Positions 1 to 64,000 of a stretch of 64,000 nt of DNA are shown here, piece after piece. This stretch comes from Acutalibacteraceae bacterium. Its GTDB lineage: Bacteria; Bacillota; Clostridia; Oscillospirales; Acutalibacteraceae. Below the pieces are notes generated by a model. The model was not told the origin of the DNA. It worked only from the letters and a program-made list of their open reading frames with translations, and did not search any database. The position numbers and the translations under genes are program-made. The stretch lies in the NCBI GenBank assembly GCA_045642125.1, contig JAZUIE010000012.1, positions 5,151 through 69,150 of the forward strand, read 5' to 3'. Every line of letters begins with the position of its first letter. Position 1 is the stretch's first letter.

Positions 1-1789
1 TTATGTTCATACCCTTACTCGTTCTTGAGCCTTCGGGTATCTCGTATGCCTTAACTCTGTAAACTCTGCCGAGATTTGAGAAGAGCATAATGCGGTCGTG
101 GGACGAGCAAACGAACATATTTGCGACAACATCGTCTTCTCTTGTCGTCATACCCGTTATACCTCTGCCGCCACGGTGCTGAACATTATATGTGTCGGAC
201 GGCAAACGCTTAATATATCCGTTAACCGTCTTTGTAATAACGCACTCTTCTTCGGGGATAAGGTCTTCGATGTCAACCTCGCCTAAGACATCGGAAATTT
301 CGGTTCTTCTGTCGTCCGAAAATCTGTCACGCAGATTTAAGCTGTCCGATTTTACGATTTCGAGTATTCTGCTGCGGTTTGCCAAAATGTCTTCGCAGTC
401 TTTTATAAAGTCGAGCTTTTCTTTAAGCTCGTCTAAAATCTTTTGTTTTTCCATTCCGGCAAGTTTACCGAGCTGCATTTGAACAATGGCGGTTGCCTGA
501 ATGTCGTCAAGACCGAAACGGTCGCATAACGCTTCCTTACTTTCGGGGATAGTCTTTGAATTTCTTATTATCGAAATCACTTCGTCAATATAGTCGAGCG
601 CCTTTTTAAGTCCCTCTAAAATGTGGGCTCTTTCGGCGGCTTTTTTCATATCGAACTCGGTTCTTCTTCTAATAATGTCGCACTGGAAGTCAATGGCATT
701 CTGCAGCATTTCTTTAAGGGTTAAAACCTGCGGTTTGCCGTTAACTATCGCTAACATTATGGCGCCGAATGTCGTCTGAAGAGATGTATAAGAATAAAGC
801 TTATTAAGAACAACCTGCGGGTTTGCGTCCTTTTTAAGGTCAACTATTATCCGCATACCGCCGTCACGCTTTGAAGAGTAGTCAACAACATCGTCAATAC
901 CCTCAATGCGCTTGTCTACCGCAAGGTCGTAAATATGCTTAACAAGGTCTTTCTTTCTTACCTTATAAGGAATTTCGCTTATAACTATACGGAATTTACC
1001 GTTTTTGGTTTCTTCAATTTCCGCTTTACCTCTTACGGTTATCTTGCCCCGTCCCGTTGCATAAGCAGCCCTTATACCGCTTCTGCCCATAATTATGCCG
1101 CCGGTCGGAAAATCGGGGCCTTTAATATACTGGCAAAGCTCCTGTAGGTCGGCTTCGGGGTTGTCGATAAGACAGCACATGGCGTCAATAACCTCGCCTA
1201 AATTATGCGGGGGTATTTCGGTCGCCATACCAACGGCGATACCCGAAGAGCCGTTTACTAAAAGCTGGGGAAATCTAACCGGCAAAACCTCAGGCTCTTT
1301 TAAGCGGTCGTCATAGTTAGGTACAAAATCAACCGTTTCTTTGTCGATATCGTCAAGCATGTGAACGGAAAGTCTGTTCATTTTAGACTCGGTATAACGG
1401 TAAGCGGCGGCAGGGTAGCCGTCTATGTTACCGAAGTTTCCGTGTCCGTCAATAAGCGGATATCTAAGCGAAAAGTCCTGCGCCATACGCACCATTGAAT
1501 CGTAAACCGATGTGTCGCCGTGCGGATGGTATCTACCGAGCACCGCACCTACGGTGTCGGCGCACTTTCTGTACGCTTTTTCGGGGGTTAAACCGTTTTC
1601 ATACATTGTATAAAGTATTCTGCGGTGAACAGGCTTAAGACCGTCCCTTACATCGGGAATGGCACGGCCTACCAAAACCGACATTGAATACTGAAGCATA
1701 CTTTGTTTTACTTCGTCTACAATTTCGACCGGCTTAATATTGGTTTCGCTGTTTTCGGGCCATCTTTTTTCTTCAATATTTTTTGCCAT
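1..1789 (-). CDS. gyrA: DNA gyrase subunit A, N-terminal ~596 codons (3' part lies beyond the window edge)
   Basis: Absent from the ORF track because no stop lies inside the window. Reverse-strand reading from ATG at 1787-1789 gives MAKNIEEKRWPENSETNIKPVEIVDEVKQSMLQYSMSVLVGRAIPDVRDGLKPVHRRILYTMYE...GRYHPHGDTSVYDSMVRMAQDF, and further in FPQLLVNGSSGIAVGMATEIPPHNL. These are canonical GyrA motifs. It lies directly downstream of gyrB. Confidence 0.93.
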   Translation of the reverse strand, partial: MAKNIEEKRWPENSETNIKPVEIVDEVKQSMLQYSMSVLVGRAIPDVRDGLKPVHRRILYTMYENGLTPEKAYRKCADTVGAVLGRYHPHGDTSVYDSMVRMAQDFSLRYPLIDGHGNFGNIDGYPAAAYRYTESKMNRLSVHMLDDIDKETVDFVPNYDDRLKEPEVLPVRFPQLLVNGSSGIAVGMATEIPPHNLGEVIDAMCCLIDNPEADLQELCQYIKGPDFPTGGIIMGRSGIRAAYATGRGKITVRGKAEIEETKNGKFRIVISEIPYKVRKKDLVKHIYDLAVDKRIEGIDDVVDYSSKRDGGMRIIVDLKKDANPQVVLNKLYSYTSLQTTFGAIMLAIVNGKPQVLTLKEMLQNAIDFQCDIIRRRTEFDMKKAAERAHILEGLKKALDYIDEVISIIRNSKTIPESKEALCDRFGLDDIQATAIVQMQLGKLAGMEKQKILDELKEKLDFIKDCEDILANRSRILEIVKSDSLNLRDRFSDDRRTEISDVLGEVDIEDLIPEEECVITKTVNGYIKRLPSDTYNVQHRGGRGITGMTTREDDVVANMFVCSSHDRIMLFSNLGRVYRVKAYEIPEGSRTSKGMNI

Positions 1790-1806
1790 TTTCTTTTCCC
1801 CCTTTC

Positions 1807-3753
1807 TTAAATATCCAAATCGGTAGCAAATACCGCATTTTCTTCAATAAACTGTCTTCTCGGCTCAACCTCTTCGCCCATGAGCATTGTAAACGTTTGG
1901 TCGGCAAGTTCTGCATCGCTCATTGTTACACGAAGCATCGTTCTTTGCTCTGGGTCAAGAGTTGTTTCCCATAACTGCTCGGGGTCCATTTCACCGAGAC
2001 CCTTATATCTCTGAACATCGGCAGTTCCGCCGAATTCTTCTATATATGCCGCCTTTTCTTCTTCGGTGAAAGCGTCCTTATGCTGTTTACCCTTTGAAAC
2101 TCTGAAAAGCGGCGGCTGAGCTAAATAAACATGGCCTTCCTTTATAAGCTCGGGCATATAGCGGAAGAAGAATGTTAAAAGAAGCGTTCTTATGTGGCTT
2201 CCGTCAACATCGGCATCCGCCATAATTACGATTTTATCGTAACGAAGCTTTGTAATATCAAAGTTTTCGGCTATTCCCGTGCCTAACGCAACAATTACGG
2301 GCGACAATTTGTCGTTTCCGTAAATTTTGTCGGCTCTCGCCTTTTCGACATTAAGCATTTTACCCCACAAAGGAAGTATTGCCTGATAGGTAGAGTTTCT
2401 GCCGTCTACCGCACTGCCTCCTGCCGAGTCACCCTCGACTATGTAAAGCTCTGTTTTTGTCGCATCGTTTGAAATACAGTCGGTAAGCTTTTCGGGCATT
2501 CTCGCCTTATTACCGAGTCCCGATTTACTTCTTGATGCTTCTCTCGCCTTTTGCGCCGCTTCACGGGCATTAGAAGATGCGATAGATTTATCGAGTATTA
2601 TCTTTGCTTCCTGCGGGTGTTCTTCTAAATACTGATACATCTTGTCGGCAACAATACCGTTAACAAGTGTACCTATTGAAGTATTACCGAGCTTTGCTTT
2701 TGTCTGCGATTCAAACTGTGCATCGGATAACTTAACGCTGACAACCGCTATAAGACCTTCGTTTATATCGTCCGCCTTAAGATTCGGGTTTGCGTCTTTA
2801 AGAAACTTAAAGTTTCTGCCGTACTTATTAACAACTCTTGCAAGAGAGTTCTTAAAGGCGGCTTCGTGCGTACCGCCGTCTACAGTATGAATGGTGTTTG
2901 CAAAGGACATTATTTTAGTATCGTAAGCCGTACTCCATAAAAGCGCAATTTCGGCTATCGAATTATCCTTATCACTGCCCGAAAGATAGATTACATCGTT
3001 ATTAAGTCTGTTTTTCTTCGATTTTTCGAGCAAGTATTCAACATAAGACTTAATACCGCCCTCAAAACATAAATCGTCTTCACGGTTTTCAATATCGGCA
3101 TCGCTTCTTAAATCTTTAAGAACTATTCTTATTCCGCCGTTTAAGAAAGCCTGTTCACGAAGTCTTTGAAGTAAAATATCGTAATCGTATCTTGTAGTAT
3201 CTGTAAATATTGTCGGGTCGGGCTTAAATGTAACCGTTGTACCCGTTTCTTTTGTATCGCCTATTACTTTAAGGTCTTCTTTAATATTTCCTTTTTCGTA
3301 TCTTTGCTTATAAATATGTTCTCCGTCTTTAACCTCAACCTCGAGCCACGAAGAAAGGGCATTAACAACCGAAGCGCCGACACCGTGCAAACCGCCCGAA
3401 ACCTTATATCCGCTTCCGCCGAACTTACCGCCTGCGTGAAGAATTGTGAAAACAACACTTACTGTCGGTATTCCCTTTTGCGGATGTATACCTACAGGTA
3501 TACCACGACCGTTATCTGTTACTTTAATTATACCGTCATCAAGCAAAAATACTTCTATTTTATCGCAGTATCCCGCAAGTGCTTCGTCTATCGAGTTGTC
3601 AACAATTTCATAGACTAAATGGTGAAGACCTCTTTCACCCGTTGAGCCTATGTACATACCCGGTCTTTTTCTTACCGCTTCGAGTCCCTCTAAAACCTGT
3701 ATTGAGTTTTCGTCATAAGATTCTGTTACGGTAGTTTTTATTTCTTCACTCAT
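1807..3753 (-). CDS. gyrB: DNA gyrase subunit B
   Basis: 648-aa ORF with GHKL ATPase motifs (HHLVYEIVDNSIDEA, GGLHGVGASVVNALS) and a Toprim region (YIVEGDSAGGSA, IMADADVDGSHI). It ends in ...ENAVFATDLDI. Position is between recF and gyrA. Confidence 0.97.
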   Translation of the reverse strand: MSEEIKTTVTESYDENSIQVLEGLEAVRKRPGMYIGSTGERGLHHLVYEIVDNSIDEALAGYCDKIEVFLLDDGIIKVTDNGRGIPVGIHPQKGIPTVSVVFTILHAGGKFGGSGYKVSGGLHGVGASVVNALSSWLEVEVKDGEHIYKQRYEKGNIKEDLKVIGDTKETGTTVTFKPDPTIFTDTTRYDYDILLQRLREQAFLNGGIRIVLKDLRSDADIENREDDLCFEGGIKSYVEYLLEKSKKNRLNNDVIYLSGSDKDNSIAEIALLWSTAYDTKIMSFANTIHTVDGGTHEAAFKNSLARVVNKYGRNFKFLKDANPNLKADDINEGLIAVVSVKLSDAQFESQTKAKLGNTSIGTLVNGIVADKMYQYLEEHPQEAKIILDKSIASSNAREAAQKAREASRSKSGLGNKARMPEKLTDCISNDATKTELYIVEGDSAGGSAVDGRNSTYQAILPLWGKMLNVEKARADKIYGNDKLSPVIVALGTGIAENFDITKLRYDKIVIMADADVDGSHIRTLLLTFFFRYMPELIKEGHVYLAQPPLFRVSKGKQHKDAFTEEEKAAYIEEFGGTADVQRYKGLGEMDPEQLWETTLDPEQRTMLRVTMSDAELADQTFTMLMGEEVEPRRQFIEENAVFATDLDI

Positions 3754-3777
3754 TTTTTTCTCCTTAAAGTAAAGTTT

Positions 3778-4038
3778 TTATATATTGTTTATAAGGTCTT
3801 GCCTTTTAAGTAGCGTTTTTGAAGAAAGCTGTGAAAAATACACCTTTTGTTCGCCGTTTTCTTTTACAACAACAAATGTTTTCGGAATATCCGAAGTTGT
3901 ATTTACTATTTTTCCTTCTTTTTCGGCTCTTTCTAAAAACTGTCTTGCCTTTAGTGAAACGGTGCAGTTGTCAAAATCAAAAATTCCTATAATGTTTTTT
4001 GTGTTAATAATATAGTTGTTTCCTAAATGTATAAACAT
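3778..4038 (-). CDS. remB: DUF370 / RemB (YaaB)-like small protein
   Basis: 86-aa ORF (MFIHLGNNYIINTKNIIGIFDFD...) in the conserved Firmicutes slot between recF and gyrB. The family call rests on size, position and N-terminal pattern recalled from DUF370. Confidence 0.7.
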   Translation of the reverse strand: MFIHLGNNYIINTKNIIGIFDFDNCTVSLKARQFLERAEKEGKIVNTTSDIPKTFVVVKENGEQKVYFSQLSSKTLLKRQDLINNI

Positions 4039-4050
4039 ATATTTTCACCT

Positions 4051-5112
4051 TTATATTATTTCGCCGTTTTTAATCTTAATAATTTTTCCGCTTTTTAAGT
4101 TTTTACTGTTTACAGGGTCGCAACAGGTAATAAAAACCTGCATATTTTTAATTTGATTTATAATATAATTTTGGCGCTTTTCGTCAAGCTCACTCATAAC
4201 ATCGTCAAGCAAACAAACGGGATATTCTCCGCTTATATTTTTAAAAATTTCGGCAAAAGAAAGTTTAATGCTTAATACAATACTTCTTTGCTGACCTTGT
4301 GAAGCAAAAAGCCTTGCATTTATATTATTTAATAAAAATTCTATATCGTCCCTATGCGGTCCTATACCCGTAAAACCGACAAGAGAATCTTCTTTTCTTT
4401 TTTCTTTTAATTTTTCTCTTAAATTTCCTTTTTCATTAGGTTTATATTTAATTGTTGCCTTTTCTTTTTGTTCGGATAAATCAGAATATATTTTTTCAAA
4501 AGGTAAAGATAATTTATTTATAATGTTTTCTCTGTACTTTATTATTTTTTCGCCGTTTTCGGCAATTTCTTTTTCGAAAACATCAAGTAAAATATCAAGA
4601 CTCTTATCATATTTATAGTCTTTTATTATTTTATTTCTTTGTAATAAGGCTTTATTGTAATTTTTAAGTATACTTATATATCTCGGATATATTTGTCCTA
4701 TCGTAAGGTCAATAAATTTTCGTCTTTCGTTAGGTCCTCCCTTAATAAGAGATAAATCGTCAGGCGAAAACACAACCGCACAAAAATGTCCCGCAATATT
4801 AGTAAAATTATTTTCTTTTTTATCATTTATAAAAGCGGTTTTTTTATCGCTATACTCTATTTTTAACTTTTCTTTGCCTTTATTTGATGTAAAAAATATT
4901 TCGTTTACGGCTTTATTTGTTCCAAAATTAATAAAAGCGTCTTCCTTCGAAGTTCTGAAACTTTTAGCGCCGGTAAAAAGCCATAAAGCTTCTAAAATAT
5001 TAGTCTTTCCCTGCCCGTTTTCACCGCAGATAATATTAATATTTTCGTCAGCAGTAATATTTATATCTTTAAGATTACGAAAGTTTTTAATATTTATGCT
5101 TTTAATTTGCAT
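4051..5112 (-). CDS. recF: DNA replication/repair protein RecF
   Basis: 353-aa ORF with Walker A GENGQGKTNILEA, an SMC-like signature region SQGQQRS and Walker B CLLDDVMSELD. Position is dnaN-yaaA-recF. Confidence 0.93.
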   Translation of the reverse strand: MQIKSINIKNFRNLKDINITADENINIICGENGQGKTNILEALWLFTGAKSFRTSKEDAFINFGTNKAVNEIFFTSNKGKEKLKIEYSDKKTAFINDKKENNFTNIAGHFCAVVFSPDDLSLIKGGPNERRKFIDLTIGQIYPRYISILKNYNKALLQRNKIIKDYKYDKSLDILLDVFEKEIAENGEKIIKYRENIINKLSLPFEKIYSDLSEQKEKATIKYKPNEKGNLREKLKEKRKEDSLVGFTGIGPHRDDIEFLLNNINARLFASQGQQRSIVLSIKLSFAEIFKNISGEYPVCLLDDVMSELDEKRQNYIINQIKNMQVFITCCDPVNSKNLKSGKIIKIKNGEII

Positions 5113-5323
5113 TTTTTACAATTAAACCTTTATTATCATATTCTACAGTGTCGTTTTCTCTTATTTTTTTGCCCCTTTGTACACAAATTTCTCCGTTAAC
5201 TTTAACGAGTCCGTCTAAAATAACATTCTTTGCCTGTCCGCCGGAGCCTAAAAGAGAAGAAAATTTAAGCAAACTGTCAAGCTTAATAAAATCGCCTTTA
5301 ATATAAATTTCTTTATATTCCAT
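5102..5323 (-). CDS. yaaA: S4-domain RNA-binding protein YaaA
   Basis: 73-aa ORF overlapping the recF start by 11 nt and abutting the dnaN stop. GGQAKNVILDGLVKVNGEICVQRGKKIRENDTV is S4-like. Confidence 0.75.
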   Translation of the reverse strand: MEYKEIYIKGDFIKLDSLLKFSSLLGSGGQAKNVILDGLVKVNGEICVQRGKKIRENDTVEYDNKGLIVKNAN

Positions 5324-6429
5324 TATTTTAACCTCATCGGCATTATAAGATAGAGAAAGTCTTTGTTGTTTTCGTCCGCCGATGTAATAACAACACCCTG
5401 ATTTGCGCCGTTAAACTTAAACGAAATATTACCTTCGTCACAAGCCTTTAATGCTTCGCCTAAATAACGGCTGTTTAGACCTATTTCGAAGTTTTCTCCT
5501 TCAAGTTTTATATTAAGTGTTTCTTTTGCTCTTCCTATTGATGTAGCACAGTTTATAACAAGTTTTTCTTCTTCAAAATTACATCTTATAGGTGTTGAAA
5601 AAATATCATTTATTATTAACGATATTCTGTCAACAGAGTTAATAATTTCGTTTGAATTAACAGTAATTTTTTGTTTGTATTCGTCAGGAATGATTTTTTC
5701 GTAGTTTACAAATTCGCCTTCAAGTAAACGGGCAATAAACAAATAACCGTCAATATTAAATGAAACAAGTCTTTTTCCTACAATAATATCAATATTGCTG
5801 TTTTCTTCTCCTACAAGCTTAATAACTTCGTTTACGGCTTTTCCCGAAACTACAAACTCAACATTTTCATTTATATTTACTTTTTCTCTTCTTATTGAAA
5901 GTCTGTATCCGTCAATAGCAACTAATTGCAAAATACCGTCTTTAATCGAAATATTTATACCCGTAAGAATAGGTCTTGTTCCCTCAATTTGAGAAACGGC
6001 AAAAATAGTTCTTTTAACCATTTCACAAAAAATTTTGCCGTCTACCGTTATTTTGCTTCCGTCAGAAACGGACGGCATTTCGGGAAAGTCACTCGCAGCC
6101 ATTCCCATAATGTCAAAGGTTGCTTCTCCGCTTTTAATATGACACATCAAAGAGTCGTCAGCTTCTATAATTACCTGTGCGCCGTCAAGCTTTCTTAAAA
6201 TGTCGGACAAGAGTCTTGCATTAATTACAATGTCACCCGCATCTTCGCAGGAGCAATACATTTCCTTTTTCATTCCCATTTCGAGATTGTATGTAGCAAG
6301 AGTTAAAAGTCCCTGTTCGGCAGAAATTAAAATTCCTTCCAAAATAGGCATTGATGTTTTGTTTGTTACAACTTTTTGGAGTTTTGATACAGCATCTAAA
6401 AATGAAGCACGTTCTACGGAAAATTTCAT
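5323..6429 (-). CDS. dnaN: DNA polymerase III beta sliding clamp
   Basis: 368-aa ORF with N-terminus MKFSVERASFLDAVSKLQKVV and C-terminus ...YLIMPMRLK typical of beta clamps. It lies immediately downstream of dnaA. Confidence 0.93.
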   Translation of the reverse strand: MKFSVERASFLDAVSKLQKVVTNKTSMPILEGILISAEQGLLTLATYNLEMGMKKEMYCSCEDAGDIVINARLLSDILRKLDGAQVIIEADDSLMCHIKSGEATFDIMGMAASDFPEMPSVSDGSKITVDGKIFCEMVKRTIFAVSQIEGTRPILTGINISIKDGILQLVAIDGYRLSIRREKVNINENVEFVVSGKAVNEVIKLVGEENSNIDIIVGKRLVSFNIDGYLFIARLLEGEFVNYEKIIPDEYKQKITVNSNEIINSVDRISLIINDIFSTPIRCNFEEEKLVINCATSIGRAKETLNIKLEGENFEIGLNSRYLGEALKACDEGNISFKFNGANQGVVITSADENNKDFLYLIMPMRLK

Positions 6430-6642
6430 TTTTTATCACCTTTTTCTTAAAAATATATAAATAAATACCAGTAGTAGTAAAGTCGGTTAAAACGGTTAGT
6501 TTGTCCCGAAAGCCTTTTTATAAAAGAATTCCTGCGGTTTAAAAAAAAGTAAATAAATTGTTTATAAGTCTAATAACTTTTCACTTTCAACACCTATGTT
6601 AAAAACTCATTGTTTATTAACACTTAAAATGTTGATAATTTT
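6430..6642. other. dnaA-dnaN intergenic region with one near-consensus DnaA box (TGTTGATAA, 6630-6638)
   Basis: Scanned by eye against TTATCCACA/TGTGGATAA. I found only one 1-mismatch 9-mer and some weaker (2-3 mismatch) matches such as TGTTTATAA. Confidence 0.3.
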
Positions 6643-7977
6643 TTAGGTTTCTCCCGTTAAATTTTTGATAATATCGTTGACGAGTTCTTTTTGATAAGGC
6701 TTATCCGCCAAGAACTTTTCAACCTGATTTACATTATATAAAACGGTCGAATGGTCTTTGCCGAAGCTTTCGCCTATTGCCTTATAGGAAAGGTCGGTCG
6801 TTTCTCTCGATATGTACATAGCAACCTGACGGGCGAGAACCAAAGACTGCGTACGGCGGTTAGATAAAATGTCACTCTCGGAAACATTGTAGGTTCTCGC
6901 AACCTCTTCTATAATCTTTTCAATTTTAATAGGCTCGGGCTGCATATCGTTTATAACGTCTTTTATAAAGCCTTGTACAATAGAAATATTAGGCACCTTG
7001 TTTTGTATGTTTACATACGCCTTAAGCTTCTTTATAACGCCCTCAATTTGACGGGTGTTTGCTTTTATGTGTTCGGCAATGTAATATACTATATTTTCTT
7101 CTAAATCAAAGCCGCTTTCGTTTGCCTTTCTTCTTATGATACCGACTCTCGTTTCAAAGTCGGGCGGGGTAATGTCGGCAAACAAGCCACTCGCAAAACG
7201 GGAACGGATACGGTCGTCAAGAGTTTTTATTTCCTTAAGCGGACGGTCGAGCGTTACAACTATCTGCTTGTTGTTTTGGTAAAGAGTATTAAAGGTATTA
7301 AAGAACTCTTCCTGTGTTTGCTCTTTTCCGGCTATGAAGTGAATATCGTCAACAAGCAAAACATCAACGCCCCTGAACTTTGTCCTGAAGTCGTCTATCG
7401 TGCCTAAACCTAACTTACCCTCTTGAATTGCCTGAATAAGACGGTTTGTAAAGTCTTCGCCTCTCGTGTACTCGATTTTCTTGCCGGGAAATTTGTTTTT
7501 TATGTGGTTTTTAATGGCAAGCAAAAGGTGCGTCTTGCCGACACCGGACGGGCCGTAAATAATAAGGGGGTTGTAATTTATAAGTCCGGGGTTTTCCGCA
7601 ACGGCAAAGGCGGCGGCTTGGGCAAACTTGTTAGAAGAGCCGACAACGAAATTGTTAAAGGTGAAGAAATCTTCAAAGGAAAGACCTTCACTGTGTTCTT
7701 CGGCTTTTCTTATCTTGTCTTCGTCACTTTCGTATATAACCTTAGGCGTAAGGTCAATGCCCATAATCGTTTTAATGGAAGCCGTTAAAAGCCCCATATA
7801 GTTTTGCTCTATAACGCCGCAGATGTAATCGTTGTTGTGCGACATAACAAAATTGCCGTCTTCTATGTAGAGAGGTTTAAGACCGCTGAAAAAGCAGTCA
7901 AAAGCAACGGTAGAAATAGTTTTTTTACATTCTTCGCAAATTGCTTCCCAAATATCAAACATAGAATCAGAAGCCAT
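6643..7977 (-). CDS. dnaA: Chromosomal replication initiator protein DnaA
   Basis: AAA+ motifs GPSGVGKTHLL and LLVDDIHFIAGKEQTQEEFFNTFN, plus the C-terminal DNA-binding signature LSYKAIGESFGKDHSTVLYNVNQV. The track ORF runs to 8052. I prefer the ATG at 7975-7977 (MASDSMFDIWEAI...) because the first 25 codons are a translation of pure AT-rich DNA. Confidence 0.93.
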   Translation of the reverse strand: MASDSMFDIWEAICEECKKTISTVAFDCFFSGLKPLYIEDGNFVMSHNNDYICGVIEQNYMGLLTASIKTIMGIDLTPKVIYESDEDKIRKAEEHSEGLSFEDFFTFNNFVVGSSNKFAQAAAFAVAENPGLINYNPLIIYGPSGVGKTHLLLAIKNHIKNKFPGKKIEYTRGEDFTNRLIQAIQEGKLGLGTIDDFRTKFRGVDVLLVDDIHFIAGKEQTQEEFFNTFNTLYQNNKQIVVTLDRPLKEIKTLDDRIRSRFASGLFADITPPDFETRVGIIRRKANESGFDLEENIVYYIAEHIKANTRQIEGVIKKLKAYVNIQNKVPNISIVQGFIKDVINDMQPEPIKIEKIIEEVARTYNVSESDILSNRRTQSLVLARQVAMYISRETTDLSYKAIGESFGKDHSTVLYNVNQVEKFLADKPYQKELVNDIIKNLTGET

Positions 7978-8120
7978 TTTTACCACCCCTATAAATAATA
8001 TTATATATGATAATATATTATATATATATATAAATATATAATAGTATAACATAATATAATATAGTTTTCAACATTTATTTGCGTTTTTGTTGACAAAACC
8101 GCACGGATAAAAGATTTTTG
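7978..8120. other. Putative oriC segment: AT-rich unwinding-element candidate (about 7990-8065) plus DnaA-box-like 9-mer
   Basis: About 75 nt of almost pure A/T (ataaataatattatatatgataatatattatatatatatataaatatata...) lie directly upstream of dnaA. TGTTGATAA (1 mismatch to TGTGGATAA) sits at 8119-8127. No cluster of perfect boxes was seen. Confidence 0.4.
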
Positions 8121-8149
8121 TTGATAAATATGAAAAAATGTGGTATTAT
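8121..8149 (+). promoter_or_regulatory. Sigma-A-type promoter driving the tRNA-Pro transcription unit
   Basis: -35 TTGATA (8121-8126), 17-nt spacer, extended -10 TGgTATTAT (8141-8149). The only downstream terminator lies after tRNA-Pro. Confidence 0.5.
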
Positions 8150-8211
8150 TATCGGGCGTTCAAAAAAAGAGAACAAAACAAACAGTATTGATATAAAAAA
8201 ATTTAATATTT

Positions 8212-8362
8212 CGAGGTGTAGCGCAGCAGGACACGCGCCAGTTTTGGGTGAGAAATGCGAGTGCGTCCTGCGGACGATTAAACGAGCAGTTCGAAGCGCT
8301 GCGGTCGATAGGTGCGCCACGCTCCAAGTGAGCGCAACATCGGGCACCGCAAGAGGGTTGCC
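8212..8362 (+). ncRNA. Unclassified structured element, copy A: truncated tRNA-Pro-like 5' head (8212-8248) fused to a conserved ~115-nt domain (8249-8362)
   Basis: The head repeats CGAGGTGTAGCGCAG and GCGCCAGTTTTGGG of the tRNA-Pro gene at 8420. The domain aligns without gaps to 18321-18434. Helices: 8252-8258/8286-8292, 8264-8268/8272-8276, and a long irregular hairpin 8301-8350. Strand was assigned from the promoter/terminator context. All pairs are Watson-Crick, so pairing alone does not orient it. Confidence 0.55.
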
Positions 8363-8419
8363 AAAACAGGCTGAAAAAAAACATAAACAAATTTTATTAT
8401 ACTTACAATTTAACAATTT

Positions 8420-8495
8420 CGAGGTGTAGCGCAGTTGGTAGCGCGCCAGTTTTGGGAACTGGATGCCGCAGGTTCGAGCCCTGTCACCTCGACCA
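8420..8495 (+). tRNA. tRNA-Pro (anticodon UGG)
   Basis: Cloverleaf read by eye: acceptor CGAGGTG/CACCTCG, D arm GCGC-AGTTGGTA-GCGC, anticodon arm CCAGT-TTTGGGA-ACTGG, T arm GCAGG-TTCGAGC-CCTGT, encoded CCA. Confidence 0.93.
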
Positions 8496-8502
8496 AAACA
8501 AA

Positions 8503-8532
8503 AAACCTATCACGAAAGTGATAGGTTTTGTT
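8503..8532. terminator. Bidirectional rho-independent terminator (tRNA-Pro and the convergent DUF4956 operon)
   Basis: Stem ACCTATCAC/GTGATAGGT with a GAAA loop, an A-run upstream and a T-run downstream. Confidence 0.7.
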
Positions 8533-8563
8533 ATTAAAACTCAAATTTCAAAAGGATAATTTA

Positions 8564-9241
8564 TCAGAATGTAACTTCACCGTCATGGGCAAGAAGAGAA
8601 GCGGTTTTAACGCACGGAAGAGAAGACACTTCTTTTATAAGCTCGGCGCCGTCTTTCGTTCTTACTTCAACGGTAAGATTAAGAGAAGATGCGGTTAAAT
8701 TTCTCGACTTAACGGTGTTATGGGGAGAATACTTTGTTACGGCTTCCATTATACTTTTTTCTGCATCTGTATCGTCTGCGTTTACAATTAAAATAAGCGG
8801 TGCTTTTGCTATGGGGAGTCTGTTAAGAACAAATATTGCAACCGTCATGGCAAGAGCCAAAATAACGGAAAATTCCGCAAAACCGGCACCGCAGATAATA
8901 CCCGTACTTATTGCCCAAAACAAGAACATAAGGTCAATGGGGTCCTTTATGGCGGTTCTGAAGCGGACAATGGAAAGTGCGCCGACCATACCGAGAGAAA
9001 CAACAACGCTTGACTGAATGGTGATAATTATTGCCGATGTAATAAGCGCCACGCCGACAAGAGAGATGTTGAAATTCTTTGAGTAAAAGGTCTTTCTTGT
9101 AATAAGACGGTACACAAAGAAAATATAAAGTGCGATAAGCGCCGTCACGGCAAGAGCGACAATAACGGAAGATGTTGTTATACGGTCACTCGCATAGCCT
9201 TCCAAAAACGATTTTTTGAAGATGTCTTTAAGTGTTAACAT
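8564..9241 (-). CDS. DUF4956-domain membrane protein
   Basis: 225-aa multi-pass membrane ORF with SIVRFRTAIKDPIDLMFLFWAI, a pattern I associate with DUF4956. It sits in the usual CotH-VTC-DUF4956 arrangement. Confidence 0.75.
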   Translation of the reverse strand: MLTLKDIFKKSFLEGYASDRITTSSVIVALAVTALIALYIFFVYRLITRKTFYSKNFNISLVGVALITSAIIITIQSSVVVSLGMVGALSIVRFRTAIKDPIDLMFLFWAISTGIICGAGFAEFSVILALAMTVAIFVLNRLPIAKAPLILIVNADDTDAEKSIMEAVTKYSPHNTVKSRNLTASSLNLTVEVRTKDGAELIKEVSSLPCVKTASLLAHDGEVTF

Positions 9242-9252
9242 AATTTTCTCCT

Positions 9253-9945
9253 TTATTTTAAGTTAAATTTTCTGCACAAATAGTATTTTGAGTAAGCCGT
9301 TTGCCTTAGGTTGTCGAGCGAAAGCAAATTATAGATAAAATCGGGAATAAACTCGTCATATTTTACTTCAAGCAAACTAAGACCGTTTGGCATTATGGGA
9401 CGAAGCGGGTATCCGCCGTCCAAAAAAGACTGTGTAAAGTCGGAAGAAGCCATATTTGTATCAAAGGTTATCCGGACATTACCGTCTTTATAAACATAAG
9501 GAAAGCGCTCATATTCTACAATTATGACGGGGTGGAGAAGATGCGTTTCCTTTTCGAGTAAAAACTTGTTAAGAAGCGCCGGATTTTCTTGCCTTTTTTC
9601 GGGAGTTATACCCGCCATTATAAGACGGGTTTCTTCTTCGGTCAGCATTGTAGATTTTTTTAGTGTTTTTCCCCGTTCTTTTCTCTTAAGCTCTAAAGAA
9701 ATGCGCTCTTTTGAATGGTTATAAATGCGAATTCTGAACTTTTCTCTCGGGTCGGTGCCGTTTTCGTTTTCGTAGTAGCAACGGTTATAGTAGTCGTCAA
9801 AATAAAGGCTTGTTATAGTGTATTTACCGTTAGGTCCGACATGGGAATCGAGCGGAACGGCGCCGGATATTCTGTTTTGTAAAACAGCCATTTGAGCAGA
9901 AGTAATGGGATACTTTAGCTCGTGTCTAAAATTAGGCCCGTCCAT
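9253..9945 (-). CDS. VTC (polyphosphate-polymerase-like) domain protein
   Basis: 230-aa ORF with N-terminal FRHELKY and the size and order typical of bacterial VTC-domain proteins next to DUF4956. Confidence 0.7.
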   Translation of the reverse strand: MDGPNFRHELKYPITSAQMAVLQNRISGAVPLDSHVGPNGKYTITSLYFDDYYNRCYYENENGTDPREKFRIRIYNHSKERISLELKRKERGKTLKKSTMLTEEETRLIMAGITPEKRQENPALLNKFLLEKETHLLHPVIIVEYERFPYVYKDGNVRITFDTNMASSDFTQSFLDGGYPLRPIMPNGLSLLEVKYDEFIPDFIYNLLSLDNLRQTAYSKYYLCRKFNLK

Positions 9946-11803
9946 TTTTCTCTCCTTTTTTACGGTTTTTTATTTCAAAGATTATAAAAACGGCAAAAAT
10001 TACGGCAAAGACAAAAAGTAAAAACAGCTCTAACTTAATATCGCTTATTAAAGCCGTTATACCGCCGTTTGAGGACGAAGCAACATCGGCATATAAGGAG
10101 ATGTTTTCGTACGGTCTGAAGACAGAAAAATCTACAATTTCGTCAGTTTTAAGATTTCTCCAAACAACATTGCCGTTAATGTGAATTTTATCAGTGTCCA
10201 AAACGGGCTCACCGCTTTTAACGGTTACAGATTTAATGGAACTAAACTTGTCGTTTTCGTAAAAAGAAACGGAAACATAATCTTCGCCCGAAAGCCAAAC
10301 CTTATTGAGAAAAGCGGTCTTTTTGTCTAAAAAGTCCGTAAGACTTTCGGTTTGCTCCTCAAAACTCAAGCGGTTTTCGTAAACGCCGTCAAACAAAGTG
10401 TTCCAGCGAAGACTGTTTAATTTTGATGCGGTTTTTATTTCGTTTTCGTATTTCGGAAGCTCTTTTTGCGTTAATTCGTTAATAAGGGGCAAAAATTCCG
10501 TTTTATAAATTTCTATAACCTTTTCTTTGAACTCTTTACATTCATAAAGCGCCTTAACAAAGGAGTTTGAAGAAGTACAGGTGCTGTAAATTTGCTCGGG
10601 GTCACGAGATCTTAAGGCGCTCATATACGCCGTATTTCCCATAGATAGGTCGTAGTCCCAAACGGGACCTGCGTAAAACAAATTTTTCTTACTGTCATAC
10701 CTATAAAACGAACTTGCGGCATCTGTGTCGGTGTTGCTGAAAATTTCGTCTGTTAAAAATCTTCTTGCAAAGGAATTAAGGTCAACTCTTTTAAGGTTGC
10801 CCGACAAAATTTCGGTTTCAAAGGAATTTACAGTATCCTTTATACGGTCTTTTTCTTTGTCTGTAAACTTTTTAGGATAATCGATTGTAAAATAGCGGTT
10901 GTTGTCCGTAACTATGGTGTCTTTTTTGTTTTTTGCCCTTGCTTCGAGAGCCGTTTCAAACAAAAAATCAGACTTTTCGTTATTTAAGGAAACTCTGTTT
11001 TCTGCCACTTCAACACGCTCTGTTAACAAGTAAAGTCCAAAGTATTCGCCGTCTAAATAAAGGTCGGCAAAACGGCAGTCGGGCGACCAGCCGAGCCCTG
11101 CTTTTTTAGCAAAGCCGAGCACCGTTTTGTTTCTTAGGTTTGTTTCGTCAAAGCCGTTTGCCAAAAGAGTTAAAGAAGCGCCCTTTTTCATACCGAGAAC
11201 GCTCGTGTTTTCAAAAAAGTATAGATTAAACGGCTTTTTTTCGAGTCCCCAAGTCGAGTTTCCCCGACCTTTGATTTTATCTGCGCCGTTGCCTTTATAA
11301 TCGAGTTTGCCGTTTTCGTCAAAAATATTGAGCATAACGGACTCTTTTTTGTTTTTATCTTCAAAAACATTTTTAAGACTGCCTTTAGGCGACTTAACAA
11401 AAACGGTTGCAACATTCGAAGATTTAACGAAAACAGCAGTTTCTTTTTTTGAAGAAAAAACGCTTTTTTCTATTACCTGATAGTCCGTATCAAGAGCAAA
11501 ATCAGAGAGTTTTAACGGCCTTTTAAGAGATTTTCCGTTAAATGTTACCCCGTCAGACGAAGAAATAAGTGAAAGCTTCGAAAACTCTGAAAATGACGGC
11601 AAGTAAAAATACCATTTTTGGTCGTTTGATTTTACGGCGGTAATTTTTTGTTCGCCGTTTTCACCTTTAAGTAAAACTGTTATCGGAAGAGATTTTTCGC
11701 CCGATAGTTCTGTCTTTATGCCTATAAAGGCAAGACCCGACAAAAGAAGCAAAAGCAACGCTATACTTACCGTTCTAAACAAATATTGCTTTGTTCTGAG
11801 CAT
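9932..11803 (-). CDS. CotH-family atypical kinase, membrane-anchored at both ends
   Basis: 623-aa ORF. It has an N-terminal hydrophobic segment (VSIALLLLLLSGLAFIGI), a CotH-like core (GRGNSTWGLEKKPFNLYF ... GPVWDYDLSMG) and a C-terminal TM (LFLLFVFAVIFAVFIIF). Confidence 0.75.
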   Translation of the reverse strand: MLRTKQYLFRTVSIALLLLLLSGLAFIGIKTELSGEKSLPITVLLKGENGEQKITAVKSNDQKWYFYLPSFSEFSKLSLISSSDGVTFNGKSLKRPLKLSDFALDTDYQVIEKSVFSSKKETAVFVKSSNVATVFVKSPKGSLKNVFEDKNKKESVMLNIFDENGKLDYKGNGADKIKGRGNSTWGLEKKPFNLYFFENTSVLGMKKGASLTLLANGFDETNLRNKTVLGFAKKAGLGWSPDCRFADLYLDGEYFGLYLLTERVEVAENRVSLNNEKSDFLFETALEARAKNKKDTIVTDNNRYFTIDYPKKFTDKEKDRIKDTVNSFETEILSGNLKRVDLNSFARRFLTDEIFSNTDTDAASSFYRYDSKKNLFYAGPVWDYDLSMGNTAYMSALRSRDPEQIYSTCTSSNSFVKALYECKEFKEKVIEIYKTEFLPLINELTQKELPKYENEIKTASKLNSLRWNTLFDGVYENRLSFEEQTESLTDFLDKKTAFLNKVWLSGEDYVSVSFYENDKFSSIKSVTVKSGEPVLDTDKIHINGNVVWRNLKTDEIVDFSVFRPYENISLYADVASSSNGGITALISDIKLELFLLFVFAVIFAVFIIFEIKNRKKGEKNGRA

Positions 11804-11832
11804 AAAATCCCTCCCGTTTTTAATTTTTACAT

Positions 11833-12954
11833 TTATTTTTTTACGCTGAACATTTCTTTTACAACGCCGAAAAAGTTATGCCATTTTTCTTTGTTTGTTA
11901 AAAGCACAAAAATGCGGTAAACATAGCAAACAAAAATATTTGAGTTATGCTCTTTGAGGTACGGATAAGCCTTATAAAAGCCGTCCTTTGACATTGTAAA
12001 GCGGTAAAAAAGGTGGCGGAGTCTTAAAAAATGTTTGCCCTCTTTTTTCTGCCTTTCAAATTTATGCTTAAAGAAAAGCTCGTTTGTTCCGTGATTTCCC
12101 GCGTCTTTTATATCGTCAAGCAAATAAGAAATATCTTCTTTTGGCGTAACACCTAAGAACAAATAGTCCTTAACCGCCAAAAGCTTTACTTTTTGCTCAT
12201 AAAAGCCGTATTTTTTAAGAACAGAGTCGATATATTCGCCGTCAACCTTACCGCCTATTGCCTTTTCGAGGTAAAAAAGGTCAACTATTCTTCTGAGCCC
12301 CGAGCCCTTTTGTTCGCAGTGTTTTATGGTATGCAAAAGGTGAAAAAGGTAAAAAACCGTAAGAGAAACTTCGGCAACATACCCGTCTTTAAGAGTTGCA
12401 TAAGAAAACGGGTCGTAAAGAGCGGGACGGGTTACCGTTTCATCATCGAAAAACTCGGTATGAAGCTCTGCATAGACATTGCCTTTTTTAATTTCAAGCT
12501 CAATGCCGTTAGGCGACACCGTTTGATAGCCTAAGTTAACAAAAATACCGTTAAGCTTATTAAAATCTTCTTTCTTAACGATAAAATCTATATCCGACAT
12601 CATACGAAGATGCGGTTCGGGATAGTATTTTTTTACAACCGTTCCCTGCACTTCGAGAGAATAAATCTTATTTTCTTTAAGAGCCGTTAAAATTTCGTTT
12701 CTTGCCGATTCTTGCAAAGCGTTTCTCGAAATGCCCCTATAATATTCCTGCTCAAAACCCGACAAAATATCGCTTTCGGGCGGCTCTTTGAGTGTTTTAA
12801 CACCCAAATAGGCTATGTTCGCCACCTCGTGTGTTTTAGCGAGAGCCAAAACATCGTAAAACGAAACATTTTCGGGTATTTGGGGCGCCGTCTTGCCGTT
12901 AAGCGCCGAAGAAAGAAGCTTGGTAAGATACGAAAATGCGTCAGCTTTTTTCAT
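11833..12954 (-). CDS. Uncharacterised nucleotidyltransferase family protein (NTP_transf_5-like)
   Basis: 373-aa ORF. MSDIDFIV and the general layout resemble the nucleotidyltransferases found beside PqqD/HPr-kinase-like genes. The assignment is from memory of the family only. Confidence 0.55.
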   Translation of the reverse strand: MKKADAFSYLTKLLSSALNGKTAPQIPENVSFYDVLALAKTHEVANIAYLGVKTLKEPPESDILSGFEQEYYRGISRNALQESARNEILTALKENKIYSLEVQGTVVKKYYPEPHLRMMSDIDFIVKKEDFNKLNGIFVNLGYQTVSPNGIELEIKKGNVYAELHTEFFDDETVTRPALYDPFSYATLKDGYVAEVSLTVFYLFHLLHTIKHCEQKGSGLRRIVDLFYLEKAIGGKVDGEYIDSVLKKYGFYEQKVKLLAVKDYLFLGVTPKEDISYLLDDIKDAGNHGTNELFFKHKFERQKKEGKHFLRLRHLFYRFTMSKDGFYKAYPYLKEHNSNIFVCYVYRIFVLLTNKEKWHNFFGVVKEMFSVKK

Positions 12955-13273
12955 TTTCGGGTCCCTTTACAACATAAGAAAAATCGTCTTTTAAGAGCTG
13001 TTGTTCGTTAAGCGCATTCAAAAACTCTATAACCTTAGGGCCGACATCGTTTATTTCTCCGCTCTTGAATTCGGTCATACAAGCCAAAATAAGCTCGGGC
13101 AGAGTGATGCCGTCAACAAGCTTTTTGAACATAAAAACGGCGGGTTCGTTTTCGAGTTTTATAACACCGTGATACGAGTCGGCGCCGTCTTCAATACCTA
13201 CGGCGACAAAGCCGTCAGGTGCATTTGTTATGCAAAAGGGATATCTGAGCTTAAGTTTAGGATATACTTTCAT
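12941..13273 (-). CDS. PqqD-family (RiPP-recognition-element-like) protein
   Basis: 110-aa ORF. ...IKLENEPAVFMFKKLVDGITLPELILACMTEF...VIEFLNALNEQQLL matches the PqqD winged-helix pattern. It overlaps both neighbours (14 nt and 4 nt). Confidence 0.6.
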   Translation of the reverse strand: MKVYPKLKLRYPFCITNAPDGFVAVGIEDGADSYHGVIKLENEPAVFMFKKLVDGITLPELILACMTEFKSGEINDVGPKVIEFLNALNEQQLLKDDFSYVVKGPENEKS

Positions 13274-13710
13274 GTTTTTCTCCCAAAAGTTCTTAAAATT
13301 TTATCTTTTATTCGGCAGGGCAGTGCCTTAAGCATTATAAAAAACCGTCTTAAAGGTACAAAAAAGACATATTTTTTGTACTTTTTATCGGTCAAAAGAA
13401 TTTTTTTGCCGTCCTTAACGACTTCCGACAAAATGCCGATAATTTGCTCTTTTTTAACCGTTTCGGCAATATAGCGGTTATCCCCGCAGATTAGGTATTT
13501 ATTGTCGGGCAAAATTTTTATAATGCGGTGCAGTATATAGTTGCCGTTATCACGCAAAAAAAGAACGACATCGTTTTTTTGGAGTTCTCTGTCAACCTTT
13601 TTTATTACCGAAACATCGGCATCTTGTTTTATGAGCGGAAGCATGGACGTTCCCTTGCTCGTAAAAGCGACAAAGCCCGATTTTTCGATTTCAGTCTTAA
13701 AATTCGTCAT
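13270..13710 (-). CDS. S24/S26-family serine peptidase (signal-peptidase-I-like)
   Basis: 146-aa ORF with the candidate nucleophile motif GTSMLPLI and a CGDNR box. There are 4-nt overlaps at both ends. Confidence 0.55.
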   Translation of the reverse strand: MTNFKTEIEKSGFVAFTSKGTSMLPLIKQDADVSVIKKVDRELQKNDVVLFLRDNGNYILHRIIKILPDNKYLICGDNRYIAETVKKEQIIGILSEVVKDGKKILLTDKKYKKYVFFVPLRRFFIMLKALPCRIKDKILRTFGRKT

Positions 13711-14432
13711 ACCCTTAACCCGTTATAAGCGGTAAAAGCCGCTTCGTCTTCCTTGTTACAGTAAAGTGTATATAGTTTAACGGCGCCCATTATATCCGTC
13801 AAATCTTTAACGGTTTTGTTAAGCAAAGCTCCGTCAGTCGGGCGGTAACACTGTCCGAGAAGAAAAGGAAAAAGCTCTTGAAAAGAAGATTTTTCGATAC
13901 GGTTTTCTTTGCTTCTTTCAAGTCGGCAAACCGCAAAAAGCGGTACTTTTTTGTTAGTACCCGAATTTTCCTTACCCATCCAGGGGGTGCCGTAAACAAA
14001 CGGTTTGTTTTCTATCATTCTTATTATCGGCTTGTCGCCGTTTATTATAAAAGAGCCGTCTATGTTTTTAAGCCAAAGGTCTGTATGTGTTGTCTTTCCC
14101 GTACCCGATTTTGCGGTGAAAATGTAAGCCTTATTATCCTTTGCAACCGCCGAGCCGTGAAAAACAAAGGCGTCAAAGTTCGGCAAAACGGCGGCGATTT
14201 TCCGGTAAACCGCCGTGTTTTCGAGCATATAATCGGGATAGTCGGGATAGGGAATGTTTTCGTACTCGCATTCCCTTATGCTTTTTATTCTTTCGTCTTC
14301 GATGTCTTCCTTTTTTAATTCTATTTTAACATCAAAAGGAGTGTCCGTACAATAGTCTTCCGTATTTTTAAGACAGTCGAAAACGGTTGTTATTTCGAAC
14401 ACAATGTCCGCAATTTTAAGTCTTGTTTTCAT
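13707..14432 (-). CDS. HPr-kinase-related P-loop protein
   Basis: 241-aa ORF. FHGSAVAKDNKAYIFTAKSGTGKTTHT resembles the HprK C-terminal-domain P-loop seen in peptide-modification clusters. Confidence 0.6.
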   Translation of the reverse strand: MKTRLKIADIVFEITTVFDCLKNTEDYCTDTPFDVKIELKKEDIEDERIKSIRECEYENIPYPDYPDYMLENTAVYRKIAAVLPNFDAFVFHGSAVAKDNKAYIFTAKSGTGKTTHTDLWLKNIDGSFIINGDKPIIRMIENKPFVYGTPWMGKENSGTNKKVPLFAVCRLERSKENRIEKSSFQELFPFLLGQCYRPTDGALLNKTVKDLTDIMGAVKLYTLYCNKEDEAAFTAYNGLRV

Positions 14433-15486
14433 TTGATTTTTTCTCTTTAAGATACCGTCTTAAGTATGATGTTGCCATACAAAGATAGAAAGATATAACA
14501 AGCGTAATAACGCTTGTAAACTGTGAAATTTGCCAGAAATAGCCTTTACCCAAAAACGCAACGGCGGTTACTATCAAAAAACCTATGGGCTGACAAACAT
14601 AATAAATGACATTTATATCTTGCCTTTCGAGCTTTAACGATTTCTGAAGCTCGGAAACATTTTCTTTTTCGGGCAAAAAAAGCATGAAAAGCGCAATAGA
14701 AATAAAGGGGAAGCCCAAAAGGTGGGAATAATACCCCGTCATTTTGAACGCACCTAAGAAGAACACCTCAAGAACGCAAAGAATAGCCGAGCCGATTATG
14801 GCGCCCACATAAAACGAGCGGTTTAAGTTTGTGAAAAACGACATTTTTTGATGCATGATATTGCCGAGTAAAATATACGGGAGCGCTCTTGTTAAAAAGT
14901 TTCCGCCCAAATATTTATAGCCGAAAAGATTAAGACCTATAAGTGTTGAAAATTCGCCCGACAAAATGTTTAAGAGCATTAAAGCGGCAAATATCCAAAC
15001 GGAAAAGCGCAAAAGATTAAATTTATCGAGAAAATAAATTATTATGTAGGCGATAAGAAGAGCCTCGACATACCAAATTGTTGTACCTATCGGATAGGGC
15101 CAAATGTTAAGCACCAAAAATTCAAACCAAGTGCGCCAGGAAAGAAGAGATACGAAAGCGTTTTTGCCGTTTAGGGCAAAAAAGATAATATTTAAGATAA
15201 AATAACAAACGAGCAACACTAAAAAGGTTATAGCAGTTCTTTTTATTGTCCTTAATATTCTTTCGCTTCTGTTAGGCGAGTCCCTTAAAACGAGATAACC
15301 CGAAACAAGGAAAAATGTTGTCGGCACAAAGCCCAAAAGCACTTGACCGAACTTGCCGTAAACGGTCGGGAGTCCTAAAGCCTGAAAACAAAAAAGACAC
15401 ATAAGAACAAGCCGAAAACGGTCTATTGACGGACGGTAATACGAAGTCGTTACCGGTGTTTTAATGTCGTTTTTTTCGTTGTTCAT
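14416..15486 (-). CDS. Integral-membrane acyltransferase (acyltransferase-3-like)
   Basis: 356-aa ORF with about 10 hydrophobic segments. The family call rests on topology and size only. Confidence 0.5.
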   Translation of the reverse strand: MNNEKNDIKTPVTTSYYRPSIDRFRLVLMCLFCFQALGLPTVYGKFGQVLLGFVPTTFFLVSGYLVLRDSPNRSERILRTIKRTAITFLVLLVCYFILNIIFFALNGKNAFVSLLSWRTWFEFLVLNIWPYPIGTTIWYVEALLIAYIIIYFLDKFNLLRFSVWIFAALMLLNILSGEFSTLIGLNLFGYKYLGGNFLTRALPYILLGNIMHQKMSFFTNLNRSFYVGAIIGSAILCVLEVFFLGAFKMTGYYSHLLGFPFISIALFMLFLPEKENVSELQKSLKLERQDINVIYYVCQPIGFLIVTAVAFLGKGYFWQISQFTSVITLVISFYLCMATSYLRRYLKEKKSNENKT

Positions 15487-15532
15487 TGTTTTTCACCTTG
15501 TCTTTCTGAGCGAAAAAGCGATAATTTTTATA

Positions 15533-17341
15533 TTAATCGTCTTCTTCGGGAATTTCGCTTGTGTCTTTCATAGTGTAAACGGTGGGTTTGCGGTCTTTTA
15601 TGAAATAAACCCGTTTGCAGTGTCTTAAAATACTCTTTCGGTGGGTTGACACAATGCAGGTTTTATCGGGGCAGGAGAAAAGAATGTTATTAAGCACTCT
15701 TTTTTCGGTTTCGGTGTCCAGTGCGCTTGTCGCTTCGTCCAAAAGAATTACGGGAGCGTCACGCAGAACGGCACGGGCAATGGCAATTCTTTGCGCCTGA
15801 CCTTCGGAAAGACCGGCGCCCCGTTCGCCTATTTTGGCGTTTATGTTGTCGGGGTGAAGACTTATAAACTCCCAGGCACAAGCGGTTTTAAGGGCATTTA
15901 TAATTTCTTCGTCCGTTGCGTCTTCCTTAACGAGTCTTAGGTTGTCCGCTACGGTACCCGCCATAATGGAGTTGCCCTGCGGAACATAGGAAAACAGCGG
16001 TCTTAAATCGGCGGTCATATCAAAGGTGTTGCCGTCCTTATCGGTCACCGTAACGGAGCCTTCAGACGGATGTATAAGGTCAAGCAAAAGACGAAGCATA
16101 GTCGTTTTTCCTTCGCCGGACGGTCCTAAAACCGCCACTATTTCACCCGGCTTTGCCTCAAACGAGCCGTTTTCGTAAACTTTTTTGTTTTCGTTGTATG
16201 CAAAGGAAACACCGTCCATTTTTACGGTGATACCGCCGTTGTTTGCGGTGTTTATTTTGTTAAGAACTTCTTTGTTATGCCTTTCTTTCGGCAGGTCAAC
16301 AAGCTCTCTTATTCTATGCGCCGAAACGGCGGAGGTTATCATGGCGGGGAAAGTTGAAACAATGGTGTTAAACTGAGCGGTTAGGGCAGAGCGCTGTTGT
16401 AAAAAGAAGGTCATATCGCCGTACTGTATATCGCCCGACCAAAGACGCCATAAGCAGTAGCCGAAAGCGAGTAAGGCAACAAGCGAAGAAACAAGCGAAA
16501 CGGCAATATTTGCCTTTATTTCGAACTTGTTGTAATCGAGATTATATTCTTTGTACTTGCTTTGCCACCATTTAAGCTTGTTTTCGGTCGCACCCGAAAC
16601 ACCGAAAGATTTTATCATATCGAAGTTATAAAAGGTTTCGACCTCAAAAGCCATCATGCCGGAGTTCATTTCGAGAACTTTCTTTTTGTAGGCTCTCATT
16701 TTGCGCATTATCACTCTTGACATAAGCAGTAAAAACGGAGCCGAACCGAGCGCTATCCAAGCCATGTTCGGGTCGGTCTTGAAGAGCAAAATGAATGTTG
16801 CACCAAAGGTGTAAACCGATATGATTATTTTCGGTATCCAGCCGATAGCGTTACCGGCAACCGAGCCGACATCGTTGGAAAAGCGGTTAAGCAGGTCGCC
16901 GTTTGAAAAACGGTTTAATTCTTTCCACTCCGCATCAATAATCTTGCCGAAAATATTACTTTGAATGTCGTTATTAACGAAAATCGAAATTTTAAGACCT
17001 ATCCGGCTTAAAAGACTGTTTGTGAAAATCGAAAAAACATACGAAAAAATCATTATAAGGAGAAGAAACCAAAGCTTGTCCGTCTCTTTTCCGACAATAA
17101 TGTTTATAAGAAGTTTTGATACCCATGCGGCGCCGAGCGAAAGGGACGAGCCCAAAAGCCCCAAAAGGGTATAAAAAACAATAACACCTTTGTATCTTTT
17201 TGAAAAAGAAAATATCCATTTCCAATCGTCAAAAAAATCCTTAAAGGTGCCGTCATGTTGTTTGTCAAGTAAAGTTTGAAGAGAATTAAGGCGCAAAAGC
17301 TTGTTAATTCCTGTGTATTTTTGCTTTACGGAGTTTGACAT
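15533..17341 (-). CDS. ABC exporter, fused permease/ATPase
   Basis: 602-aa ORF with an N-terminal 6-TM region, Walker A GPSGEGKTT, signature LSEGQAQRIAIARA and Walker B ILLDEATSALD. There is no C39 peptidase domain. Confidence 0.9.
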   Translation of the reverse strand: MSNSVKQKYTGINKLLRLNSLQTLLDKQHDGTFKDFFDDWKWIFSFSKRYKGVIVFYTLLGLLGSSLSLGAAWVSKLLINIIVGKETDKLWFLLLIMIFSYVFSIFTNSLLSRIGLKISIFVNNDIQSNIFGKIIDAEWKELNRFSNGDLLNRFSNDVGSVAGNAIGWIPKIIISVYTFGATFILLFKTDPNMAWIALGSAPFLLLMSRVIMRKMRAYKKKVLEMNSGMMAFEVETFYNFDMIKSFGVSGATENKLKWWQSKYKEYNLDYNKFEIKANIAVSLVSSLVALLAFGYCLWRLWSGDIQYGDMTFFLQQRSALTAQFNTIVSTFPAMITSAVSAHRIRELVDLPKERHNKEVLNKINTANNGGITVKMDGVSFAYNENKKVYENGSFEAKPGEIVAVLGPSGEGKTTMLRLLLDLIHPSEGSVTVTDKDGNTFDMTADLRPLFSYVPQGNSIMAGTVADNLRLVKEDATDEEIINALKTACAWEFISLHPDNINAKIGERGAGLSEGQAQRIAIARAVLRDAPVILLDEATSALDTETEKRVLNNILFSCPDKTCIVSTHRKSILRHCKRVYFIKDRKPTVYTMKDTSEIPEEDD

Positions 17342-17394
17342 AGAGCCTCCACATTTTTAAGTTTAAGAACAGCACTTAAAGATTAAGCACCCTT

Positions 17395-17440
17395 CTTAAA
17401 ATTAAAATGCAAGTGTGCTTTTTGGGGAAAGCACACTGCA
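17395..17440 (-). terminator. Terminator/attenuator between the small-protein gene and the ABC exporter
   Basis: On the minus strand GCAGTGTGCTTT-CCCCAA-AAAGCACACTTGC is followed by ATTTTAATTTT. Confidence 0.6.
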
Positions 17441-17450
17441 AAAAAATTAA

Positions 17451-17819
17451 TTAGTTAGCTGTACCGAATGTATCCAACCACTCAAGAATTTCGCCGAGCG
17501 GAGTACCCGACATACCGGAGAAGACAATGAAGTTGGAGTTCGGGCCGTAAGCCTCAAAGTCGATGGAATCAAGAGTCTCGCCGAGTGTGAAGTCAACAAC
17601 GCCGCCAACTTCGGTATATCCGAGAATCTCTGTGTACTTACCGCCGGTAACGGTCGGAAGACCCGTGTAACTTGTATAACCACTCATTCTTTCGGTTTTT
17701 CCGCTTGCGCCGAAGTAGTTAGCAGGATTACCGGTGTAGAAAAGTGCATCGGGAAGTCCGCTTGTCTGGATAACATCGGCAGAGTCGAAAGTTACAAAGC
17801 TTAATTTTGCATTAGTCAT
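17451..17819 (-). CDS. Small (122-aa) uncharacterised protein, first gene of the operon
   Basis: The ATG at 17817-17819 lies 10 nt after AGGAG, whereas the track's upstream start at 17864 lacks an RBS. The sequence is MTNAKLSFVTFDSADVIQTSGLPDALFYTGNPANYFGASGKTERMSGYTSYTGLPTVTGGKYTEILGYTEVGG... It is G/T/Y/S-rich with no signal peptide or double-glycine leader. Confidence 0.55.
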   Translation of the reverse strand: MTNAKLSFVTFDSADVIQTSGLPDALFYTGNPANYFGASGKTERMSGYTSYTGLPTVTGGKYTEILGYTEVGGVVDFTLGETLDSIDFEAYGPNSNFIVFSGMSGTPLGEILEWLDTFGTAN

Positions 17820-17988
17820 TAGACATAATCTCCTTTCTTCTTGAGAAAAGTTTTTAGGGTTCAACTTTCAGCTGATAAATTGAAACCTTCGTCCAAAAGT
17901 CTTTCCCAACAAAGACAAAGGTCGAAACTTCTCCCAAAAAATTACTTAATAAAGGCAATAAAAACACTACCGCATATTAAGTTAATTA

Positions 17989-18017
17989 ATTATACCACCG
18001 TGTAATATAAATTGCAA
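17989..18017 (-). promoter_or_regulatory. Strong sigma-A-type promoter for the small-protein operon
   Basis: On the minus strand: TTGCAA (18012-18017), 17-nt spacer, extended -10 TGgTATAAT (-10 hexamer at 17989-17994). This implies a 5' UTR of about 160 nt. Confidence 0.6.
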
Positions 18018-18060
18018 CAAAAAAATGCAAATTCGAGCAATTTTCAAAAAGATTTTTAGG

Positions 18061-18089
18061 TTGACTTTTTTGAGTCTTTGTGATAAAAT
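18061..18089 (+). promoter_or_regulatory. Sigma-A-type promoter of the tRNA-Ser operon
   Basis: -35 TTGACT (18061-18066), 17-nt spacer, extended -10 TGaTAAAAT (18081-18089). Confidence 0.6.
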
Positions 18090-18104
18090 ATTTTGGTCAC
18101 ATAC

Positions 18105-18191
18105 GGAGAGGTATCGAAGTGGTCATAACGAGGCGGTCTTGAAAACCGTTTGGGGCAACCCACAAGGGTTCGAATCCCTTCCTCTCCGCCA
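18105..18191 (+). tRNA. tRNA-Ser (anticodon UGA)
   Basis: Acceptor GGAGAGG/CCTCTCC, anticodon arm GCGGT-CTTGAAA-ACCGT, long variable arm, T arm AAGGG-TTCGAAT-CCCTT, encoded CCA. Confidence 0.92.
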
Positions 18192-18294
18192 TTTTTAAGA
18201 AAACTTTCCGCTTTTTTTGAACACAAAACGAAAAAAACGAGAAAGTTACACATAGACGACAATTTAATACCAAAGATATTTATGTTATCAATAC

Positions 18295-18434
18295 GGAGTA
18301 GTACAGGGGCTGGTGACGGGCTACGGTTTCGAGTGCGTCCGGTGGACGAAGAAACGAGAAACGGTAGGCGCAGCGGTCGATAGGTGCGCCACGCTCCAAG
18401 TGAGCGCAACATCGGGTACCGCAAGAGGGCAGCC
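18295..18434 (+). ncRNA. Unclassified structured element, copy B: truncated tRNA-Ser-like 5' head (18295-18320) fused to the conserved domain (18321-18434)
   Basis: The head shares GGAGTAGTAC and GCTGGTGACG with tRNA-Ser(GCU) at 18516. The 37-nt leader 18258-18294 is 34/37 identical to 18479-18515. Domain helices: 18321-18330/18358-18367, 18336-18340/18344-18348, and hairpin 18373-18422. Confidence 0.55.
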
Positions 18435-18515
18435 GAGGAACGTATATAAAACACAAAAAAGTTAAAGCAGAATATAAAGACAATTTAATACTAAAGATAT
18501 TTTAGTTATCAATAC

Positions 18516-18606
18516 GGAGTAGTACTCAAGCTGGTGACGAGGCACCCCTGCTAAGGGTGTAGGTCGGGTAACCGATGCGAGAGTTCGAATCTCTCCTACT
18601 CCGCCA
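18516..18606 (+). tRNA. tRNA-Ser (anticodon GCU)
   Basis: Acceptor GGAGTAG/CTACTCC, anticodon arm ACCCC-TGCTAAG-GGGTG, long variable arm, T arm GAGAG-TTCGAAT-CTCTC, encoded CCA. Confidence 0.92.
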
Positions 18607-18610
18607 AAAA

Positions 18611-18660
18611 AGAAATCGCTTTTGTCTACCAAGGCAAAGGCGATTTCTTTACGCATTTTA
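18611..18660 (+). terminator. Terminator-like hairpin after tRNA-Ser(GCU)
   Basis: AGAAATCGCTTTTG ... CAAAGGCGATTTCT (14 bp including one G-U) is followed by TTACGCATTTT. The U-run is weak. Confidence 0.45.
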
Positions 18661-19024
18661 GGGCAAAATACAGGCAAAATCGCATAAAATAAGGCAAAAC
18701 GGGCTTCGAGACGGTCATCACGGCTATCCCGGAGCCCGTTTTTTCGTTTCCGGCACCGAAAACCAGCCGAAAACGCTGGTGTACTTTTTCGATTTCTTTA
18801 CGCTGCAAAGAAATTCTGCTCTGAATAGGCGTAGGGATTTGAACTAAAAAAGTGATGAAAAAATTGGCTAAATCACGAAATCGTTACTTCCACCTCTTGA
18901 AAATCGACAGAATTCATGTTATTCTATTTGTGACTTTTTATACCTACTGATAAGAGGGATTTGAGTGAGACAAGAAAATCGCCAGAAAATATCGCAACAC
19001 ATTGGAAAAGAACGGCGTGCATAG

Positions 19025-19201
19025 GGGCGCCGAGCCAATGGCGAAGCCGACGTCAGCAACACGGATGCCAAAGTCGTAATAGCGCTGCTCATCGGAGCCG
19101 ACCGCGCCGAGCGTTTCTGCGACGGAGCATTCCAGGAGTTCATCGAGAACGGCAGCATCGCACGCTGGCTGGAACGCCTGGCCAAAATTGATCTACAATA
19201 A
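19025..19201 (+). pseudogene. Possible C-terminal remnant of a truncated gene
   Basis: The frame ending at TAA 19199-19201 reads ...NGEADVSNTDAKVVIALLIGADRAERFCDGAFQEFIENGSIARWLERLAKIDLQ. This looks protein-like, but it has no start codon after the upstream stop at 19022-19024. Confidence 0.25.
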
Positions 19202-19231
19202 AAAACAATCGTTTGAAGGACGGTTTTAGAA

Positions 19232-19786
19232 ATGGGCGAATACATAAAAAAGAAAAAAGAAATGAATTTTAGCAACGTCGGTGCGCTTCAGCCCGTCGTA
19301 AATGTGGTGAACGAAGCAGCCGCAGCATTGAACGACAAGACAAGAACGATAAGAGAAAGCGCGATCCCCGAAGTTCTCGCTGGAGCATTGGGCGCTGGTA
19401 TAGGTGGTGTCGTATCATTTGCGGCGCTTTATGGCCTCGGAACGGTCGTCGGATTGAGCGCAGCAGGTATAACGTCCGGCCTTGCTACTGCAGGCGCGAT
19501 TGTGGGAGGCGGAATGGTGGCCGGAGTGTTTGTGCTGGCGGCGCCGGTAGCAATTTTGGCAGCCGGAGGCGTAGGATTAGCATCACATCTCAAAAACAAG
19601 CAGCTAAAGCAAGAAAAAGAGCGCTTATATAAAGAGGTGTTGAAAAAGCACGAGGCCATCATCAAAGCATTGAAAGACGAAGCAGACGCCAGCAAGGAAC
19701 GCATCGATTATTTGCAGAGCTTGAACATTTTGCTAACACAGGCAATTAAAGACCTGCAACATGACCTTGGTGTAACTGCAGCATGA
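19232..19786 (+). CDS. Glycine-zipper membrane protein with C-terminal coiled coil (uncharacterised)
   Basis: 184-aa ORF with RBS AAGGA 11 nt upstream. The Gly/Ala-rich hydrophobic core is VLAGALGAGIGGVVSFAALYGLGTVVGLSAAGITSGLATAGAIVGGGMVAGVFVLAAPVAILAAGGVGLA, followed by a charged helical tail. Its stop overlaps the next start (ATGA). Confidence 0.6.
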   Translation: MGEYIKKKKEMNFSNVGALQPVVNVVNEAAAALNDKTRTIRESAIPEVLAGALGAGIGGVVSFAALYGLGTVVGLSAAGITSGLATAGAIVGGGMVAGVFVLAAPVAILAAGGVGLASHLKNKQLKQEKERLYKEVLKKHEAIIKALKDEADASKERIDYLQSLNILLTQAIKDLQHDLGVTAA

Positions 19787-21144
19787 AAAAATACAGCTAT
19801 TCGGAAAAGGAACAAGACATAAACACCGTTCTAAGCCGTCAGCAAAAGCAGCTTGACTCGGTGATTATACCGGCTGTGGATGAGGAAAAGATTAGCGAAA
19901 GTGAGGCAATCCTTCAATCATTAGGATATTCCCTGCCTGAAAAGCGAGCCACAGAAATCGTCCGGGAAAAGAAGGAAATCATCGTCCCTTCCTGGGAACA
20001 GCTATTGAGCACAGCAAAAGACGACGTTGGCGACGGTCATGCATTAACCGAGCTATTCACAGACGACGAGATTAGAGACAACGCGCTATACATAAGAACG
20101 CTGGCAAGCGATTACAACGCATTACACCGCCTCGATTTGATCGATTATTCGATATGCGCCATCGCCGGAATATTGTCCGGCGCTCTCGACATCTTATTGG
20201 TCGGAATACCAAAGGCCACTCCAGACGGACTAAAAGCGGGAACGTTATCCAACTACATCCGCGACCAATTCAACAAAAAATTCTCGAAGGATGAAATGGA
20301 GAAACTCGCCAACTCCAAGGAAAGCAAAGTCCCATTTGATGCGCAGGACAACCGGCATACAACAGAGCACGTAGAAGGACTTTCGGCATATTACCATAGA
20401 ATGCTGTCGCTCGGCCACGATCCGCTCCTGGGCTTTGTCGTCGGAGTTTTCGACATCATAACCGGCAGAATGACCACAATAGATAAGACAGGAAAGTTTG
20501 TTTCACAGGTCATGGAGAACTATGCCGACCGCAAAGAAACAAACATTTTCGCAGCGATAGCAAAGCAGTTTATTCATTTCAAATCGGATATCACAACGTC
20601 CATGGGGCTACCAGCGCCACTGATGAGCTTGTTCAATTTGCTCCAGTTCGGCAGCATTGGAGAAGAAGAACAAACCATAGCTGAAATCGTACAGGGCATG
20701 TACTACGAAGGATACGACTTCATCCATTTCTGTTCGACATCGATCCCCGTCCTTTTGACCGAAGTCATTGTGCGCATCAGCTACGCAATAAGGCGGCTAC
20801 GAGAAGGCCACTCAATAAAAGAGTCGATACCGTTCTCGTTAAACAGAGAGAAGCATCCGAAGCTGGCTACGATGCTATTTATAGCACACTCAGCAGCCAC
20901 GGCAATTAACGCTGGCAAGGTTTATTTCACGAAAAACCCGATGGCTATCAATTACCCTCAGTGGGTATCGTTCGCCAAATATTCCTACAAACAATTAAAA
21001 TGGGCGCTGATCGAAAAGCCCATGCTGCGGGACAAATACATCCAAGGATACATGGACGCAGAATTCGCAGACATACTTGAATCAGTCGACGAAACAACAA
21101 AACGCTTTTCGGAGACCTACACATTTATCCTCGCGGAGGAATAA
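19783..21144 (+). CDS. Uncharacterised 453-aa protein with several hydrophobic segments
   Basis: Long ORF translationally coupled to the upstream gene. I recognise no family. Features seen are a hydrophobic stretch DYSICAIAGILSGALDILLVGI and the motif GLSAYYHRMLSLGHDPLLGFVVGVFDIITG. Confidence 0.65.
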   Translation: MKKYSYSEKEQDINTVLSRQQKQLDSVIIPAVDEEKISESEAILQSLGYSLPEKRATEIVREKKEIIVPSWEQLLSTAKDDVGDGHALTELFTDDEIRDNALYIRTLASDYNALHRLDLIDYSICAIAGILSGALDILLVGIPKATPDGLKAGTLSNYIRDQFNKKFSKDEMEKLANSKESKVPFDAQDNRHTTEHVEGLSAYYHRMLSLGHDPLLGFVVGVFDIITGRMTTIDKTGKFVSQVMENYADRKETNIFAAIAKQFIHFKSDITTSMGLPAPLMSLFNLLQFGSIGEEEQTIAEIVQGMYYEGYDFIHFCSTSIPVLLTEVIVRISYAIRRLREGHSIKESIPFSLNREKHPKLATMLFIAHSAATAINAGKVYFTKNPMAINYPQWVSFAKYSYKQLKWALIEKPMLRDKYIQGYMDAEFADILESVDETTKRFSETYTFILAEE

Positions 21145-21161
21145 CGAAAAGAGGACGGCAC

Positions 21162-21371
21162 ATGGCACAAAGCACAATGAACAACGAGGCCGACCTCACG
21201 CCAGAGGAAAAGCGCCGGCAGCTATACGACCGGCAGGTGGAACTACTCAGAACGTTTTTGGAGCACGGAACAATTAGCCAAGCGCAGTATGATAAAAGCT
21301 ACGGCGACCTGACCGAAAAGATGGGCTATGGCGACAAAGGGAAAAACGACAAAAGTGATTTCTTACCTTGA
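21162..21371 (+). CDS. Small SHOCT-like protein
   Basis: 69-aa ORF with RBS AGAGGA. ELLRTFLEHGTISQAQYDKSYGDL resembles the SHOCT short C-terminal domain pattern. Confidence 0.45.
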   Translation: MAQSTMNNEADLTPEEKRRQLYDRQVELLRTFLEHGTISQAQYDKSYGDLTEKMGYGDKGKNDKSDFLP

Positions 21372-21402
21372 ATATACGACGTTTGGTCGTTCTTATACAA
21401 AA

Positions 21403-21432
21403 AACAACATCGCATTGCGGTGTTGTTTTTTT
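21403..21432 (+). terminator. Rho-independent terminator closing the three-gene cassette
   Basis: AACAACATCGC-ATT-GCGGTGTTGTT followed by TTTTT. Confidence 0.7.
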
Positions 21433-21598
21433 ATCCAAGCCATAGGCTTTATATATAATCTGCCGTTAGGCAGTATATCTCCAAAGGTTGGCTTTCCGCC
21501 TTTGTATCTCATAACGCCGAAGGCGAGGTATGCAACGCTTTGTATTGGTGATATGCAACATTGCGTGTTGATTTGCTGTTGCAAAAGCAACCTTCTTG

Positions 21599-21710
21599 CT
21601 TTACTTTGCTGTGTAAGTCTTTACTTTTTTCCTAAAATCTTTACTTGTTTTTATAAAAATCTTTACTTTTTCGGTCGTTTTTAACTTATTTTTATAAAAA
21701 CTTTACTTTT
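21599..21710 (+). repeat. Five phased direct repeats CTTTACTT(T/G)(T/G) upstream of the HTH-Fic gene
   Basis: Copies start at 21599, 21619, 21639, 21661 and 21701, giving spacings of 20, 20, 22 and 40 bp. Two copies are embedded in a longer repeat TTTTTATAAAAA(T)CTTTACTTTTT. The -10 TATAAT lies at about 21725-21730. Confidence 0.6.
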
Positions 21711-21753
21711 TGTGAGAAATGGGGTATAATCATTTTAGATGGGAAGTGATTAG

Positions 21754-22665
21754 GTGTATTCATACAAAAAATTAGAGCAAATGCTTAAAGCAAAAGGCCA
21801 TACAAAGTCGGAACTTTGCAAGGTGTTGGGCGTTTCTTCGAGAACTCTCGCAAAAATCGCAAAGGGCGAAAAGATAGCCGACAGAGTTTTGATTAGAATT
21901 GCCGATTTTCTCGGGTGCGGTGTAAACGACCTTTTTGAAAGCATTTCGCAAAACAAGCTTTTAAGTGTTTTAAGGGAAGAAAAAAACGCTAAAATTTCGG
22001 GCGGAATTTACCACGAATTGCAGGTTCGAATGACCTATAACTCAAATCATATTGAGGGCAGTAAACTAAGCGAAGATCAGACCCGTCTTATTTTTGAAAC
22101 AAACACGGTTGATGCCGGTGACGGCGTACCGGTTGACGACATTATAGAAACGGTTAACCACTTTCGTGCTGTCGACTATTGTTTGGATATTGCAAACGAA
22201 GAGCTTTCGGAAGAAATAATAAAAGAGCTTCACCGCATTTTGAAGCAAGGCACTAAGGACGGGACTCTTTTGTGGTTTTCCGTAGGTGATTATAAAAAAA
22301 GAGCAAATGTTGTCGGCGGAAGCGAAACGGCAAAACCAAAAGATGTACCGAAAAAAATGCAGGAGCTTTTAAGTGCTTATAACAAAAAAGAAAACAAAAC
22401 ATTTTTTGATATTGTCAAGTTTCATTCAGATTTTGAGCATATACATCCGTTTCAGGACGGAAACGGCAGGGTGGGACGGCTTATAGCACTTAAAGAATGC
22501 CTTAAAATAAACGAAGTCCCGTTTATAATCGAAGACACTAAAAAAATGTTTTATTACAGAGGCCTTTCAAAATGGAACGAAGACAGCGGCTATTTAACCG
22601 ACACCTGTCTTGACGGGCAGGACACCGTAAAAAGACTCCTTAAAGCGCTTGATATTGAACTGTAA
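21754..22665 (+). CDS. Fic-family protein with N-terminal XRE-type HTH
   Basis: 303-aa ORF with a GTG start. The HTH region is LEQMLKAKGHTKSELCKVLGVSSRTLAKIAKG. The Fic active-site motif is HPFQDGNGRVGRL. An S-x-x-x-E-G inhibitory-helix motif (SNHIEG) lies upstream of the core. Confidence 0.85.
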   Translation: MYSYKKLEQMLKAKGHTKSELCKVLGVSSRTLAKIAKGEKIADRVLIRIADFLGCGVNDLFESISQNKLLSVLREEKNAKISGGIYHELQVRMTYNSNHIEGSKLSEDQTRLIFETNTVDAGDGVPVDDIIETVNHFRAVDYCLDIANEELSEEIIKELHRILKQGTKDGTLLWFSVGDYKKRANVVGGSETAKPKDVPKKMQELLSAYNKKENKTFFDIVKFHSDFEHIHPFQDGNGRVGRLIALKECLKINEVPFIIEDTKKMFYYRGLSKWNEDSGYLTDTCLDGQDTVKRLLKALDIEL

Positions 22666-22847
22666 ACTATATACCGCTAATATTTACTTCGATACTTTCT
22701 AAAGTGCATTTCCGTCTTTTTCGTATATACAAAATCTGTTTTGGCAGTTCATATTTTTACCGAAACAAAAAACACACCTGTATAGTGATAAATATTAAGT
22801 TTTTGTGTGGTACAAACATGGTAGCATAAGAATTATAAAGTATCAAC

Positions 22848-22880
22848 TAAAAAAGACGGTCAGTTTTGACCGTCTTTTTG
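22848..22880. terminator. Bidirectional terminator
   Basis: AAAAAGACGGTC-AGTTTT-GACCGTCTTTTT lies between the convergent Fic and UPF0210 genes. Confidence 0.65.
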
Positions 22881-22891
22881 CTATGTTTAAT

Positions 22892-24250
22892 TTAGTTTTT
22901 AAGGCTTTGCATAGGGGCGGGAATTCTTCCGCCTCTGTTAATGAACTTTTCGGGGCTTTTGCTTAAGTTTATGTCCATAACGGGACCGGCACCCAAAAGT
23001 CCGCCGAAATTAAGTTCGTCACCCACATCCATACCGATAGCGGGGATAACTCTTACGGCAGTAGTCTTTGTGTTGACCATACCGATAGCCGCTTCGTCCG
23101 CTATTATTGCCGAAATTACATTTGCGGGAGTTTTGCCGGGCAAAACTATCATATCAAGACCGACAGAGCAAACGGCGGTCATAGCCTCGAGCTTTTCTAT
23201 CTTAAGAGTTCCGTTTCTTGCCGCCTCTATCATACCGGCGTCCTCCGAAACGGGGATAAATGCACCCGAAAGTCCGCCTACGGACGAAGACGCCATAACA
23301 CCGCCTTTTTTAACGGCGTCATTAAGCATCGCAAGGGCGGCGGTAGTGCCGTGGATACCGCACTGCTCGAGTCCTATTTCTTCTAAAATTCTTGCAACCG
23401 AGTCGCCAACGGCAGGAGTCGGGGCAAGGGACAAATCGACAATTCCGAACGGTACGCCGAGTCTTTTTGAAACAACATTTCCGACAAGCTGTCCCATACG
23501 GGTAATCTTAAATGCGGTCTTCTTAATGATTTCCGCAATTTCTCCCAAATCGCCCGATTCGCATTTTTTAACTGCCGACTGAACAACACCCGGTCCCGAA
23601 ACACCGACATGGATAACGCAGTCAGGCTCACCCACACCGTGAAAAGCACCCGCCATAAAGGGGTTGTCTTCGGGTGCATTGCAAAGGCAAACGAGCTTTG
23701 CGGGGCCTATGCAGTTGTTGTCCTTAGTAAGCTCGGCGGCTTCTTTTACCGTTTCGCCCATAAGCTTAACGGCGTCCATATTTATACCCGATTTTGTCGA
23801 GCCGATATTAACCGAAGCGCAGATATTTTCGGTTTCGGCAAGAGCTCTCGGTATTGCTTTAATAAGCTCTTTGTCACCTGCGGAAAAGCCCTTATGAACA
23901 AGAGCGGAAAAACCGCCTATAAAGTTAACACCCGTTTTATCGGCTGCCCTTTGAAGCGCTTTTGCATACAAAACGGGGTCACCGCCCGAAACGGCAACAA
24001 GCATCGAAATGGGGGTTACCGAAATTCGTTTGTTTATTATCGGGATACCGTACTCACATTCAACATCGTTGACCGTTTTTACGAGATTACCCGCAAGTTT
24101 TGTTATTTTGTTATATACCTTTTCGCAAGATTTTTCTATGTCGGCATCGGCGCAGTCGAGAAGCGAAATTCCCATAGTTACGGTGCGGACATCGAGATTT
24201 TCCTGCTCGAACATATTAACGGTTTCTACAATATCATTAAGATTAAGCAT
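22892..24250 (-). CDS. UPF0210 (DUF711) family protein
   Basis: 452-aa ORF. The N-terminus ...[25 protein letters not shown] is typical of UPF0210. It is paired with the ACT-domain UPF0237 gene, as in many Firmicutes. Confidence 0.8.
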
Positions 24251-24266
24251 AAATATCTCCTAAAAA

Positions 24267-24536
24267 TCAAACATGGTACATCGAGTTAAAAACATCTTCG
24301 TTTATAATGCGGATATCGAGTCCCGTTTCGTCACTTGTTTTTTTAAGGCACTCGGAAAAGTCCTTAAAGGAGCAAGTCAGCTTGTCGTTCTCGGTAAGCA
24401 TTACCATAACGAAAAGGTCTTGCAAAACCGACTGCGAAATATCGATTATATTTGCACCGCACTTTGCGCAAACGGCACTTATTTTTGCGGTAATACCCAT
24501 AGCATCTTTACCTATTACGGTGATAACACTTTTCAT
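24267..24536 (-). CDS. ACT-domain protein (UPF0237-like)
   Basis: 89-aa ORF MKSVITVIGKDAMGITAKISAVCAKCGANIIDISQSV..., lying upstream of UPF0210. Confidence 0.75.
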   Translation of the reverse strand: MKSVITVIGKDAMGITAKISAVCAKCGANIIDISQSVLQDLFVMVMLTENDKLTCSFKDFSECLKKTSDETGLDIRIINEDVFNSMYHV

Positions 24537-24540
24537 AATA

Positions 24541-24978
24541 TCAGTCCTTTTTTTCTTTCTTTATAAGATAATTTCTCAAAACATCGTTAAATGTTTTAAT
24601 TATGAGAGCACAGAAAATTGCCGAGCCGCCCGAAATATAAAAGGGCATATAAAAGCTTCCGGCAACAAGCATTATAAGACCTGCCGTAAAACAGCAGATA
24701 CTCATCTTAAACAGATTTTTTGCGTTCTTTTCGGTTACCACTTCGTCTTTAAGAACATTTCTTAAGAAATTGCGCAGTGAAAAAAGACAAACGGCGGCAA
24801 ACGGAGCGCAAGGATAGCATGTAAGCATAACCACTTTGGCAAGGTCGGCAGGGCGCTGCATTTTTTCGACATACCAAGTTACACCCCACGGCAGAGCAAT
24901 GGCAAGACCTAACAAAACAAGCATTAAAGCATAGGTAATACCGAGCGTTATACGGACACTTTTTTTATAATCGTTCAT
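24541..24978 (-). CDS. DUF2975-like membrane protein
   Basis: Four hydrophobic segments. I prefer the ATG at 24976-24978 (MNDYKKSVRI...), which lies about 11 nt after AAGGA, over the track start at 25080. Confidence 0.5.
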   Translation of the reverse strand: MNDYKKSVRITLGITYALMLVLLGLAIALPWGVTWYVEKMQRPADLAKVVMLTCYPCAPFAAVCLFSLRNFLRNVLKDEVVTEKNAKNLFKMSICCFTAGLIMLVAGSFYMPFYISGGSAIFCALIIKTFNDVLRNYLIKKEKKD

Positions 24979-25205
24979 AAATATCATATCCTTCTTAAAA
25001 AAGTACGGTTTTAAGGACCGTGCTTTTTTGTTTTTTTTACCGAAGACATTATAACAAGAACCGTGCCGGTTTTCAAGCAAAAAACAATTTTCCGTTAAAT
25101 AAATTATGTCGGTGAATGTCGCAAAACAAAACCTTAAGATAAGTATGGCGCAAGGGTAACACCGGTAAAGCCCGAGCGCCTAAAAAAGCGGAAAGGAAAA
25201 AAGTT

Positions 25206-25466
25206 ATGCAAAAAACCGAAGGCTTAAAAAAAGCAGCCGAAAGCTTACTTAAAGAGCAGTTACCGAAAGCCGAAGCAGATTCGCTTAGAAAAGAAGGCTT
25301 TTTACTTAAAAAGCCCAACAGAGAAACGGCACTTTTGATAGCTCTCTACAAAAAAGCAAAAAACGGCGACCTTTCCGCTTTTAAGGAAATACGCAGTATT
25401 GTGTCGGGAGAAAATGCCGATGCAAAAAAGAAAGCGGTGATAATCGTTGACGACATCAAAGCTTAA
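25206..25466 (+). CDS. Phage terminase small subunit, C-terminal part only
   Basis: ALLIALYKKAKNGDLSAFKEIRSIVSGEN resembles the C-terminal region of TerS proteins. The same frame is open only back to 25143 (stop at 25140-25142), so there is no room for the N-terminal DNA-binding domain. Confidence 0.45.
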   Translation: MQKTEGLKKAAESLLKEQLPKAEADSLRKEGFLLKKPNRETALLIALYKKAKNGDLSAFKEIRSIVSGENADAKKKAVIIVDDIKA

Positions 25467-26751
25467 AACCTCTTCGGTCATAGGACAGGGCTATGAAGAG
25501 TTTTGGAACTGCAAGGCGAGATACAGAGTGCTAAAGGGCGGAAAGGCGTCAAAGAAGAGCACGACTACGGCGCTTAACTTTATTTTCCGTCTTATGAAAT
25601 ACGAAAAAACCAACCTGCTTGTTGTACGCCGTATTATGAGCACTCACCGAGATTCAACCTTTGCCCAGCTTAAATGGGCGCAGGAGGCTTTGGGTGTATC
25701 GCACCTTTGGGTCAACACGGTATCGCCTATGGAAATGACCTTCATTCCGACAGGGCAAAAGATACTGTTCAGAGGTTTTGACGATGTATTAAAACTCGCT
25801 TCAACCACCGTATCTAACGGTTACCTTAATTTTGTTTGGATAGAAGAAGCGTTCGAAATCGAGAGCGAAGAAGACTTTAACAAGCTCGATTTATCGGTGC
25901 CGAGAGGAGCCGTCCCCAAAGAAATTTTTAAGCAGACGACACTCACCTTTAACCCTTGGAGTGAAACACACTGGCTTAAAAAACGGTTTTTTGACAAGAA
26001 GCCTAAAAACTGCAAAACCTTTTCGGTTAACTACCTTATAAACGAATACCTTGACAAAACCGATTTGGAAGTTTTTGAGGAAATGAAAAGGACAAACAAA
26101 AGAAAATACGATGTTGCGGGGCTTGGTAACTGGGGAATATCGGAAGGGCTTGTTTACGAAAATTTTTCGGTAGATACCCTTACGGTTAAAAAAGAAGACG
26201 AATACAAGTGGAAAAACTTTTTCGGGCTCGACTACGGGTATTCAAACGACCCTACGGCATTTATCGCCTTTGCCGCAAACCCCATAGACAAAAAGGTTTA
26301 CATCTTTGACGAGTTTTACAAGAAGAAAATGTTAAACTCGGACATAGCAAACGAGATAATAAAGCGTGGCTATAAAAAAGAACGGATACGGGCGGACTCT
26401 GCGGAGCCTAAGTCGAATGACGACCTTAAAAGGCTCGGAATACAAAGAATACTGCCTTCGGTAAAAGGTCGGGACAGCATATTAAACGGAATAGCGCAGA
26501 TTTGCGAATACGAAATTATTGTAAGCCCGACCTGCGTTAACACCATAAGGGAATTATCGAGCTACTGCTACGATAAAACGAAACCCGAAAACGGACAGAT
26601 TATGCCTAAGGACTGCGACAACCACCTTTGTGATGCGTTGCGGTATGCTTTTTATGATGTTAAATTCTTTAAGCCGAAAAAAGAAGAACCGGTAAAGGCC
26701 GACTTTTCGGGTGTTTATAAAAACGATTTTTACAAAGGATGGAATGTATGA
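25447..26751 (+). CDS. Phage terminase large subunit (PBSX/Terminase_3-like)
   Basis: 434-aa ORF with a TTG start. Motifs: GQGYEEFWNCKARYRVLKGGKASKKS (P-loop region), VWIEEAFEI (Walker B-like), and nuclease-half motifs GLDYGYSNDPTAF and DALRYA. Confidence 0.82.
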   Translation: MTTSKLKTSSVIGQGYEEFWNCKARYRVLKGGKASKKSTTTALNFIFRLMKYEKTNLLVVRRIMSTHRDSTFAQLKWAQEALGVSHLWVNTVSPMEMTFIPTGQKILFRGFDDVLKLASTTVSNGYLNFVWIEEAFEIESEEDFNKLDLSVPRGAVPKEIFKQTTLTFNPWSETHWLKKRFFDKKPKNCKTFSVNYLINEYLDKTDLEVFEEMKRTNKRKYDVAGLGNWGISEGLVYENFSVDTLTVKKEDEYKWKNFFGLDYGYSNDPTAFIAFAANPIDKKVYIFDEFYKKKMLNSDIANEIIKRGYKKERIRADSAEPKSNDDLKRLGIQRILPSVKGRDSILNGIAQICEYEIIVSPTCVNTIRELSSYCYDKTKPENGQIMPKDCDNHLCDALRYAFYDVKFFKPKKEEPVKADFSGVYKNDFYKGWNV

Positions 26752-26942
26752 CAGTTTACACAATAATTTGCACATTTTTATTTTCTTTGCTTTTGGGCGC
26801 CGACATACTTTACGGTCTGCTTTTTATAAGAGCCGTTAAGGTGTCGCCCGTAAAGAAAGAACAAAACGGCAGTCTTCCGTTTGCCGAACTAAACGGCGAA
26901 ATTAAAAACTTTTTAAGCTATGACGGAAGCGAACAGTCCTGA
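26739..26942 (+). CDS. Small single-TM hypothetical protein
   Basis: 67-aa ORF overlapping the terL stop, with one hydrophobic helix. There is no other support. Confidence 0.3.
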   Translation: MECMTVYTIICTFLFSLLLGADILYGLLFIRAVKVSPVKKEQNGSLPFAELNGEIKNFLSYDGSEQS

Positions 26943-26958
26943 TTTTCGGAGGTAAGTT

Positions 26959-27246
26959 ATGGAAGAAAACGAAATTATTAAAGAAGAAATTAAAGAAACA
27001 AAAGAAAACGAAAAAGAAACAGAAACAAGAGAGCCTGACGATAAACAAAAAAGGCTCGAAATGTTGGCTCAAAAGAGGGGCGTTACGGTCGAAGAATACC
27101 TATCGGAGCTTGAAAAAAGTCTTATAACAAAGGAAGAAATCGTATCCGCCCAAAACAGAAGCACCGGTTCTCAGACAAAAAACGAAAGTATGGGCTTTGA
27201 CCCTACGGGAACGGAATTTGTCAAGGGAATTTGGGGCAAAAACTAA
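26959..27246 (+). CDS. Acidic helical protein, possible scaffolding protein
   Basis: 95-aa Glu/Lys-rich ORF directly upstream of the capsid gene, with RBS GGAGG. Confidence 0.4.
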   Translation: MEENEIIKEEIKETKENEKETETREPDDKQKRLEMLAQKRGVTVEEYLSELEKSLITKEEIVSAQNRSTGSQTKNESMGFDPTGTEFVKGIWGKN

Positions 27247-27264
27247 AGAAATGAGGAAAATTTT

Positions 27265-28440
27265 ATGTCAATTAATTCAATAGAAAACGCATCAAGATAT
27301 TCAGACGAGCTTGATAAAGTATTTGCGCAAAAGAGTCAGACCGGCTTTTTTGCCGACAACACACTTGCGACTAAATTTGTAGGCGCAAAAACAGTTATTA
27401 TCCCCGATGTTGATTTCCAAGGCCTTGCGGACTACGACCGTGACAACGGCTTTACAAGAGGCGCTATCAATGTTTCAAACACATCTTACACAATGGCTAT
27501 GGACCGTGCCCGTTCACTCTCCATTGACCGTGAAGATATGGACGAAACGGGCATTGCAAACCTTGCCGGTAAGATTTTGGGCGAGTATGTAAGAACAAAG
27601 GTTGTACCCGAATGTGACGCTTATGTTCTTTCGAAGCTTTCCGCTCTTGCAGAAGCGAGAGCAAACACCGTAAGCGGTGATGTTGAAAAGCCTTACGAAA
27701 CACTCTTAAAGCTTATAAGCGAAGTACAAAGCAAGGTAGGTTTTGACGAAGAGCTTGTCGCTTTCGTTGACAGTTCAATGTATGCGATACTCCAAAACTC
27801 TTCGGAAATTTCGCACCTTATCTGCGTATCCGACTTTAAGCAGGGCGATGTTGACTTAAAGGTTAAGACCATTAACGGTGTTGCTATCATTCCGGTAGTT
27901 TCCGAGAGAATGAAGACCGCCTATACCTTTAACAACGATACCGCCGGTGGCTTTACCCCCGATGCAGACGCAAAAGAGGTTTATATGCTCGTATGCCCCA
28001 AGTCGGGAGCGCATCTGGTTAAGAAAACCGAGCAGATGAGAATTTTCACACCCGAACAGAACATTGATGCCGATGCATACAAGTTCGATTACAGAATTTA
28101 CTACGATGTATTCGTTAAGAAGAGCGGACTCGATGCTGTTTGGGCATGGATATCTCCCGACATTAACATTACCGCACAGCCCGAAGACAAAACAGTAACC
28201 GAAGGCTCAATAAGCGGTTCGTTAAGTGTAACCGCACAAAGTGACGGCGACTTAACATATCAGTGGTATTCCTGCAGTGATACCGATATGACCGATGCCG
28301 TTAAAATAGCAAACGCAACCTCTTCTTCGTTTACCATTCCGACAACTCTCGAAGAGGGAAATTACTTCTACTTTGTTAAGATTACCGTTGACTCACTTGC
28401 AAGTACCTTAAGTGATGTTGCGACAGTAACCGTAGAATAA
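27265..28440 (+). CDS. Phage major capsid protein with C-terminal Ig-like domain
   Basis: 391-aa ORF in the capsid position with a strong RBS. The C-terminal ~90 aa (ITAQPEDKTVTEGSISGSLSVTAQSDGDLTYQWYSC...YFYFVKITVD) has an Ig-like repeat pattern. Confidence 0.7.
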   Translation: MSINSIENASRYSDELDKVFAQKSQTGFFADNTLATKFVGAKTVIIPDVDFQGLADYDRDNGFTRGAINVSNTSYTMAMDRARSLSIDREDMDETGIANLAGKILGEYVRTKVVPECDAYVLSKLSALAEARANTVSGDVEKPYETLLKLISEVQSKVGFDEELVAFVDSSMYAILQNSSEISHLICVSDFKQGDVDLKVKTINGVAIIPVVSERMKTAYTFNNDTAGGFTPDADAKEVYMLVCPKSGAHLVKKTEQMRIFTPEQNIDADAYKFDYRIYYDVFVKKSGLDAVWAWISPDINITAQPEDKTVTEGSISGSLSVTAQSDGDLTYQWYSCSDTDMTDAVKIANATSSSFTIPTTLEEGNYFYFVKITVDSLASTLSDVATVTVE

Positions 28441-28509
28441 ACTTAAAACCGTAGGTCTTTGCCCTAAGTCTTTTAGGGCAAAGGCTATTGTCGGGGGAAA
28501 GGAGAAAAA

Positions 28510-30099
28510 ATGATAAATTTAGAGCCTAAAAGCATATATAACGAATACACCCTTTCGGTAGATTTCAAGAATTCTTTGGGTGATAAGGGGCTTTATGAGC
28601 AGACCGACATCAACGAAAGATTTTTTGCGGGTGACCAGTGGTACGGCGCAAAATGCGGAAATTCCCGACCGCTTGTAAGACACAATGTCATTAAAAGAAT
28701 AGGAGATTTTAAGCTTTCGCAGATTTTGGGAAGCGGTGTGGATATAGACTATTCGGTTGACGGCACCGCCGACATAAACCACTCTAAAACGAGTCTTAAA
28801 AAACGGTTTTCCGGCTTAAGGCTTAAGGGTGAACTTTCGAGTGACGAAATAGCCGCCGTAAGGGAAGCCTTTAACAACTACTTTTCGGTTACGGCGCTTC
28901 GCACGGGACTTGACGGACTTTGCGCAAAAGTTTTAAGAAACGCCTATATTTCGGGAACGGGAATCATATATACTTATTGGGACCCCGATGTTAAAACGGG
29001 TATAATTAAAAACTCTGTCCCTGTTACGGGCGATATTAAATGCGAAGTTCTCAATGTGAAAAATGTTTACTTTGCGAGTCCCTTTGAAGAAAATATCGAA
29101 GCCCAGCCCTACATTATTATAGCTTCGGTAAGAGAAGAAAAGGATGTACGGTACGAAGCGGAAAAATACGGCGCAGACGAGTTTACGATTAAAAATATAA
29201 AGGGCGACCGAAACGGCAAAATTCTTGTACTTACAAAGCTTTATAAGGAAAGAAAAGAAGACGGAAGCGAAACGGTTATGTGTGTTAAGGTAACCGAAAA
29301 AGCAACCGTAAGACCCGCTTTTGATACGCTTTTGCGCAGATATCCGCTCTCGGTTTTCAAGTGGGAAGAGCGAAGCGGTCTTGTTTACGGCGAAAGCGAA
29401 ATTACCTACCTTATACCGAACCAAATCGCCATAAACAGAATGATAACCGCAAATGTATGGGCATCGATTTTAAGCGGTATGCCTATGATGGTGGTAAACG
29501 GAGATACGGTAACGGGCGAAATAACAAATGAGCCCGGTCAGGTAGTTAAGGTTTACGGTACAAACGAAGATGTTGCAGGGGCCATTAAGTATGTAACACC
29601 GCCCGACAGCGCAATAAATTTCGGAAACAATGTAAATATGCTAATCGAAAACACGCTCGTTCAAAGCGGAGCAAACGAAGTGGCATTAGGCGACAGCCGA
29701 GCCGACAATATGAGTGCTCTTAATGCCATGCGAAAGGCGGCGGTTATGCCGCTCGAACTCGCAAAAAACCGCTATTTGGGTTTAGTTTGCGATATTGCTC
29801 TTACATGGGCGGACTTTTGGATAACGCAGTACAAACAAAGAAAGATTAAAATTTACGAAAACGGCAGAGCGGTTTATATTCCGTTTAATGCCGACAGATA
29901 TAAAGATTTAAGCTTTTCGGCAACGGCAAAAGAGAAAACGCAAAAAACGGACTCGGAAAAAACTCAGCTTTTGCTTACTCTCTTCGACAAGGGTGTTATT
30001 TCAAAAGCAGAGCTTATAAAAAGACTGCCTGACGGTTTAATTGACGAAAAAGAAGAGCTTTTTTGTGAAAATAAAGAAGAAAAGGGGGAAGAAAAATGA
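28510..30099 (+). CDS. Phage portal protein
   Basis: 529-aa ORF. INERFFAGDQWYG near the N-terminus resembles portal proteins, and the size is appropriate. Confidence 0.65.
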   Translation: MINLEPKSIYNEYTLSVDFKNSLGDKGLYEQTDINERFFAGDQWYGAKCGNSRPLVRHNVIKRIGDFKLSQILGSGVDIDYSVDGTADINHSKTSLKKRFSGLRLKGELSSDEIAAVREAFNNYFSVTALRTGLDGLCAKVLRNAYISGTGIIYTYWDPDVKTGIIKNSVPVTGDIKCEVLNVKNVYFASPFEENIEAQPYIIIASVREEKDVRYEAEKYGADEFTIKNIKGDRNGKILVLTKLYKERKEDGSETVMCVKVTEKATVRPAFDTLLRRYPLSVFKWEERSGLVYGESEITYLIPNQIAINRMITANVWASILSGMPMMVVNGDTVTGEITNEPGQVVKVYGTNEDVAGAIKYVTPPDSAINFGNNVNMLIENTLVQSGANEVALGDSRADNMSALNAMRKAAVMPLELAKNRYLGLVCDIALTWADFWITQYKQRKIKIYENGRAVYIPFNADRYKDLSFSATAKEKTQKTDSEKTQLLLTLFDKGVISKAELIKRLPDGLIDEKEELFCENKEEKGEEK

Positions 30100-30446
30100 C
30101 GGGATATGATGTTTACAAATCGGCGGTTTTGAAACTCGGTATGAACACCGAAAACGGCACCGCCGAAAGAGAAGCAGCCTTTAAGGCGGCGGCTGTCGAT
30201 GCCATAAATGTCATAGGTGACGACCTTGTTAAAATGAAGCCGATTAAAGACCTGCTTGACGAAATAAGCATAGACGAAAAGGGCTTTACCGCTCTTTCTT
30301 ACGGTGTTGCAATGATGCTTTCGGTACTGTATGCCGACACCGAAAGGAATGTTATTATGACCGCCATTTACAACGCAAGGCGCGCGGCATATTTGTCGGA
30401 AACTAAAAATGTGAAAGACATTTCCCCTTATTCTTTGGAGGCGTAG
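30096..30446 (+). CDS. Hypothetical phage protein (116 aa)
   Basis: Translationally coupled to the portal gene (ATGA overlap). Confidence 0.45.
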   Translation: MTGYDVYKSAVLKLGMNTENGTAEREAAFKAAAVDAINVIGDDLVKMKPIKDLLDEISIDEKGFTALSYGVAMMLSVLYADTERNVIMTAIYNARRAAYLSETKNVKDISPYSLEA

Positions 30447-30449
30447 CCT

Positions 30450-32480
30450 ATGAAATATGTAACCAAAAGCGGTACCGAAAAAAAGGAAAAAACGGTGCTT
30501 TTTAGGGACAAAGGACTTAATCTTAAGGACACAAAAAGCCAAATTGCCGACAACGAGTTAAGCCTGTCAAAAAACATTATACTTAAAGACGGCGCCTTAA
30601 AAACGAGAAACGGTTTAAGGGCTGTTTTAAGCACGAAAATCGACACGGACGAATACGGGCAAATAGAAATGCCCTTTACCGTCACCGATGTTTATTATGA
30701 ACACGAGGGCGAAAAAAAGCGCATAGCATACGATGTGGTGGGTGACAGTAACACCTACCAAACACTAAGGGTTTACCTGATAAGCGACAGCCTTAACATA
30801 ATAAAAATCGGTGAGCTTCAAATAAACAGAGCGTCCTCAGAGCAGTTCCTTAAAATAAAGAGTCTTTTCTTTACGGTGGCAAGGGGACAAAAAAGCGGTA
30901 TATTCCTGTTTTTGCACCGCAAGAGCGAAGACGACCCGTCACTTGCCGACTTTTTTAGAATTTACGAGTACGATTTTGAAACGGAAGCATTTGACGGGGT
31001 GAACGAAGAAAACGCCTATGTTCCGGTAGTTTTACTAAACGGCAGAGGCACCCGTTTTGCCGAGGCGCTCAAACAGAATGCTGCCTACGATGCCGAGCCT
31101 AAATTCCCCGAAGACATAAACCTTTTGTTCGGCAAGTTTAAGGCGTATTTCAGTTCTGACGGATACTCGTCCGTCTTCAAGCTCCCCATAGCACCGCTTA
31201 AGACAGACAGTTATGTTTACTGCAGAGTTTATGCAAACGGAAGCGACTACTCGCAGTGGACGGTTTTGCCGGGGGAAAGCTCGGCGGTTGCGTCATATAA
31301 GGGTCAGGACATTACATTCTTTTGCAACCGAAGCTCGGGGTATGTAAGATTTTCTTCGTCAACCGGCGACTATGCGGTACCGAGAGTCTTCGATGTACAG
31401 GGCAACAACATTATAGTTACCGCCTTTAAGGCGGACGAGGGTACGAGAGAAGCGGTTTTGGGCTGTACTGCGACTGTTTCTTCGGGCAACAGTCTTTGCC
31501 TTTACGGAAACGAAGACACAAAAAACGAAATCTTCGGAATGACAACCGACAAGTACCTTTATTTCCCCGAAAGTATGAATGTAAAAATAGGTTTAGATTC
31601 AGAAAAGATAAACAGGGTAATAAAAAAGAGTGAAAGCTTTATGATTTTTAAGGAAAACAATGTTTACACTCTGCCCATAAAGAAAAGAAGCGAAATATCA
31701 AGGCTTTATACTCCGCTTGAGCGAAGCGAAGCGTTTTCAAAATACGAAAAATACGATTCCCCCGTCTTGTTTTCGGAAACGGGAAGCTTTAATAAAAACA
31801 CCTTTAATGTTTACGGTAACACCGCAGTGTTTCTGTCGAAGACAAAAAGTATATATAAGGCCGATAAGACATTAAGCGAAATATCCGAAAAGATTTCGCC
31901 CTTGCTCGAAAGCTATTCGGACGAAGAGCTTAAAGACGCATTCTTAATTTTAAGCAAAGACGAAAACGCATTTTTTATAAACAACACCGCCATAGCGTTT
32001 ATAAAACTTAAAAACGGCGAGTATGCGTTTTATGAACTTTCGTTCCCCGAAGATATGAATATAACAAGCGCCTTTTTAAGCGGGTGCGGTATAAGTCTTG
32101 TTGTTAAGGACTCTGACGGTATGTTCAGTTATGTTGCGGTCTTTGACGGAGAAAGCGATATGCTTTTAACCGAAGACGGCGAAAGATATGCCGATATACC
32201 GTTTGAAATTTCCTTAAAAAAGGAAGACTTTACACTGCCCTTTAACAAGAAAATTTTGGAAAAGGTCAGTCTTTCGCTCGGCGGAAAAGGAATTTTCACG
32301 GTGACGGTTTCTTCCGACAAAAAGATTTCCGTACAGCATATAAATCTTAAAAATTTCGACAGAGCGGTTGCCGAAATTCTGCCGTTTCTCGAAAGCGACA
32401 TAAGCTTTAATGTTTCGTTAAGCGGTAAAGCGCCGTTTTGGCTTTGTTCTGTTAAGTACGACTATAAAGTGTTAGGGTGA
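30450..32480 (+). CDS. Hypothetical phage structural protein (676 aa)
   Basis: Long ORF following the head genes. I recognise no motif. Confidence 0.5.
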   Translation: MKYVTKSGTEKKEKTVLFRDKGLNLKDTKSQIADNELSLSKNIILKDGALKTRNGLRAVLSTKIDTDEYGQIEMPFTVTDVYYEHEGEKKRIAYDVVGDSNTYQTLRVYLISDSLNIIKIGELQINRASSEQFLKIKSLFFTVARGQKSGIFLFLHRKSEDDPSLADFFRIYEYDFETEAFDGVNEENAYVPVVLLNGRGTRFAEALKQNAAYDAEPKFPEDINLLFGKFKAYFSSDGYSSVFKLPIAPLKTDSYVYCRVYANGSDYSQWTVLPGESSAVASYKGQDITFFCNRSSGYVRFSSSTGDYAVPRVFDVQGNNIIVTAFKADEGTREAVLGCTATVSSGNSLCLYGNEDTKNEIFGMTTDKYLYFPESMNVKIGLDSEKINRVIKKSESFMIFKENNVYTLPIKKRSEISRLYTPLERSEAFSKYEKYDSPVLFSETGSFNKNTFNVYGNTAVFLSKTKSIYKADKTLSEISEKISPLLESYSDEELKDAFLILSKDENAFFINNTAIAFIKLKNGEYAFYELSFPEDMNITSAFLSGCGISLVVKDSDGMFSYVAVFDGESDMLLTEDGERYADIPFEISLKKEDFTLPFNKKILEKVSLSLGGKGIFTVTVSSDKKISVQHINLKNFDRAVAEILPFLESDISFNVSLSGKAPFWLCSVKYDYKVLG

Positions 32481-32484
32481 TAAT

Positions 32485-33618
32485 TTGAAAAGGGTGCTTC
32501 TTATAACCTTTTGTTTTATTGTGTTTTTGTCGGGTTGCAAAAGCACCCCTAAAAAAGCCCAAACGAAAACCGAAAAGGATATTTATATAAAGGGTGTTTT
32601 CATAACGCAAAACGAAATAAAGCCGTATCTTGTTAAAAACACCAAAAAAAGCATAAAAGGTCTTGCAAACGAGCTTGACGGGTGCGGTATTACCGATGTT
32701 TTTCTCCAGACAAGAGCATACGGCGAAAGTCTTGCAAAAATAAAAAGCTTTCCGCAGTTAAGTTATGCAAAAAGCTTAAACTTCGATGTGCTTTCCTACA
32801 TAATAAAGACCTTTAAGGAGAAAAGCATTAGGACACATATCTGGATAAACCCGTTAAGGATAAAAACGGACGGCACCGATAAAAACGAGCTTAATAAAGA
32901 AAGTCCCGTATATAAAGTGTTAAGTAACTCCGACACAGAAGACGACAGTCTTGTTTGCTTTACCGAAAACGGAATTTATCTGAACCCCGCAAGTGACAAG
33001 GCGGTGGGGCTTATAACCGAAGAAGTAAGAGAAATAATAAACAAGTATAAACCTGCGGGAATAAGCTTTGACGATTACTTTTATCCGACAGCGGACGAAA
33101 GCTTCGATAGTGAGTCATACGGACTTTATAAGTCGTTATGCGAAAGTCCGCTTTCGCTTTCGGAGTGGCGCATAGCCAACATAAACTCCCTTATTTCTTC
33201 GGTTTATACGGCGGTTAAGTTTTGCGATAAGGACACCCTTTTTACGGTAAGTCCCGCCGCTTCGGCTAAGCGGAGTAAAGAAGAACTGTTTGCCGATGTT
33301 TACACTTGGTGTAAAAACGGGTGCATAGACATAATAATTCCGCAGCTGTATTTCGGGTTTAATTATCCCGACAAAAACTACTCCTTTTTGTCGCTTTTGT
33401 CCTTTTGGGATAACTTATCAAAGGAAACGGACACAAAAACCGCTTCGGCTCTTGCGACCTACAAAATAGGCACCGACTCTCCGCCCGACAAGGAAGAATG
33501 GGCGGACGGAAAGAGTGTTATAAAAAAGGAAACGGACTGTATAAGAAAAGACAAAACGCAAAGCGGATATGTATATTTTTCTTTAACATCCTTTAGAAAA
33601 TACAAAAATCTCTCTTGA
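32485..33618 (+). CDS. Lipoprotein, glycoside-hydrolase-like (GHL10/YngK-like)
   Basis: TTG start, with lipobox FLSGC in MKRVLLITFCFIVFLSGCKS. The TIM-barrel-like pattern is recalled from the GHL10 family, and this assignment is weak. Confidence 0.5.
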   Translation: MKRVLLITFCFIVFLSGCKSTPKKAQTKTEKDIYIKGVFITQNEIKPYLVKNTKKSIKGLANELDGCGITDVFLQTRAYGESLAKIKSFPQLSYAKSLNFDVLSYIIKTFKEKSIRTHIWINPLRIKTDGTDKNELNKESPVYKVLSNSDTEDDSLVCFTENGIYLNPASDKAVGLITEEVREIINKYKPAGISFDDYFYPTADESFDSESYGLYKSLCESPLSLSEWRIANINSLISSVYTAVKFCDKDTLFTVSPAASAKRSKEELFADVYTWCKNGCIDIIIPQLYFGFNYPDKNYSFLSLLSFWDNLSKETDTKTASALATYKIGTDSPPDKEEWADGKSVIKKETDCIRKDKTQSGYVYFSLTSFRKYKNLS

Positions 33619-33642
33619 AACTATCTTCAAGAGAGATTTATT
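33607..33642. terminator. Bidirectional terminator
   Basis: AATCTCTCTTGAA-ACTATC-TTCAAGAGAGATT overlaps the stop codon at 33616-33618. Confidence 0.6.
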
Positions 33643-33646
33643 GATA

Positions 33647-33988
33647 TTAAAGTCCGAAGCTTACGGACAGAGCCTTATCCACCATATTCATAGAAAGGTT
33701 GTCAAGACTGCCCATTTTTTCTTTAAGCCGTCTTTTGTCTATGGTTCGCACCTGCTCTAAAAGAACTACGGAGTCTTTTTGGAGTCCGCAGCCGTTTGCG
33801 TCAACCTTAATATGCGTAGGGAGATTTGTTTTGTCTTGCTGACTTGTTATCGCCGCCGCTATTACCGTAGGGCTGTACTTGTTGCCGACATTGTTCTGTA
33901 TTATAAGAACGGGTCTTACTCCGCCCTGCTCGGAACCGACAACGGGACTTAAATCAGCGTAATATATTTCTCCTCGTTTTATATTCAT
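33647..33988 (-). CDS. mazF: MazF/PemK-family endoribonuclease toxin
   Basis: 113-aa [53 protein letters not shown]..., closely resembling EndoA/MazF. Confidence 0.88.
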
Positions 33989-34115
33989 TTCGATTTCACA
34001 CTCCGAAAAACGTCTAAAAGTATTTTTGCCATAAAAGTCTTTTTTTAATCAGACTTTTAATAATTCCTTCAATATTATTTTATTCAAGAGTGTGATAAGG
34101 GTGAATTTATCGGGC

Positions 34116-35039
34116 TTATATAAAACGGGTTGTTATTTGTTTTTTGGCGCACTCGGGCGAATAATTAAACTCGTCAATGCGGTCGCCGTCATAAAAATAG
34201 GAGAATTTTTTGTCGTTTGTTTCGTCAAAGCTGTCTATAATAATAAGCTTTATTTTCATTTTGTCTTTTATAATGCTTTTTATGTAAACACTTGCCGTCT
34301 GTCCCACCTTAACATCTTCCTTAGGCTCGGCAAGTCCCGCAAGATTAGGCGCCAGTTCCACAAATATGCCGTAGCTTTCGACACTTCTCACAATTCCCGA
34401 CACCGTTTCGCCCTCCGAGAACTTTTCGGCGTTTTCTTCCCAAGTTCCCAAAAGCTCTTTAAGGGAAAGAGTAATTCTTCCGTTTTCGTCACGGGACTTT
34501 ACCACCGCCTTTATGTTTTGTCCTACGAAAAAGCGGTCGGACGGGTGGCGTATTCTCGATACCGAAATAGAGTCGATAGGCAATAGCGCTATGTTTCCGC
34601 AACCTATGTCGCAAAAGGCTCCGAACGGCTCAAGACGGGTGATTTTTGCGCTTATAATATCGCCCGGATACAAAAGATTTAATTTGTTGTTAAGGCATAA
34701 AAGCTGTGCCTTTTTTCTCGACAAAACGGCATACGGCACTCCGTTTTCGTTCTCTTTTATTTCTTCTACCGTAAAGCAGACGGGCCGTCCGACTCTCGAA
34801 ATAAGAGCAATATCTCTCGTTTGTCCTTCGCTTATTCCGACAGCGCCGTCTTCTCTTTTGATTATGCCCTTAACGGCACCTAAATTAACCGTCATATTCT
34901 TGTTTTGGTCGCACATAATTACGGGGCTCTCCAAAATAACGCCGTTTTCCTTAGCCGTAATAAGATTTTTGAGCGACTGCTTGTAAAAGCGGTTTTGCGG
35001 GTCGTCTTTAAGCCATCCTTCGGGATAATATTCGTTCAT
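34116..35039 (-). CDS. S1 RNA-binding-domain protein
   Basis: 307-aa ORF with two S1-like segments (GDIISAKITRLEPFGAFCDIG; GETVSGIVRSVESYGIFVELA). Confidence 0.75.
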   Translation of the reverse strand: MNEYYPEGWLKDDPQNRFYKQSLKNLITAKENGVILESPVIMCDQNKNMTVNLGAVKGIIKREDGAVGISEGQTRDIALISRVGRPVCFTVEEIKENENGVPYAVLSRKKAQLLCLNNKLNLLYPGDIISAKITRLEPFGAFCDIGCGNIALLPIDSISVSRIRHPSDRFFVGQNIKAVVKSRDENGRITLSLKELLGTWEENAEKFSEGETVSGIVRSVESYGIFVELAPNLAGLAEPKEDVKVGQTASVYIKSIIKDKMKIKLIIIDSFDETNDKKFSYFYDGDRIDEFNYSPECAKKQITTRFI

Positions 35040-35110
35040 ATTTTTGTCTTTCCTTTCGTTTCTTTAATTTTATCCGCATTAAAGTTTATGTTAAAAAGAA
35101 AGAAAGAAGA

Positions 35111-35143
35111 ACAAAAAAACGGCCGACCGCAGGGGTCAGCCGT
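35111..35143 (-). terminator. Rho-independent terminator
   Basis: On the minus strand ACGGCTGACC-CCTGC-GGTCGGCCGT is followed by TTTTTTT. Confidence 0.6.
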
Positions 35144-35165
35144 ATAAATTTTTGAAAATTTAATA

Positions 35166-35846
35166 TTATTTTATTTCGATATCGTAGGTTTTAAGCGTTA
35201 CCTTAACAAAAGATTCGTTAAGATTTGCAAAATTAGAGTCGCTTAAAATATGAATTTTATAAGTGCCCGTCTTAATTCCCGCTTTGGGCTTTAATACGAG
35301 ATTTGCAAGTGTGCCCGTCTTCGTAACATCGACAGAACCCGCCTTAAGTTCGCTTGTTATAAGCGAATACAAAATACCGTCTTTAAGATTTGAAGAACAG
35401 TTTTCGCAAATATCGCCGTTTTTAAGGGCGACAAGGTCGAAAGCGTCCGTATCGTATCTTAAAATAAGGTTTGAAGCATAAAAGCCGGGATTTTTTGTAA
35501 TTTTAATCGGAACGGTAATTTCCTTATCGGAGGAAGACGCAATTATTTTATCTTCTTCCTTTTTAATTTCGGGAGCGATAGGCTCTTTAACTATCGGAGT
35601 CGAGGTAGAAGCGCCGCCGCCCTTTTTGTTGCCTGATTCGGTTTTTTCCGATTCGGTTTTGTTTAGGGCAGAGTCGTTTTCTTCTTTTTCGTTTTCTCCC
35701 TTTTCGCTGCCGCTTACTGTATCGGAAGTATAACTTTCGTTCTTTTCGGGGACATTCTTTTTACCGCTTAAAATAACGGCAACGGTTGCGAGAAGCACAA
35801 CGAGTATCGCAATAATAATGAGAGTTACAGTCGTCTTTTTGTTCAT
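35166..35846 (-). CDS. Membrane-anchored protein with cohesin-like C-terminal domain
   Basis: N-terminal TM, a low-complexity Glu/Lys/Ser linker, and a C-terminal ~130 aa (ITVPIKITKNPGFYASNLILRYDTDAFDLV...) resembling type-I cohesin modules. Confidence 0.45.
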   Translation of the reverse strand: MNKKTTVTLIIIAILVVLLATVAVILSGKKNVPEKNESYTSDTVSGSEKGENEKEENDSALNKTESEKTESGNKKGGGASTSTPIVKEPIAPEIKKEEDKIIASSSDKEITVPIKITKNPGFYASNLILRYDTDAFDLVALKNGDICENCSSNLKDGILYSLITSELKAGSVDVTKTGTLANLVLKPKAGIKTGTYKIHILSDSNFANLNESFVKVTLKTYDIEIK

Positions 35847-35862
35847 AACAAAAACCCCTTAA

Positions 35863-36741
35863 TTAAAATTTATATTCGCCGTTGTCTATTTTTTGTGTCA
35901 ACGCCTTTGAAACATCGTCTTTATCTTCCTTATAGGTAACGCCGTACCACTTGTCCTCCGCTACCAAAACCTTAACGGCTTTCTTGTTTTCTTCTATAAG
36001 CGAAGAAACAACACTCGGCAAATAGCACTCTTTTTTAGGCTCGTTTATATTATCCTTAAGGAAAGATACAAAACAGTCTTCGGTAAAGTTAAAGATGTCG
36101 GGAGTAAAGCCCCACATATTCATTGAAACAACAGTGTCTTCTTTAAGCGGTATCCAGCTTTCCCCGCCGTCAGGAGAGTATTTGCAGTCTTTAATGTCGG
36201 TGCGCTCGGTTATCGACCTTAAAACACCGTCTTCTATATCGCAGACACCCCTTGAAACGGTACCGTTGTCGGTAAGGGTGTTGGCAAGACGGAAGCCTAC
36301 CATACAGTAATCTTCCGAGCCGAGCTTTAAGAAATCGTAAAGCTTCTTATAAGCGCCTTTTCCGTAATAGTCGTCCGCATTTATTACCGCAAACGGAGTC
36401 TTAACGGTATTTTTACAGCAAAGTATCGCATGTGCCGTACCCCAAGGCTTAATTCTTGTATCGGGGCAGGTAAAACCGCAGGGTAATTTATCCGTTTCCT
36501 GATAAACATAATCGACATCTATTATCTTTTCGATTCTCTTGCCGACCGTTTCCTTAAACTCTTTTTCTATTGCGTGTTTAATAATGAAAACAACCTTATT
36601 AAAACCAGCCTCTTTTGCGTCATAAACCGAAAAGTCAAGAAGAGCCTCGCCGTTTTTGCCTATCGGCTCAATTTGTTTAAGTCCGCCGAAGCGGCTGCCC
36701 ATTCCTGCCGCAAGGACAACAAGTGTCGCATCAAATGCCAT
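35863..36741 (-). CDS. Sugar-phosphate nucleotidyltransferase
   Basis: LVVLAAGMGSRFGG glycine-rich loop. I prefer the ATG at 36739-36741 (MAFDATLVVLAAG...), which overlaps the upstream gene by 11 nt. Confidence 0.75.
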   Translation of the reverse strand: MAFDATLVVLAAGMGSRFGGLKQIEPIGKNGEALLDFSVYDAKEAGFNKVVFIIKHAIEKEFKETVGKRIEKIIDVDYVYQETDKLPCGFTCPDTRIKPWGTAHAILCCKNTVKTPFAVINADDYYGKGAYKKLYDFLKLGSEDYCMVGFRLANTLTDNGTVSRGVCDIEDGVLRSITERTDIKDCKYSPDGGESWIPLKEDTVVSMNMWGFTPDIFNFTEDCFVSFLKDNINEPKKECYLPSVVSSLIEENKKAVKVLVAEDKWYGVTYKEDKDDVSKALTQKIDNGEYKF

Positions 36742-38125
36742 TATTTTCACCGTCTTTCGAAATTTTAACGTTGGGTTTTTTGGCGTTTTTGTTTGCGCTC
36801 TTGTCAAACCCTTCGGTACTTTCTTTCATAAACAAAATCTTAAAGGTCAAAATTATAAGCTTTAAGTCTTTAAGAAGCGAATAAGTTTCTATATAGGTCA
36901 GGTCCATATTAAGCTTGTCCTCAGGAGAAGTGTTATACTTTCCGTACAACTGCGCATATCCCGTAAGACCCGCTTTAACACGGTGCCTTAACTCAAACTC
37001 GGGATAGGCCTCCGTGTATTCGTAAACATTTTCTATTCTTTCGGGTCTGGGTCCCACAACCGACATATCGCCGAGCAGAATATTGAAAAGCTGCGGCAGT
37101 TCGTCAACTCTACAAGCTCTTATCACCTTGCCTACGGGGGTAATGCGGTCGTCACCGTTCTCCGCTTTTTTGGCGCCGTCCTTGTCGGCATCGGGTATCA
37201 TTGAGCGGAATTTCAGAATATTAAATATCTTGCCGTTTACGGTTATCCTGTTTTGCTTAAAGAAAACGGGACCGCCGTCACACAGCTTTATTGCGATAGC
37301 CGTAACAAGCATAATGGGTGATGTTATAATTATACCGAGTCCCGAAAGGACAACATCGAAAACACGCTTTATTGCCGCCTGTTCGGTGGTAAGACCACGG
37401 TTGCGGCTCATAATAACGGGCGTATCGCCTATTTGTATTTCGTAACCGTTATTTATAATAATATCCGTTATATCGGGCAAAAGATACGTTCTTTTTTGCC
37501 GTTTATAACAATAGGAAATAATTTCCTTTTGAAGCTCTTTGTCGATGTTGCAAATTGCAACGGCATCGTTTTTGTCTATCTGGCGCTTTATATCGTCAAG
37601 CGAAGAATGCATTGCATTAAGACCGCAGGTTATTCTGAACCGCTCTTTTATCGAGCTCATTTTGGTTATAAGGTTAAAGCCCTCGGCTTCGTCACTGAAA
37701 ACGGCGACAATTTTTCTTGCCGCATAAAGCTTAAAGTATATAAAGTTCGCACTGCAAGAGCATAGGAAAATAATTAAAAACTGAATTAAAAGGCATAAAA
37801 ACATCGGCGACAGTGCGACAAGCTGACGGGCTATAAGGCTCAGTTCAAGATACATAACTGCGTCCGCAAAAAGCGCCGCCAAAGTAAAACTGTAAATGAT
37901 TTCGTGTATTCGGGATATTCCGATATTAAATGCGCCGTAAAGTGAAGAAAACGCAACGAAAATCAAAAGGAAAGAGAAGATAACAACATAGTTACCTCTG
38001 TTACTGAACAAAGTTTCAACATAGTTTTCGTTCCATATTTCGATAAAACAGGCGGCACATGCGAAAACGGTTAAGAGCTTTACTGAGAACATAACCGATT
38101 TTCTTAATTTTATAAGAAATTTCAT
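36731..38125 (-). CDS. Polyprenyl-phosphate glycosyl-1-phosphate transferase (bacterial sugar transferase)
   Basis: N-terminal TM block plus the C-terminal sugar-transferase domain (KRVFDVVLSGLGIIITSPIML..., DELPQLFNILLGDMSVVGPRPE). I prefer the ATG at 38123-38125. Confidence 0.85.
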   Translation of the reverse strand: MKFLIKLRKSVMFSVKLLTVFACAACFIEIWNENYVETLFSNRGNYVVIFSFLLIFVAFSSLYGAFNIGISRIHEIIYSFTLAALFADAVMYLELSLIARQLVALSPMFLCLLIQFLIIFLCSCSANFIYFKLYAARKIVAVFSDEAEGFNLITKMSSIKERFRITCGLNAMHSSLDDIKRQIDKNDAVAICNIDKELQKEIISYCYKRQKRTYLLPDITDIIINNGYEIQIGDTPVIMSRNRGLTTEQAAIKRVFDVVLSGLGIIITSPIMLVTAIAIKLCDGGPVFFKQNRITVNGKIFNILKFRSMIPDADKDGAKKAENGDDRITPVGKVIRACRVDELPQLFNILLGDMSVVGPRPERIENVYEYTEAYPEFELRHRVKAGLTGYAQLYGKYNTSPEDKLNMDLTYIETYSLLKDLKLIILTFKILFMKESTEGFDKSANKNAKKPNVKISKDGENNGI

Positions 38126-38230
38126 AAAGGCCAAAACCTCACAGAAAACGGTAATTAAAAGTAGACTTTCACAAGTACAGTATATATGTATTGTGACAAA
38201 AAAGCAAGAATTATTTAACCGAAACGGCAC

Positions 38231-38260
38231 AAAAAAGACGGAGTAATCACTCCGTCTTCA
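38231..38260 (-). terminator. Rho-independent terminator
   Basis: On the minus strand GACGGAGT-GATT-ACTCCGTC is followed by TTTTTT. Confidence 0.6.
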
Positions 38261-38269
38261 AAATTAAAT

Positions 38270-38626
38270 TTATTCGGCATCGCCTGAGGCTATTATGCTT
38301 ACACCCGTATCGCAAACATTTTCAATTAAAACATCGCCACGGTGAACGGGGGCTTTAAGATTTAATTTTCTTATTTCTTCCATACACGAAAAAAGCTTGT
38401 CCTTAGGAACGGGAGCTTTGCTTCTTACGGCAATAAGCGGACTTTTTGTCCCCGTTATTTTTGCGGTTGATGTTAAAATGCGAACGGGCGAAATAAACTC
38501 GTTTTCGGCATAGGTCTTGCCTCTCTTGCACGAAAAGCCCTCAATTTTTGTTATTTCTTTGCCCTCGCCCTCAACACAAATGGTGCAACCCGTAGGGCAA
38601 ACGGTACAGATAATATCCTTTTTCAT
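38270..38626 (-). CDS. DUF1667-domain protein
   Basis: 118-aa ORF with CTVCPTGCTICVEG, downstream of two FAD oxidoreductases as in the usual three-gene arrangement. Confidence 0.7.
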   Translation of the reverse strand: MKKDIICTVCPTGCTICVEGEGKEITKIEGFSCKRGKTYAENEFISPVRILTSTAKITGTKSPLIAVRSKAPVPKDKLFSCMEEIRKLNLKAPVHRGDVLIENVCDTGVSIIASGDAE

Positions 38627-38627
38627 A

Positions 38628-39869
38628 TTACTTTACCTCCGTAACACTGACGGTTATTGACGAAACACCGTTCATTTTTATTGTAGCCTTTTCCATTTCG
38701 CCGGGGTTAACCTTTATTGAAGGCTTCTTAAACAAAACCTTATCGCCGTCACAAACGGTGATTTTTACCTTTTTCTGCGGTTTTGCAACACGGAAATAAA
38801 GGTTAACATCGCCCGAGCACGGAACTACCCTTTGCGGACAGACATAACGGACATTTTCGCCCAAAGTAACCTCTATCGCTTTTTCGTCTTTTAACTTGCC
38901 TAAAGCGTAAAGGGCGGCAGACTCACCCGCTTTTGCCGACTCTGCCGAAACATTATCGACAAGGTCGTTAACATGAACAACATTGCCACAGGCAAAAATG
39001 CTTTTTATTGAGGTCTGCATATACTGGTTAACCGTAGGACCTTTGGTAATCGGGTTAAGTAAAACACCCGCCTTGTCCGAAAGCTCGTTTTCGGGAATAA
39101 GACCTACGCTTAAAAGAAGTGTATCGCACTCGATTTCCTGCTCGGTACCGCTAATCGGCTTTTTGTTTTCGTCAACCTTTGCTATAACTACACTTTCTAC
39201 TCGGTCGTTACCCTTAATGTCTACTACCGTATGCGAAAGCAAAAGCGGAATACCGAAGTCGTCAAGACACTGAACACGGTTTCTCGTAAGACCTGCCAAA
39301 AAGTCCATAAGCTCGACAACCGCCTTAACCTCGGCGCCCTCAAGGGTCATACGCCGTGCCATAATCATACCGATATCGCCCGAGCCTAATATAACAACCT
39401 TTTTGCCGACCATTTCGTTTTGGCGGTTCATAAGTCGCTGTGCCGTTCCGGCGGTATAAACACCGGCAGGGCGGGTGCCCGGAATTAAAATATTTGCTCT
39501 TGTTCTTTCTCTGCAACCCATTGCAAGAATAATGGCTTTGGCATTAACAGAACAAGCGCCGTGTTCTTTGTTTATTAAGAAAACACTGTTTTCTTTAACT
39601 TCGAGGACCATACTGTTAAGAAGAGTTTTAACGCCGCACTCTTTGGCTCTGTCGGCAAATCTTCCGAAATATTCGGGGCCCGTCAACTCTTCGCCGAACA
39701 GCTTAAGACCGAAGCCGGGGTGTATACACTGCTGTAAAATACCGCCTACGGCTTCGTCACGCTCAACAATTAAAACATCTTTTGCGCCGCTGTTTTTAGC
39801 GGCAACGGCTGCGGAAAGTCCCGCAGGACCGCCGCCTACCACGCAAACATCACAACTAATATTATACAT
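38628..39869 (-). CDS. FAD/NAD(P)-dependent oxidoreductase
   Basis: CVVGGGPAGLSAA and VVILGSGDIGMIMA dinucleotide-binding motifs. Confidence 0.8.
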   Translation of the reverse strand: MYNISCDVCVVGGGPAGLSAAVAAKNSGAKDVLIVERDEAVGGILQQCIHPGFGLKLFGEELTGPEYFGRFADRAKECGVKTLLNSMVLEVKENSVFLINKEHGACSVNAKAIILAMGCRERTRANILIPGTRPAGVYTAGTAQRLMNRQNEMVGKKVVILGSGDIGMIMARRMTLEGAEVKAVVELMDFLAGLTRNRVQCLDDFGIPLLLSHTVVDIKGNDRVESVVIAKVDENKKPISGTEQEIECDTLLLSVGLIPENELSDKAGVLLNPITKGPTVNQYMQTSIKSIFACGNVVHVNDLVDNVSAESAKAGESAALYALGKLKDEKAIEVTLGENVRYVCPQRVVPCSGDVNLYFRVAKPQKKVKITVCDGDKVLFKKPSIKVNPGEMEKATIKMNGVSSITVSVTEVK

Positions 39870-39880
39870 AAGTAATACCC

Positions 39881-41317
39881 CTATTTAACCTTTCCGCAAA
39901 CCATATAAGAATTTTCGTTGTTCTTTTTAACATCTTTAGGCTCAATTCCCAGTTCTCTTGCGATAATTTCTATAACCTTAGGACCGCAGAAACCGCCCTG
40001 GCATCTTCCCATACCGGCTCTGAGTCTTCTCTTTATGGCGTCAACGCTTGTAGCGGGAATAGGCGAATGAATCGCATCTACGATTTCGCCTTCCGTTACC
40101 GTTTCACAGCGGCAGACTATGTTTCCGTAAAGCGGGTTTTCGAGAATTTTCTTATGCTGTTCTTCGGGGGTTAACTCGCAAATTCTCGTAATACCCTTTC
40201 TCTTGCTTATAAAGTTTTCCTTAAATTCCATTTTAAGGCCCATATTCTTTAAGAGATTTGCAACATAAGTTCCGCACGAAACGGAATTTGTAAGTCCCGT
40301 AGAACGAACGCCCGAAAGATTTACATAATGCTTACAGTCGTCATAGGTGTCTATGTTAAGACCATCGGGGTTTCTGGCGGCACGAAGACCGGCAAACTGC
40401 GTAATCGTATCGTTAAGCCTTACATTCGGAATTAACTTTTTAACATCTTGGCTTATTGACTCAAGACCTTCGGTGTTTGTCGATTTGTCGAGCTTGTCCG
40501 ATATGTCTTCGGCAGTAGGGCCTACAAGCATATTACCGTGAATGGTGGGGGTCATAAGCTTACCCTTTGTCGTAGCTGTGGGGATAGGCAAAACAATGTG
40601 GTTTACTTTGCAGCCCGTATTCTTGTCGAGTATATAAAACTGACCCTTTCTCGGGATAACCTTATAGTCGTCCTTTCCGACCATTGCGGCAACCTCGTCA
40701 CAGTAAAGACCGGCGGCATTAACTATGTAATCGGCTTCTATATATCCTTTTGTCGTTTCTGCGCCTAATACTCTGCCGTTTTCTTTTTTTATTCCCGTTA
40801 CCTTTGTGTTAAGCAGGAACTTTGCGCCGTTTGCAACCGCATTTTCAGCCATTGCAACAACATAAATAAAAGGGTCTATGATACTTTCTCTCGGTATGAA
40901 AAGACCGCCCTTAACATCGGGGTTAACATTAGGCTCCATTTCCAAAACCTGTTCTCTTGAGAGAAATTCTATATCATAAACCTTGTTTTTGAATGCTTTT
41001 TCTTTAATGGCGGGAAGCTCGTTAAGCTGCTCGTCCGTAACGGCAGGAAGAACTGCGCCTATTCTCTTAAACGGTATGTCAAGGTCGCTTGTGAGCTTGT
41101 CATACACGGGGTTTGCGGAAACAACAAGCTCGGACTCGAGTGTGCCCGGCTTTGCATCATATCCCGTATGAATAACAGCGGAGTTACTTTTAGAACAGTC
41201 GCCTCCGACATCTTCACGCATGTCAACACAAACCACATCAAGTTTGTATTTTGTAAGTTCACGGGTAATAGCCGTTCCGACAGCACCCGCACCGACAACC
41301 AAAACATCAGTTTTCAT
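39881..41317 (-). CDS. FAD-dependent oxidoreductase, glycerol-3-phosphate-dehydrogenase-like with BFD-type Fe-S C-terminus
   Basis: VLVVGAGAVGTAI N-terminal motif, plus C-terminal CRCETVTEGEIVDAI...GMGRCQGGFC. Confidence 0.78.
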   Translation of the reverse strand: MKTDVLVVGAGAVGTAITRELTKYKLDVVCVDMREDVGGDCSKSNSAVIHTGYDAKPGTLESELVVSANPVYDKLTSDLDIPFKRIGAVLPAVTDEQLNELPAIKEKAFKNKVYDIEFLSREQVLEMEPNVNPDVKGGLFIPRESIIDPFIYVVAMAENAVANGAKFLLNTKVTGIKKENGRVLGAETTKGYIEADYIVNAAGLYCDEVAAMVGKDDYKVIPRKGQFYILDKNTGCKVNHIVLPIPTATTKGKLMTPTIHGNMLVGPTAEDISDKLDKSTNTEGLESISQDVKKLIPNVRLNDTITQFAGLRAARNPDGLNIDTYDDCKHYVNLSGVRSTGLTNSVSCGTYVANLLKNMGLKMEFKENFISKRKGITRICELTPEEQHKKILENPLYGNIVCRCETVTEGEIVDAIHSPIPATSVDAIKRRLRAGMGRCQGGFCGPKVIEIIARELGIEPKDVKKNNENSYMVCGKVK

Positions 41318-41475
41318 AAGCGTACCCCCAAAAATAATGTTGTAAACCTTAAAAGATTGTTATAAAATTATCATACAACAAAACACCACAAAAGTCAACA
41401 AAACATCACAAAAATGTTGAAAATTTTTTTAATTTATGATAATATCGGGGTAACGGCAAAAGAAAGGGGACGCCT

Positions 41476-42258
41476 ATGTTATCTGACTCAAGACAAAACT
41501 TTATAAAAGAAGCCGCCTTTCGTGACGGCGAAGTTATAATAAGTGATATTGCCCAAGAGCTCGGAGTTTCGCTTGAAACGGTGCGCAGAGATATAAATGC
41601 GCTCTGTTTGGCGGGTGTGCTTTCCAAGGTTCACGGCGGTGCCGTTCCCGCACTTATTAACGAAAACGAGTACGAAAACAAGTACAGCGAGAGAAAAAAC
41701 ACAAACGGCATTGTAAAAAAACGGCTCGGCTACCGTATAGGAGAGATAGTAAAAGACTGCAAAACGCTTTTTTTATCTACGGGTACTACGGTCGAGTCAA
41801 TAGCGAATTTAGGCACAGGCCCTATAAAAACAACGGTTATAACGAACTCGGTCGCAACCGCCGAAACACTGTTAAATACGGCGACCGACAGCAAATATTT
41901 AGATGTTGTTTTGCTCGGCGGACGGGTAAACGCCGAAGAGCATTTTACCTATGGCTCGGAGGTTGTTTCGGGCATTAAAAAGTACCACGCCGATGTTGCG
42001 GTAATAAGCGCTGTCGGAATAGACGAAAAGGGCGCCATGTGTGCGTCTGCCGAAGAGGGCGCCGTAATAAGCGAAATGGTAAGAGCGTCTTCGAAGGTTA
42101 TTTTGGTGGCGGACAGTACGAAGTTCGGCAAAAAGTCGTTTTACAGGACCTGCCCCGTAAACAAAATAAACAAAGTTGTAACTGACGGAGAAAACCCGCT
42201 TTCGGAAGCAGTTTTGAAAGCTTTTAAGAAAGAAAAAGTAAAACTCGAAATAATTTAA
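41476..42258 (+). CDS. DeoR-family transcriptional regulator
   Basis: N-terminal HTH (ISDIAQELGVSLETVRRDINAL) and a C-terminal sugar-phosphate-sensor-like domain. It is divergent from the GlpA-like cluster. Confidence 0.85.
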   Translation: MLSDSRQNFIKEAAFRDGEVIISDIAQELGVSLETVRRDINALCLAGVLSKVHGGAVPALINENEYENKYSERKNTNGIVKKRLGYRIGEIVKDCKTLFLSTGTTVESIANLGTGPIKTTVITNSVATAETLLNTATDSKYLDVVLLGGRVNAEEHFTYGSEVVSGIKKYHADVAVISAVGIDEKGAMCASAEEGAVISEMVRASSKVILVADSTKFGKKSFYRTCPVNKINKVVTDGENPLSEAVLKAFKKEKVKLEII

Positions 42259-42300
42259 TCTTTAGGGTCAAAAAAACATATATTTATATATGTTAAATCA

Positions 42301-42329
42301 TTGACAAGCGATAATGTTTGTGCTAAAAT
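42301..42329 (+). promoter_or_regulatory. Sigma-A-type promoter of the aminotransferase gene
   Basis: TTGACA, 17-nt spacer, extended -10 TGcTAAAAT. A perfect 9-bp inverted repeat AACATATAT-TT-ATATATGTT lies just upstream (42275-42294). Confidence 0.6.
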
Positions 42330-42397
42330 TTATCTATCGGTGTGCGAAAAACATCGTTTTTTGGCATATCAGACTTAATTGAAAGAGGATTTTTACG

Positions 42398-43501
42398 ATG
42401 AACGAGAAAAAATGCGCAAAGAAATCTATTCTCTTCAGCCCCGGCCCCGTTATGGTAGAGGCTCCCGTTCGTAAGGCTTTAATGCATTACGATATTTGCC
42501 ATAGAAGCCCCGAGTTTGAAGAAATGTTCGCAAATGTTCAGGAAAAGGTTAAGCGTCTTTTTCAGGCGGACGACAGTTATTATTCGCTTATAGTATCGGG
42601 TTCGGGCACTTCGGCTAACGAAACCTGCTTAAGCTCCGTATTTAAGGGTGACGATATGGCTCTCCTTCTTAACAACGGTGTTTTCGGCGGCCGTTTAGAC
42701 GAAATTCTTACAAAGTATGAAGTTCCGACCGTTCGCCTTGAATTTGAGTGGGCAACCATGTTCGATATGGAAAAGGTTGAAGAAGCTCTCAAGGAAAACC
42801 CGAAGATTACATATATTTGTATGGTATTCCATGAAACAAGTACCGGTATGATTAACTCGGTACACGAAGTAGGCGAGCTTGCAAAGAAATACGGCAAACG
42901 CTTGTTTGTTGACTGCGTAAGTGCTGCCGCAGGTCAGTTCATTGATGTTGTTAACAACAACATTGATATTTGTACATCTGTTGGCGGTAAGTGCCTCGGT
43001 GCTTTCCCCGGCGCTGCTTACATCTGCGCTAAGAAAGATTTGCTCGACAGCGTTCCCGCAGAGCAGGGCAAGAATGTTTACCTTAACTTAGGTAAGCACT
43101 ATGATATTGCAAAGTCTAACCATCAGACTCCGAACACCCCGAATGTTACATTGTTCTGGGCTTTGGATGCCGCTCTTGACTGGACTCTTGACAGAGAAAC
43201 CTTAAAGGGCAGAGTTGCAAGATATAAAGAATGCGCAAAGATTTTGCGTGACGGTATGAAGGAAATGGGACTTAAGTTCCTTCTCCCCGAAGAGCAGATG
43301 GCAAATACCGTAACATCGGTATTCCTTCCCGAAGGTAAAGATGTTTCCAAGTTCGTTGCCGAAATGGCAGAAGACGGTTACACCGTTTATCCCGGCAAGG
43401 GCAAGTACTTCGTTATGATTATGTTCCAGGTTGCAAACATGGGCGCTATCTATCCGAAGGACTGCTACAAGTTCCTTAAGACTCTTAAGAAACACATCTG
43501 A
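42398..43501 (+). CDS. Class-V pyridoxal-phosphate aminotransferase (PhnW/serine-pyruvate type)
   Basis: 367-aa ORF with ILFSPGPV at the N-terminus, SGSGTSANE, and a candidate PLP lysine in SVGGKCLG. Confidence 0.75.
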   Translation: MNEKKCAKKSILFSPGPVMVEAPVRKALMHYDICHRSPEFEEMFANVQEKVKRLFQADDSYYSLIVSGSGTSANETCLSSVFKGDDMALLLNNGVFGGRLDEILTKYEVPTVRLEFEWATMFDMEKVEEALKENPKITYICMVFHETSTGMINSVHEVGELAKKYGKRLFVDCVSAAAGQFIDVVNNNIDICTSVGGKCLGAFPGAAYICAKKDLLDSVPAEQGKNVYLNLGKHYDIAKSNHQTPNTPNVTLFWALDAALDWTLDRETLKGRVARYKECAKILRDGMKEMGLKFLLPEEQMANTVTSVFLPEGKDVSKFVAEMAEDGYTVYPGKGKYFVMIMFQVANMGAIYPKDCYKFLKTLKKHI

Positions 43502-43517
43502 TAGAAACACTAAAACT

Positions 43518-43546
43518 AAAGGACGGTCAAAAGACCGTCCTTTTTT
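43518..43546. terminator. Bidirectional terminator
   Basis: AAAGGACGGTC-AAAA-GACCGTCCTTT followed by TTT. Confidence 0.65.
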
Positions 43547-43559
43547 ATATGATTATTTT

Positions 43560-44540
43560 TTAATAGTAAAAATCGCCTTCGGGTAATTTTCCGCCTATAA
43601 AGGCAGGGTTTTTATCGAATAAAACCTTGTAAAAGTTTTGGGCGCTTTTTTTAAGCTCGTTTCCCGTAACCGAAACGATATTACAATTAGGTATCGCTTT
43701 TTTTGCGATATTTTCGTCAACAATGCCGTATTTGCCTACGAGCTTTGCGCCGTTTTCGGGGTCGCCGTTAATAAACTCGGCACTCTTTTTATAGCCGTCT
43801 AAGAATGTTTTAACGGCTTCGGGGTTTTTATCGCAAAACTCTTTTCTTGCAAAAATACCGGCGGTGATAAACTCACTTTTTTTGTCCGCCTTTTCCCATT
43901 CGTCAGACAGGTCAAGACAAACATTAAGACCGCTTATTTTAGATTTTGCAACCGTAAGATACGGCTCGGGCAGTACGCAAATTATGTTTTCGCCCGAAGA
44001 CATAAGCCCCAAAATTTCGGACGGCTCGTTCTTAAATATGATGTTAACATCTTTTTCGCTGTCTAAACCGTTCTTCTCTAAAATGTGGCGGAACGCATAC
44101 TCGGGTACCGAGCCTTTGGCGGTCATATAAACGGTTTTTCCCTTAAGGTCGAACACCTTGTTTACGGTTTTTTCGCCGTTTTGTGCGACATAAACAACAC
44201 CTAAAGTAGAGACGCCGAGCATTTTAACCTTTTTGTCCGTCTTTGAATACAAAACAGCGCCCAAATTACTCGGAACTACGATTATATCAATATCGCCCTT
44301 AAGAAATTTAGGCGTTAATTCGTCTGCGGTACCTGCGAGAGTAAAATCGTAAGTTTTTTCGTCCGAAGACTCGTCTTCGTCAAGCATTTTTACAAGTCCC
44401 ATCGCCGTAGGCCCTTTAAGAGCACCTATGCGGACCTTTTCGCTCTCTGTATTTTTTTCGGTGTTTTGACTGCCACAGGCGACAAGCGAAAAAGCAAAGG
44501 CAAAAGACAGTAAAACTGCAATAATTTTTTTAAGATTCAT
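43560..44540 (-). CDS. Lipoprotein, NMT1/THI5-like ABC substrate-binding protein
   Basis: The internal ATG at 44538-44540 follows GGAAAAGGGGAA and gives MNLKKIIAVLLSFAFAFSLVACGS (signal peptide plus lipobox). The track merges it with the upstream amidase into a 594-aa ORF. Confidence 0.75.
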   Translation of the reverse strand: MNLKKIIAVLLSFAFAFSLVACGSQNTEKNTESEKVRIGALKGPTAMGLVKMLDEDESSDEKTYDFTLAGTADELTPKFLKGDIDIIVVPSNLGAVLYSKTDKKVKMLGVSTLGVVYVAQNGEKTVNKVFDLKGKTVYMTAKGSVPEYAFRHILEKNGLDSEKDVNIIFKNEPSEILGLMSSGENIICVLPEPYLTVAKSKISGLNVCLDLSDEWEKADKKSEFITAGIFARKEFCDKNPEAVKTFLDGYKKSAEFINGDPENGAKLVGKYGIVDENIAKKAIPNCNIVSVTGNELKKSAQNFYKVLFDKNPAFIGGKLPEGDFYY

Positions 44541-45344
44541 AAGAAATTCCCCTTTTCCGCAGACAAATTTACCATAAATCATAAAAATGTTGCGTTGCAA
44601 ATGCAACAAAAGGCAGAAAGCCGAGTTGTTCTCATTTTGCAGACAATTAAAAAAAGACGGATTACCCGTCTTTTTCGGTATTTCTATTTTGGTTTTTAAC
44701 ATTTTGTCCTTAACATCGAGCTTAAACTGTCGCCAAGCATCTTTGTTTTTAACATAGTATTTAGGACAGTCTTTACCCGTTATATCGTAATGTCTTATAA
44801 CATCGTTAAAATTAAGCCCCGAGTTTTTGCAAAGCCAAGCGGTAAGCTTTACGGCAGAATCGTATGCTTCCTTTGAAAACTTACCCGATTTATCCTTATG
44901 GCAAACCTCAACCGATATAGTATCAATGTTGCGGTTGTTACTTGCCGCCGACTTTTCATTTATCGGCAGACACTGTATTATTTCGCCGTCAATACCGACA
45001 ACGAAATGCGAACAGACCTCGGTGTCCTTTTGCGCAAAATAATCACGGTTGTTTTTAGCCGTTGTACCTGGGTTTGCCGTATAGTGAATAACTATATTTT
45101 CGACCGAGCTTAGTTTTTCGCCCGTTCTTGCCTTACCCTTTTTTATGTAGTCCTTTTTAACATAATCGGGGAGATGCGTTGTCCTTACATTAAGGTCTTT
45201 TCCGATAAAGTAGATGCCTTTTCCGTTTGAAAGGCGGTCGACCGTCACAAAAAAGCCTAAAACGAGAGCGATACAAACGGTTAAACACAAAATAAATTTG
45301 ACTGAGGGGCGCAGTTTCCTGCGCCCTGACTTTTTATTCTTCAA
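44541..45344 (-). CDS. N-acetylmuramoyl-L-alanine amidase (Amidase_2) with N-terminal TM; no in-frame stop before the next gene
   Basis: IVIHYTANPGTTAKNNRDYF and SHFVVGIDGEIIQCLP are amidase_2 motifs. The frame reads through a terminator hairpin (44649-44676) into the lipoprotein gene. Confidence 0.7.
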
Positions 45345-47034
45345 TTTGCTCTACACGACCTTCTAAATCTAAACTTTTAATATACGAAAGAGTTTCGGTA
45401 TACTTATCGTCAAGAGCGAACGAATGCCACGCATAGTCGCCGTCTTTTACATATATATTAAGCGACATTTGCGAGTCTGAAGAGAACAAAGGCTCAAGAT
45501 TTTTGGTGTTTAACTCTTTTTCGTAAATGTCTATAAGCTGTTTTGTTTCGCCGTATGTCATATAAGAGCCGTAAACGGAGTCGCTTTCTCCGTTTGCAAA
45601 ATCTACCTGATAAGCGGCACTCTTTTTGGCTTCCAGTTTAGCCTTTAAGGTGTTAAAACGGGCATCTCCTTTGGCGATAGCCAAAATTTCGTCTTTTGCC
45701 TTACTCTTATCTAAATTGATTTCGTAGTTGCGGTCAACGGTTTTGCCCGACTTTAGCGTATATTCTATTCCTACATTAGCCGTAATATATTTGTTTTTAC
45801 CGCTAAGCATTTTTTTGTCGTCCGTAAGCGCCTTATGAACAGCCAAAACCTCAGTGAAGTCACCGTCATAGTCCGCCTTAAAATCGTGGAGTGAAACGGT
45901 TGCACTTTTAATTTCCGATTTTTCGGGGAGATAGGTATTAAAGCCCGTAAGGTCCAATTTAACGAACAGTACACCGGCACACAAAACCGCAAATGCGACA
46001 ACACCTAATATATGCGATTTTTTTAAGGTCTTAAAGCCTCTGTATGTTATCGCTCCGTAGGTTACGGCGGCAAGTACTGCGCCTATAAGTCCGAACAAAA
46101 CGAACCTTAGCGAGTTTGCCGAACCGTCTGCAAAAACCGTGCCTATGGCATAGCTGCCGCAAATACTTATTATAACCGAGCAAACGCAGTACATATAGTT
46201 ATATGCGAACGCCTTACCTGCCGATTCCGATTTTCTGTACTTAAAGAGTATTAAGGAGAAAAGGGAAGACGCAAGTATTAAAATAAGACTTTTTATTATA
46301 AAGCTTAAAACCGTTACGGTTATTTTCTTTGTAAATACGAGCGTGTAGAATGCGCCGAACTCATAGATAAACGGCGAAACCGCTTTTAACATTTCTCCAA
46401 AGAAGCCCTCACTGTAACCGCCCAAAAATTCTTCGCAAAGACTTTCTGCTATTACGGCTGTTATAATAAGTCCGCCGTTTACCGCAAAGAACGAAACGAG
46501 AAAATCGAAAACGCTCGAGGCGGACACAACGAATATTAATGAAAACGAGCTAATTGCCAAAAGCACCAATGCCGAATATCCGAAGTTTACAAAAACTCTT
46601 AAAATAAAGTCCGTATTTCCGCTTATTAACGCCGTAATTGCCAACGAAAGAGAACACAAGAAAACGGGAATTAAAATAAGGACATATCCCGAAAGCGCCT
46701 TTGATATAAAAAGACTTCTTTTCTTAACGGGTAAACTGTCAACCATATCGGACGATGAGCGTTTATACATATAAGAAAAGTTTGCAACATTAAAGCCTGT
46801 TACACCGATAGCGCCGACAACCGAAATGCCGTAAATAAAGGCGTTTATCCACGCCGAAAGCATCATTCTGTATTCTGCGGACGGGCAGTCTTTTAACTGC
46901 ATTAACATATATACGGGACAAATAAGTAAAAAGCCTATCGAAATAAGCGCCATTATACCCGCATTTCTTTTTAAGGTAAAGCCGAAGAGATTAAGTGCGG
47001 GGTTTACCTTATTCGATGATGTTTTTGACATCAT
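45334..47034 (-). CDS. ABC-2-type transporter permease-like membrane protein with C-terminal extracytoplasmic domain
   Basis: 566-aa ORF with about 10 TM segments followed by about 190 soluble residues. It lies downstream of the ABC ATPase. Confidence 0.65.
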   Translation of the reverse strand: MMSKTSSNKVNPALNLFGFTLKRNAGIMALISIGFLLICPVYMLMQLKDCPSAEYRMMLSAWINAFIYGISVVGAIGVTGFNVANFSYMYKRSSSDMVDSLPVKKRSLFISKALSGYVLILIPVFLCSLSLAITALISGNTDFILRVFVNFGYSALVLLAISSFSLIFVVSASSVFDFLVSFFAVNGGLIITAVIAESLCEEFLGGYSEGFFGEMLKAVSPFIYEFGAFYTLVFTKKITVTVLSFIIKSLILILASSLFSLILFKYRKSESAGKAFAYNYMYCVCSVIISICGSYAIGTVFADGSANSLRFVLFGLIGAVLAAVTYGAITYRGFKTLKKSHILGVVAFAVLCAGVLFVKLDLTGFNTYLPEKSEIKSATVSLHDFKADYDGDFTEVLAVHKALTDDKKMLSGKNKYITANVGIEYTLKSGKTVDRNYEINLDKSKAKDEILAIAKGDARFNTLKAKLEAKKSAAYQVDFANGESDSVYGSYMTYGETKQLIDIYEKELNTKNLEPLFSSDSQMSLNIYVKDGDYAWHSFALDDKYTETLSYIKSLDLEGRVEQIEE

Positions 47035-47908
47035 AGCCGTTGCCCTCCATTTCGTAAATAAATATTTCTTCTAAAGTAGGCTCTATACATTCATAGAAAA
47101 CGGGGGAAAGTCCGCCTATAAACTTTTCTATTTTTTCTTTGTCGCCACGAACTACGAGCGTGACAACCGAGCCGCTTCTTTCGATTTTTAAGGTGTTAAG
47201 CTCACCGAAAATTTCCGTTTCGGGAACATTCGTAAACACCGCCTGAATTTTATGCATATCGTTACAAAGATTTGAGATTTCGCCTGTTCTTAAAAGCTTT
47301 CCGTTATGGATAAGCGCAATATGGTCGGCAATGTCTTCAAGCTCTTTTAGATTATGCGAAGCGATAACAACGGTTAAGTTGCTTTCCTCTATGGCAAGGG
47401 AGAGAATGTTTGCAAGTGTTCTTCGCATAACAACATCGAGTCCGTCAAACGCCTCGTCCATAAGAAGATATTTAGGTCTTGTCGATATAGCCAAGATTAA
47501 AGACGCCTGACGCTGCATTCCCTTAGAAAAAGACGAGATTTTTTTGTTTTCGTCAAGCGGGAATATTTTAAGCATATTTTTATATGCGTTGTAATCAAAG
47601 CTCTCATATAAAGACGCATAAAATTTTGCCATTTCTTTTAAGGTGCTTTGATTAAAGAAGTACGGTGTATCACCTAAAAAGGCGATTTTAGATTTAATAT
47701 AGGGGTTATCAAAGCTTTTTACACCGTCAACACCTATTACACCGTTGTCGGCTTTAAGTACACCCGCTATAAGCCTTAAAAGTGTAGACTTGCCCGAGCC
47801 GTTTGAACCCACAAGCCCGAAAATCGAGCCGTCTTTTATGGTGAACGAAACATTGTCGAGTGCGGTAAAGCCGTCAAATTTTTTTGTAACACCGGTAGCG
47901 GTTATCAT
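47009..47908 (-). CDS. ABC transporter ATP-binding protein
   Basis: GSNGSGKSTLL, FSKGMQRQASL, LLMDEAFDGLD. Confidence 0.9.
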   Translation of the reverse strand: MITATGVTKKFDGFTALDNVSFTIKDGSIFGLVGSNGSGKSTLLRLIAGVLKADNGVIGVDGVKSFDNPYIKSKIAFLGDTPYFFNQSTLKEMAKFYASLYESFDYNAYKNMLKIFPLDENKKISSFSKGMQRQASLILAISTRPKYLLMDEAFDGLDVVMRRTLANILSLAIEESNLTVVIASHNLKELEDIADHIALIHNGKLLRTGEISNLCNDMHKIQAVFTNVPETEIFGELNTLKIERSGSVVTLVVRGDKEKIEKFIGGLSPVFYECIEPTLEEIFIYEMEGNGYDVKNIIE

Positions 47909-48276
47909 ATATCACTTTCTCCTTTTACGGTTTTTATAAGTTCTTCCTTTGTAAGTCCCAAAGAAAGCGCCGCCTTTACGGCCTTTGCGAAATTTTCCGT
48001 TGCTTCGGCTTTTATGGCGCCGTTTACCGTTTCGTCATCGGAAATAAAAGAGCCTTTGCCCTTAACGGTACATATAATTTTCCGTTCTTCGAGCAGTAAG
48101 TATGCCTTTTGAACAGTGTTAGGGTTAACGGCGAGTTTTGAAGCAAGAGCCCTTACACTCGGGAGCTTTTCTCCGCTCTTCATAACACCGAGCGCCTTTA
48201 GTTTTACTATTCCGTTTACTATCTGTTCGCAAATGGAAATTCCGCTTTTGTAGTCGAGTTGTATCAATAAAGTCAC
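47905..48276 (-). CDS. GntR-family (YtrA-like) transcriptional regulator
   Basis: 123-aa ORF with EKLPSVRALASKLAVNPNTVQKAY. It has a 4-nt overlap with the ATPase gene. Confidence 0.85.
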   Translation of the reverse strand: MTLLIQLDYKSGISICEQIVNGIVKLKALGVMKSGEKLPSVRALASKLAVNPNTVQKAYLLLEERKIICTVKGKGSFISDDETVNGAIKAEATENFAKAVKAALSLGLTKEELIKTVKGESDI

Positions 48277-48418
48277 CTCTTTTTCAAGTGTACTATTGCA
48301 ATTAGTACAGTTGCATAATACACCCTTTTTTATTTTTTGTCAAGCAAATTTTCAAAATTTTGTATTTTTAGGCAAATTTGCGAAAAGATAAAAATGAAAA
48401 AAAGAAAGGAGTTTATTT

Positions 48419-49747
48419 ATGAAAAAATTACAAGCATTACTACTTGCCGCCCTTTTGGCGTTACTGCCTCTTGCGGGTTGCAAAAATGACAAAGGCACGG
48501 TTTATTTCCTTAATTTCAAACCCGAATCGGCAGGTATTTACAACGAGATTGTAAAGGCATACGAAAAAGAAACGGGTGTTAAGGTTAAGGTTGTAACCGC
48601 CGCCGCAAACACCTACGAGCAGACCTTAAAATCGGAAATTGCAAAGAAAAACGCACCGACAATTTTTCAGGTCAACGGCCCTATCGGTTATAAATCTTGG
48701 GCAAAGTACTGCGAAAAGCTAAACGACTCAAAGCTTTATTCGTATCTTTCGGACAAGAGTCTTGCAATAAAAGACAAAGAAAATGTTTATGCGATACCCT
48801 ATGTAATGGAAGGCTACGGTTTAATTTATAACGAAGAGTTAACCGATAAATATTTTGCCCTAACGGGACGCAACAATAATTATTCTTCAATGGAAGAAAT
48901 AAACAACTTTGCGGCACTTAAAACGGTCTGCGAAGATATGACCGCCAAAAAAGACGCACTCGGCATAGAAGGTGTTTTCGCATCGACTTCGCTTTCGTCA
49001 GGCGAAGACTGGCGTTGGCAGACGCATCTTCTTAACATTCCGCTTTACTATGAATTTTCAAAAAATGACGACTATCCCGACCCGACACTTGCGGGACTGA
49101 ACGCCAAAAAAATAGATTTCCGCTACGGTGAAAACTTTAAGAACATTTTCGATTTATATACCGACAACTCTGTAACCGAAAAAAAGCTTTTAGGCTCTAA
49201 ATCGGTTGAAGACTCAATGGCGGAATTTGCGCAAAGAAAGGTCGTTTTCGTTCAAAACGGAAACTGGGCTTGGTCGCAGATTAACAATGTTTCGGGTAAT
49301 AAGGTTAAAAAAGATAAGGTTAAATTTTTACCCGTTTATATGGGAATTGACGGCGAAGAAGAGCAGGGACTTTGTATAGGCACCGAAAACTATCTTGCCA
49401 TAAACAAAAACGCTTCCGCCGAGTCGAAGAAGGCATCGCTCGACTTTTTAGACTGGCTTTTCTCTTCGAAAACGGGCAAAAGATATGTTACAAAAGAGCT
49501 TAATTTTATAACACCCTTTAACACATTTACCGAAAAAGAGCTTCCGAGCGACCCGCTTGCAAAAGAGGTTATAAGATATCTAAACGACTCGGAAAAAAAG
49601 ACAATTCCGTTTGTTTTCGCATCCTTCCCCAACGAAACATTTAAGTCAGATGTCGGAAGTGCGCTTTTAAGTTATGTTCAGGGTGATATTGACTATGAAC
49701 AGGTAGCAAAGAGTATTGCCGACAGCTGGAAAAGAGAAAGGAAATAA
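48419..49747 (+). CDS. Sugar ABC transporter substrate-binding lipoprotein
   Basis: Signal peptide with lipobox LPLAGC. The size and position are appropriate, ahead of two MalFG-type permeases. Confidence 0.85.
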   Translation: MKKLQALLLAALLALLPLAGCKNDKGTVYFLNFKPESAGIYNEIVKAYEKETGVKVKVVTAAANTYEQTLKSEIAKKNAPTIFQVNGPIGYKSWAKYCEKLNDSKLYSYLSDKSLAIKDKENVYAIPYVMEGYGLIYNEELTDKYFALTGRNNNYSSMEEINNFAALKTVCEDMTAKKDALGIEGVFASTSLSSGEDWRWQTHLLNIPLYYEFSKNDDYPDPTLAGLNAKKIDFRYGENFKNIFDLYTDNSVTEKKLLGSKSVEDSMAEFAQRKVVFVQNGNWAWSQINNVSGNKVKKDKVKFLPVYMGIDGEEEQGLCIGTENYLAINKNASAESKKASLDFLDWLFSSKTGKRYVTKELNFITPFNTFTEKELPSDPLAKEVIRYLNDSEKKTIPFVFASFPNETFKSDVGSALLSYVQGDIDYEQVAKSIADSWKRERK

Positions 49748-50593
49748 ATGAACAGAGGCATAAATAAGCATTTCCCCGTTTTTGTTTTGCCGACACTTTT
49801 GGCATTCCTTATTGCCTTTTTAATTCCGCTTGTTATAGGTCTTTATTTGTCCTTTTGCGACTTCAGAACGGTAAGCGATGCGGTTTTTGTCGGAACGGAA
49901 AATTATGTTAAGGCTTTCAGCATAAACAAAGATTTTGTAAATTCGCTTGTCTTTACCGTTAAATTTACCGTTCTTGCCGTAATTTCGGTTAATGTTTTGG
50001 CATTTGCTTTGGCGCTCATTCTTACAATGGGAATAAGGGGAGCAAATTTTCTTAAAACCGCATTTTTTATGCCTAACCTTATAGGTGGAATAGTATTAGG
50101 CTATATATGGCAGCTTATAATAAACGGTGTTCTTTACAATTACGGTGTTTCGATAACATCTTCGGCAAAATACGGTTTTATAGGTCTTATCATTCTTACT
50201 AACTGGCAAATGATAGGCTATATGATGGTAATATATATTGCGGGAATAAGTAATATAGACCAGAGCGTTTTAGAAGCGGCAAAGGTTGACGGCGCTTCTA
50301 AAATAAGGACACTTTTTAATGTAATTATCCCGTCTGTTATGCCGTCTGTTACAATTTGTCTTTTCTTAACGCTTACAAATTCCTTTAAGCTGTTTGACCA
50401 GAACTTGGCGCTTACGGCAGGTGCTCCGGCAAAGAGTACGCAAATGGTGGCGCTCGACATTTATAACACCTTTTACGGCAGAGTGGGGTTTGAGGGTGTA
50501 GGACAGGCGAAGGCGGTAATTTTTTCTTTAATAGTCGCCGCAGTAGCCCTTTTGCAGCTTTACTTTACCCGTAAAAAAGAGGTTGAAAACTAA
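49748..50593 (+). CDS. Sugar ABC transporter permease
   Basis: 6-TM ORF with EAA loop EAAKVDGASKIRTLFNVIIP. Confidence 0.88.
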   Translation: MNRGINKHFPVFVLPTLLAFLIAFLIPLVIGLYLSFCDFRTVSDAVFVGTENYVKAFSINKDFVNSLVFTVKFTVLAVISVNVLAFALALILTMGIRGANFLKTAFFMPNLIGGIVLGYIWQLIINGVLYNYGVSITSSAKYGFIGLIILTNWQMIGYMMVIYIAGISNIDQSVLEAAKVDGASKIRTLFNVIIPSVMPSVTICLFLTLTNSFKLFDQNLALTAGAPAKSTQMVALDIYNTFYGRVGFEGVGQAKAVIFSLIVAAVALLQLYFTRKKEVEN

Positions 50594-51426
50594 TGGAGAA
50601 AAAACCGTTTTACACCGTTATTATAAGCATCGTTCTGTTTTTGTTCGCCGCCGCCTTTGCTTTTCCCGTTTTGGTTGTTTTAATGAACTCGTTTAAGACT
50701 AAGTTTTCCATTAGTCTTACACCGTTTGTTTTTCCAAATAAAGAAACCTTTGCGGGAATAAGCAATTACACTTCCGGAATTTTGAAAACGGGTTTTTTAA
50801 GCGCCTTTTTCTACTCGGTTTTTATTACCGTTTTTTCGGTTGCGGCAATAGTTATCTTTACTTCTATGACCGCTTGGTTTATTGTCCGTGTAAAAAATAA
50901 AATGACATCGCTTTTATACTATCTTTTTGTTTTCTCTATGATAGTACCGTTTCAAATGGTTATGTTTCCGATGTCAAAAATGGCGAATGTTTTGGGACTT
51001 GACAACCCTCTCGGAATTATAATAATATATTTAGGGTTCGGTGCGGGACTTTCGGTCTTTATGTTTACGGGCTTTATTAAATCGGTGCCCATAGGCATTG
51101 AAGAAGCGGCGCTTATTGACGGAGCCGGTCCCTTAAGAACCTTTTGGCAGGTCGTTTTTCCGATACTGAAGCCTACCGCAATAACCGTTGCGATATTAAA
51201 CACTATGTGGATATGGAACGATTATCTGTTGCCGTATCTTGTTATAGGAAGCGACTATAAGACGATACCCATTGCCGTTCAGTACCTTAAAGGCGGTTAC
51301 GGTTCGGTTGATATGGGCGCTATGATGGCTATGCTCGTTTTGGCTGTCGTACCGGTCGTTATATTCTATCTTTTCTGCCAAAAATATATTATAAAGGGAG
51401 TGGCATCGGGTGCTGTCAAGGGATAA
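50593..51426 (+). CDS. Sugar ABC transporter permease
   Basis: 6-TM ORF with EAA loop EEAALIDGAGPLRTFWQVVFP. Confidence 0.88.
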   Translation: MEKKPFYTVIISIVLFLFAAAFAFPVLVVLMNSFKTKFSISLTPFVFPNKETFAGISNYTSGILKTGFLSAFFYSVFITVFSVAAIVIFTSMTAWFIVRVKNKMTSLLYYLFVFSMIVPFQMVMFPMSKMANVLGLDNPLGIIIIYLGFGAGLSVFMFTGFIKSVPIGIEEAALIDGAGPLRTFWQVVFPILKPTAITVAILNTMWIWNDYLLPYLVIGSDYKTIPIAVQYLKGGYGSVDMGAMMAMLVLAVVPVVIFYLFCQKYIIKGVASGAVKG

Positions 51427-52879
51427 TCTTCCCCGCCAAAGCGGAATACTTCTTGCCGTTTCGTCTTTGCCGTCACCGTACGGCATAGGCTCTTTCGGTA
51501 TAGAAGCATATAAGTTTATTGATTTTCTTAAAAAGACAAATCAGTCATATTGGCAAATGCTCCCGTTAGTACCCTTAGGCGAGGGCAATTCGCCTTATAA
51601 GTCCCCGTCTTCCTTTGCAGGTGAAATTCTTTATATTGACCTTGATTTTTTGGTGCGTGACGGACTGTTAGACAAAAAAGATTTATCCGACAGTTTCCCT
51701 GACGGCTTTACCGATTACGAGAAAGTAAAAAAGTATAAAATACCGCTCATTAAAAAAGCGGCGCAAAATTTTGACACCGATAATTCCGATTATAAAGAGT
51801 TTTTAAGCGATAACGAATACTGGATAAACGATTACGCCTGTTTTGCGGCGGCGCAAAAGGTGTTTGACTGCGAAACATTAACAGAGCTTCCCGATGGCAT
51901 AAAGTACCGTTTGCCAAACGAGTTAAACGAGTTTAAGGCGCAGTACGGCGATGTTATAGAGTTTTATAAAATTTCGCAGTACTTTTTTTACGCACAGTAT
52001 TTTCCGCTTAAAAGATATGCCGAAAAATCAGGAATAAAAATAATAGGCGATATTCCGTTTTATGTTTCGCCCGACAGTGCCGATGTTTGGGCGCACCCCG
52101 ACAATTTTGTTTTGGAAAGAGATTTTTCGCCAAAGCTTATATCGGGTGTTCCGCCCGATATGTTCTCGAAAACGGGACAGCGCTGGGGGAACCCCCTTTA
52201 TGACTTTTCGTATCTTGCCGAAACAAAATACGACTTTTTATTAAAGCGCTTTGCCCACTGTCTTAACATTTTCGATGTTGTCCGAATAGACCACTTTAGG
52301 GCCTTTGCCGATTATTATTGTATAGACGCAAATGCCCCCGATGCGACTTCGGGTAAATGGTTAAAAGGTCCCGGTATGGACTTTTTCGAAACGGCAAAAG
52401 AAAAACTAAAAAACCTTAATTTTATTGCGGAAGATTTAGGCGGAGAAACGGACGAGGTTAAAAAACTCGTTAACGATACAGGCTTTCCTAATATGAAGGT
52501 TTTACAGTTCGCCTTTAACGGCACAAAGGATAACCCCCATTTACCGCAAAACTGCGGTGAAAACTGTGTTTTATATACGGGTACCCACGATAACAACACA
52601 ATGCTCGGTTACTATAAATCTGCGCCCGTTTACGAAAGAGCGTTTGCCGACAGTGTTTTAAGAGAGTATTCTTTTTTGCCCGTTCCCTATAATTTTATAA
52701 AGTATGCGTACGACTCTAAGGCAAGGCTTGTTATAGTTCCCATGCAGGACATTTTGGGGCTTGACGAAAGCGCAAGAATGAATGTTCCGGGTGTCGCAAA
52801 GGGCAACTGGACATGGCGGTTAAAAAGTAACAGTATAACAGAAGAAATAATAAACCGCCTTATAAACCTTAAAAGATAA
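51410..52879 (+). CDS. malQ: 4-alpha-glucanotransferase (amylomaltase)
   Basis: GTG start. SGILLAVSSLPSPYGIGSFG, RIDHFRAF and IAEDLG are motifs of GH77 enzymes. Confidence 0.88.
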   Translation: MLSRDNLPRQSGILLAVSSLPSPYGIGSFGIEAYKFIDFLKKTNQSYWQMLPLVPLGEGNSPYKSPSSFAGEILYIDLDFLVRDGLLDKKDLSDSFPDGFTDYEKVKKYKIPLIKKAAQNFDTDNSDYKEFLSDNEYWINDYACFAAAQKVFDCETLTELPDGIKYRLPNELNEFKAQYGDVIEFYKISQYFFYAQYFPLKRYAEKSGIKIIGDIPFYVSPDSADVWAHPDNFVLERDFSPKLISGVPPDMFSKTGQRWGNPLYDFSYLAETKYDFLLKRFAHCLNIFDVVRIDHFRAFADYYCIDANAPDATSGKWLKGPGMDFFETAKEKLKNLNFIAEDLGGETDEVKKLVNDTGFPNMKVLQFAFNGTKDNPHLPQNCGENCVLYTGTHDNNTMLGYYKSAPVYERAFADSVLREYSFLPVPYNFIKYAYDSKARLVIVPMQDILGLDESARMNVPGVAKGNWTWRLKSNSITEEIINRLINLKR

Positions 52880-52984
52880 AAAAGACCGCTGTAGTTTATT
52901 ACTACGGCGGTTTTAGTATTTGTAATATTGATTTTTGCAAAAACAATGTTATAATAAATAAAAAGACTTTTAAGGAGAACTTTT

Positions 52985-53554
52985 ATGGAAAACACAATTT
53001 CAGGCGTTCGCAGAACGGTGCAGATTATCGGTATACTTATTTGCATTTTGTCAATAGCTGTAAGCGCATTTATTATTGTTGACGGACTTAAAGAAACCGC
53101 AGACGAAACACCCTATGCCGTCTTAATACTTGCGAATATTTCGGTTTTAGGTATCGGTCTTGCCTATTTTTTGGGCGGATTCAGTAAAAAGGACGCAGAA
53201 TGGTTCAGATTCTTTATGATAGCCTTTGCCGGTTGTCAGCTTCTTAATTTTGTTTTGTCGTTTTTTATTACCGAAGTATCGACAACAGAATTTTTTGTAG
53301 GCTCGGTAGTTACGCTTTTGTGTTACGGCCACTGTCTTATTCTCGCCGAGGCTAAAGACTTAGGAAAGGTATGGAGCTTCATTTTAATGGGCTTCGTAGC
53401 ACTCGCTTACCTTTGCTTCGCTTTCAGCACTTCGGGGCTTTTGGGCTTCGCAACGGCAGGAATGAGATTTATTATGGCGGTTATCGGACTTATTATGATT
53501 TTTGCAAAATATGTCGATAAAAAAGAGCGCTACGAAAACACCGCAAACAAATAA
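52985..53554 (+). CDS. Hypothetical multi-pass membrane protein
   Basis: 189-aa ORF with about 5 hydrophobic segments and RBS AAGGAG. Confidence 0.5.
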   Translation: MENTISGVRRTVQIIGILICILSIAVSAFIIVDGLKETADETPYAVLILANISVLGIGLAYFLGGFSKKDAEWFRFFMIAFAGCQLLNFVLSFFITEVSTTEFFVGSVVTLLCYGHCLILAEAKDLGKVWSFILMGFVALAYLCFAFSTSGLLGFATAGMRFIMAVIGLIMIFAKYVDKKERYENTANK

Positions 53555-53577
53555 AGATGTTAAGGAATATTCGGAAA

Positions 53578-54741
53578 ATGAAAAAAACTTATAAAGCGGT
53601 TGCGGTTTTTCTTTGCGTTTTGTGTTGTGTCAGCCTTTTTGCATCTTGTAAAGGCACAAAAGCGACTGTGGAAATTGATTGCGTATATTTAGGCGTTAAA
53701 AACAGCAAAAAAGCCACAAGAGAAGATGTTTTGAGCGATAAAAACGCCGTTTTCAAGTTTAAGGTTGACGGAAAAACAAAATATTATTGTGTTGACTGCG
53801 GCGAAGACAATTATACAATTCAAAACACACTTATGAACGGTTACGAATACCGTATTACCGTTAAAGGCGACAAGATTTTATCGGCAAGACTTTTAGACGG
53901 GTCTGCCGGTAAAGGCAAAGTAAGCGGCTATACGGCGGGAGAAAAAACGGTTAAAAATTTTTTGTCTTGCGCCGTTTCTCCTATCGGTAAGGCCTTGTAT
54001 GTTTACGGCGGCGGCTGGAATTTTGAAGACAGCGGAAGCTCAACCATTGCAAGAACGATAGGCCTTTCTCCCACATGGGAAAAGTTTTATAAGTCTCAAG
54101 ATTTTACTTACGACCACAAAAAGCAAACATATCCCGATAACGGTTGGAACGAATATTATTATGCAGGTCTTGACTGCAGCGGTTTTATCGGCTGGACGCT
54201 TTATAATACATTTAATACCGAAAGCGGTAAAGACGGCTTTGTTATGCCGTCAAAGAAAATGGCAAGTACATTCGGAAACGACAAGAAGTTAGGAAGCTTT
54301 GTTCACCCCGAAACAAAAGACTATGCGAAAATAATTAAAATGTTACACCCCGGCGACATTATAAGCATAGACGGACATGCTTATATCGTTTTAGGCACCT
54401 GTGATGACGGCAGTATGATTATAGTACACAGTACGGAGGTCAAGTCGGTATCGGGTGATAGCGGCGGCGGTGTGATGTTAAGTGCAATAAGCATAAACGG
54501 TGACGAGGACAAGTCCTGCAAAGCTTATAAGCTTGTTGAGGAAACAAACAGAAAGTACTTCCCCGAATTTGAAAAAAGATATCCTGCCGGTATGAAACCC
54601 GTAAGTTTATATTTCGATTTCCCCGAAGATTTGCCGATAACCGGAATTTTCACTTGGGACAACCCCGAAAACGGACTTAAGGACCAAGAAAACATAAGAA
54701 ATATGTCGGCTGAGCAGGTGCTTGAAACAATATTCAGTTAA
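53578..54741 (+). CDS. NlpC/P60-like cysteine peptidase lipoprotein
   Basis: MKKTYKAVAVFLCVLCCVSLFASC lipobox, with catalytic-Cys context GLDCSGFIGW and later DGHAYIVLG. The track start at 53557 is also possible. Confidence 0.65.
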   Translation: MKKTYKAVAVFLCVLCCVSLFASCKGTKATVEIDCVYLGVKNSKKATREDVLSDKNAVFKFKVDGKTKYYCVDCGEDNYTIQNTLMNGYEYRITVKGDKILSARLLDGSAGKGKVSGYTAGEKTVKNFLSCAVSPIGKALYVYGGGWNFEDSGSSTIARTIGLSPTWEKFYKSQDFTYDHKKQTYPDNGWNEYYYAGLDCSGFIGWTLYNTFNTESGKDGFVMPSKKMASTFGNDKKLGSFVHPETKDYAKIIKMLHPGDIISIDGHAYIVLGTCDDGSMIIVHSTEVKSVSGDSGGGVMLSAISINGDEDKSCKAYKLVEETNRKYFPEFEKRYPAGMKPVSLYFDFPEDLPITGIFTWDNPENGLKDQENIRNMSAEQVLETIFS

Positions 54742-54752
54742 TAAAAAATATT

Positions 54753-54783
54753 AAAGACCGTTTCTTTAGAAACGGTCTTTTGT
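54753..54783. terminator. Bidirectional terminator
   Basis: AAAGACCGTTTC-TTTA-GAAACGGTCTTT. Confidence 0.65.
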
Positions 54784-54799
54784 TATTATAAAAAACAAA

Positions 54800-55783
54800 T
54801 CAAAGTAAAGTTTTAAGCAATGTTTCTTGTTCTGTAGGCATTAAAGCGGCAGGGGGGATATCGAAAACGGTTTTGCAGCCGAAATCGCCGTTTTTGTTAA
54901 GTTTATATGCGGCTCTTGCGTATGACACAAGTACACTGCCCGTAAATTCGGGGTTTGAGTCGAGCTTTAAGCTAAACTCGACCGTATGACGGTTTTCGCC
55001 GTTTTCTCCCGTTACACCGGTTCTTATAACCGTTCCGCCGTGCGGTAAGCCCGAATGGTTTTTCTTAAGTTCTTCTTCCGACACAAAATGAACGGTTGTT
55101 TCGTAATCGGCAAAGTAATTCGGCATATTTTTAATTTCTTTTTCTATTCTTTCTATGTCGGCACCGTCACAAACGGCAACAAAGCATTCTCTTTTGTGCT
55201 TTTGTCCTGCGGTAAGTGTCGGGTTTTCGCCGTTTCTGACACTTTTAACGGCTTTTTCTATGGGGATAGTGTACTGCCGTGCGTCCAAAACACCGTCAAT
55301 ACGGCGGATAGCGTCCGAATGTCCCTGACTTACGCCCTTGCCCCAAAAAGTATAATCGCTTCCGTTCGGCAAAACGGCATTCATATATATACGGCTAAGC
55401 GAAAACAGTCCGGGGTCCCAGCCTACCGAAATTACGGCAACCTTTTTGCCTGTGACCGCCTTTTTGTCGGTGCTTAAAAAGTGTTCGTTTATTTTTGCGT
55501 GAGTATCAAAACTGTCGACAACATTAAAGTGCTCTGCCAAATAGGGTGTTGTCACGGGCAGGTCGGTAGCACTTCCGCCGCAGTTTATCAAAACATCAAT
55601 TTTGTCTTTATATTTTTCTATGTCGTCAAAGGAGGCGACAAAAGCGTCTTTTGTTTTAATCTTTACGGTGTCGGGGCTTCGCCTTGTAAATACACCGACA
55701 AGAGTCATATCGTCAGCGTTACTGACGGCAGACTCGGCGCCTTTGCCCAAATTACCGTATCCTGCAATTGCTATTTTAATCAT
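54800..55783 (-). CDS. ddh: meso-Diaminopimelate D-dehydrogenase
   Basis: MIKIAIAGYGNLGKG N-terminus, with length and GWDPG/SQGHSDA motifs typical of Ddh. I prefer the ATG at 55781-55783. Confidence 0.82.
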   Translation of the reverse strand: MIKIAIAGYGNLGKGAESAVSNADDMTLVGVFTRRSPDTVKIKTKDAFVASFDDIEKYKDKIDVLINCGGSATDLPVTTPYLAEHFNVVDSFDTHAKINEHFLSTDKKAVTGKKVAVISVGWDPGLFSLSRIYMNAVLPNGSDYTFWGKGVSQGHSDAIRRIDGVLDARQYTIPIEKAVKSVRNGENPTLTAGQKHKRECFVAVCDGADIERIEKEIKNMPNYFADYETTVHFVSEEELKKNHSGLPHGGTVIRTGVTGENGENRHTVEFSLKLDSNPEFTGSVLVSYARAAYKLNKNGDFGCKTVFDIPPAALMPTEQETLLKTLL

Positions 55784-55933
55784 TTTTATCACCGAAATAA
55801 AGTATAACACATTTTTATTAAAACTTACAACTTAAAATTAAAATATTCTTTACCAAATATTAAAAATTTGATATAATACTTATATAATAGAAGAAACAAG
55901 ATATATTTTTACGGAAAAGTTACGGTGATAACT

Positions 55934-57352
55934 ATGGAACTTAACATAACCGAAGAAAATTACAAAGAAAAAAGAGAAGAATTAGTAAGACTTAATTCAA
56001 ATATGTTAGGCCTTGTTATGAGAGAAAACGAGCTTAAAGCGGACTCTTATTTAACAAAGCTTAAAAAAGATTTTAAGCGTTCTTTCGGCAATAAAAACAT
56101 TTACGATATGCCCGTTTTAACCGATATGAGCATAACGGAAAGTGAGCTTTATAAGTTTTTAATAAGACTTCCCAAAGGCGCCGATTTGCATGTACATGAT
56201 ATGGCGCTTTTACCCGCAGGTAAGCTTATAGACTTTTTATCTTTTAGGGAAGACTTTTATATAAATGCCGATAAAAAGTCATACGACTTAATTTATGCCG
56301 CCAAAAAAAGCGACAAAAAGGACGGATATATAAGCCTTAAAAAAGCCTTAGAAGACGGGTATTATACCAAAGAAGAACTAAAGTACAACTGGACGGTTGC
56401 TTCCGCTTGTGACTCGGCTCTTAATATTTGGGACTTTTTTGAAACTCTTTTTGACCGTCACGGCGCACTTTCGAGCAACCCTGAGTTTGCAAAGGAATAC
56501 TATGAATATACATTTAGGTATTATGTAAACTCGAACATCTACCATATTGAAATACATAATATGTTAACCGAGAGCCTTGACGACAGTTTAGATTATGTAA
56601 GGGCGGTTAGGGAAGCATATTATGCGGTTAAAAAAGACTATCCGTTTTTTACGGTGCGGATAATAGGTGCGGGTGTTAAGTCGGACAACGATAAAATTCA
56701 AATGACAAAAACCTGCTTTCTTAATACCACACTTGCGCAGGAGCTTGTTAAAGACGAGTCTAACAAGGACAATATAACAAATTTTGTTATCGGGTTTGAC
56801 CTTGTAAACGAAGAAGACACGAGTCTTCCTTTATATCAGTTTGCCGATATGCTGATAAAGGCAAAACGGCGCTATCCCGATATGAAGCTTTATATCCACA
56901 GTGGAGAGAGTCTTGACGCAAACAACGATAATTTGATAGACGCTTATCTTTTGGGCGTTTCGAGAGTGGGGCACGGGTTAAACCTATATAGGTATCCCGA
57001 TTTGCATTCAAGATTTGTAAAATCGGAAATTTGTCTTGAGGTTTGCCCAATAAGTAATCAGGTTTTAGGCTACACAAAGGACATAAGAAACCACCCCGCA
57101 ACCGAATATCTGCGCTCGGGTATGGCGATAGCGCTCTGCTCGGACGACCCTGCGTATATGGAAAACGAAACGCTTACAGACGATTTCTTCGCAGGTACTG
57201 TAGGCTGGGACTTGTCACTTGCCGACCTAAAGCAACTCGGAATAAACTCTATTATGTATTCGGGACTCCAAAACGAAGAAAAGTTTTCGCTTCTTAAAAC
57301 ATATAACGAAAAATGGAACGAATTTATCGAAGAAACAGTTAAAAACATATAA
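55934..57352 (+). CDS. Adenosine/adenine deaminase-family metallohydrolase
   Basis: Metal-binding motifs HVHDMA, HSGES and CSDDP. The ATG at 55934 lies about 5 nt after GGTGAT, and the track GTG at 55925 is also possible. Confidence 0.78.
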   Translation: MELNITEENYKEKREELVRLNSNMLGLVMRENELKADSYLTKLKKDFKRSFGNKNIYDMPVLTDMSITESELYKFLIRLPKGADLHVHDMALLPAGKLIDFLSFREDFYINADKKSYDLIYAAKKSDKKDGYISLKKALEDGYYTKEELKYNWTVASACDSALNIWDFFETLFDRHGALSSNPEFAKEYYEYTFRYYVNSNIYHIEIHNMLTESLDDSLDYVRAVREAYYAVKKDYPFFTVRIIGAGVKSDNDKIQMTKTCFLNTTLAQELVKDESNKDNITNFVIGFDLVNEEDTSLPLYQFADMLIKAKRRYPDMKLYIHSGESLDANNDNLIDAYLLGVSRVGHGLNLYRYPDLHSRFVKSEICLEVCPISNQVLGYTKDIRNHPATEYLRSGMAIALCSDDPAYMENETLTDDFFAGTVGWDLSLADLKQLGINSIMYSGLQNEEKFSLLKTYNEKWNEFIEETVKNI

Positions 57353-57364
57353 AATAAACCTACT

Positions 57365-57397
57365 AAAAAAGACTTGTCGCAAGACAAGTCTTTTTTT
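57365..57397. terminator. Bidirectional terminator
   Basis: AAAAAAGACTTGTC-GCAA-GACAAGTCTTTTTT. Confidence 0.7.
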
Positions 57398-57408
57398 GCT
57401 TCTATTAT

Positions 57409-58242
57409 CTAATTTTCGTTTTGTTTTTCGGCGTCATACTGCCGTTTGTGTATATATGTTTTATCGGGATATATTAAACCCCAAAAAATCACATCAAGTT
57501 TATGTAACACTTTCTTCTTAATTTTTGTAATACGCTTTATATTTTTCTTGTTATCGGAAAATGCGTAATTTTTATTTCTCGTTTCTTTGGGAATAATTTC
57601 GCTTTCCAAAAACTGCTTTATTGATTTGTTAGAAGATGAGGGAACTCTGCAAACAGTATCGTTTGTATCTTTTTTTACAAAAAAGAAATTGATGTCTTTG
57701 TTATCAAACACAGCATTGCTGTCTATAACAAACAAAATTTCATTTTCTTTGTTGTGTTTTTTGATTTCGTTAACTATAAGCTGATAATTTTTATTTATCC
57801 AGACAATCTCGCTTTCGGAAGCACAGTATCTTATGAAAAGAGTCGGCTTAGATATCGCCTCATAAAAAGTCTTAATTCTTCTTTGGTACTTTTTCTTTAC
57901 CTTTCTATACTGAACACATAACGGCTTAAAGGGAACAAAATCGTGGTAAAAATGCAATTTATTTAGTTTGTCATAATAATAACCGCAATTATTATTGTAT
58001 TGCAGTAAGTTTTTATAGTCCATAAATCCGTCAAAACGATTTTGAATTAAAAAAAACAACCGCGCTAAGCTATCCGATATTAACCAGTCAAACGGTCCCG
58101 AGTGCGACCTCAAACCGTATCTTTCCGTATCTTGCGCAACACCGCAAAAAAAGCCCAAAGAAATTATGTTAGACCACTGTTTTCCTTTTTGATAGCTAAT
58201 AACTGATTCAGACGGCATCGTTTTTACTAATGTATTTTTCAA
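57409..58242 (-). CDS. DUF1796-like (papain-fold) protein
   Basis: 277-aa ORF. ISLGFFCGVAQDTERYGLRSHSGPFDW resembles DUF1796, recalled from memory. Confidence 0.6.
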   Translation of the reverse strand: MKNTLVKTMPSESVISYQKGKQWSNIISLGFFCGVAQDTERYGLRSHSGPFDWLISDSLARLFFLIQNRFDGFMDYKNLLQYNNNCGYYYDKLNKLHFYHDFVPFKPLCVQYRKVKKKYQRRIKTFYEAISKPTLFIRYCASESEIVWINKNYQLIVNEIKKHNKENEILFVIDSNAVFDNKDINFFFVKKDTNDTVCRVPSSSNKSIKQFLESEIIPKETRNKNYAFSDNKKNIKRITKIKKKVLHKLDVIFWGLIYPDKTYIHKRQYDAEKQNEN

Positions 58243-58293
58243 GTCCCGCCAACACCAACTTAAAACAAAATTTCGCTTACCGCAAAGACATTA

Positions 58294-58310
58294 TAGACAT
58301 TTTATGTCTA
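58294..58310. promoter_or_regulatory. Candidate operator palindrome upstream of the XRE regulator
   Basis: TAGACAT-TTT-ATGTCTA is a perfect inverted repeat. A further half-site ATGTCTA lies at 58329-58335, overlapping the -10 region. Confidence 0.45.
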
Positions 58311-58360
58311 ATTGTCAATAGAAATTTAATGTCTATCATATAATATTATCGGGTGATATT

Positions 58361-58588
58361 ATGTGTTTGAACTTTGGAGAAAAAATCCGAGATTTACGAG
58401 AAGAAAAGGAATTAAACCAGACCGAACTCGGTAAAGCATTAAATATGACGCAAAGAAAAATATCATATATTGAATGTGGTAAATTCGAGCCGTCTATTGA
58501 CGATATTAAAGCGTTTTGCAATTACTTTAATATTTCCTCTGATTATTTAATAGGCATCAAAAAAGGAATGAATTATCCTGAAAGATAA
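58361..58588 (+). CDS. XRE-family HTH transcriptional regulator
   Basis: 75-aa ORF with LREEKELNQTELGKALNMTQRKISYIECG. Confidence 0.85.
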   Translation: MCLNFGEKIRDLREEKELNQTELGKALNMTQRKISYIECGKFEPSIDDIKAFCNYFNISSDYLIGIKKGMNYPER

Positions 58589-58624
58589 ACCGCCGAACAG
58601 AAAATTTCTGTCGGCGGTTTTTTA
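58588..58624. terminator. Rho-independent terminator
   Basis: AACCGCCGAACAGAAA-ATTTCTGTCGGCGGTT followed by TTTT. Confidence 0.65.
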
Positions 58625-58672
58625 CGCTGTCACAATTTTTTATTTTTAGCTTTTCAGGACTTAAATTTTCGG

Positions 58673-59035
58673 TCACTCGCAGCTTTTAAGGGCAACACAA
58701 ACGGCGGTATACTCTTTTTCGAGCTCGGAAAACATCTTAAAATAATCGTCAAAAGAATAATTGTCACGGTTTTGCGGACGCAGGGCATCGGTAAGGACTA
58801 CTGATGCTTTCGAAAGTCTGTCAAAAGCAAGGTTAAGAGATACACCTTTAAGGGTATGCACAGCCGAAAATGCCGTTTCGGCATCTTTGTTATTCAGTGC
58901 GGTTTTCAGCATATCGAAGCTTTTGTCGGCGGGAAATTTCATAATAAACTTATAAACAAGAGAGTCATTCATAAGTCTTTGCAAGACATCGTTATAATTT
59001 CCGCCTATTTCGGCATAAAATTCTTTTACCGTCAT
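58673..59035 (-). CDS. Hpt (histidine phosphotransfer) domain protein
   Basis: 120-aa ORF with AVHTLKGVSLNLAF. Confidence 0.75.
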   Translation of the reverse strand: MTVKEFYAEIGGNYNDVLQRLMNDSLVYKFIMKFPADKSFDMLKTALNNKDAETAFSAVHTLKGVSLNLAFDRLSKASVVLTDALRPQNRDNYSFDDYFKMFSELEKEYTAVCVALKSCE

Positions 59036-59045
59036 ACTCTTCTCC

Positions 59046-60743
59046 TTAATGCTTGTTATTTATGAGATACTGTCTGAACTCACTTTGCTCAAGCGGTTTT
59101 GAAAAATAATAGCCCTGAATATAATCACAGCCGAAAGCTTTGAGTATTTCAAACTGTTCTTTGGTTTCAACACCCTCTGCAACTGTCTTATGTCCCAAAG
59201 CGTGAGCGAGGGAAATTATCATTTTAACTATTTCTTTTTGCTTTTCTATATTGCGGACGAAACTCATATCAAGCTTAATAATATCCGTAGGAATATCACG
59301 AAGTGTGCCGAGCGAAGACTGTCCCGAGCCGAAATCGTCAAGCTCTATTTTTATACCTATATTACGAACGGCCTTAACCTTTTCGAGAATAACGCTGTCG
59401 TTTACACTTGCCGATTCGGTTATTTCAATATGAAGAAGCTTTGTATCTATGCCGTTTTTGTCGGCGGGGAGTAAAAGCGTGTCGGGAGTATCAAGGGAAA
59501 GCAAGTCTCTCCTTGATGCGTTAACCGAAACAGGAACAGGTTTTATTCCATCGTCTATCCAGCTTTTTATATCTTCGCATACCTTATTCCAAACATATAA
59601 ATCAAGCTTTGTTATAAAACCGTTTTCTTCAAAAAGTGGTATAAAATCGGCAGGTGATAAAAAGCCGTATTCGGGATGTATCCACCTTACAAGTGCTTCC
59701 GCACCCGAAATTTCGCCTGTTTTTGCATCGTGCTTAGGCTGGTAATATACCGAAAACTGATTTTCTTTGAGCGCATCTTTCATACAGTCTTCTATTTTTT
59801 TGAGATGCTTGGCTTTTTCTGCCATTTCGTTGCTGTAAAATGCGAGTTGCATATCATAACGGCGTTTTACCGTTTTCATTGTTGCCGAAAGTCTTTCGCA
59901 TAAAGCCGCAACGGGAACAGATATATCGACATCGGTATATACGGCAAATTTAAGGACGAAGTTATTTATCGGAGCGTTTTCGTGAATTTTCTCATTATAT
60001 ACCACGACTTCGTCTTTTACATCGGAATCACTGTGAACCCGCATAAGAATAAATCTGTCGCCGATATAACGGCAGGACATCAGCGCACCGAAATTACAAA
60101 CCGAAATAACATTTCCGATATGTTTTAACAGCTTTTCGCCCCTTGCAACGCCGTAAAGCTCGTTTATATAAGAAAAGTCTTCAACATTTATCATTAACAT
60201 ATCAAACTTTTCGGTTTTGTTTTCGTCAGCATATCGCTCAAAATGGTGAATAAACGCATCTTTGGTATAAAGTCCCGAAACGGGGTCGACTTCGACCGCT
60301 TTAAGGGTTGCCATAGATTCGCTTAACCGTATTATTGCCTCTATCCGCCTTATGATTATTTTGGAATTATAAGGCTTAGTGACAAAATCAGAAGCACCCA
60401 AAGCAAGACATCTTTCTTCGTCTTCCGAAACGGTGCTGCCCGTTATTACGATTACGGGGACTGATGCTAATAATTCGTCCTTTCTTTGTTGCTCTAAGAA
60501 CTCATAGCCGTTCATATTCGGCATCTGAACATCGAGCAAAACAAGGGACAAATCACGGTAGCCTTCCTTTAGCTTTTTCAGTCCTTCAACACCGTCTGCC
60601 GCTTCGGTGATTTCATATTTGTCTTCTAAAATGGTTTTAAGCATTTGACGGTTTATATCGTTGTCTTCAACTATCAAAATGCCCCGTTTCTTTTGGGCGA
60701 CATAGGTTTCAAATTTATTTACCATGTTTCTTCTCCGCAACAC
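59046..60743 (-). CDS. Response regulator with GGDEF-like and EAL domains
   Basis: Receiver LVLLDVQMPNMNGYEF, and EAL-domain motifs GAEALVRW and ELDDFGSGQSSL. The central GGDEF-like region looks degenerate. Confidence 0.85.
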   Translation of the reverse strand: MLRRRNMVNKFETYVAQKKRGILIVEDNDINRQMLKTILEDKYEITEAADGVEGLKKLKEGYRDLSLVLLDVQMPNMNGYEFLEQQRKDELLASVPVIVITGSTVSEDEERCLALGASDFVTKPYNSKIIIRRIEAIIRLSESMATLKAVEVDPVSGLYTKDAFIHHFERYADENKTEKFDMLMINVEDFSYINELYGVARGEKLLKHIGNVISVCNFGALMSCRYIGDRFILMRVHSDSDVKDEVVVYNEKIHENAPINNFVLKFAVYTDVDISVPVAALCERLSATMKTVKRRYDMQLAFYSNEMAEKAKHLKKIEDCMKDALKENQFSVYYQPKHDAKTGEISGAEALVRWIHPEYGFLSPADFIPLFEENGFITKLDLYVWNKVCEDIKSWIDDGIKPVPVSVNASRRDLLSLDTPDTLLLPADKNGIDTKLLHIEITESASVNDSVILEKVKAVRNIGIKIELDDFGSGQSSLGTLRDIPTDIIKLDMSFVRNIEKQKEIVKMIISLAHALGHKTVAEGVETKEQFEILKAFGCDYIQGYYFSKPLEQSEFRQYLINNKH

Positions 60744-60752
60744 ACAATTATA

Positions 60753-62669
60753 TCAGTCAACTAAAAGCCTTTTAATTTCCGACACGAGAACCGGAAAGTC
60801 AATCGGTTTGGTTGTATGGGCATTAAAACCTGCTTCAATTGCTTTTATTTTGTCTTCGTCAAAGGCATTTGCCGTCATAGCAACAATGGGAATTTTAGCC
60901 GCATCGGTATGACCTGATGCTCTTATGGCCTTTGCCGCTTCATATCCGTTCATATTCGGCATCATAATGTCCATAAGGATAACATCAAATGTACCCTTAT
61001 CGCTGTTTACAAACATTTCGTAGGCGATTTTGCCGTCCTCTGCCGTTTTGACACTTGCTCCGGCGTCTTCCAAAAGTGCAACGGCTATTTCCATATTAAG
61101 CTCATTGTCTTCTGCAAGAAGTATTTTCAGTCCGTCAAGACTGTTGCCCGAAACGGTTTCTTTTTTCTTTTCATATAACGGCTTTTCGGAATTATCGACT
61201 TGGAGAGAAAGGTTTACCGTAAATTTGCTTCCTTGCCCCTTAACACTTTCAATGGCAATATTTCCGCCCATAAGCTCTATAAACTGTTTTGATATGGACA
61301 TTCCGAGCCCCGTTCCGGTGTAATTCGCTCTACTGCCGTTGTTTTCTTGAGAAAACGGCTCGAAAATATGCTCGATAAATTCCTCGCTCATTCCGATACC
61401 CGTATCTTTAATAACGAACATTATTTGAGCCTTGCCGTCCGCATATCCCGTTTCAACTGCACTGAAATCGATGGTTCCGCCATCGGGAGTGAACTTTACG
61501 GCATTGCCCAAAATATTTATAAGCACCTGTCTTAAATGCAGAACATCAACAAAAACTCTCGTGTGGTCAACACGTATTTCGCAATTAAAATTGATGCCTT
61601 TTTCTTCAATTTGGCTCTTTACTATTGAATAGCAGTTATCGACAACTATTGCAATATCCGTGGCATCGTTTGATATAACGACTCTGCCGCTTTCTATCCG
61701 GCTCATGTCAAGAACATCGTTTACAAGGGAAAGCAAGTGGTTTGATGCCGTATCAATTTTATCTATATAATTTGCAACAGCCTCGTTCATTTCTTCCTTT
61801 CTTGCAAGTGTTACCATACCCATAATACCGTTTATCGGAGTTCTTATATCGTGGGACATATTTGCAAGAAATACACTTTTTGCGGAGTTTGCAGACTCCG
61901 CTTTTTCGAGCGCTTCCTCTATTTTGGCATGAGATTTTTCCGCTTCCTTTGCCTCATATACTGCGGCAAGATGCGCTTCCCGTTGTTTCGTAACATTAAA
62001 AGCATACATGGTTACGGCGGTAATCAAAAAGCCGAGAGAATAAAACGGGCCGTCAGGATAAAGCATCTGAAGAAATCCGAATGCCAAAGGCAAAGCGGAA
62101 AAAATAAGTGCCGTGCGGTAGGTATAAAGCCTTTCGGTTTTTCTCGAAAGAATCATTGATATAAGCGAAAAAACGATAATCGGAATATAATGGCAAAACT
62201 GAAGATAAAAAGAAACGGGACGCAAAAAGTTCGAGTGGTACACCGCATTTTCGTCAATGGTAAAGAAATATCCCGTTTTAAGATTTTGCAAAACGAGTGA
62301 TAGTTGCGCTACTATCAAAGTATAGCGAAGACAGGTAAAGAAAATTCGCCAACCTTTATGTAGTTTAAGGGTTGAAAGAACGTATAACGAGCATACAAAA
62401 GAAGCAAAAGCCGCCATAAAATGAAAGCCGTAGGTTGAGATAACATAAGCCGTACGGTTTTGACCTAAATAGGGTGTGCCGATAATTCCCCATGCCGAAT
62501 CAACAAGACAAAAGATAATGAAAAATCTCAGCGCATGGCAAAAATTGCGGTCAACGGTTTCCTTAAATTCCGTTGCCTTAACACGGTTTAGTACTATTGC
62601 GATTATTCCGGCACAAATAGCTCCTACATAGGCGTACAATAAATAGACATCCATTTTAAGTGTCAGCAT
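60753..62669 (-). CDS. Hybrid sensor histidine kinase/response regulator with N-terminal 7-TM sensor
   Basis: H-box MSHDIRTPINGIMG, N/G boxes NILGNAVKFT and GTGLGMSISKQFIELMGG, and C-terminal receiver ILMDIMMPNMNGYEA. Confidence 0.88.
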   Translation of the reverse strand: MLTLKMDVYLLYAYVGAICAGIIAIVLNRVKATEFKETVDRNFCHALRFFIIFCLVDSAWGIIGTPYLGQNRTAYVISTYGFHFMAAFASFVCSLYVLSTLKLHKGWRIFFTCLRYTLIVAQLSLVLQNLKTGYFFTIDENAVYHSNFLRPVSFYLQFCHYIPIIVFSLISMILSRKTERLYTYRTALIFSALPLAFGFLQMLYPDGPFYSLGFLITAVTMYAFNVTKQREAHLAAVYEAKEAEKSHAKIEEALEKAESANSAKSVFLANMSHDIRTPINGIMGMVTLARKEEMNEAVANYIDKIDTASNHLLSLVNDVLDMSRIESGRVVISNDATDIAIVVDNCYSIVKSQIEEKGINFNCEIRVDHTRVFVDVLHLRQVLINILGNAVKFTPDGGTIDFSAVETGYADGKAQIMFVIKDTGIGMSEEFIEHIFEPFSQENNGSRANYTGTGLGMSISKQFIELMGGNIAIESVKGQGSKFTVNLSLQVDNSEKPLYEKKKETVSGNSLDGLKILLAEDNELNMEIAVALLEDAGASVKTAEDGKIAYEMFVNSDKGTFDVILMDIMMPNMNGYEAAKAIRASGHTDAAKIPIVAMTANAFDEDKIKAIEAGFNAHTTKPIDFPVLVSEIKRLLVD

Positions 62670-62704
62670 TTTTTCACCCCTTAAAATACACTTTTCCTAT
62701 TTAC

Positions 62705-62732
62705 ATTATAACAAATATTCACAAAATGTAAA
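62705..62732 (-). promoter_or_regulatory. Sigma-A-type promoter of the kinase operon
   Basis: On the minus strand: TTTACA, 16-nt spacer, TATAAT. Confidence 0.5.
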
Positions 62733-62871
62733 GACAGATTAGTAATATTGACAGCGCCTAAAATTATACCGTAAAGCAAAACAAATTTACTTATAGAACT
62801 GCCGAAACAATAAACTAAACCGCCGAACAGTTTTCATTGATAGGTAAAAGGTAAGAGGTAAGAAGAAAATC

Positions 62872-62990
62872 AAGGCGCAAGCCTTGTATGTAATCAATCC
62901 GAAGGACATACACGCCGGCATACGATGCCATACAGCTTCGCTGACTACATACGCCTTACGGCGATTACATACCAATCCTTCGGACCGGAT
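62872..62990. repeat. Array of short GC-rich hairpins punctuated by CATAC pentamers
   Basis: CATAC occurs at 62907, 62919, 62929, 62948 and 62968, and its complement GTATG at 62886. Hairpins: AAGGC-GCAA-GCCTT, TCC-GAA-GGA, GGCAT-ACG-ATGCC, CAGC-TTC-GCTG, CGCC-TTAC-GGCG, TCC-TTC-GGA. Confidence 0.5.
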
Positions 62991-63023
62991 AAAAAATCCT
63001 CGTTCCGAAGAACGAGGATTTTT
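62990..63023. terminator. Bidirectional terminator downstream of tRNA-Cys
   Basis: AAAAAATCCTCGTTC-CGAA-GAACGAGGATTTTTT. Confidence 0.7.
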
Positions 63024-63097
63024 TGGAGGCACCACCCAGATTCGAACTGGGGATAAAGGCTTTGCAGGCCCGCGCCTTACCACTTGGCCATGGTGCC
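63024..63097 (-). tRNA. tRNA-Cys (anticodon GCA)
   Basis: Reverse complement is GGCACCATGGCCAAGTGGTAAGGCGCGGGCCTGCAAAGCCTTTATCCCCAGTTCGAATCTGGGTGGTGCCTCCA. Acceptor GGCACCA/TGGTGCC, anticodon loop CTGCAAA, T arm CCCAG-TTCGAAT-CTGGG. Confidence 0.88.
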
Positions 63098-63152
63098 GAA
63101 TATGTAATTTTTAGTTTATTAAAGGGCACTTAAAAGACTTTTAAGTGCCCTA

Positions 63153-63228
63153 TGGAGCGGATTACGTGGCTCGAACTCGCTACCTCAACCTTGGCAAGGT
63201 TGCGCTCTACCAGATGAGCTAAATCCGC
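63153..63228 (-). tRNA. tRNA-Gly (anticodon GCC)
   Basis: Acceptor GCGGATT/AATCCGC and anticodon arm CAACC-TTGCCAA-GGTTG. By my reading the T stem carries one A-A mismatch. Confidence 0.85.
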
Positions 63229-63231
63229 AGA

Positions 63232-63307
63232 TGGTGCCTCCGGTCGGAATCGAACCAACGACACGGGGATTTTCAGTCCCCTGCTCTACCGACTGAGCTA
63301 CAGAGGC
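63232..63307 (-). tRNA. tRNA-Phe (anticodon GAA)
   Basis: Acceptor GCCTCTG/CGGAGGC, anticodon arm GGGGA-CTGAAAA-TCCCC, T arm GTTGG-TTCGATT-CCGAC. Confidence 0.92.
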
Positions 63308-63310
63308 AAA

Positions 63311-63387
63311 TGGCGACCTGGATGGGGATCGAACCCACGACCTCTAGCGTGACAGGCTAGCGTTCTAACCAGCTGAACTACCAGGCC
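63311..63387 (-). tRNA. tRNA-Asp (anticodon GUC)
   Basis: Acceptor GGCCTGG/CCAGGTC, anticodon arm CTAGC-CTGTCAC-GCTAG, T arm GTGGG-TTCGATC-CCCAT. Confidence 0.92.
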
Positions 63388-63390
63388 AAA

Positions 63391-63466
63391 TGGTGGGAAC
63401 AATAGGGCTCGAACCTATGACCCTCTGCTTGTAAGGCAGATGCTCTCCCAGCTGAGCTATGCTCCC
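63391..63466 (-). tRNA. tRNA-Val (anticodon UAC)
   Basis: Acceptor GGGAGCA/TGTTCCC, anticodon arm TCTGC-CTTACAA-GCAGA, T arm ATAGG-TTCGAGC-CCTAT. Confidence 0.92.
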
Positions 63467-63548
63467 ACATGTAGCCAAGTTCGCTTAAAACTCACCGGCG
63501 ACAAATAGCATTCTATCACAACAAAAAATAAAAGTCAAGCATTTTTTG

Positions 63549-64000
63549 TTATTTTTTTGTTTTGTTTTGACTGCAAACGGCAGTTAAGCAGTATACATTT
63601 TGGGCACCCGACAAAAGAAGCTGTTTTGCGCAGAAACTCAGTGTTGCTCCGCTTGTTTTAATATCGTCAACAAGCAAGACATTTTTTGCCCTTAGAGTCT
63701 TTTTGTGATAAAATTTATCTTTTGCATACAAAAACCGTTCGGCATAGGTCTTGTTGTGTTGATTTGAGCCTTTGCTTTTAGCGCCCAAAACATTTTTAAC
63801 AAGCGGAATATCCTTGTTTTTTGAAACACCTTTTGCTAAAAGATATGAATGATTAAAGCCGTTTAGCACAAATTCCTTTTTTGACGGCGAGACAAAGGTC
63901 ACATAATCGAAAGCAATATCTTTGTATTCCTTATTAAATGTTTCGGTCATATAAAAGGTCAAATAATTTGCATAATGCATTTTATTTGAAAGCTTGTAAG
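63549..64000 (-). CDS. comFC: ComF-family phosphoribosyltransferase-domain protein (N-terminus beyond window edge)
   Basis: C-terminal PRTase motif VLLVDDIKTSGATL. The frame stays open from 63980 to the window end. Confidence 0.72.
   Translation of the reverse strand, partial: YKLSNKMHYANYLTFYMTETFNKEYKDIAFDYVTFVSPSKKEFVLNGFNHSYLLAKGVSKNKDIPLVKNVLGAKSKGSNQHNKTYAERFLYAKDKFYHKKTLRAKNVLLVDDIKTSGATLSFCAKQLLLSGAQNVYCLTAVCSQNKTKK

Follow-up and report, generated by a model that had tools for sequence, protein, structure and literature searches.

Bunzi (BnzA/BnzB) has been validated as an anti-phage system, and its BnzA component was described as a TerB domain plus transmembrane helices (Millman et al. 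2022, preprint). The sole mechanism proposed for Bunzi is "membrane surveillance", an idea based on the presence of a TerB domain in BnzA. A plasmid-borne lactococcal Bunzi homologue, when tested, failed to protect against any of the phages used (PMC11381338). On IncHI plasmids of Salmonella, 'Bunzi' has been reported via PADLOC and DefenseFinder, with IncHI1 as the plasmid type named; what these programs report there is probably the IncHI-type gene pair described below, for which the example inspected in this study was an IncHI2A plasmid. Here, a pair of neighbouring genes (A and B) in a variable islet of an Acutalibacteraceae genome was compared with these systems. The window, that is, the whole stretch of DNA that was analysed, comprises 64,000 nucleotides.

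Organisation of the locus and its surroundings

The features of the locus are listed in Table 1. A, B, and the 69-aa ORF that follows them (C) are genuine genes, each with many homologues. The lengths of the three ORFs, the overlap of the A stop with the B start (ATGA), and the 17-nt spacer between B and the 69-aa ORF, as given in the original prediction, were all borne out by the ORF coordinates and the sequence, and the spacer was found to carry an AGAGGA ribosome-binding site. The strong terminator expected after the third gene was also recovered. It closes the transcript, on which A, B, and the 69-aa ORF probably lie together in the window, and the mobile block ends with it on the right; the similarity of the near-identical contig L094 to the window ends at 21399.

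Table 1 Features of the A-B locus and of the neighbouring Fic module, with positions in the window.
Feature	Position	Strand	Description
tRNA-Ser(TGA)	18105-18191		just 5' of the cassette
tRNA-Ser(GCT)	18516-18606	+	ARAGORN and Rfam; left anchor of the islet
Leader	18604-18865	+	conserved, 260 nt, travels with the cassette; two terminator-like hairpins
Promoter-like site	18897-18925	+	TTGAAA, 17 nt, TG-TATTCT; consensus scan
GC-rich frame	18960-19201	+	from translation; no start codon, ends ...FIENGSIARWLERLAKIDLQ (stop); inserted in the 5' UTR
Gene A	19232-19786	+	184 aa; short BnzA-core protein (putative): N-terminal helix, Gly/Ala-zipper membrane segment of about 78 aa, charged C-terminal tail read as coiled coil
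Gene B	19783-21144	+	453 aa; BnzB-like, all-alpha, invariant Asp/His set
69-aa ORF (third gene, C)	21162-21371	+	real small-protein family; lineage-specific passenger
Intrinsic terminator	about 21398-21432	+	RNAfold: 15-bp stem, dG -17.6 kcal/mol, then T-run
Four direct repeats AAAtCTTTACTTTTT	21615-21711	+	repeat search, family D2; overlap the Fic promoter (neighbouring module)
Promoter-like site of the Fic module	21702-21730		consensus scan
HTH-Fic gene	21754-22665	+	Pfam Fic 1.3e-19, plus HTH_26 and HTH_3; PADLOC candidate PDC-S04 1.2e-103

Upstream of A, the block common to other genomes begins at the 3' end of tRNA-Ser(GCT). Its leader is 97% identical in L094 and 85.6% identical to L001:7076-7336, where it is preceded by tRNA-Lys instead. 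No Rfam family matched the leader; one of its hairpins (18762-18780) came from a scan, and the other was read by eye from the sequence. The promoter-like site next to the leader, whose -35 box and TGTTAT -10 region are kept in L001 and L094, is a probable promoter of the A-B operon. The GC-rich frame between this site and A is missing in L001, present in L094, and 52% identical to an unannotated stretch of L007. Similarity searches gave no family assignment for the frame, which is probably a gene remnant.

The islet is strain-variable, with sharp junctions at 21399 and about 22753, and a same-species contig (L093) departs from the window at the second of these. The GC content of the cassette was 47-50%, compared with 40.6% for the window. 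A tRNA-linked islet with a neighbouring Fic gene had been foreseen and was indeed found, with two tRNA-Ser genes just upstream of the cassette and the HTH-Fic gene beyond it. Such tRNA adjacency is not general: among 12 loci scanned, a tRNA was nearby in L001 only. The Fic gene adjoined A-B in none of 80 related loci, and HTH-Fic is a separate neighbouring module of the same variable islet, not a component of A-B. Next to the pair lay HTH-Fic/PDC-S04 in the window, a type I HsdR gene in contig L094, and HipBA in the case of the IncHI2A plasmid. Among 128 flanking proteins from other loci, type I methyltransferases of restriction-modification systems, AbiEii, and serine recombinases were mixed with ordinary genes, so that the flanks are not uniformly defence-related. 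These flanking genes were called by a crude longest-ORF rule and the scans give family counts only; the evidence for a defence island is therefore semi-quantitative.

Relation of the two proteins to BnzB and BnzA

The PADLOC model of BnzB (PDLC03834) matched B with an E of 8.6e-66 and 221 bits, residues 44-433 of B being aligned with profile positions 90-502 of 504. BLASTP against the full-length Lactococcus BnzB gave 29% identity over 306 aa (E 5e-34), and the Lactococcus pair itself scored 421 and 509 bits on the BnzA and BnzB models, respectively. As judged by these sequence comparisons, B is shown to be a BnzB homologue, although the original prediction could place it in no family. The HMM check with PADLOC that had been proposed for the locus yielded both this match and a partial match to BnzA. 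B belongs to a superfamily of 899 clusters at 50% identity. Pfam and NCBIfam gave nothing significant for A, B, or the 69-aa ORF, and B matched no Pfam family.

Seven residues are invariant in the B family, namely D186, H205, H212, H265, D269, P279, and M306. The distinctive segment of the 453-aa protein that had been pointed out earlier is real: it corresponds to HVEGLSAYYHRMLSLGHDPLLGFVVGVFDIITG at residues 196-228 and contains the invariant H205 and H212. Among close relatives, the core of B (residues 117-410) was 81% identical, compared with only 40-44% for the termini. The AF2 model of B was confident (pLDDT 93.2); an earlier model from a shallow alignment had a pLDDT of 64, and its Foldseek comparison was discarded as meaningless. 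The structural comparison suggested at the outset gave no relative for the confident model, with a best E of 1.2 and a TM of about 0.1-0.15 against PDB and a best E of 0.08 against BFVD. When PDB was searched by sequence profile with B, only coiled-coil noise was obtained. Since no fold matched, no particular enzymatic or pore-forming activity of B is supported. Two sites considered for the H...HD...HxxxD pattern of B, that of HD domains and that of the zinc phospholipase C/P1-nuclease type, were dropped because no fold match stood behind them. The invariant Asp and His residues may not all belong to a single site.

A Gly/Ala zipper followed by a charged coiled coil had been predicted for A. 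Both segments were found, as a hydrophobic stretch of 78 residues (43-120; 46% Gly+Ala) and a charged tail of 64 residues (121-184). However, the 21 small-xxx-small motifs of A are as many as composition alone predicts (shuffle mean 20.2), although the sequence of A is strongly conserved. In the best heptad register of the tail, 11 of 18 a/d positions were hydrophobic, and the only further coiled-coil support came from weak Pfam matches to coiled-coil families; the tail is read here as a putative coiled coil.

The PADLOC model of BnzA matched A with an E of 1.1e-8, at profile positions 311-408 of 544 only (about 18% of the model) and in a compositionally biased region. Direct BLASTP between A and BnzA gave no match, and profile-profile alignment by hhalign gave a weak one (probability 23%). 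The two were connected by a 370-aa protein encoded upstream of a BnzB-like gene in locus L098. This protein had a Pfam TerB match at the gathering score; its N-terminal half was aligned with canonical BnzA (hhalign probability 91%), and its C-terminal half matched A (E 5e-6) in an alignment that runs across the GLSAAGITSGLA motif. The homology of A to BnzA is based on this single bridging protein together with the architecture and the gene order, by which A probably corresponds, as far as the alignments trace it, to the predicted Gly-zipper/coiled-coil core of BnzA, without the TerB-like N-terminal half and the C-terminal extension. TerB was found in A by neither Pfam nor NCBIfam, and Pfam did not detect TerB in canonical BnzA either; the absence of TerB from A is concluded not only from the missing match, but from the missing region itself, as a protein of 184 aa cannot accommodate the N-terminal half. 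A PADLOC match of A to LeoBC (E 0.0077) was weak and was treated as compositional.

Linkage and spread of the A-B pair

A shared its locus with B in 78 of the 80 related loci. In these, copies 72-90% identical to A stood upstream of B, either adjacent to it or with only A', a truncated A paralogue, in between. The order A then B was also seen in Lactococcus, on the IncHI2A plasmid, and in distant loci. When four B relatives at 28-38% identity were sampled, each had an A-type gene upstream; three of these were short, one being cut by a contig end, and the fourth was the 370-aa TerB form. In addition, A and B occur as natural fusions (P0156 and P0158), A being aligned with residues 10-163 of P0156 (E 5e-16). 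Here, too, a bnzA-type gene lies directly upstream of a bnzB-type gene on the same strand, and the two are kept as a pair.

Identities of 61-84% were observed across distant genera and families of Bacillota (Lachnospiraceae, Streptococcus, and Erysipelotrichaceae) and in a few MAG bins labelled Bacteroidales. The A-B pair is thus shown to move horizontally between Bacillota lineages, and it is also found on plasmids and in phage records.

Possible functions and comparison with known systems

The reading that we favour, with modest confidence, is that A and B form a two-gene anti-phage module of the Bunzi family in a minimal, TerB-less form. A defence function had been suggested in the original prediction. 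The BnzB homology, the variable tRNA-side islet, and the Fic/PDC-S04 and HsdR neighbours lend it real support, whereas the unprotective lactococcal homologue speaks against it; it is from homology that we infer a defence role for A-B.

If A-B is such a module, A would form a helical hairpin in the cytoplasmic membrane, oligomerise through the Gly-zipper and the coiled coil, and dock B at the membrane. The fast-evolving N- and C-terminal segments of B may sense an infection cue, which could be either a protein of the phage or some disturbance of the membrane. B would then act via its invariant Asp/His residues (D186, H205, H212, H265, and D269), either by catalysis on a membrane-associated substrate or by causing the zipper helices to make the membrane permeable, and the infected cell would be arrested or killed ahead of phage release (abortive infection). 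On this view, the TerB domain seen in canonical BnzA would be an input module that is optional and lies outside this core machine. A broader proposal can be put forward only tentatively: the short Gly-zipper plus BnzB-like form might be the ancestral one, and by a wide margin the commonest, of a large membrane-associated immune family of about 900 clusters, with TerB-bearing Bunzi as an elaborated lactobacillal offshoot. B would then be an enzyme of a new kind, its fold having no counterpart among solved structures and its Asp/His active site working at the membrane, and the core mechanism would be independent of TerB.

Gly-zipper membrane segments are frequent among small membrane toxins, and the overlapping two-gene layout of A-B is like that of a toxin-antitoxin pair. 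The pair is abundant on large conjugative plasmids of enterobacteria (491 plasmid records, 436 of them conjugative; more than 400 enterobacterial plasmids), where it can stand beside HipBA. These observations, together with the lack of phage protection by the lactococcal homologue (PMC11381338), would fit a membrane toxin with its partner, in which A (or B) would harm the membrane when not restrained by the other, serving as an addiction or stabilisation module that keeps plasmids and islands, with phage defence being incidental. This seems unlikely, however, as A and B exceed the size usual for a classical type II pair and lack an antitoxin-like DNA-binding domain, the natural A-B fusions are a poor fit to a toxin with a labile antitoxin, and the canonical family member is a validated defence system.

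A function for the phage or mobile element itself, such as superinfection exclusion or holin-like lysis timing by accessory cargo, is improbable. The pair was found in just 3 of 50,697 phage records, and the majority of copies lie on chromosomes or plasmids, away from any phage genes. Two of the phage copies do point in this direction, namely a four-gene variant that closes an Acutalibacteraceae phage record, located just past the endolysin, and a copy in an S. suis prophage record. Five of 11 canonical BnzA proteins also matched Phage_holin_3_6, but weakly and far below threshold (best E 0.045). Moreover, superinfection exclusion counts as a kind of defence in its own right, so that this alternative overlaps with the anti-phage reading.

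The occurrence of TerB in longer family members and the membrane-embedded nature of A recall the Ter (tellurite-resistance) stress systems. Yet a related non-immune module for envelope stress or membrane maintenance is quite improbable, given the patchy, horizontally transferred distribution, the strain-variable location, and the complete lack of TerB in the version found in the window.

The 69-aa ORF, which had been labelled SHOCT-like, resembles SHOCT domains by eye, being short and helical and having a G-[TA]-I-[ST]-x-x-[QE] segment, but it belongs to a family of its own (160 homologues of about 60 aa), and Pfam gave no SHOCT match even at E <= 10. The three-gene cassette of the original prediction holds for the probable transcript in the window, but only the first two genes co-travel elsewhere: the 69-aa ORF was beside A-B in one of the 80 loci (L001), plus L094. 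Joint occurrence in other genomes, whose lack had been named in the original prediction as a refuting outcome, was thus not borne out for the third gene. A recurring third gene sought downstream of A-B gave lineage-specific partners only, and in the P0342 contigs examined the 69-aa family adjoins serine recombinases and variable cargo. Because only A and B travel together, the unit is one of two genes, and the 69-aa gene is a mobile-element passenger, not a third component. An obligate three-gene system with the 69-aa protein as a regulatory or immunity component is very improbable, since the probable co-transcription (17-nt gap, own ribosome-binding site, and common terminator) and the retention in the two closest relatives are outweighed by the absence of the ORF from 79 of the 80 loci.

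Returning to the two-gene Bunzi-family reading, what is conserved and widespread is only the Gly-zipper/coiled-coil core together with BnzB, to which TerB, the HTH-membrane regulator, and the mini-A paralogue are optional additions. The search for a mechanism is narrowed to the A-B interface, which is backed by the natural fusions, and to the invariant Asp/His set of B, a protein with a confident model but no structural relative among those solved. A-B also provides a small, testable construct of 2 kb, and the comparison explains an unannotated 'membrane protein'/'hypothetical protein' pair carried by hundreds of enterobacterial plasmids of clinical relevance (example inspected, IncHI2A).

Among known defence systems with TerB proteins, Shango (SngA) and Dionysus (DinB) share with the pair only the notion of surveillance at the membrane that has been put forward for TerB proteins; TerB is missing from A, and PADLOC gave no sequence match to either system. 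A four-gene variant, X-A-A'-B, is found in Lachnospiraceae/Clostridia and in the Acutalibacteraceae phage NatCom_11578; its A shares 80-87% and its B 62-66% identity with the proteins of the window. It differs in having a membrane-anchored Xre-type HTH protein (HTH_3) upstream and, between A and B, the 100-130-aa paralogue A' (50% identity over 82 aa), both of which the window lacks.

The IncHI-type plasmid pair (pSKLX33221_mcr9, IncHI2A) has the same short-A plus B architecture and equivalent partial PADLOC matches to BnzA and BnzB, with an A 48% identical to that of the window (E 3e-29) and a B about 30% identical. In contrast, it comes from another phylum, its coiled-coil tail has diverged, and its neighbour is HipBA instead of Fic.

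Canonical Bunzi differs from the pair in the length of BnzA (about 546-556 aa against 184 aa for A), which includes a TerB-like N-terminal part of about 310 aa and a C-terminal part of about 135 aa, both missing from A. B scored 221 bits on the BnzB model against 509 for canonical BnzB, with a different N-terminus. Canonical BnzA was confined to Lactobacillales (38 matches), whereas the BnzB superfamily spans 899 clusters. Nevertheless, the window has a BnzB homologue whose partner lies directly upstream on the same strand, with a Gly-rich membrane segment and then a putative coiled coil; the predicted membrane segment and helical tail of A align with the corresponding part of the BnzA model, and both canonical Bunzi and the pair are found on mobile elements.

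Organization of the cassette and limits of the islet

The three open reading frames of the cassette, designated A, B, and C, were located on the forward strand at the positions originally predicted, and two tRNA-Ser genes upstream and an HTH-Fic gene downstream were also found. The stop codon of A overlaps the start codon of B (ATGA), and the 17 bases upstream of C include an AGAGGA ribosome-binding site. The GC content of the cassette was 47-50%, versus 40.6% for the window.

Positions of the cassette genes and associated features in the window
Feature	Position	Strand	Size	Remarks
Leader	18604-18865		260 nt	Two terminator-like hairpins; copy in the related locus L001 at 7076-7336
Promoter-like site	18897-18925			After the leader hairpins; conserved
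GC-rich frame	18960-19201			Between promoter and A; no start codon; ends ...FQEFIENGSIARWLERLAKIDLQ*
A	19232-19786	+	184 aa	
B	19783-21144	+	453 aa	
C	21162-21371	+	69 aa	
Terminator hairpin	~21398-21432			15-bp stem followed by T-run; dG -17.6 kcal/mol
Four direct copies of AAAtCTTTACTTTTT	21615-21711			Spacings of 20, 22, and 40 nt
HTH-Fic gene	21754-22665			

The closest genome with the cassette was an Acutalibacteraceae MAG. The related contig L094 (97% identical) matched the window at 18619-21399 and diverged at the terminator, where its next gene encodes a type I HsdR C-terminal domain. Contig L093, from the same species (98.5% identical), matched from 34079 down to ~22753, where the last ~106 nt of L093 differ from the window. 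From these sharp junctions, the variable islet extends from the 3' end of tRNA-Ser(GCT) to ~22753 and consists of two modules, leader-A-B-C and Fic. No integrase was present within the islet.

The leader begins exactly at a tRNA 3' end both in the window (tRNA-Ser(GCT)) and in L001, in which the cassette likewise follows the same leader after tRNA-Lys; between the two, the leader was 86% conserved, versus 77% for the coding region. A GC-rich insert of ~280 nt in the 5' UTR was found in the window and L094 and was absent from L001. Its frame was 52% identical to an unannotated stretch of another related locus (L007:13434-13577), and the insert is probably a gene remnant. The AAAtCTTTACTTTTT copies overlap the -35 box of a promoter-like site that precedes the HTH-Fic gene and look like operators for the N-terminal HTH of the Fic protein itself, which would imply autoregulation of Fic.

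Two other regions of the window were also observed. A minus-strand cluster upstream of the tRNAs (13707-17864) encodes a 602-aa ABC transporter-like protein (judged by eye), a 356-aa membrane protein of the Acyl_transf_3 family, a P-loop-like protein of 241 aa, and a 137-aa ORF without a Pfam match; it may be concerned with modification and export of a peptide or bacteriocin. A phage-derived block (25206-34000) begins immediately after ACT/DUF711 genes with a small ORF and a large terminase (Terminase_3; it shares 45-50% identity with TerL of Bacillus and Staphylococcus phages), followed by ORFs of 391, 529, 116, 676, and 377 aa; most of its genes had no Pfam match. L093 carries the same block at 98.5% identity, with a PemK toxin gene at the far end.

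Linkage and genomic context of A and B

Linkage was examined in 80 genomic loci with B relatives at 61-84% identity, ranging over Lachnospiraceae, the Streptococcus mitis group, Erysipelotrichaceae, Acetobacterium, and others. A gene for A (72-90% identical) lay upstream of B on the same strand in 78 of the 80, either adjoining B or with nothing between the two but A', a truncated A paralogue of 100-130 aa that some lineages add. C was found in a single locus, Fic was adjacent in none of the 80, and no general third gene was found among the A-B loci. Consequently, the proposal that the three genes form one co-occurring system did not hold: the conserved unit is two genes, A and B. All four sampled distant B relatives (28-38% identity) also had an A-type gene directly upstream, encoding 142+ (cut by the contig end), 156, 179, and 370 aa. 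Furthermore, natural fusions were found. In P0156, A was colinear with residues 10-163 (E 5e-16), followed by a BnzB-like part; P0158 had the same layout as judged by eye, and P0209 had the order N-terminal domain, Gly zipper, coiled coil, and BnzB.

Some lineages add a membrane-anchored Xre-type HTH protein upstream. It precedes A in the four-gene variant (L012:6600-7106, L010, L033, L037, L042, L047, and L100:246-743) and has an unusual architecture for a regulator, an HTH_3 domain with a C-terminal Gly-rich helix, which could link transcription to the membrane state.

B relatives were present in 491 plasmid records, of which 436 are conjugative; Enterobacter, Salmonella, and Klebsiella account for most of them. 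On an IncHI2A plasmid, for example, a 'membrane protein' of 165 aa, which shares 48% identity with A, precedes a 462-aa B. On the inspected plasmid, the one example of this kind, HipBA adjoins the A-B pair, an arrangement to be weighed with the rival reading of A-B as an addiction or toxin module. Because a Salmonella survey with PADLOC and DefenseFinder placed 'Bunzi', the BnzA/BnzB anti-phage system, mainly on IncHI plasmids, these tools probably already label the short-A form as Bunzi. Two phage records carried the system: one from Acutalibacteraceae, in which the four-gene variant lies next to an endolysin at the end of the record, an arrangement that bears on a phage exclusion or lysis function, and an S. 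suis composite prophage record in which Tet(M) is also present. In the latter (L101; MN270261.1, 52533-63888), Tet(M) lies on one side of the A-type and B genes and an ESAT-6/EssB type VII secretion cluster on the other, which suggests that the record combines a mobile element with a prophage. The 128 genes flanking 26 loci, called by a crude rule, included ordinary genes as well as type I methyltransferases, AbiEii, and serine recombinases. The A-B context is thus mobile and partly defensive, and not uniform.

The label 'SHOCT-like' given to C was not borne out, as no Pfam SHOCT match appeared even at E ≤ 10. C belongs to a real family of ~60-aa proteins (160 matches). On contigs carrying the homologue P0342, large serine recombinases lie immediately upstream of C relatives, and variable cargo follows, with SRA/NUDIX/ThsB-TIR and PDDEXK genes among it; on those carrying P0337, most neighbors are sugar-metabolism genes, and one contig has a resolvase fragment. 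C is read as a mobile-element passenger. In two P0342 contigs (L084:5001-8323 and L085), a serine-recombinase fragment and the small protein P0342 are followed by a compact run of SRA (ScoMcrA-like), NUDIX, a 217-aa protein, and ThsB-TIR, adjoined by HipA; this region resembles the defence cargo of an element that carries a recombinase.

Homology of B, and probable homology of A, to the Bunzi proteins

Pfam, NCBIfam, and the PDB sequence library gave no match for B; residues 44-433 matched the PADLOC BnzB model with an E of 8.6e-66. B was also 29% identical to BnzB of the Lactococcus plasmid pLLHPA over 306 residues (E 5e-34). The BnzB-like superfamily comprised 899 clusters at 50% identity (E ≤ 1e-3), 155 of them at E ≤ 1e-30. 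An AlphaFold2 model of B, based on a 74-sequence alignment with identity down to 24%, was all-alpha with a few short strands (pLDDT 93.2, pTM 0.85); Foldseek found no counterpart of it in PDB (best E 1.2, TM about 0.1-0.15) or BFVD (best E 0.08). D186, H205, H212, H265, D269, P279, and M306 were invariant, and the near-invariant columns included R206, D213, S268, D224, Y307, D312, and H315. Because the conserved residues form a polar Asp/His set, they suggest a putative catalytic or metal-binding site. Helix 119-145 is hydrophobic enough for membrane entry. Among close relatives, the core (117-410) was 81% identical and the N-terminal 116 and C-terminal 43 residues 40-44%; the divergent termini would be compatible with a fast-evolving recognition surface.

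A contains a 78-residue hydrophobic stretch (residues 43-120; 46% Gly+Ala) followed by a charged 64-residue tail, a putative coiled coil. Its sequence was strongly conserved, and its small-xxx-small motifs (21, versus 20.2 in shuffles) were not above compositional expectation. The match of A to the BnzA model (E 1.1e-8) was confined to model positions 311-408 (of 544), where the Gly-rich membrane segment lies and the coiled coil begins. BLASTP of A against lactococcal BnzA gave no match, and comparing profiles of the short-A family and canonical BnzA gave a probability of only 23%. Judged by this direct evidence, the match could be compositional. A 370-aa protein (L098:189-1301), encoded upstream of the distant BnzB-like gene P0189, bridges the two. 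It matched Pfam TerB at gathering score (E 3.6e-5); its N-terminal half resembled canonical BnzA 135-313 (hhalign probability 91%, E 1e-6), and its C-terminal half resembled A residues 61-182 (E 5e-6), the latter alignment running through the GLSAAGITSGLA motif and the coiled coil common to both. Since this protein joins a TerB/BnzA half to an A-like half, A is best read as the core of BnzA, lacking both the N-terminal TerB-like module and the C-terminal extension, a homology based on one bridging sequence and on architecture.

Comparison with Bunzi

Homology, linkage, fusions, and context are what the analysis shows, and on these we lean slightly towards A-B being a minimal Bunzi-type defence module. 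The defence function originally proposed gains from the BnzB homology and the partly defensive mobile context, but a lactococcal homologue of Bunzi did not act against any phage with which it was challenged (PMC11381338). In the putative mechanism, A would be a membrane-embedded, oligomerising anchor or effector onto which B docks; B would sense infection and act via its Asp/His set, and the infected cell would stop growing or its membrane would fail. Less likely alternatives are an addiction or toxin module, a phage exclusion or lysis function, a stress module, and the three-gene system originally proposed. The literature yielded no paper on the mechanism of BnzA or BnzB.

Bunzi is a two-gene system with demonstrated phage protection, in which BnzB is the second gene (Millman et al. 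preprint). The description of BnzA given there is of a protein with a TerB domain, two transmembrane helices, and a domain that interacts with lipids. The pLLHPA pair served as the full-length reference (BnzA, 549 aa, 421 bits; BnzB, 513 aa, 509 bits). The window pair resembles Bunzi in its BnzB homologue, in the A-B gene order, and in the membrane segment and coiled coil of A, whereas A lacks TerB, a published feature of BnzA. Because these three features are shared and TerB is not, the A-B pair is classed as a variant of Bunzi and not a plain member.
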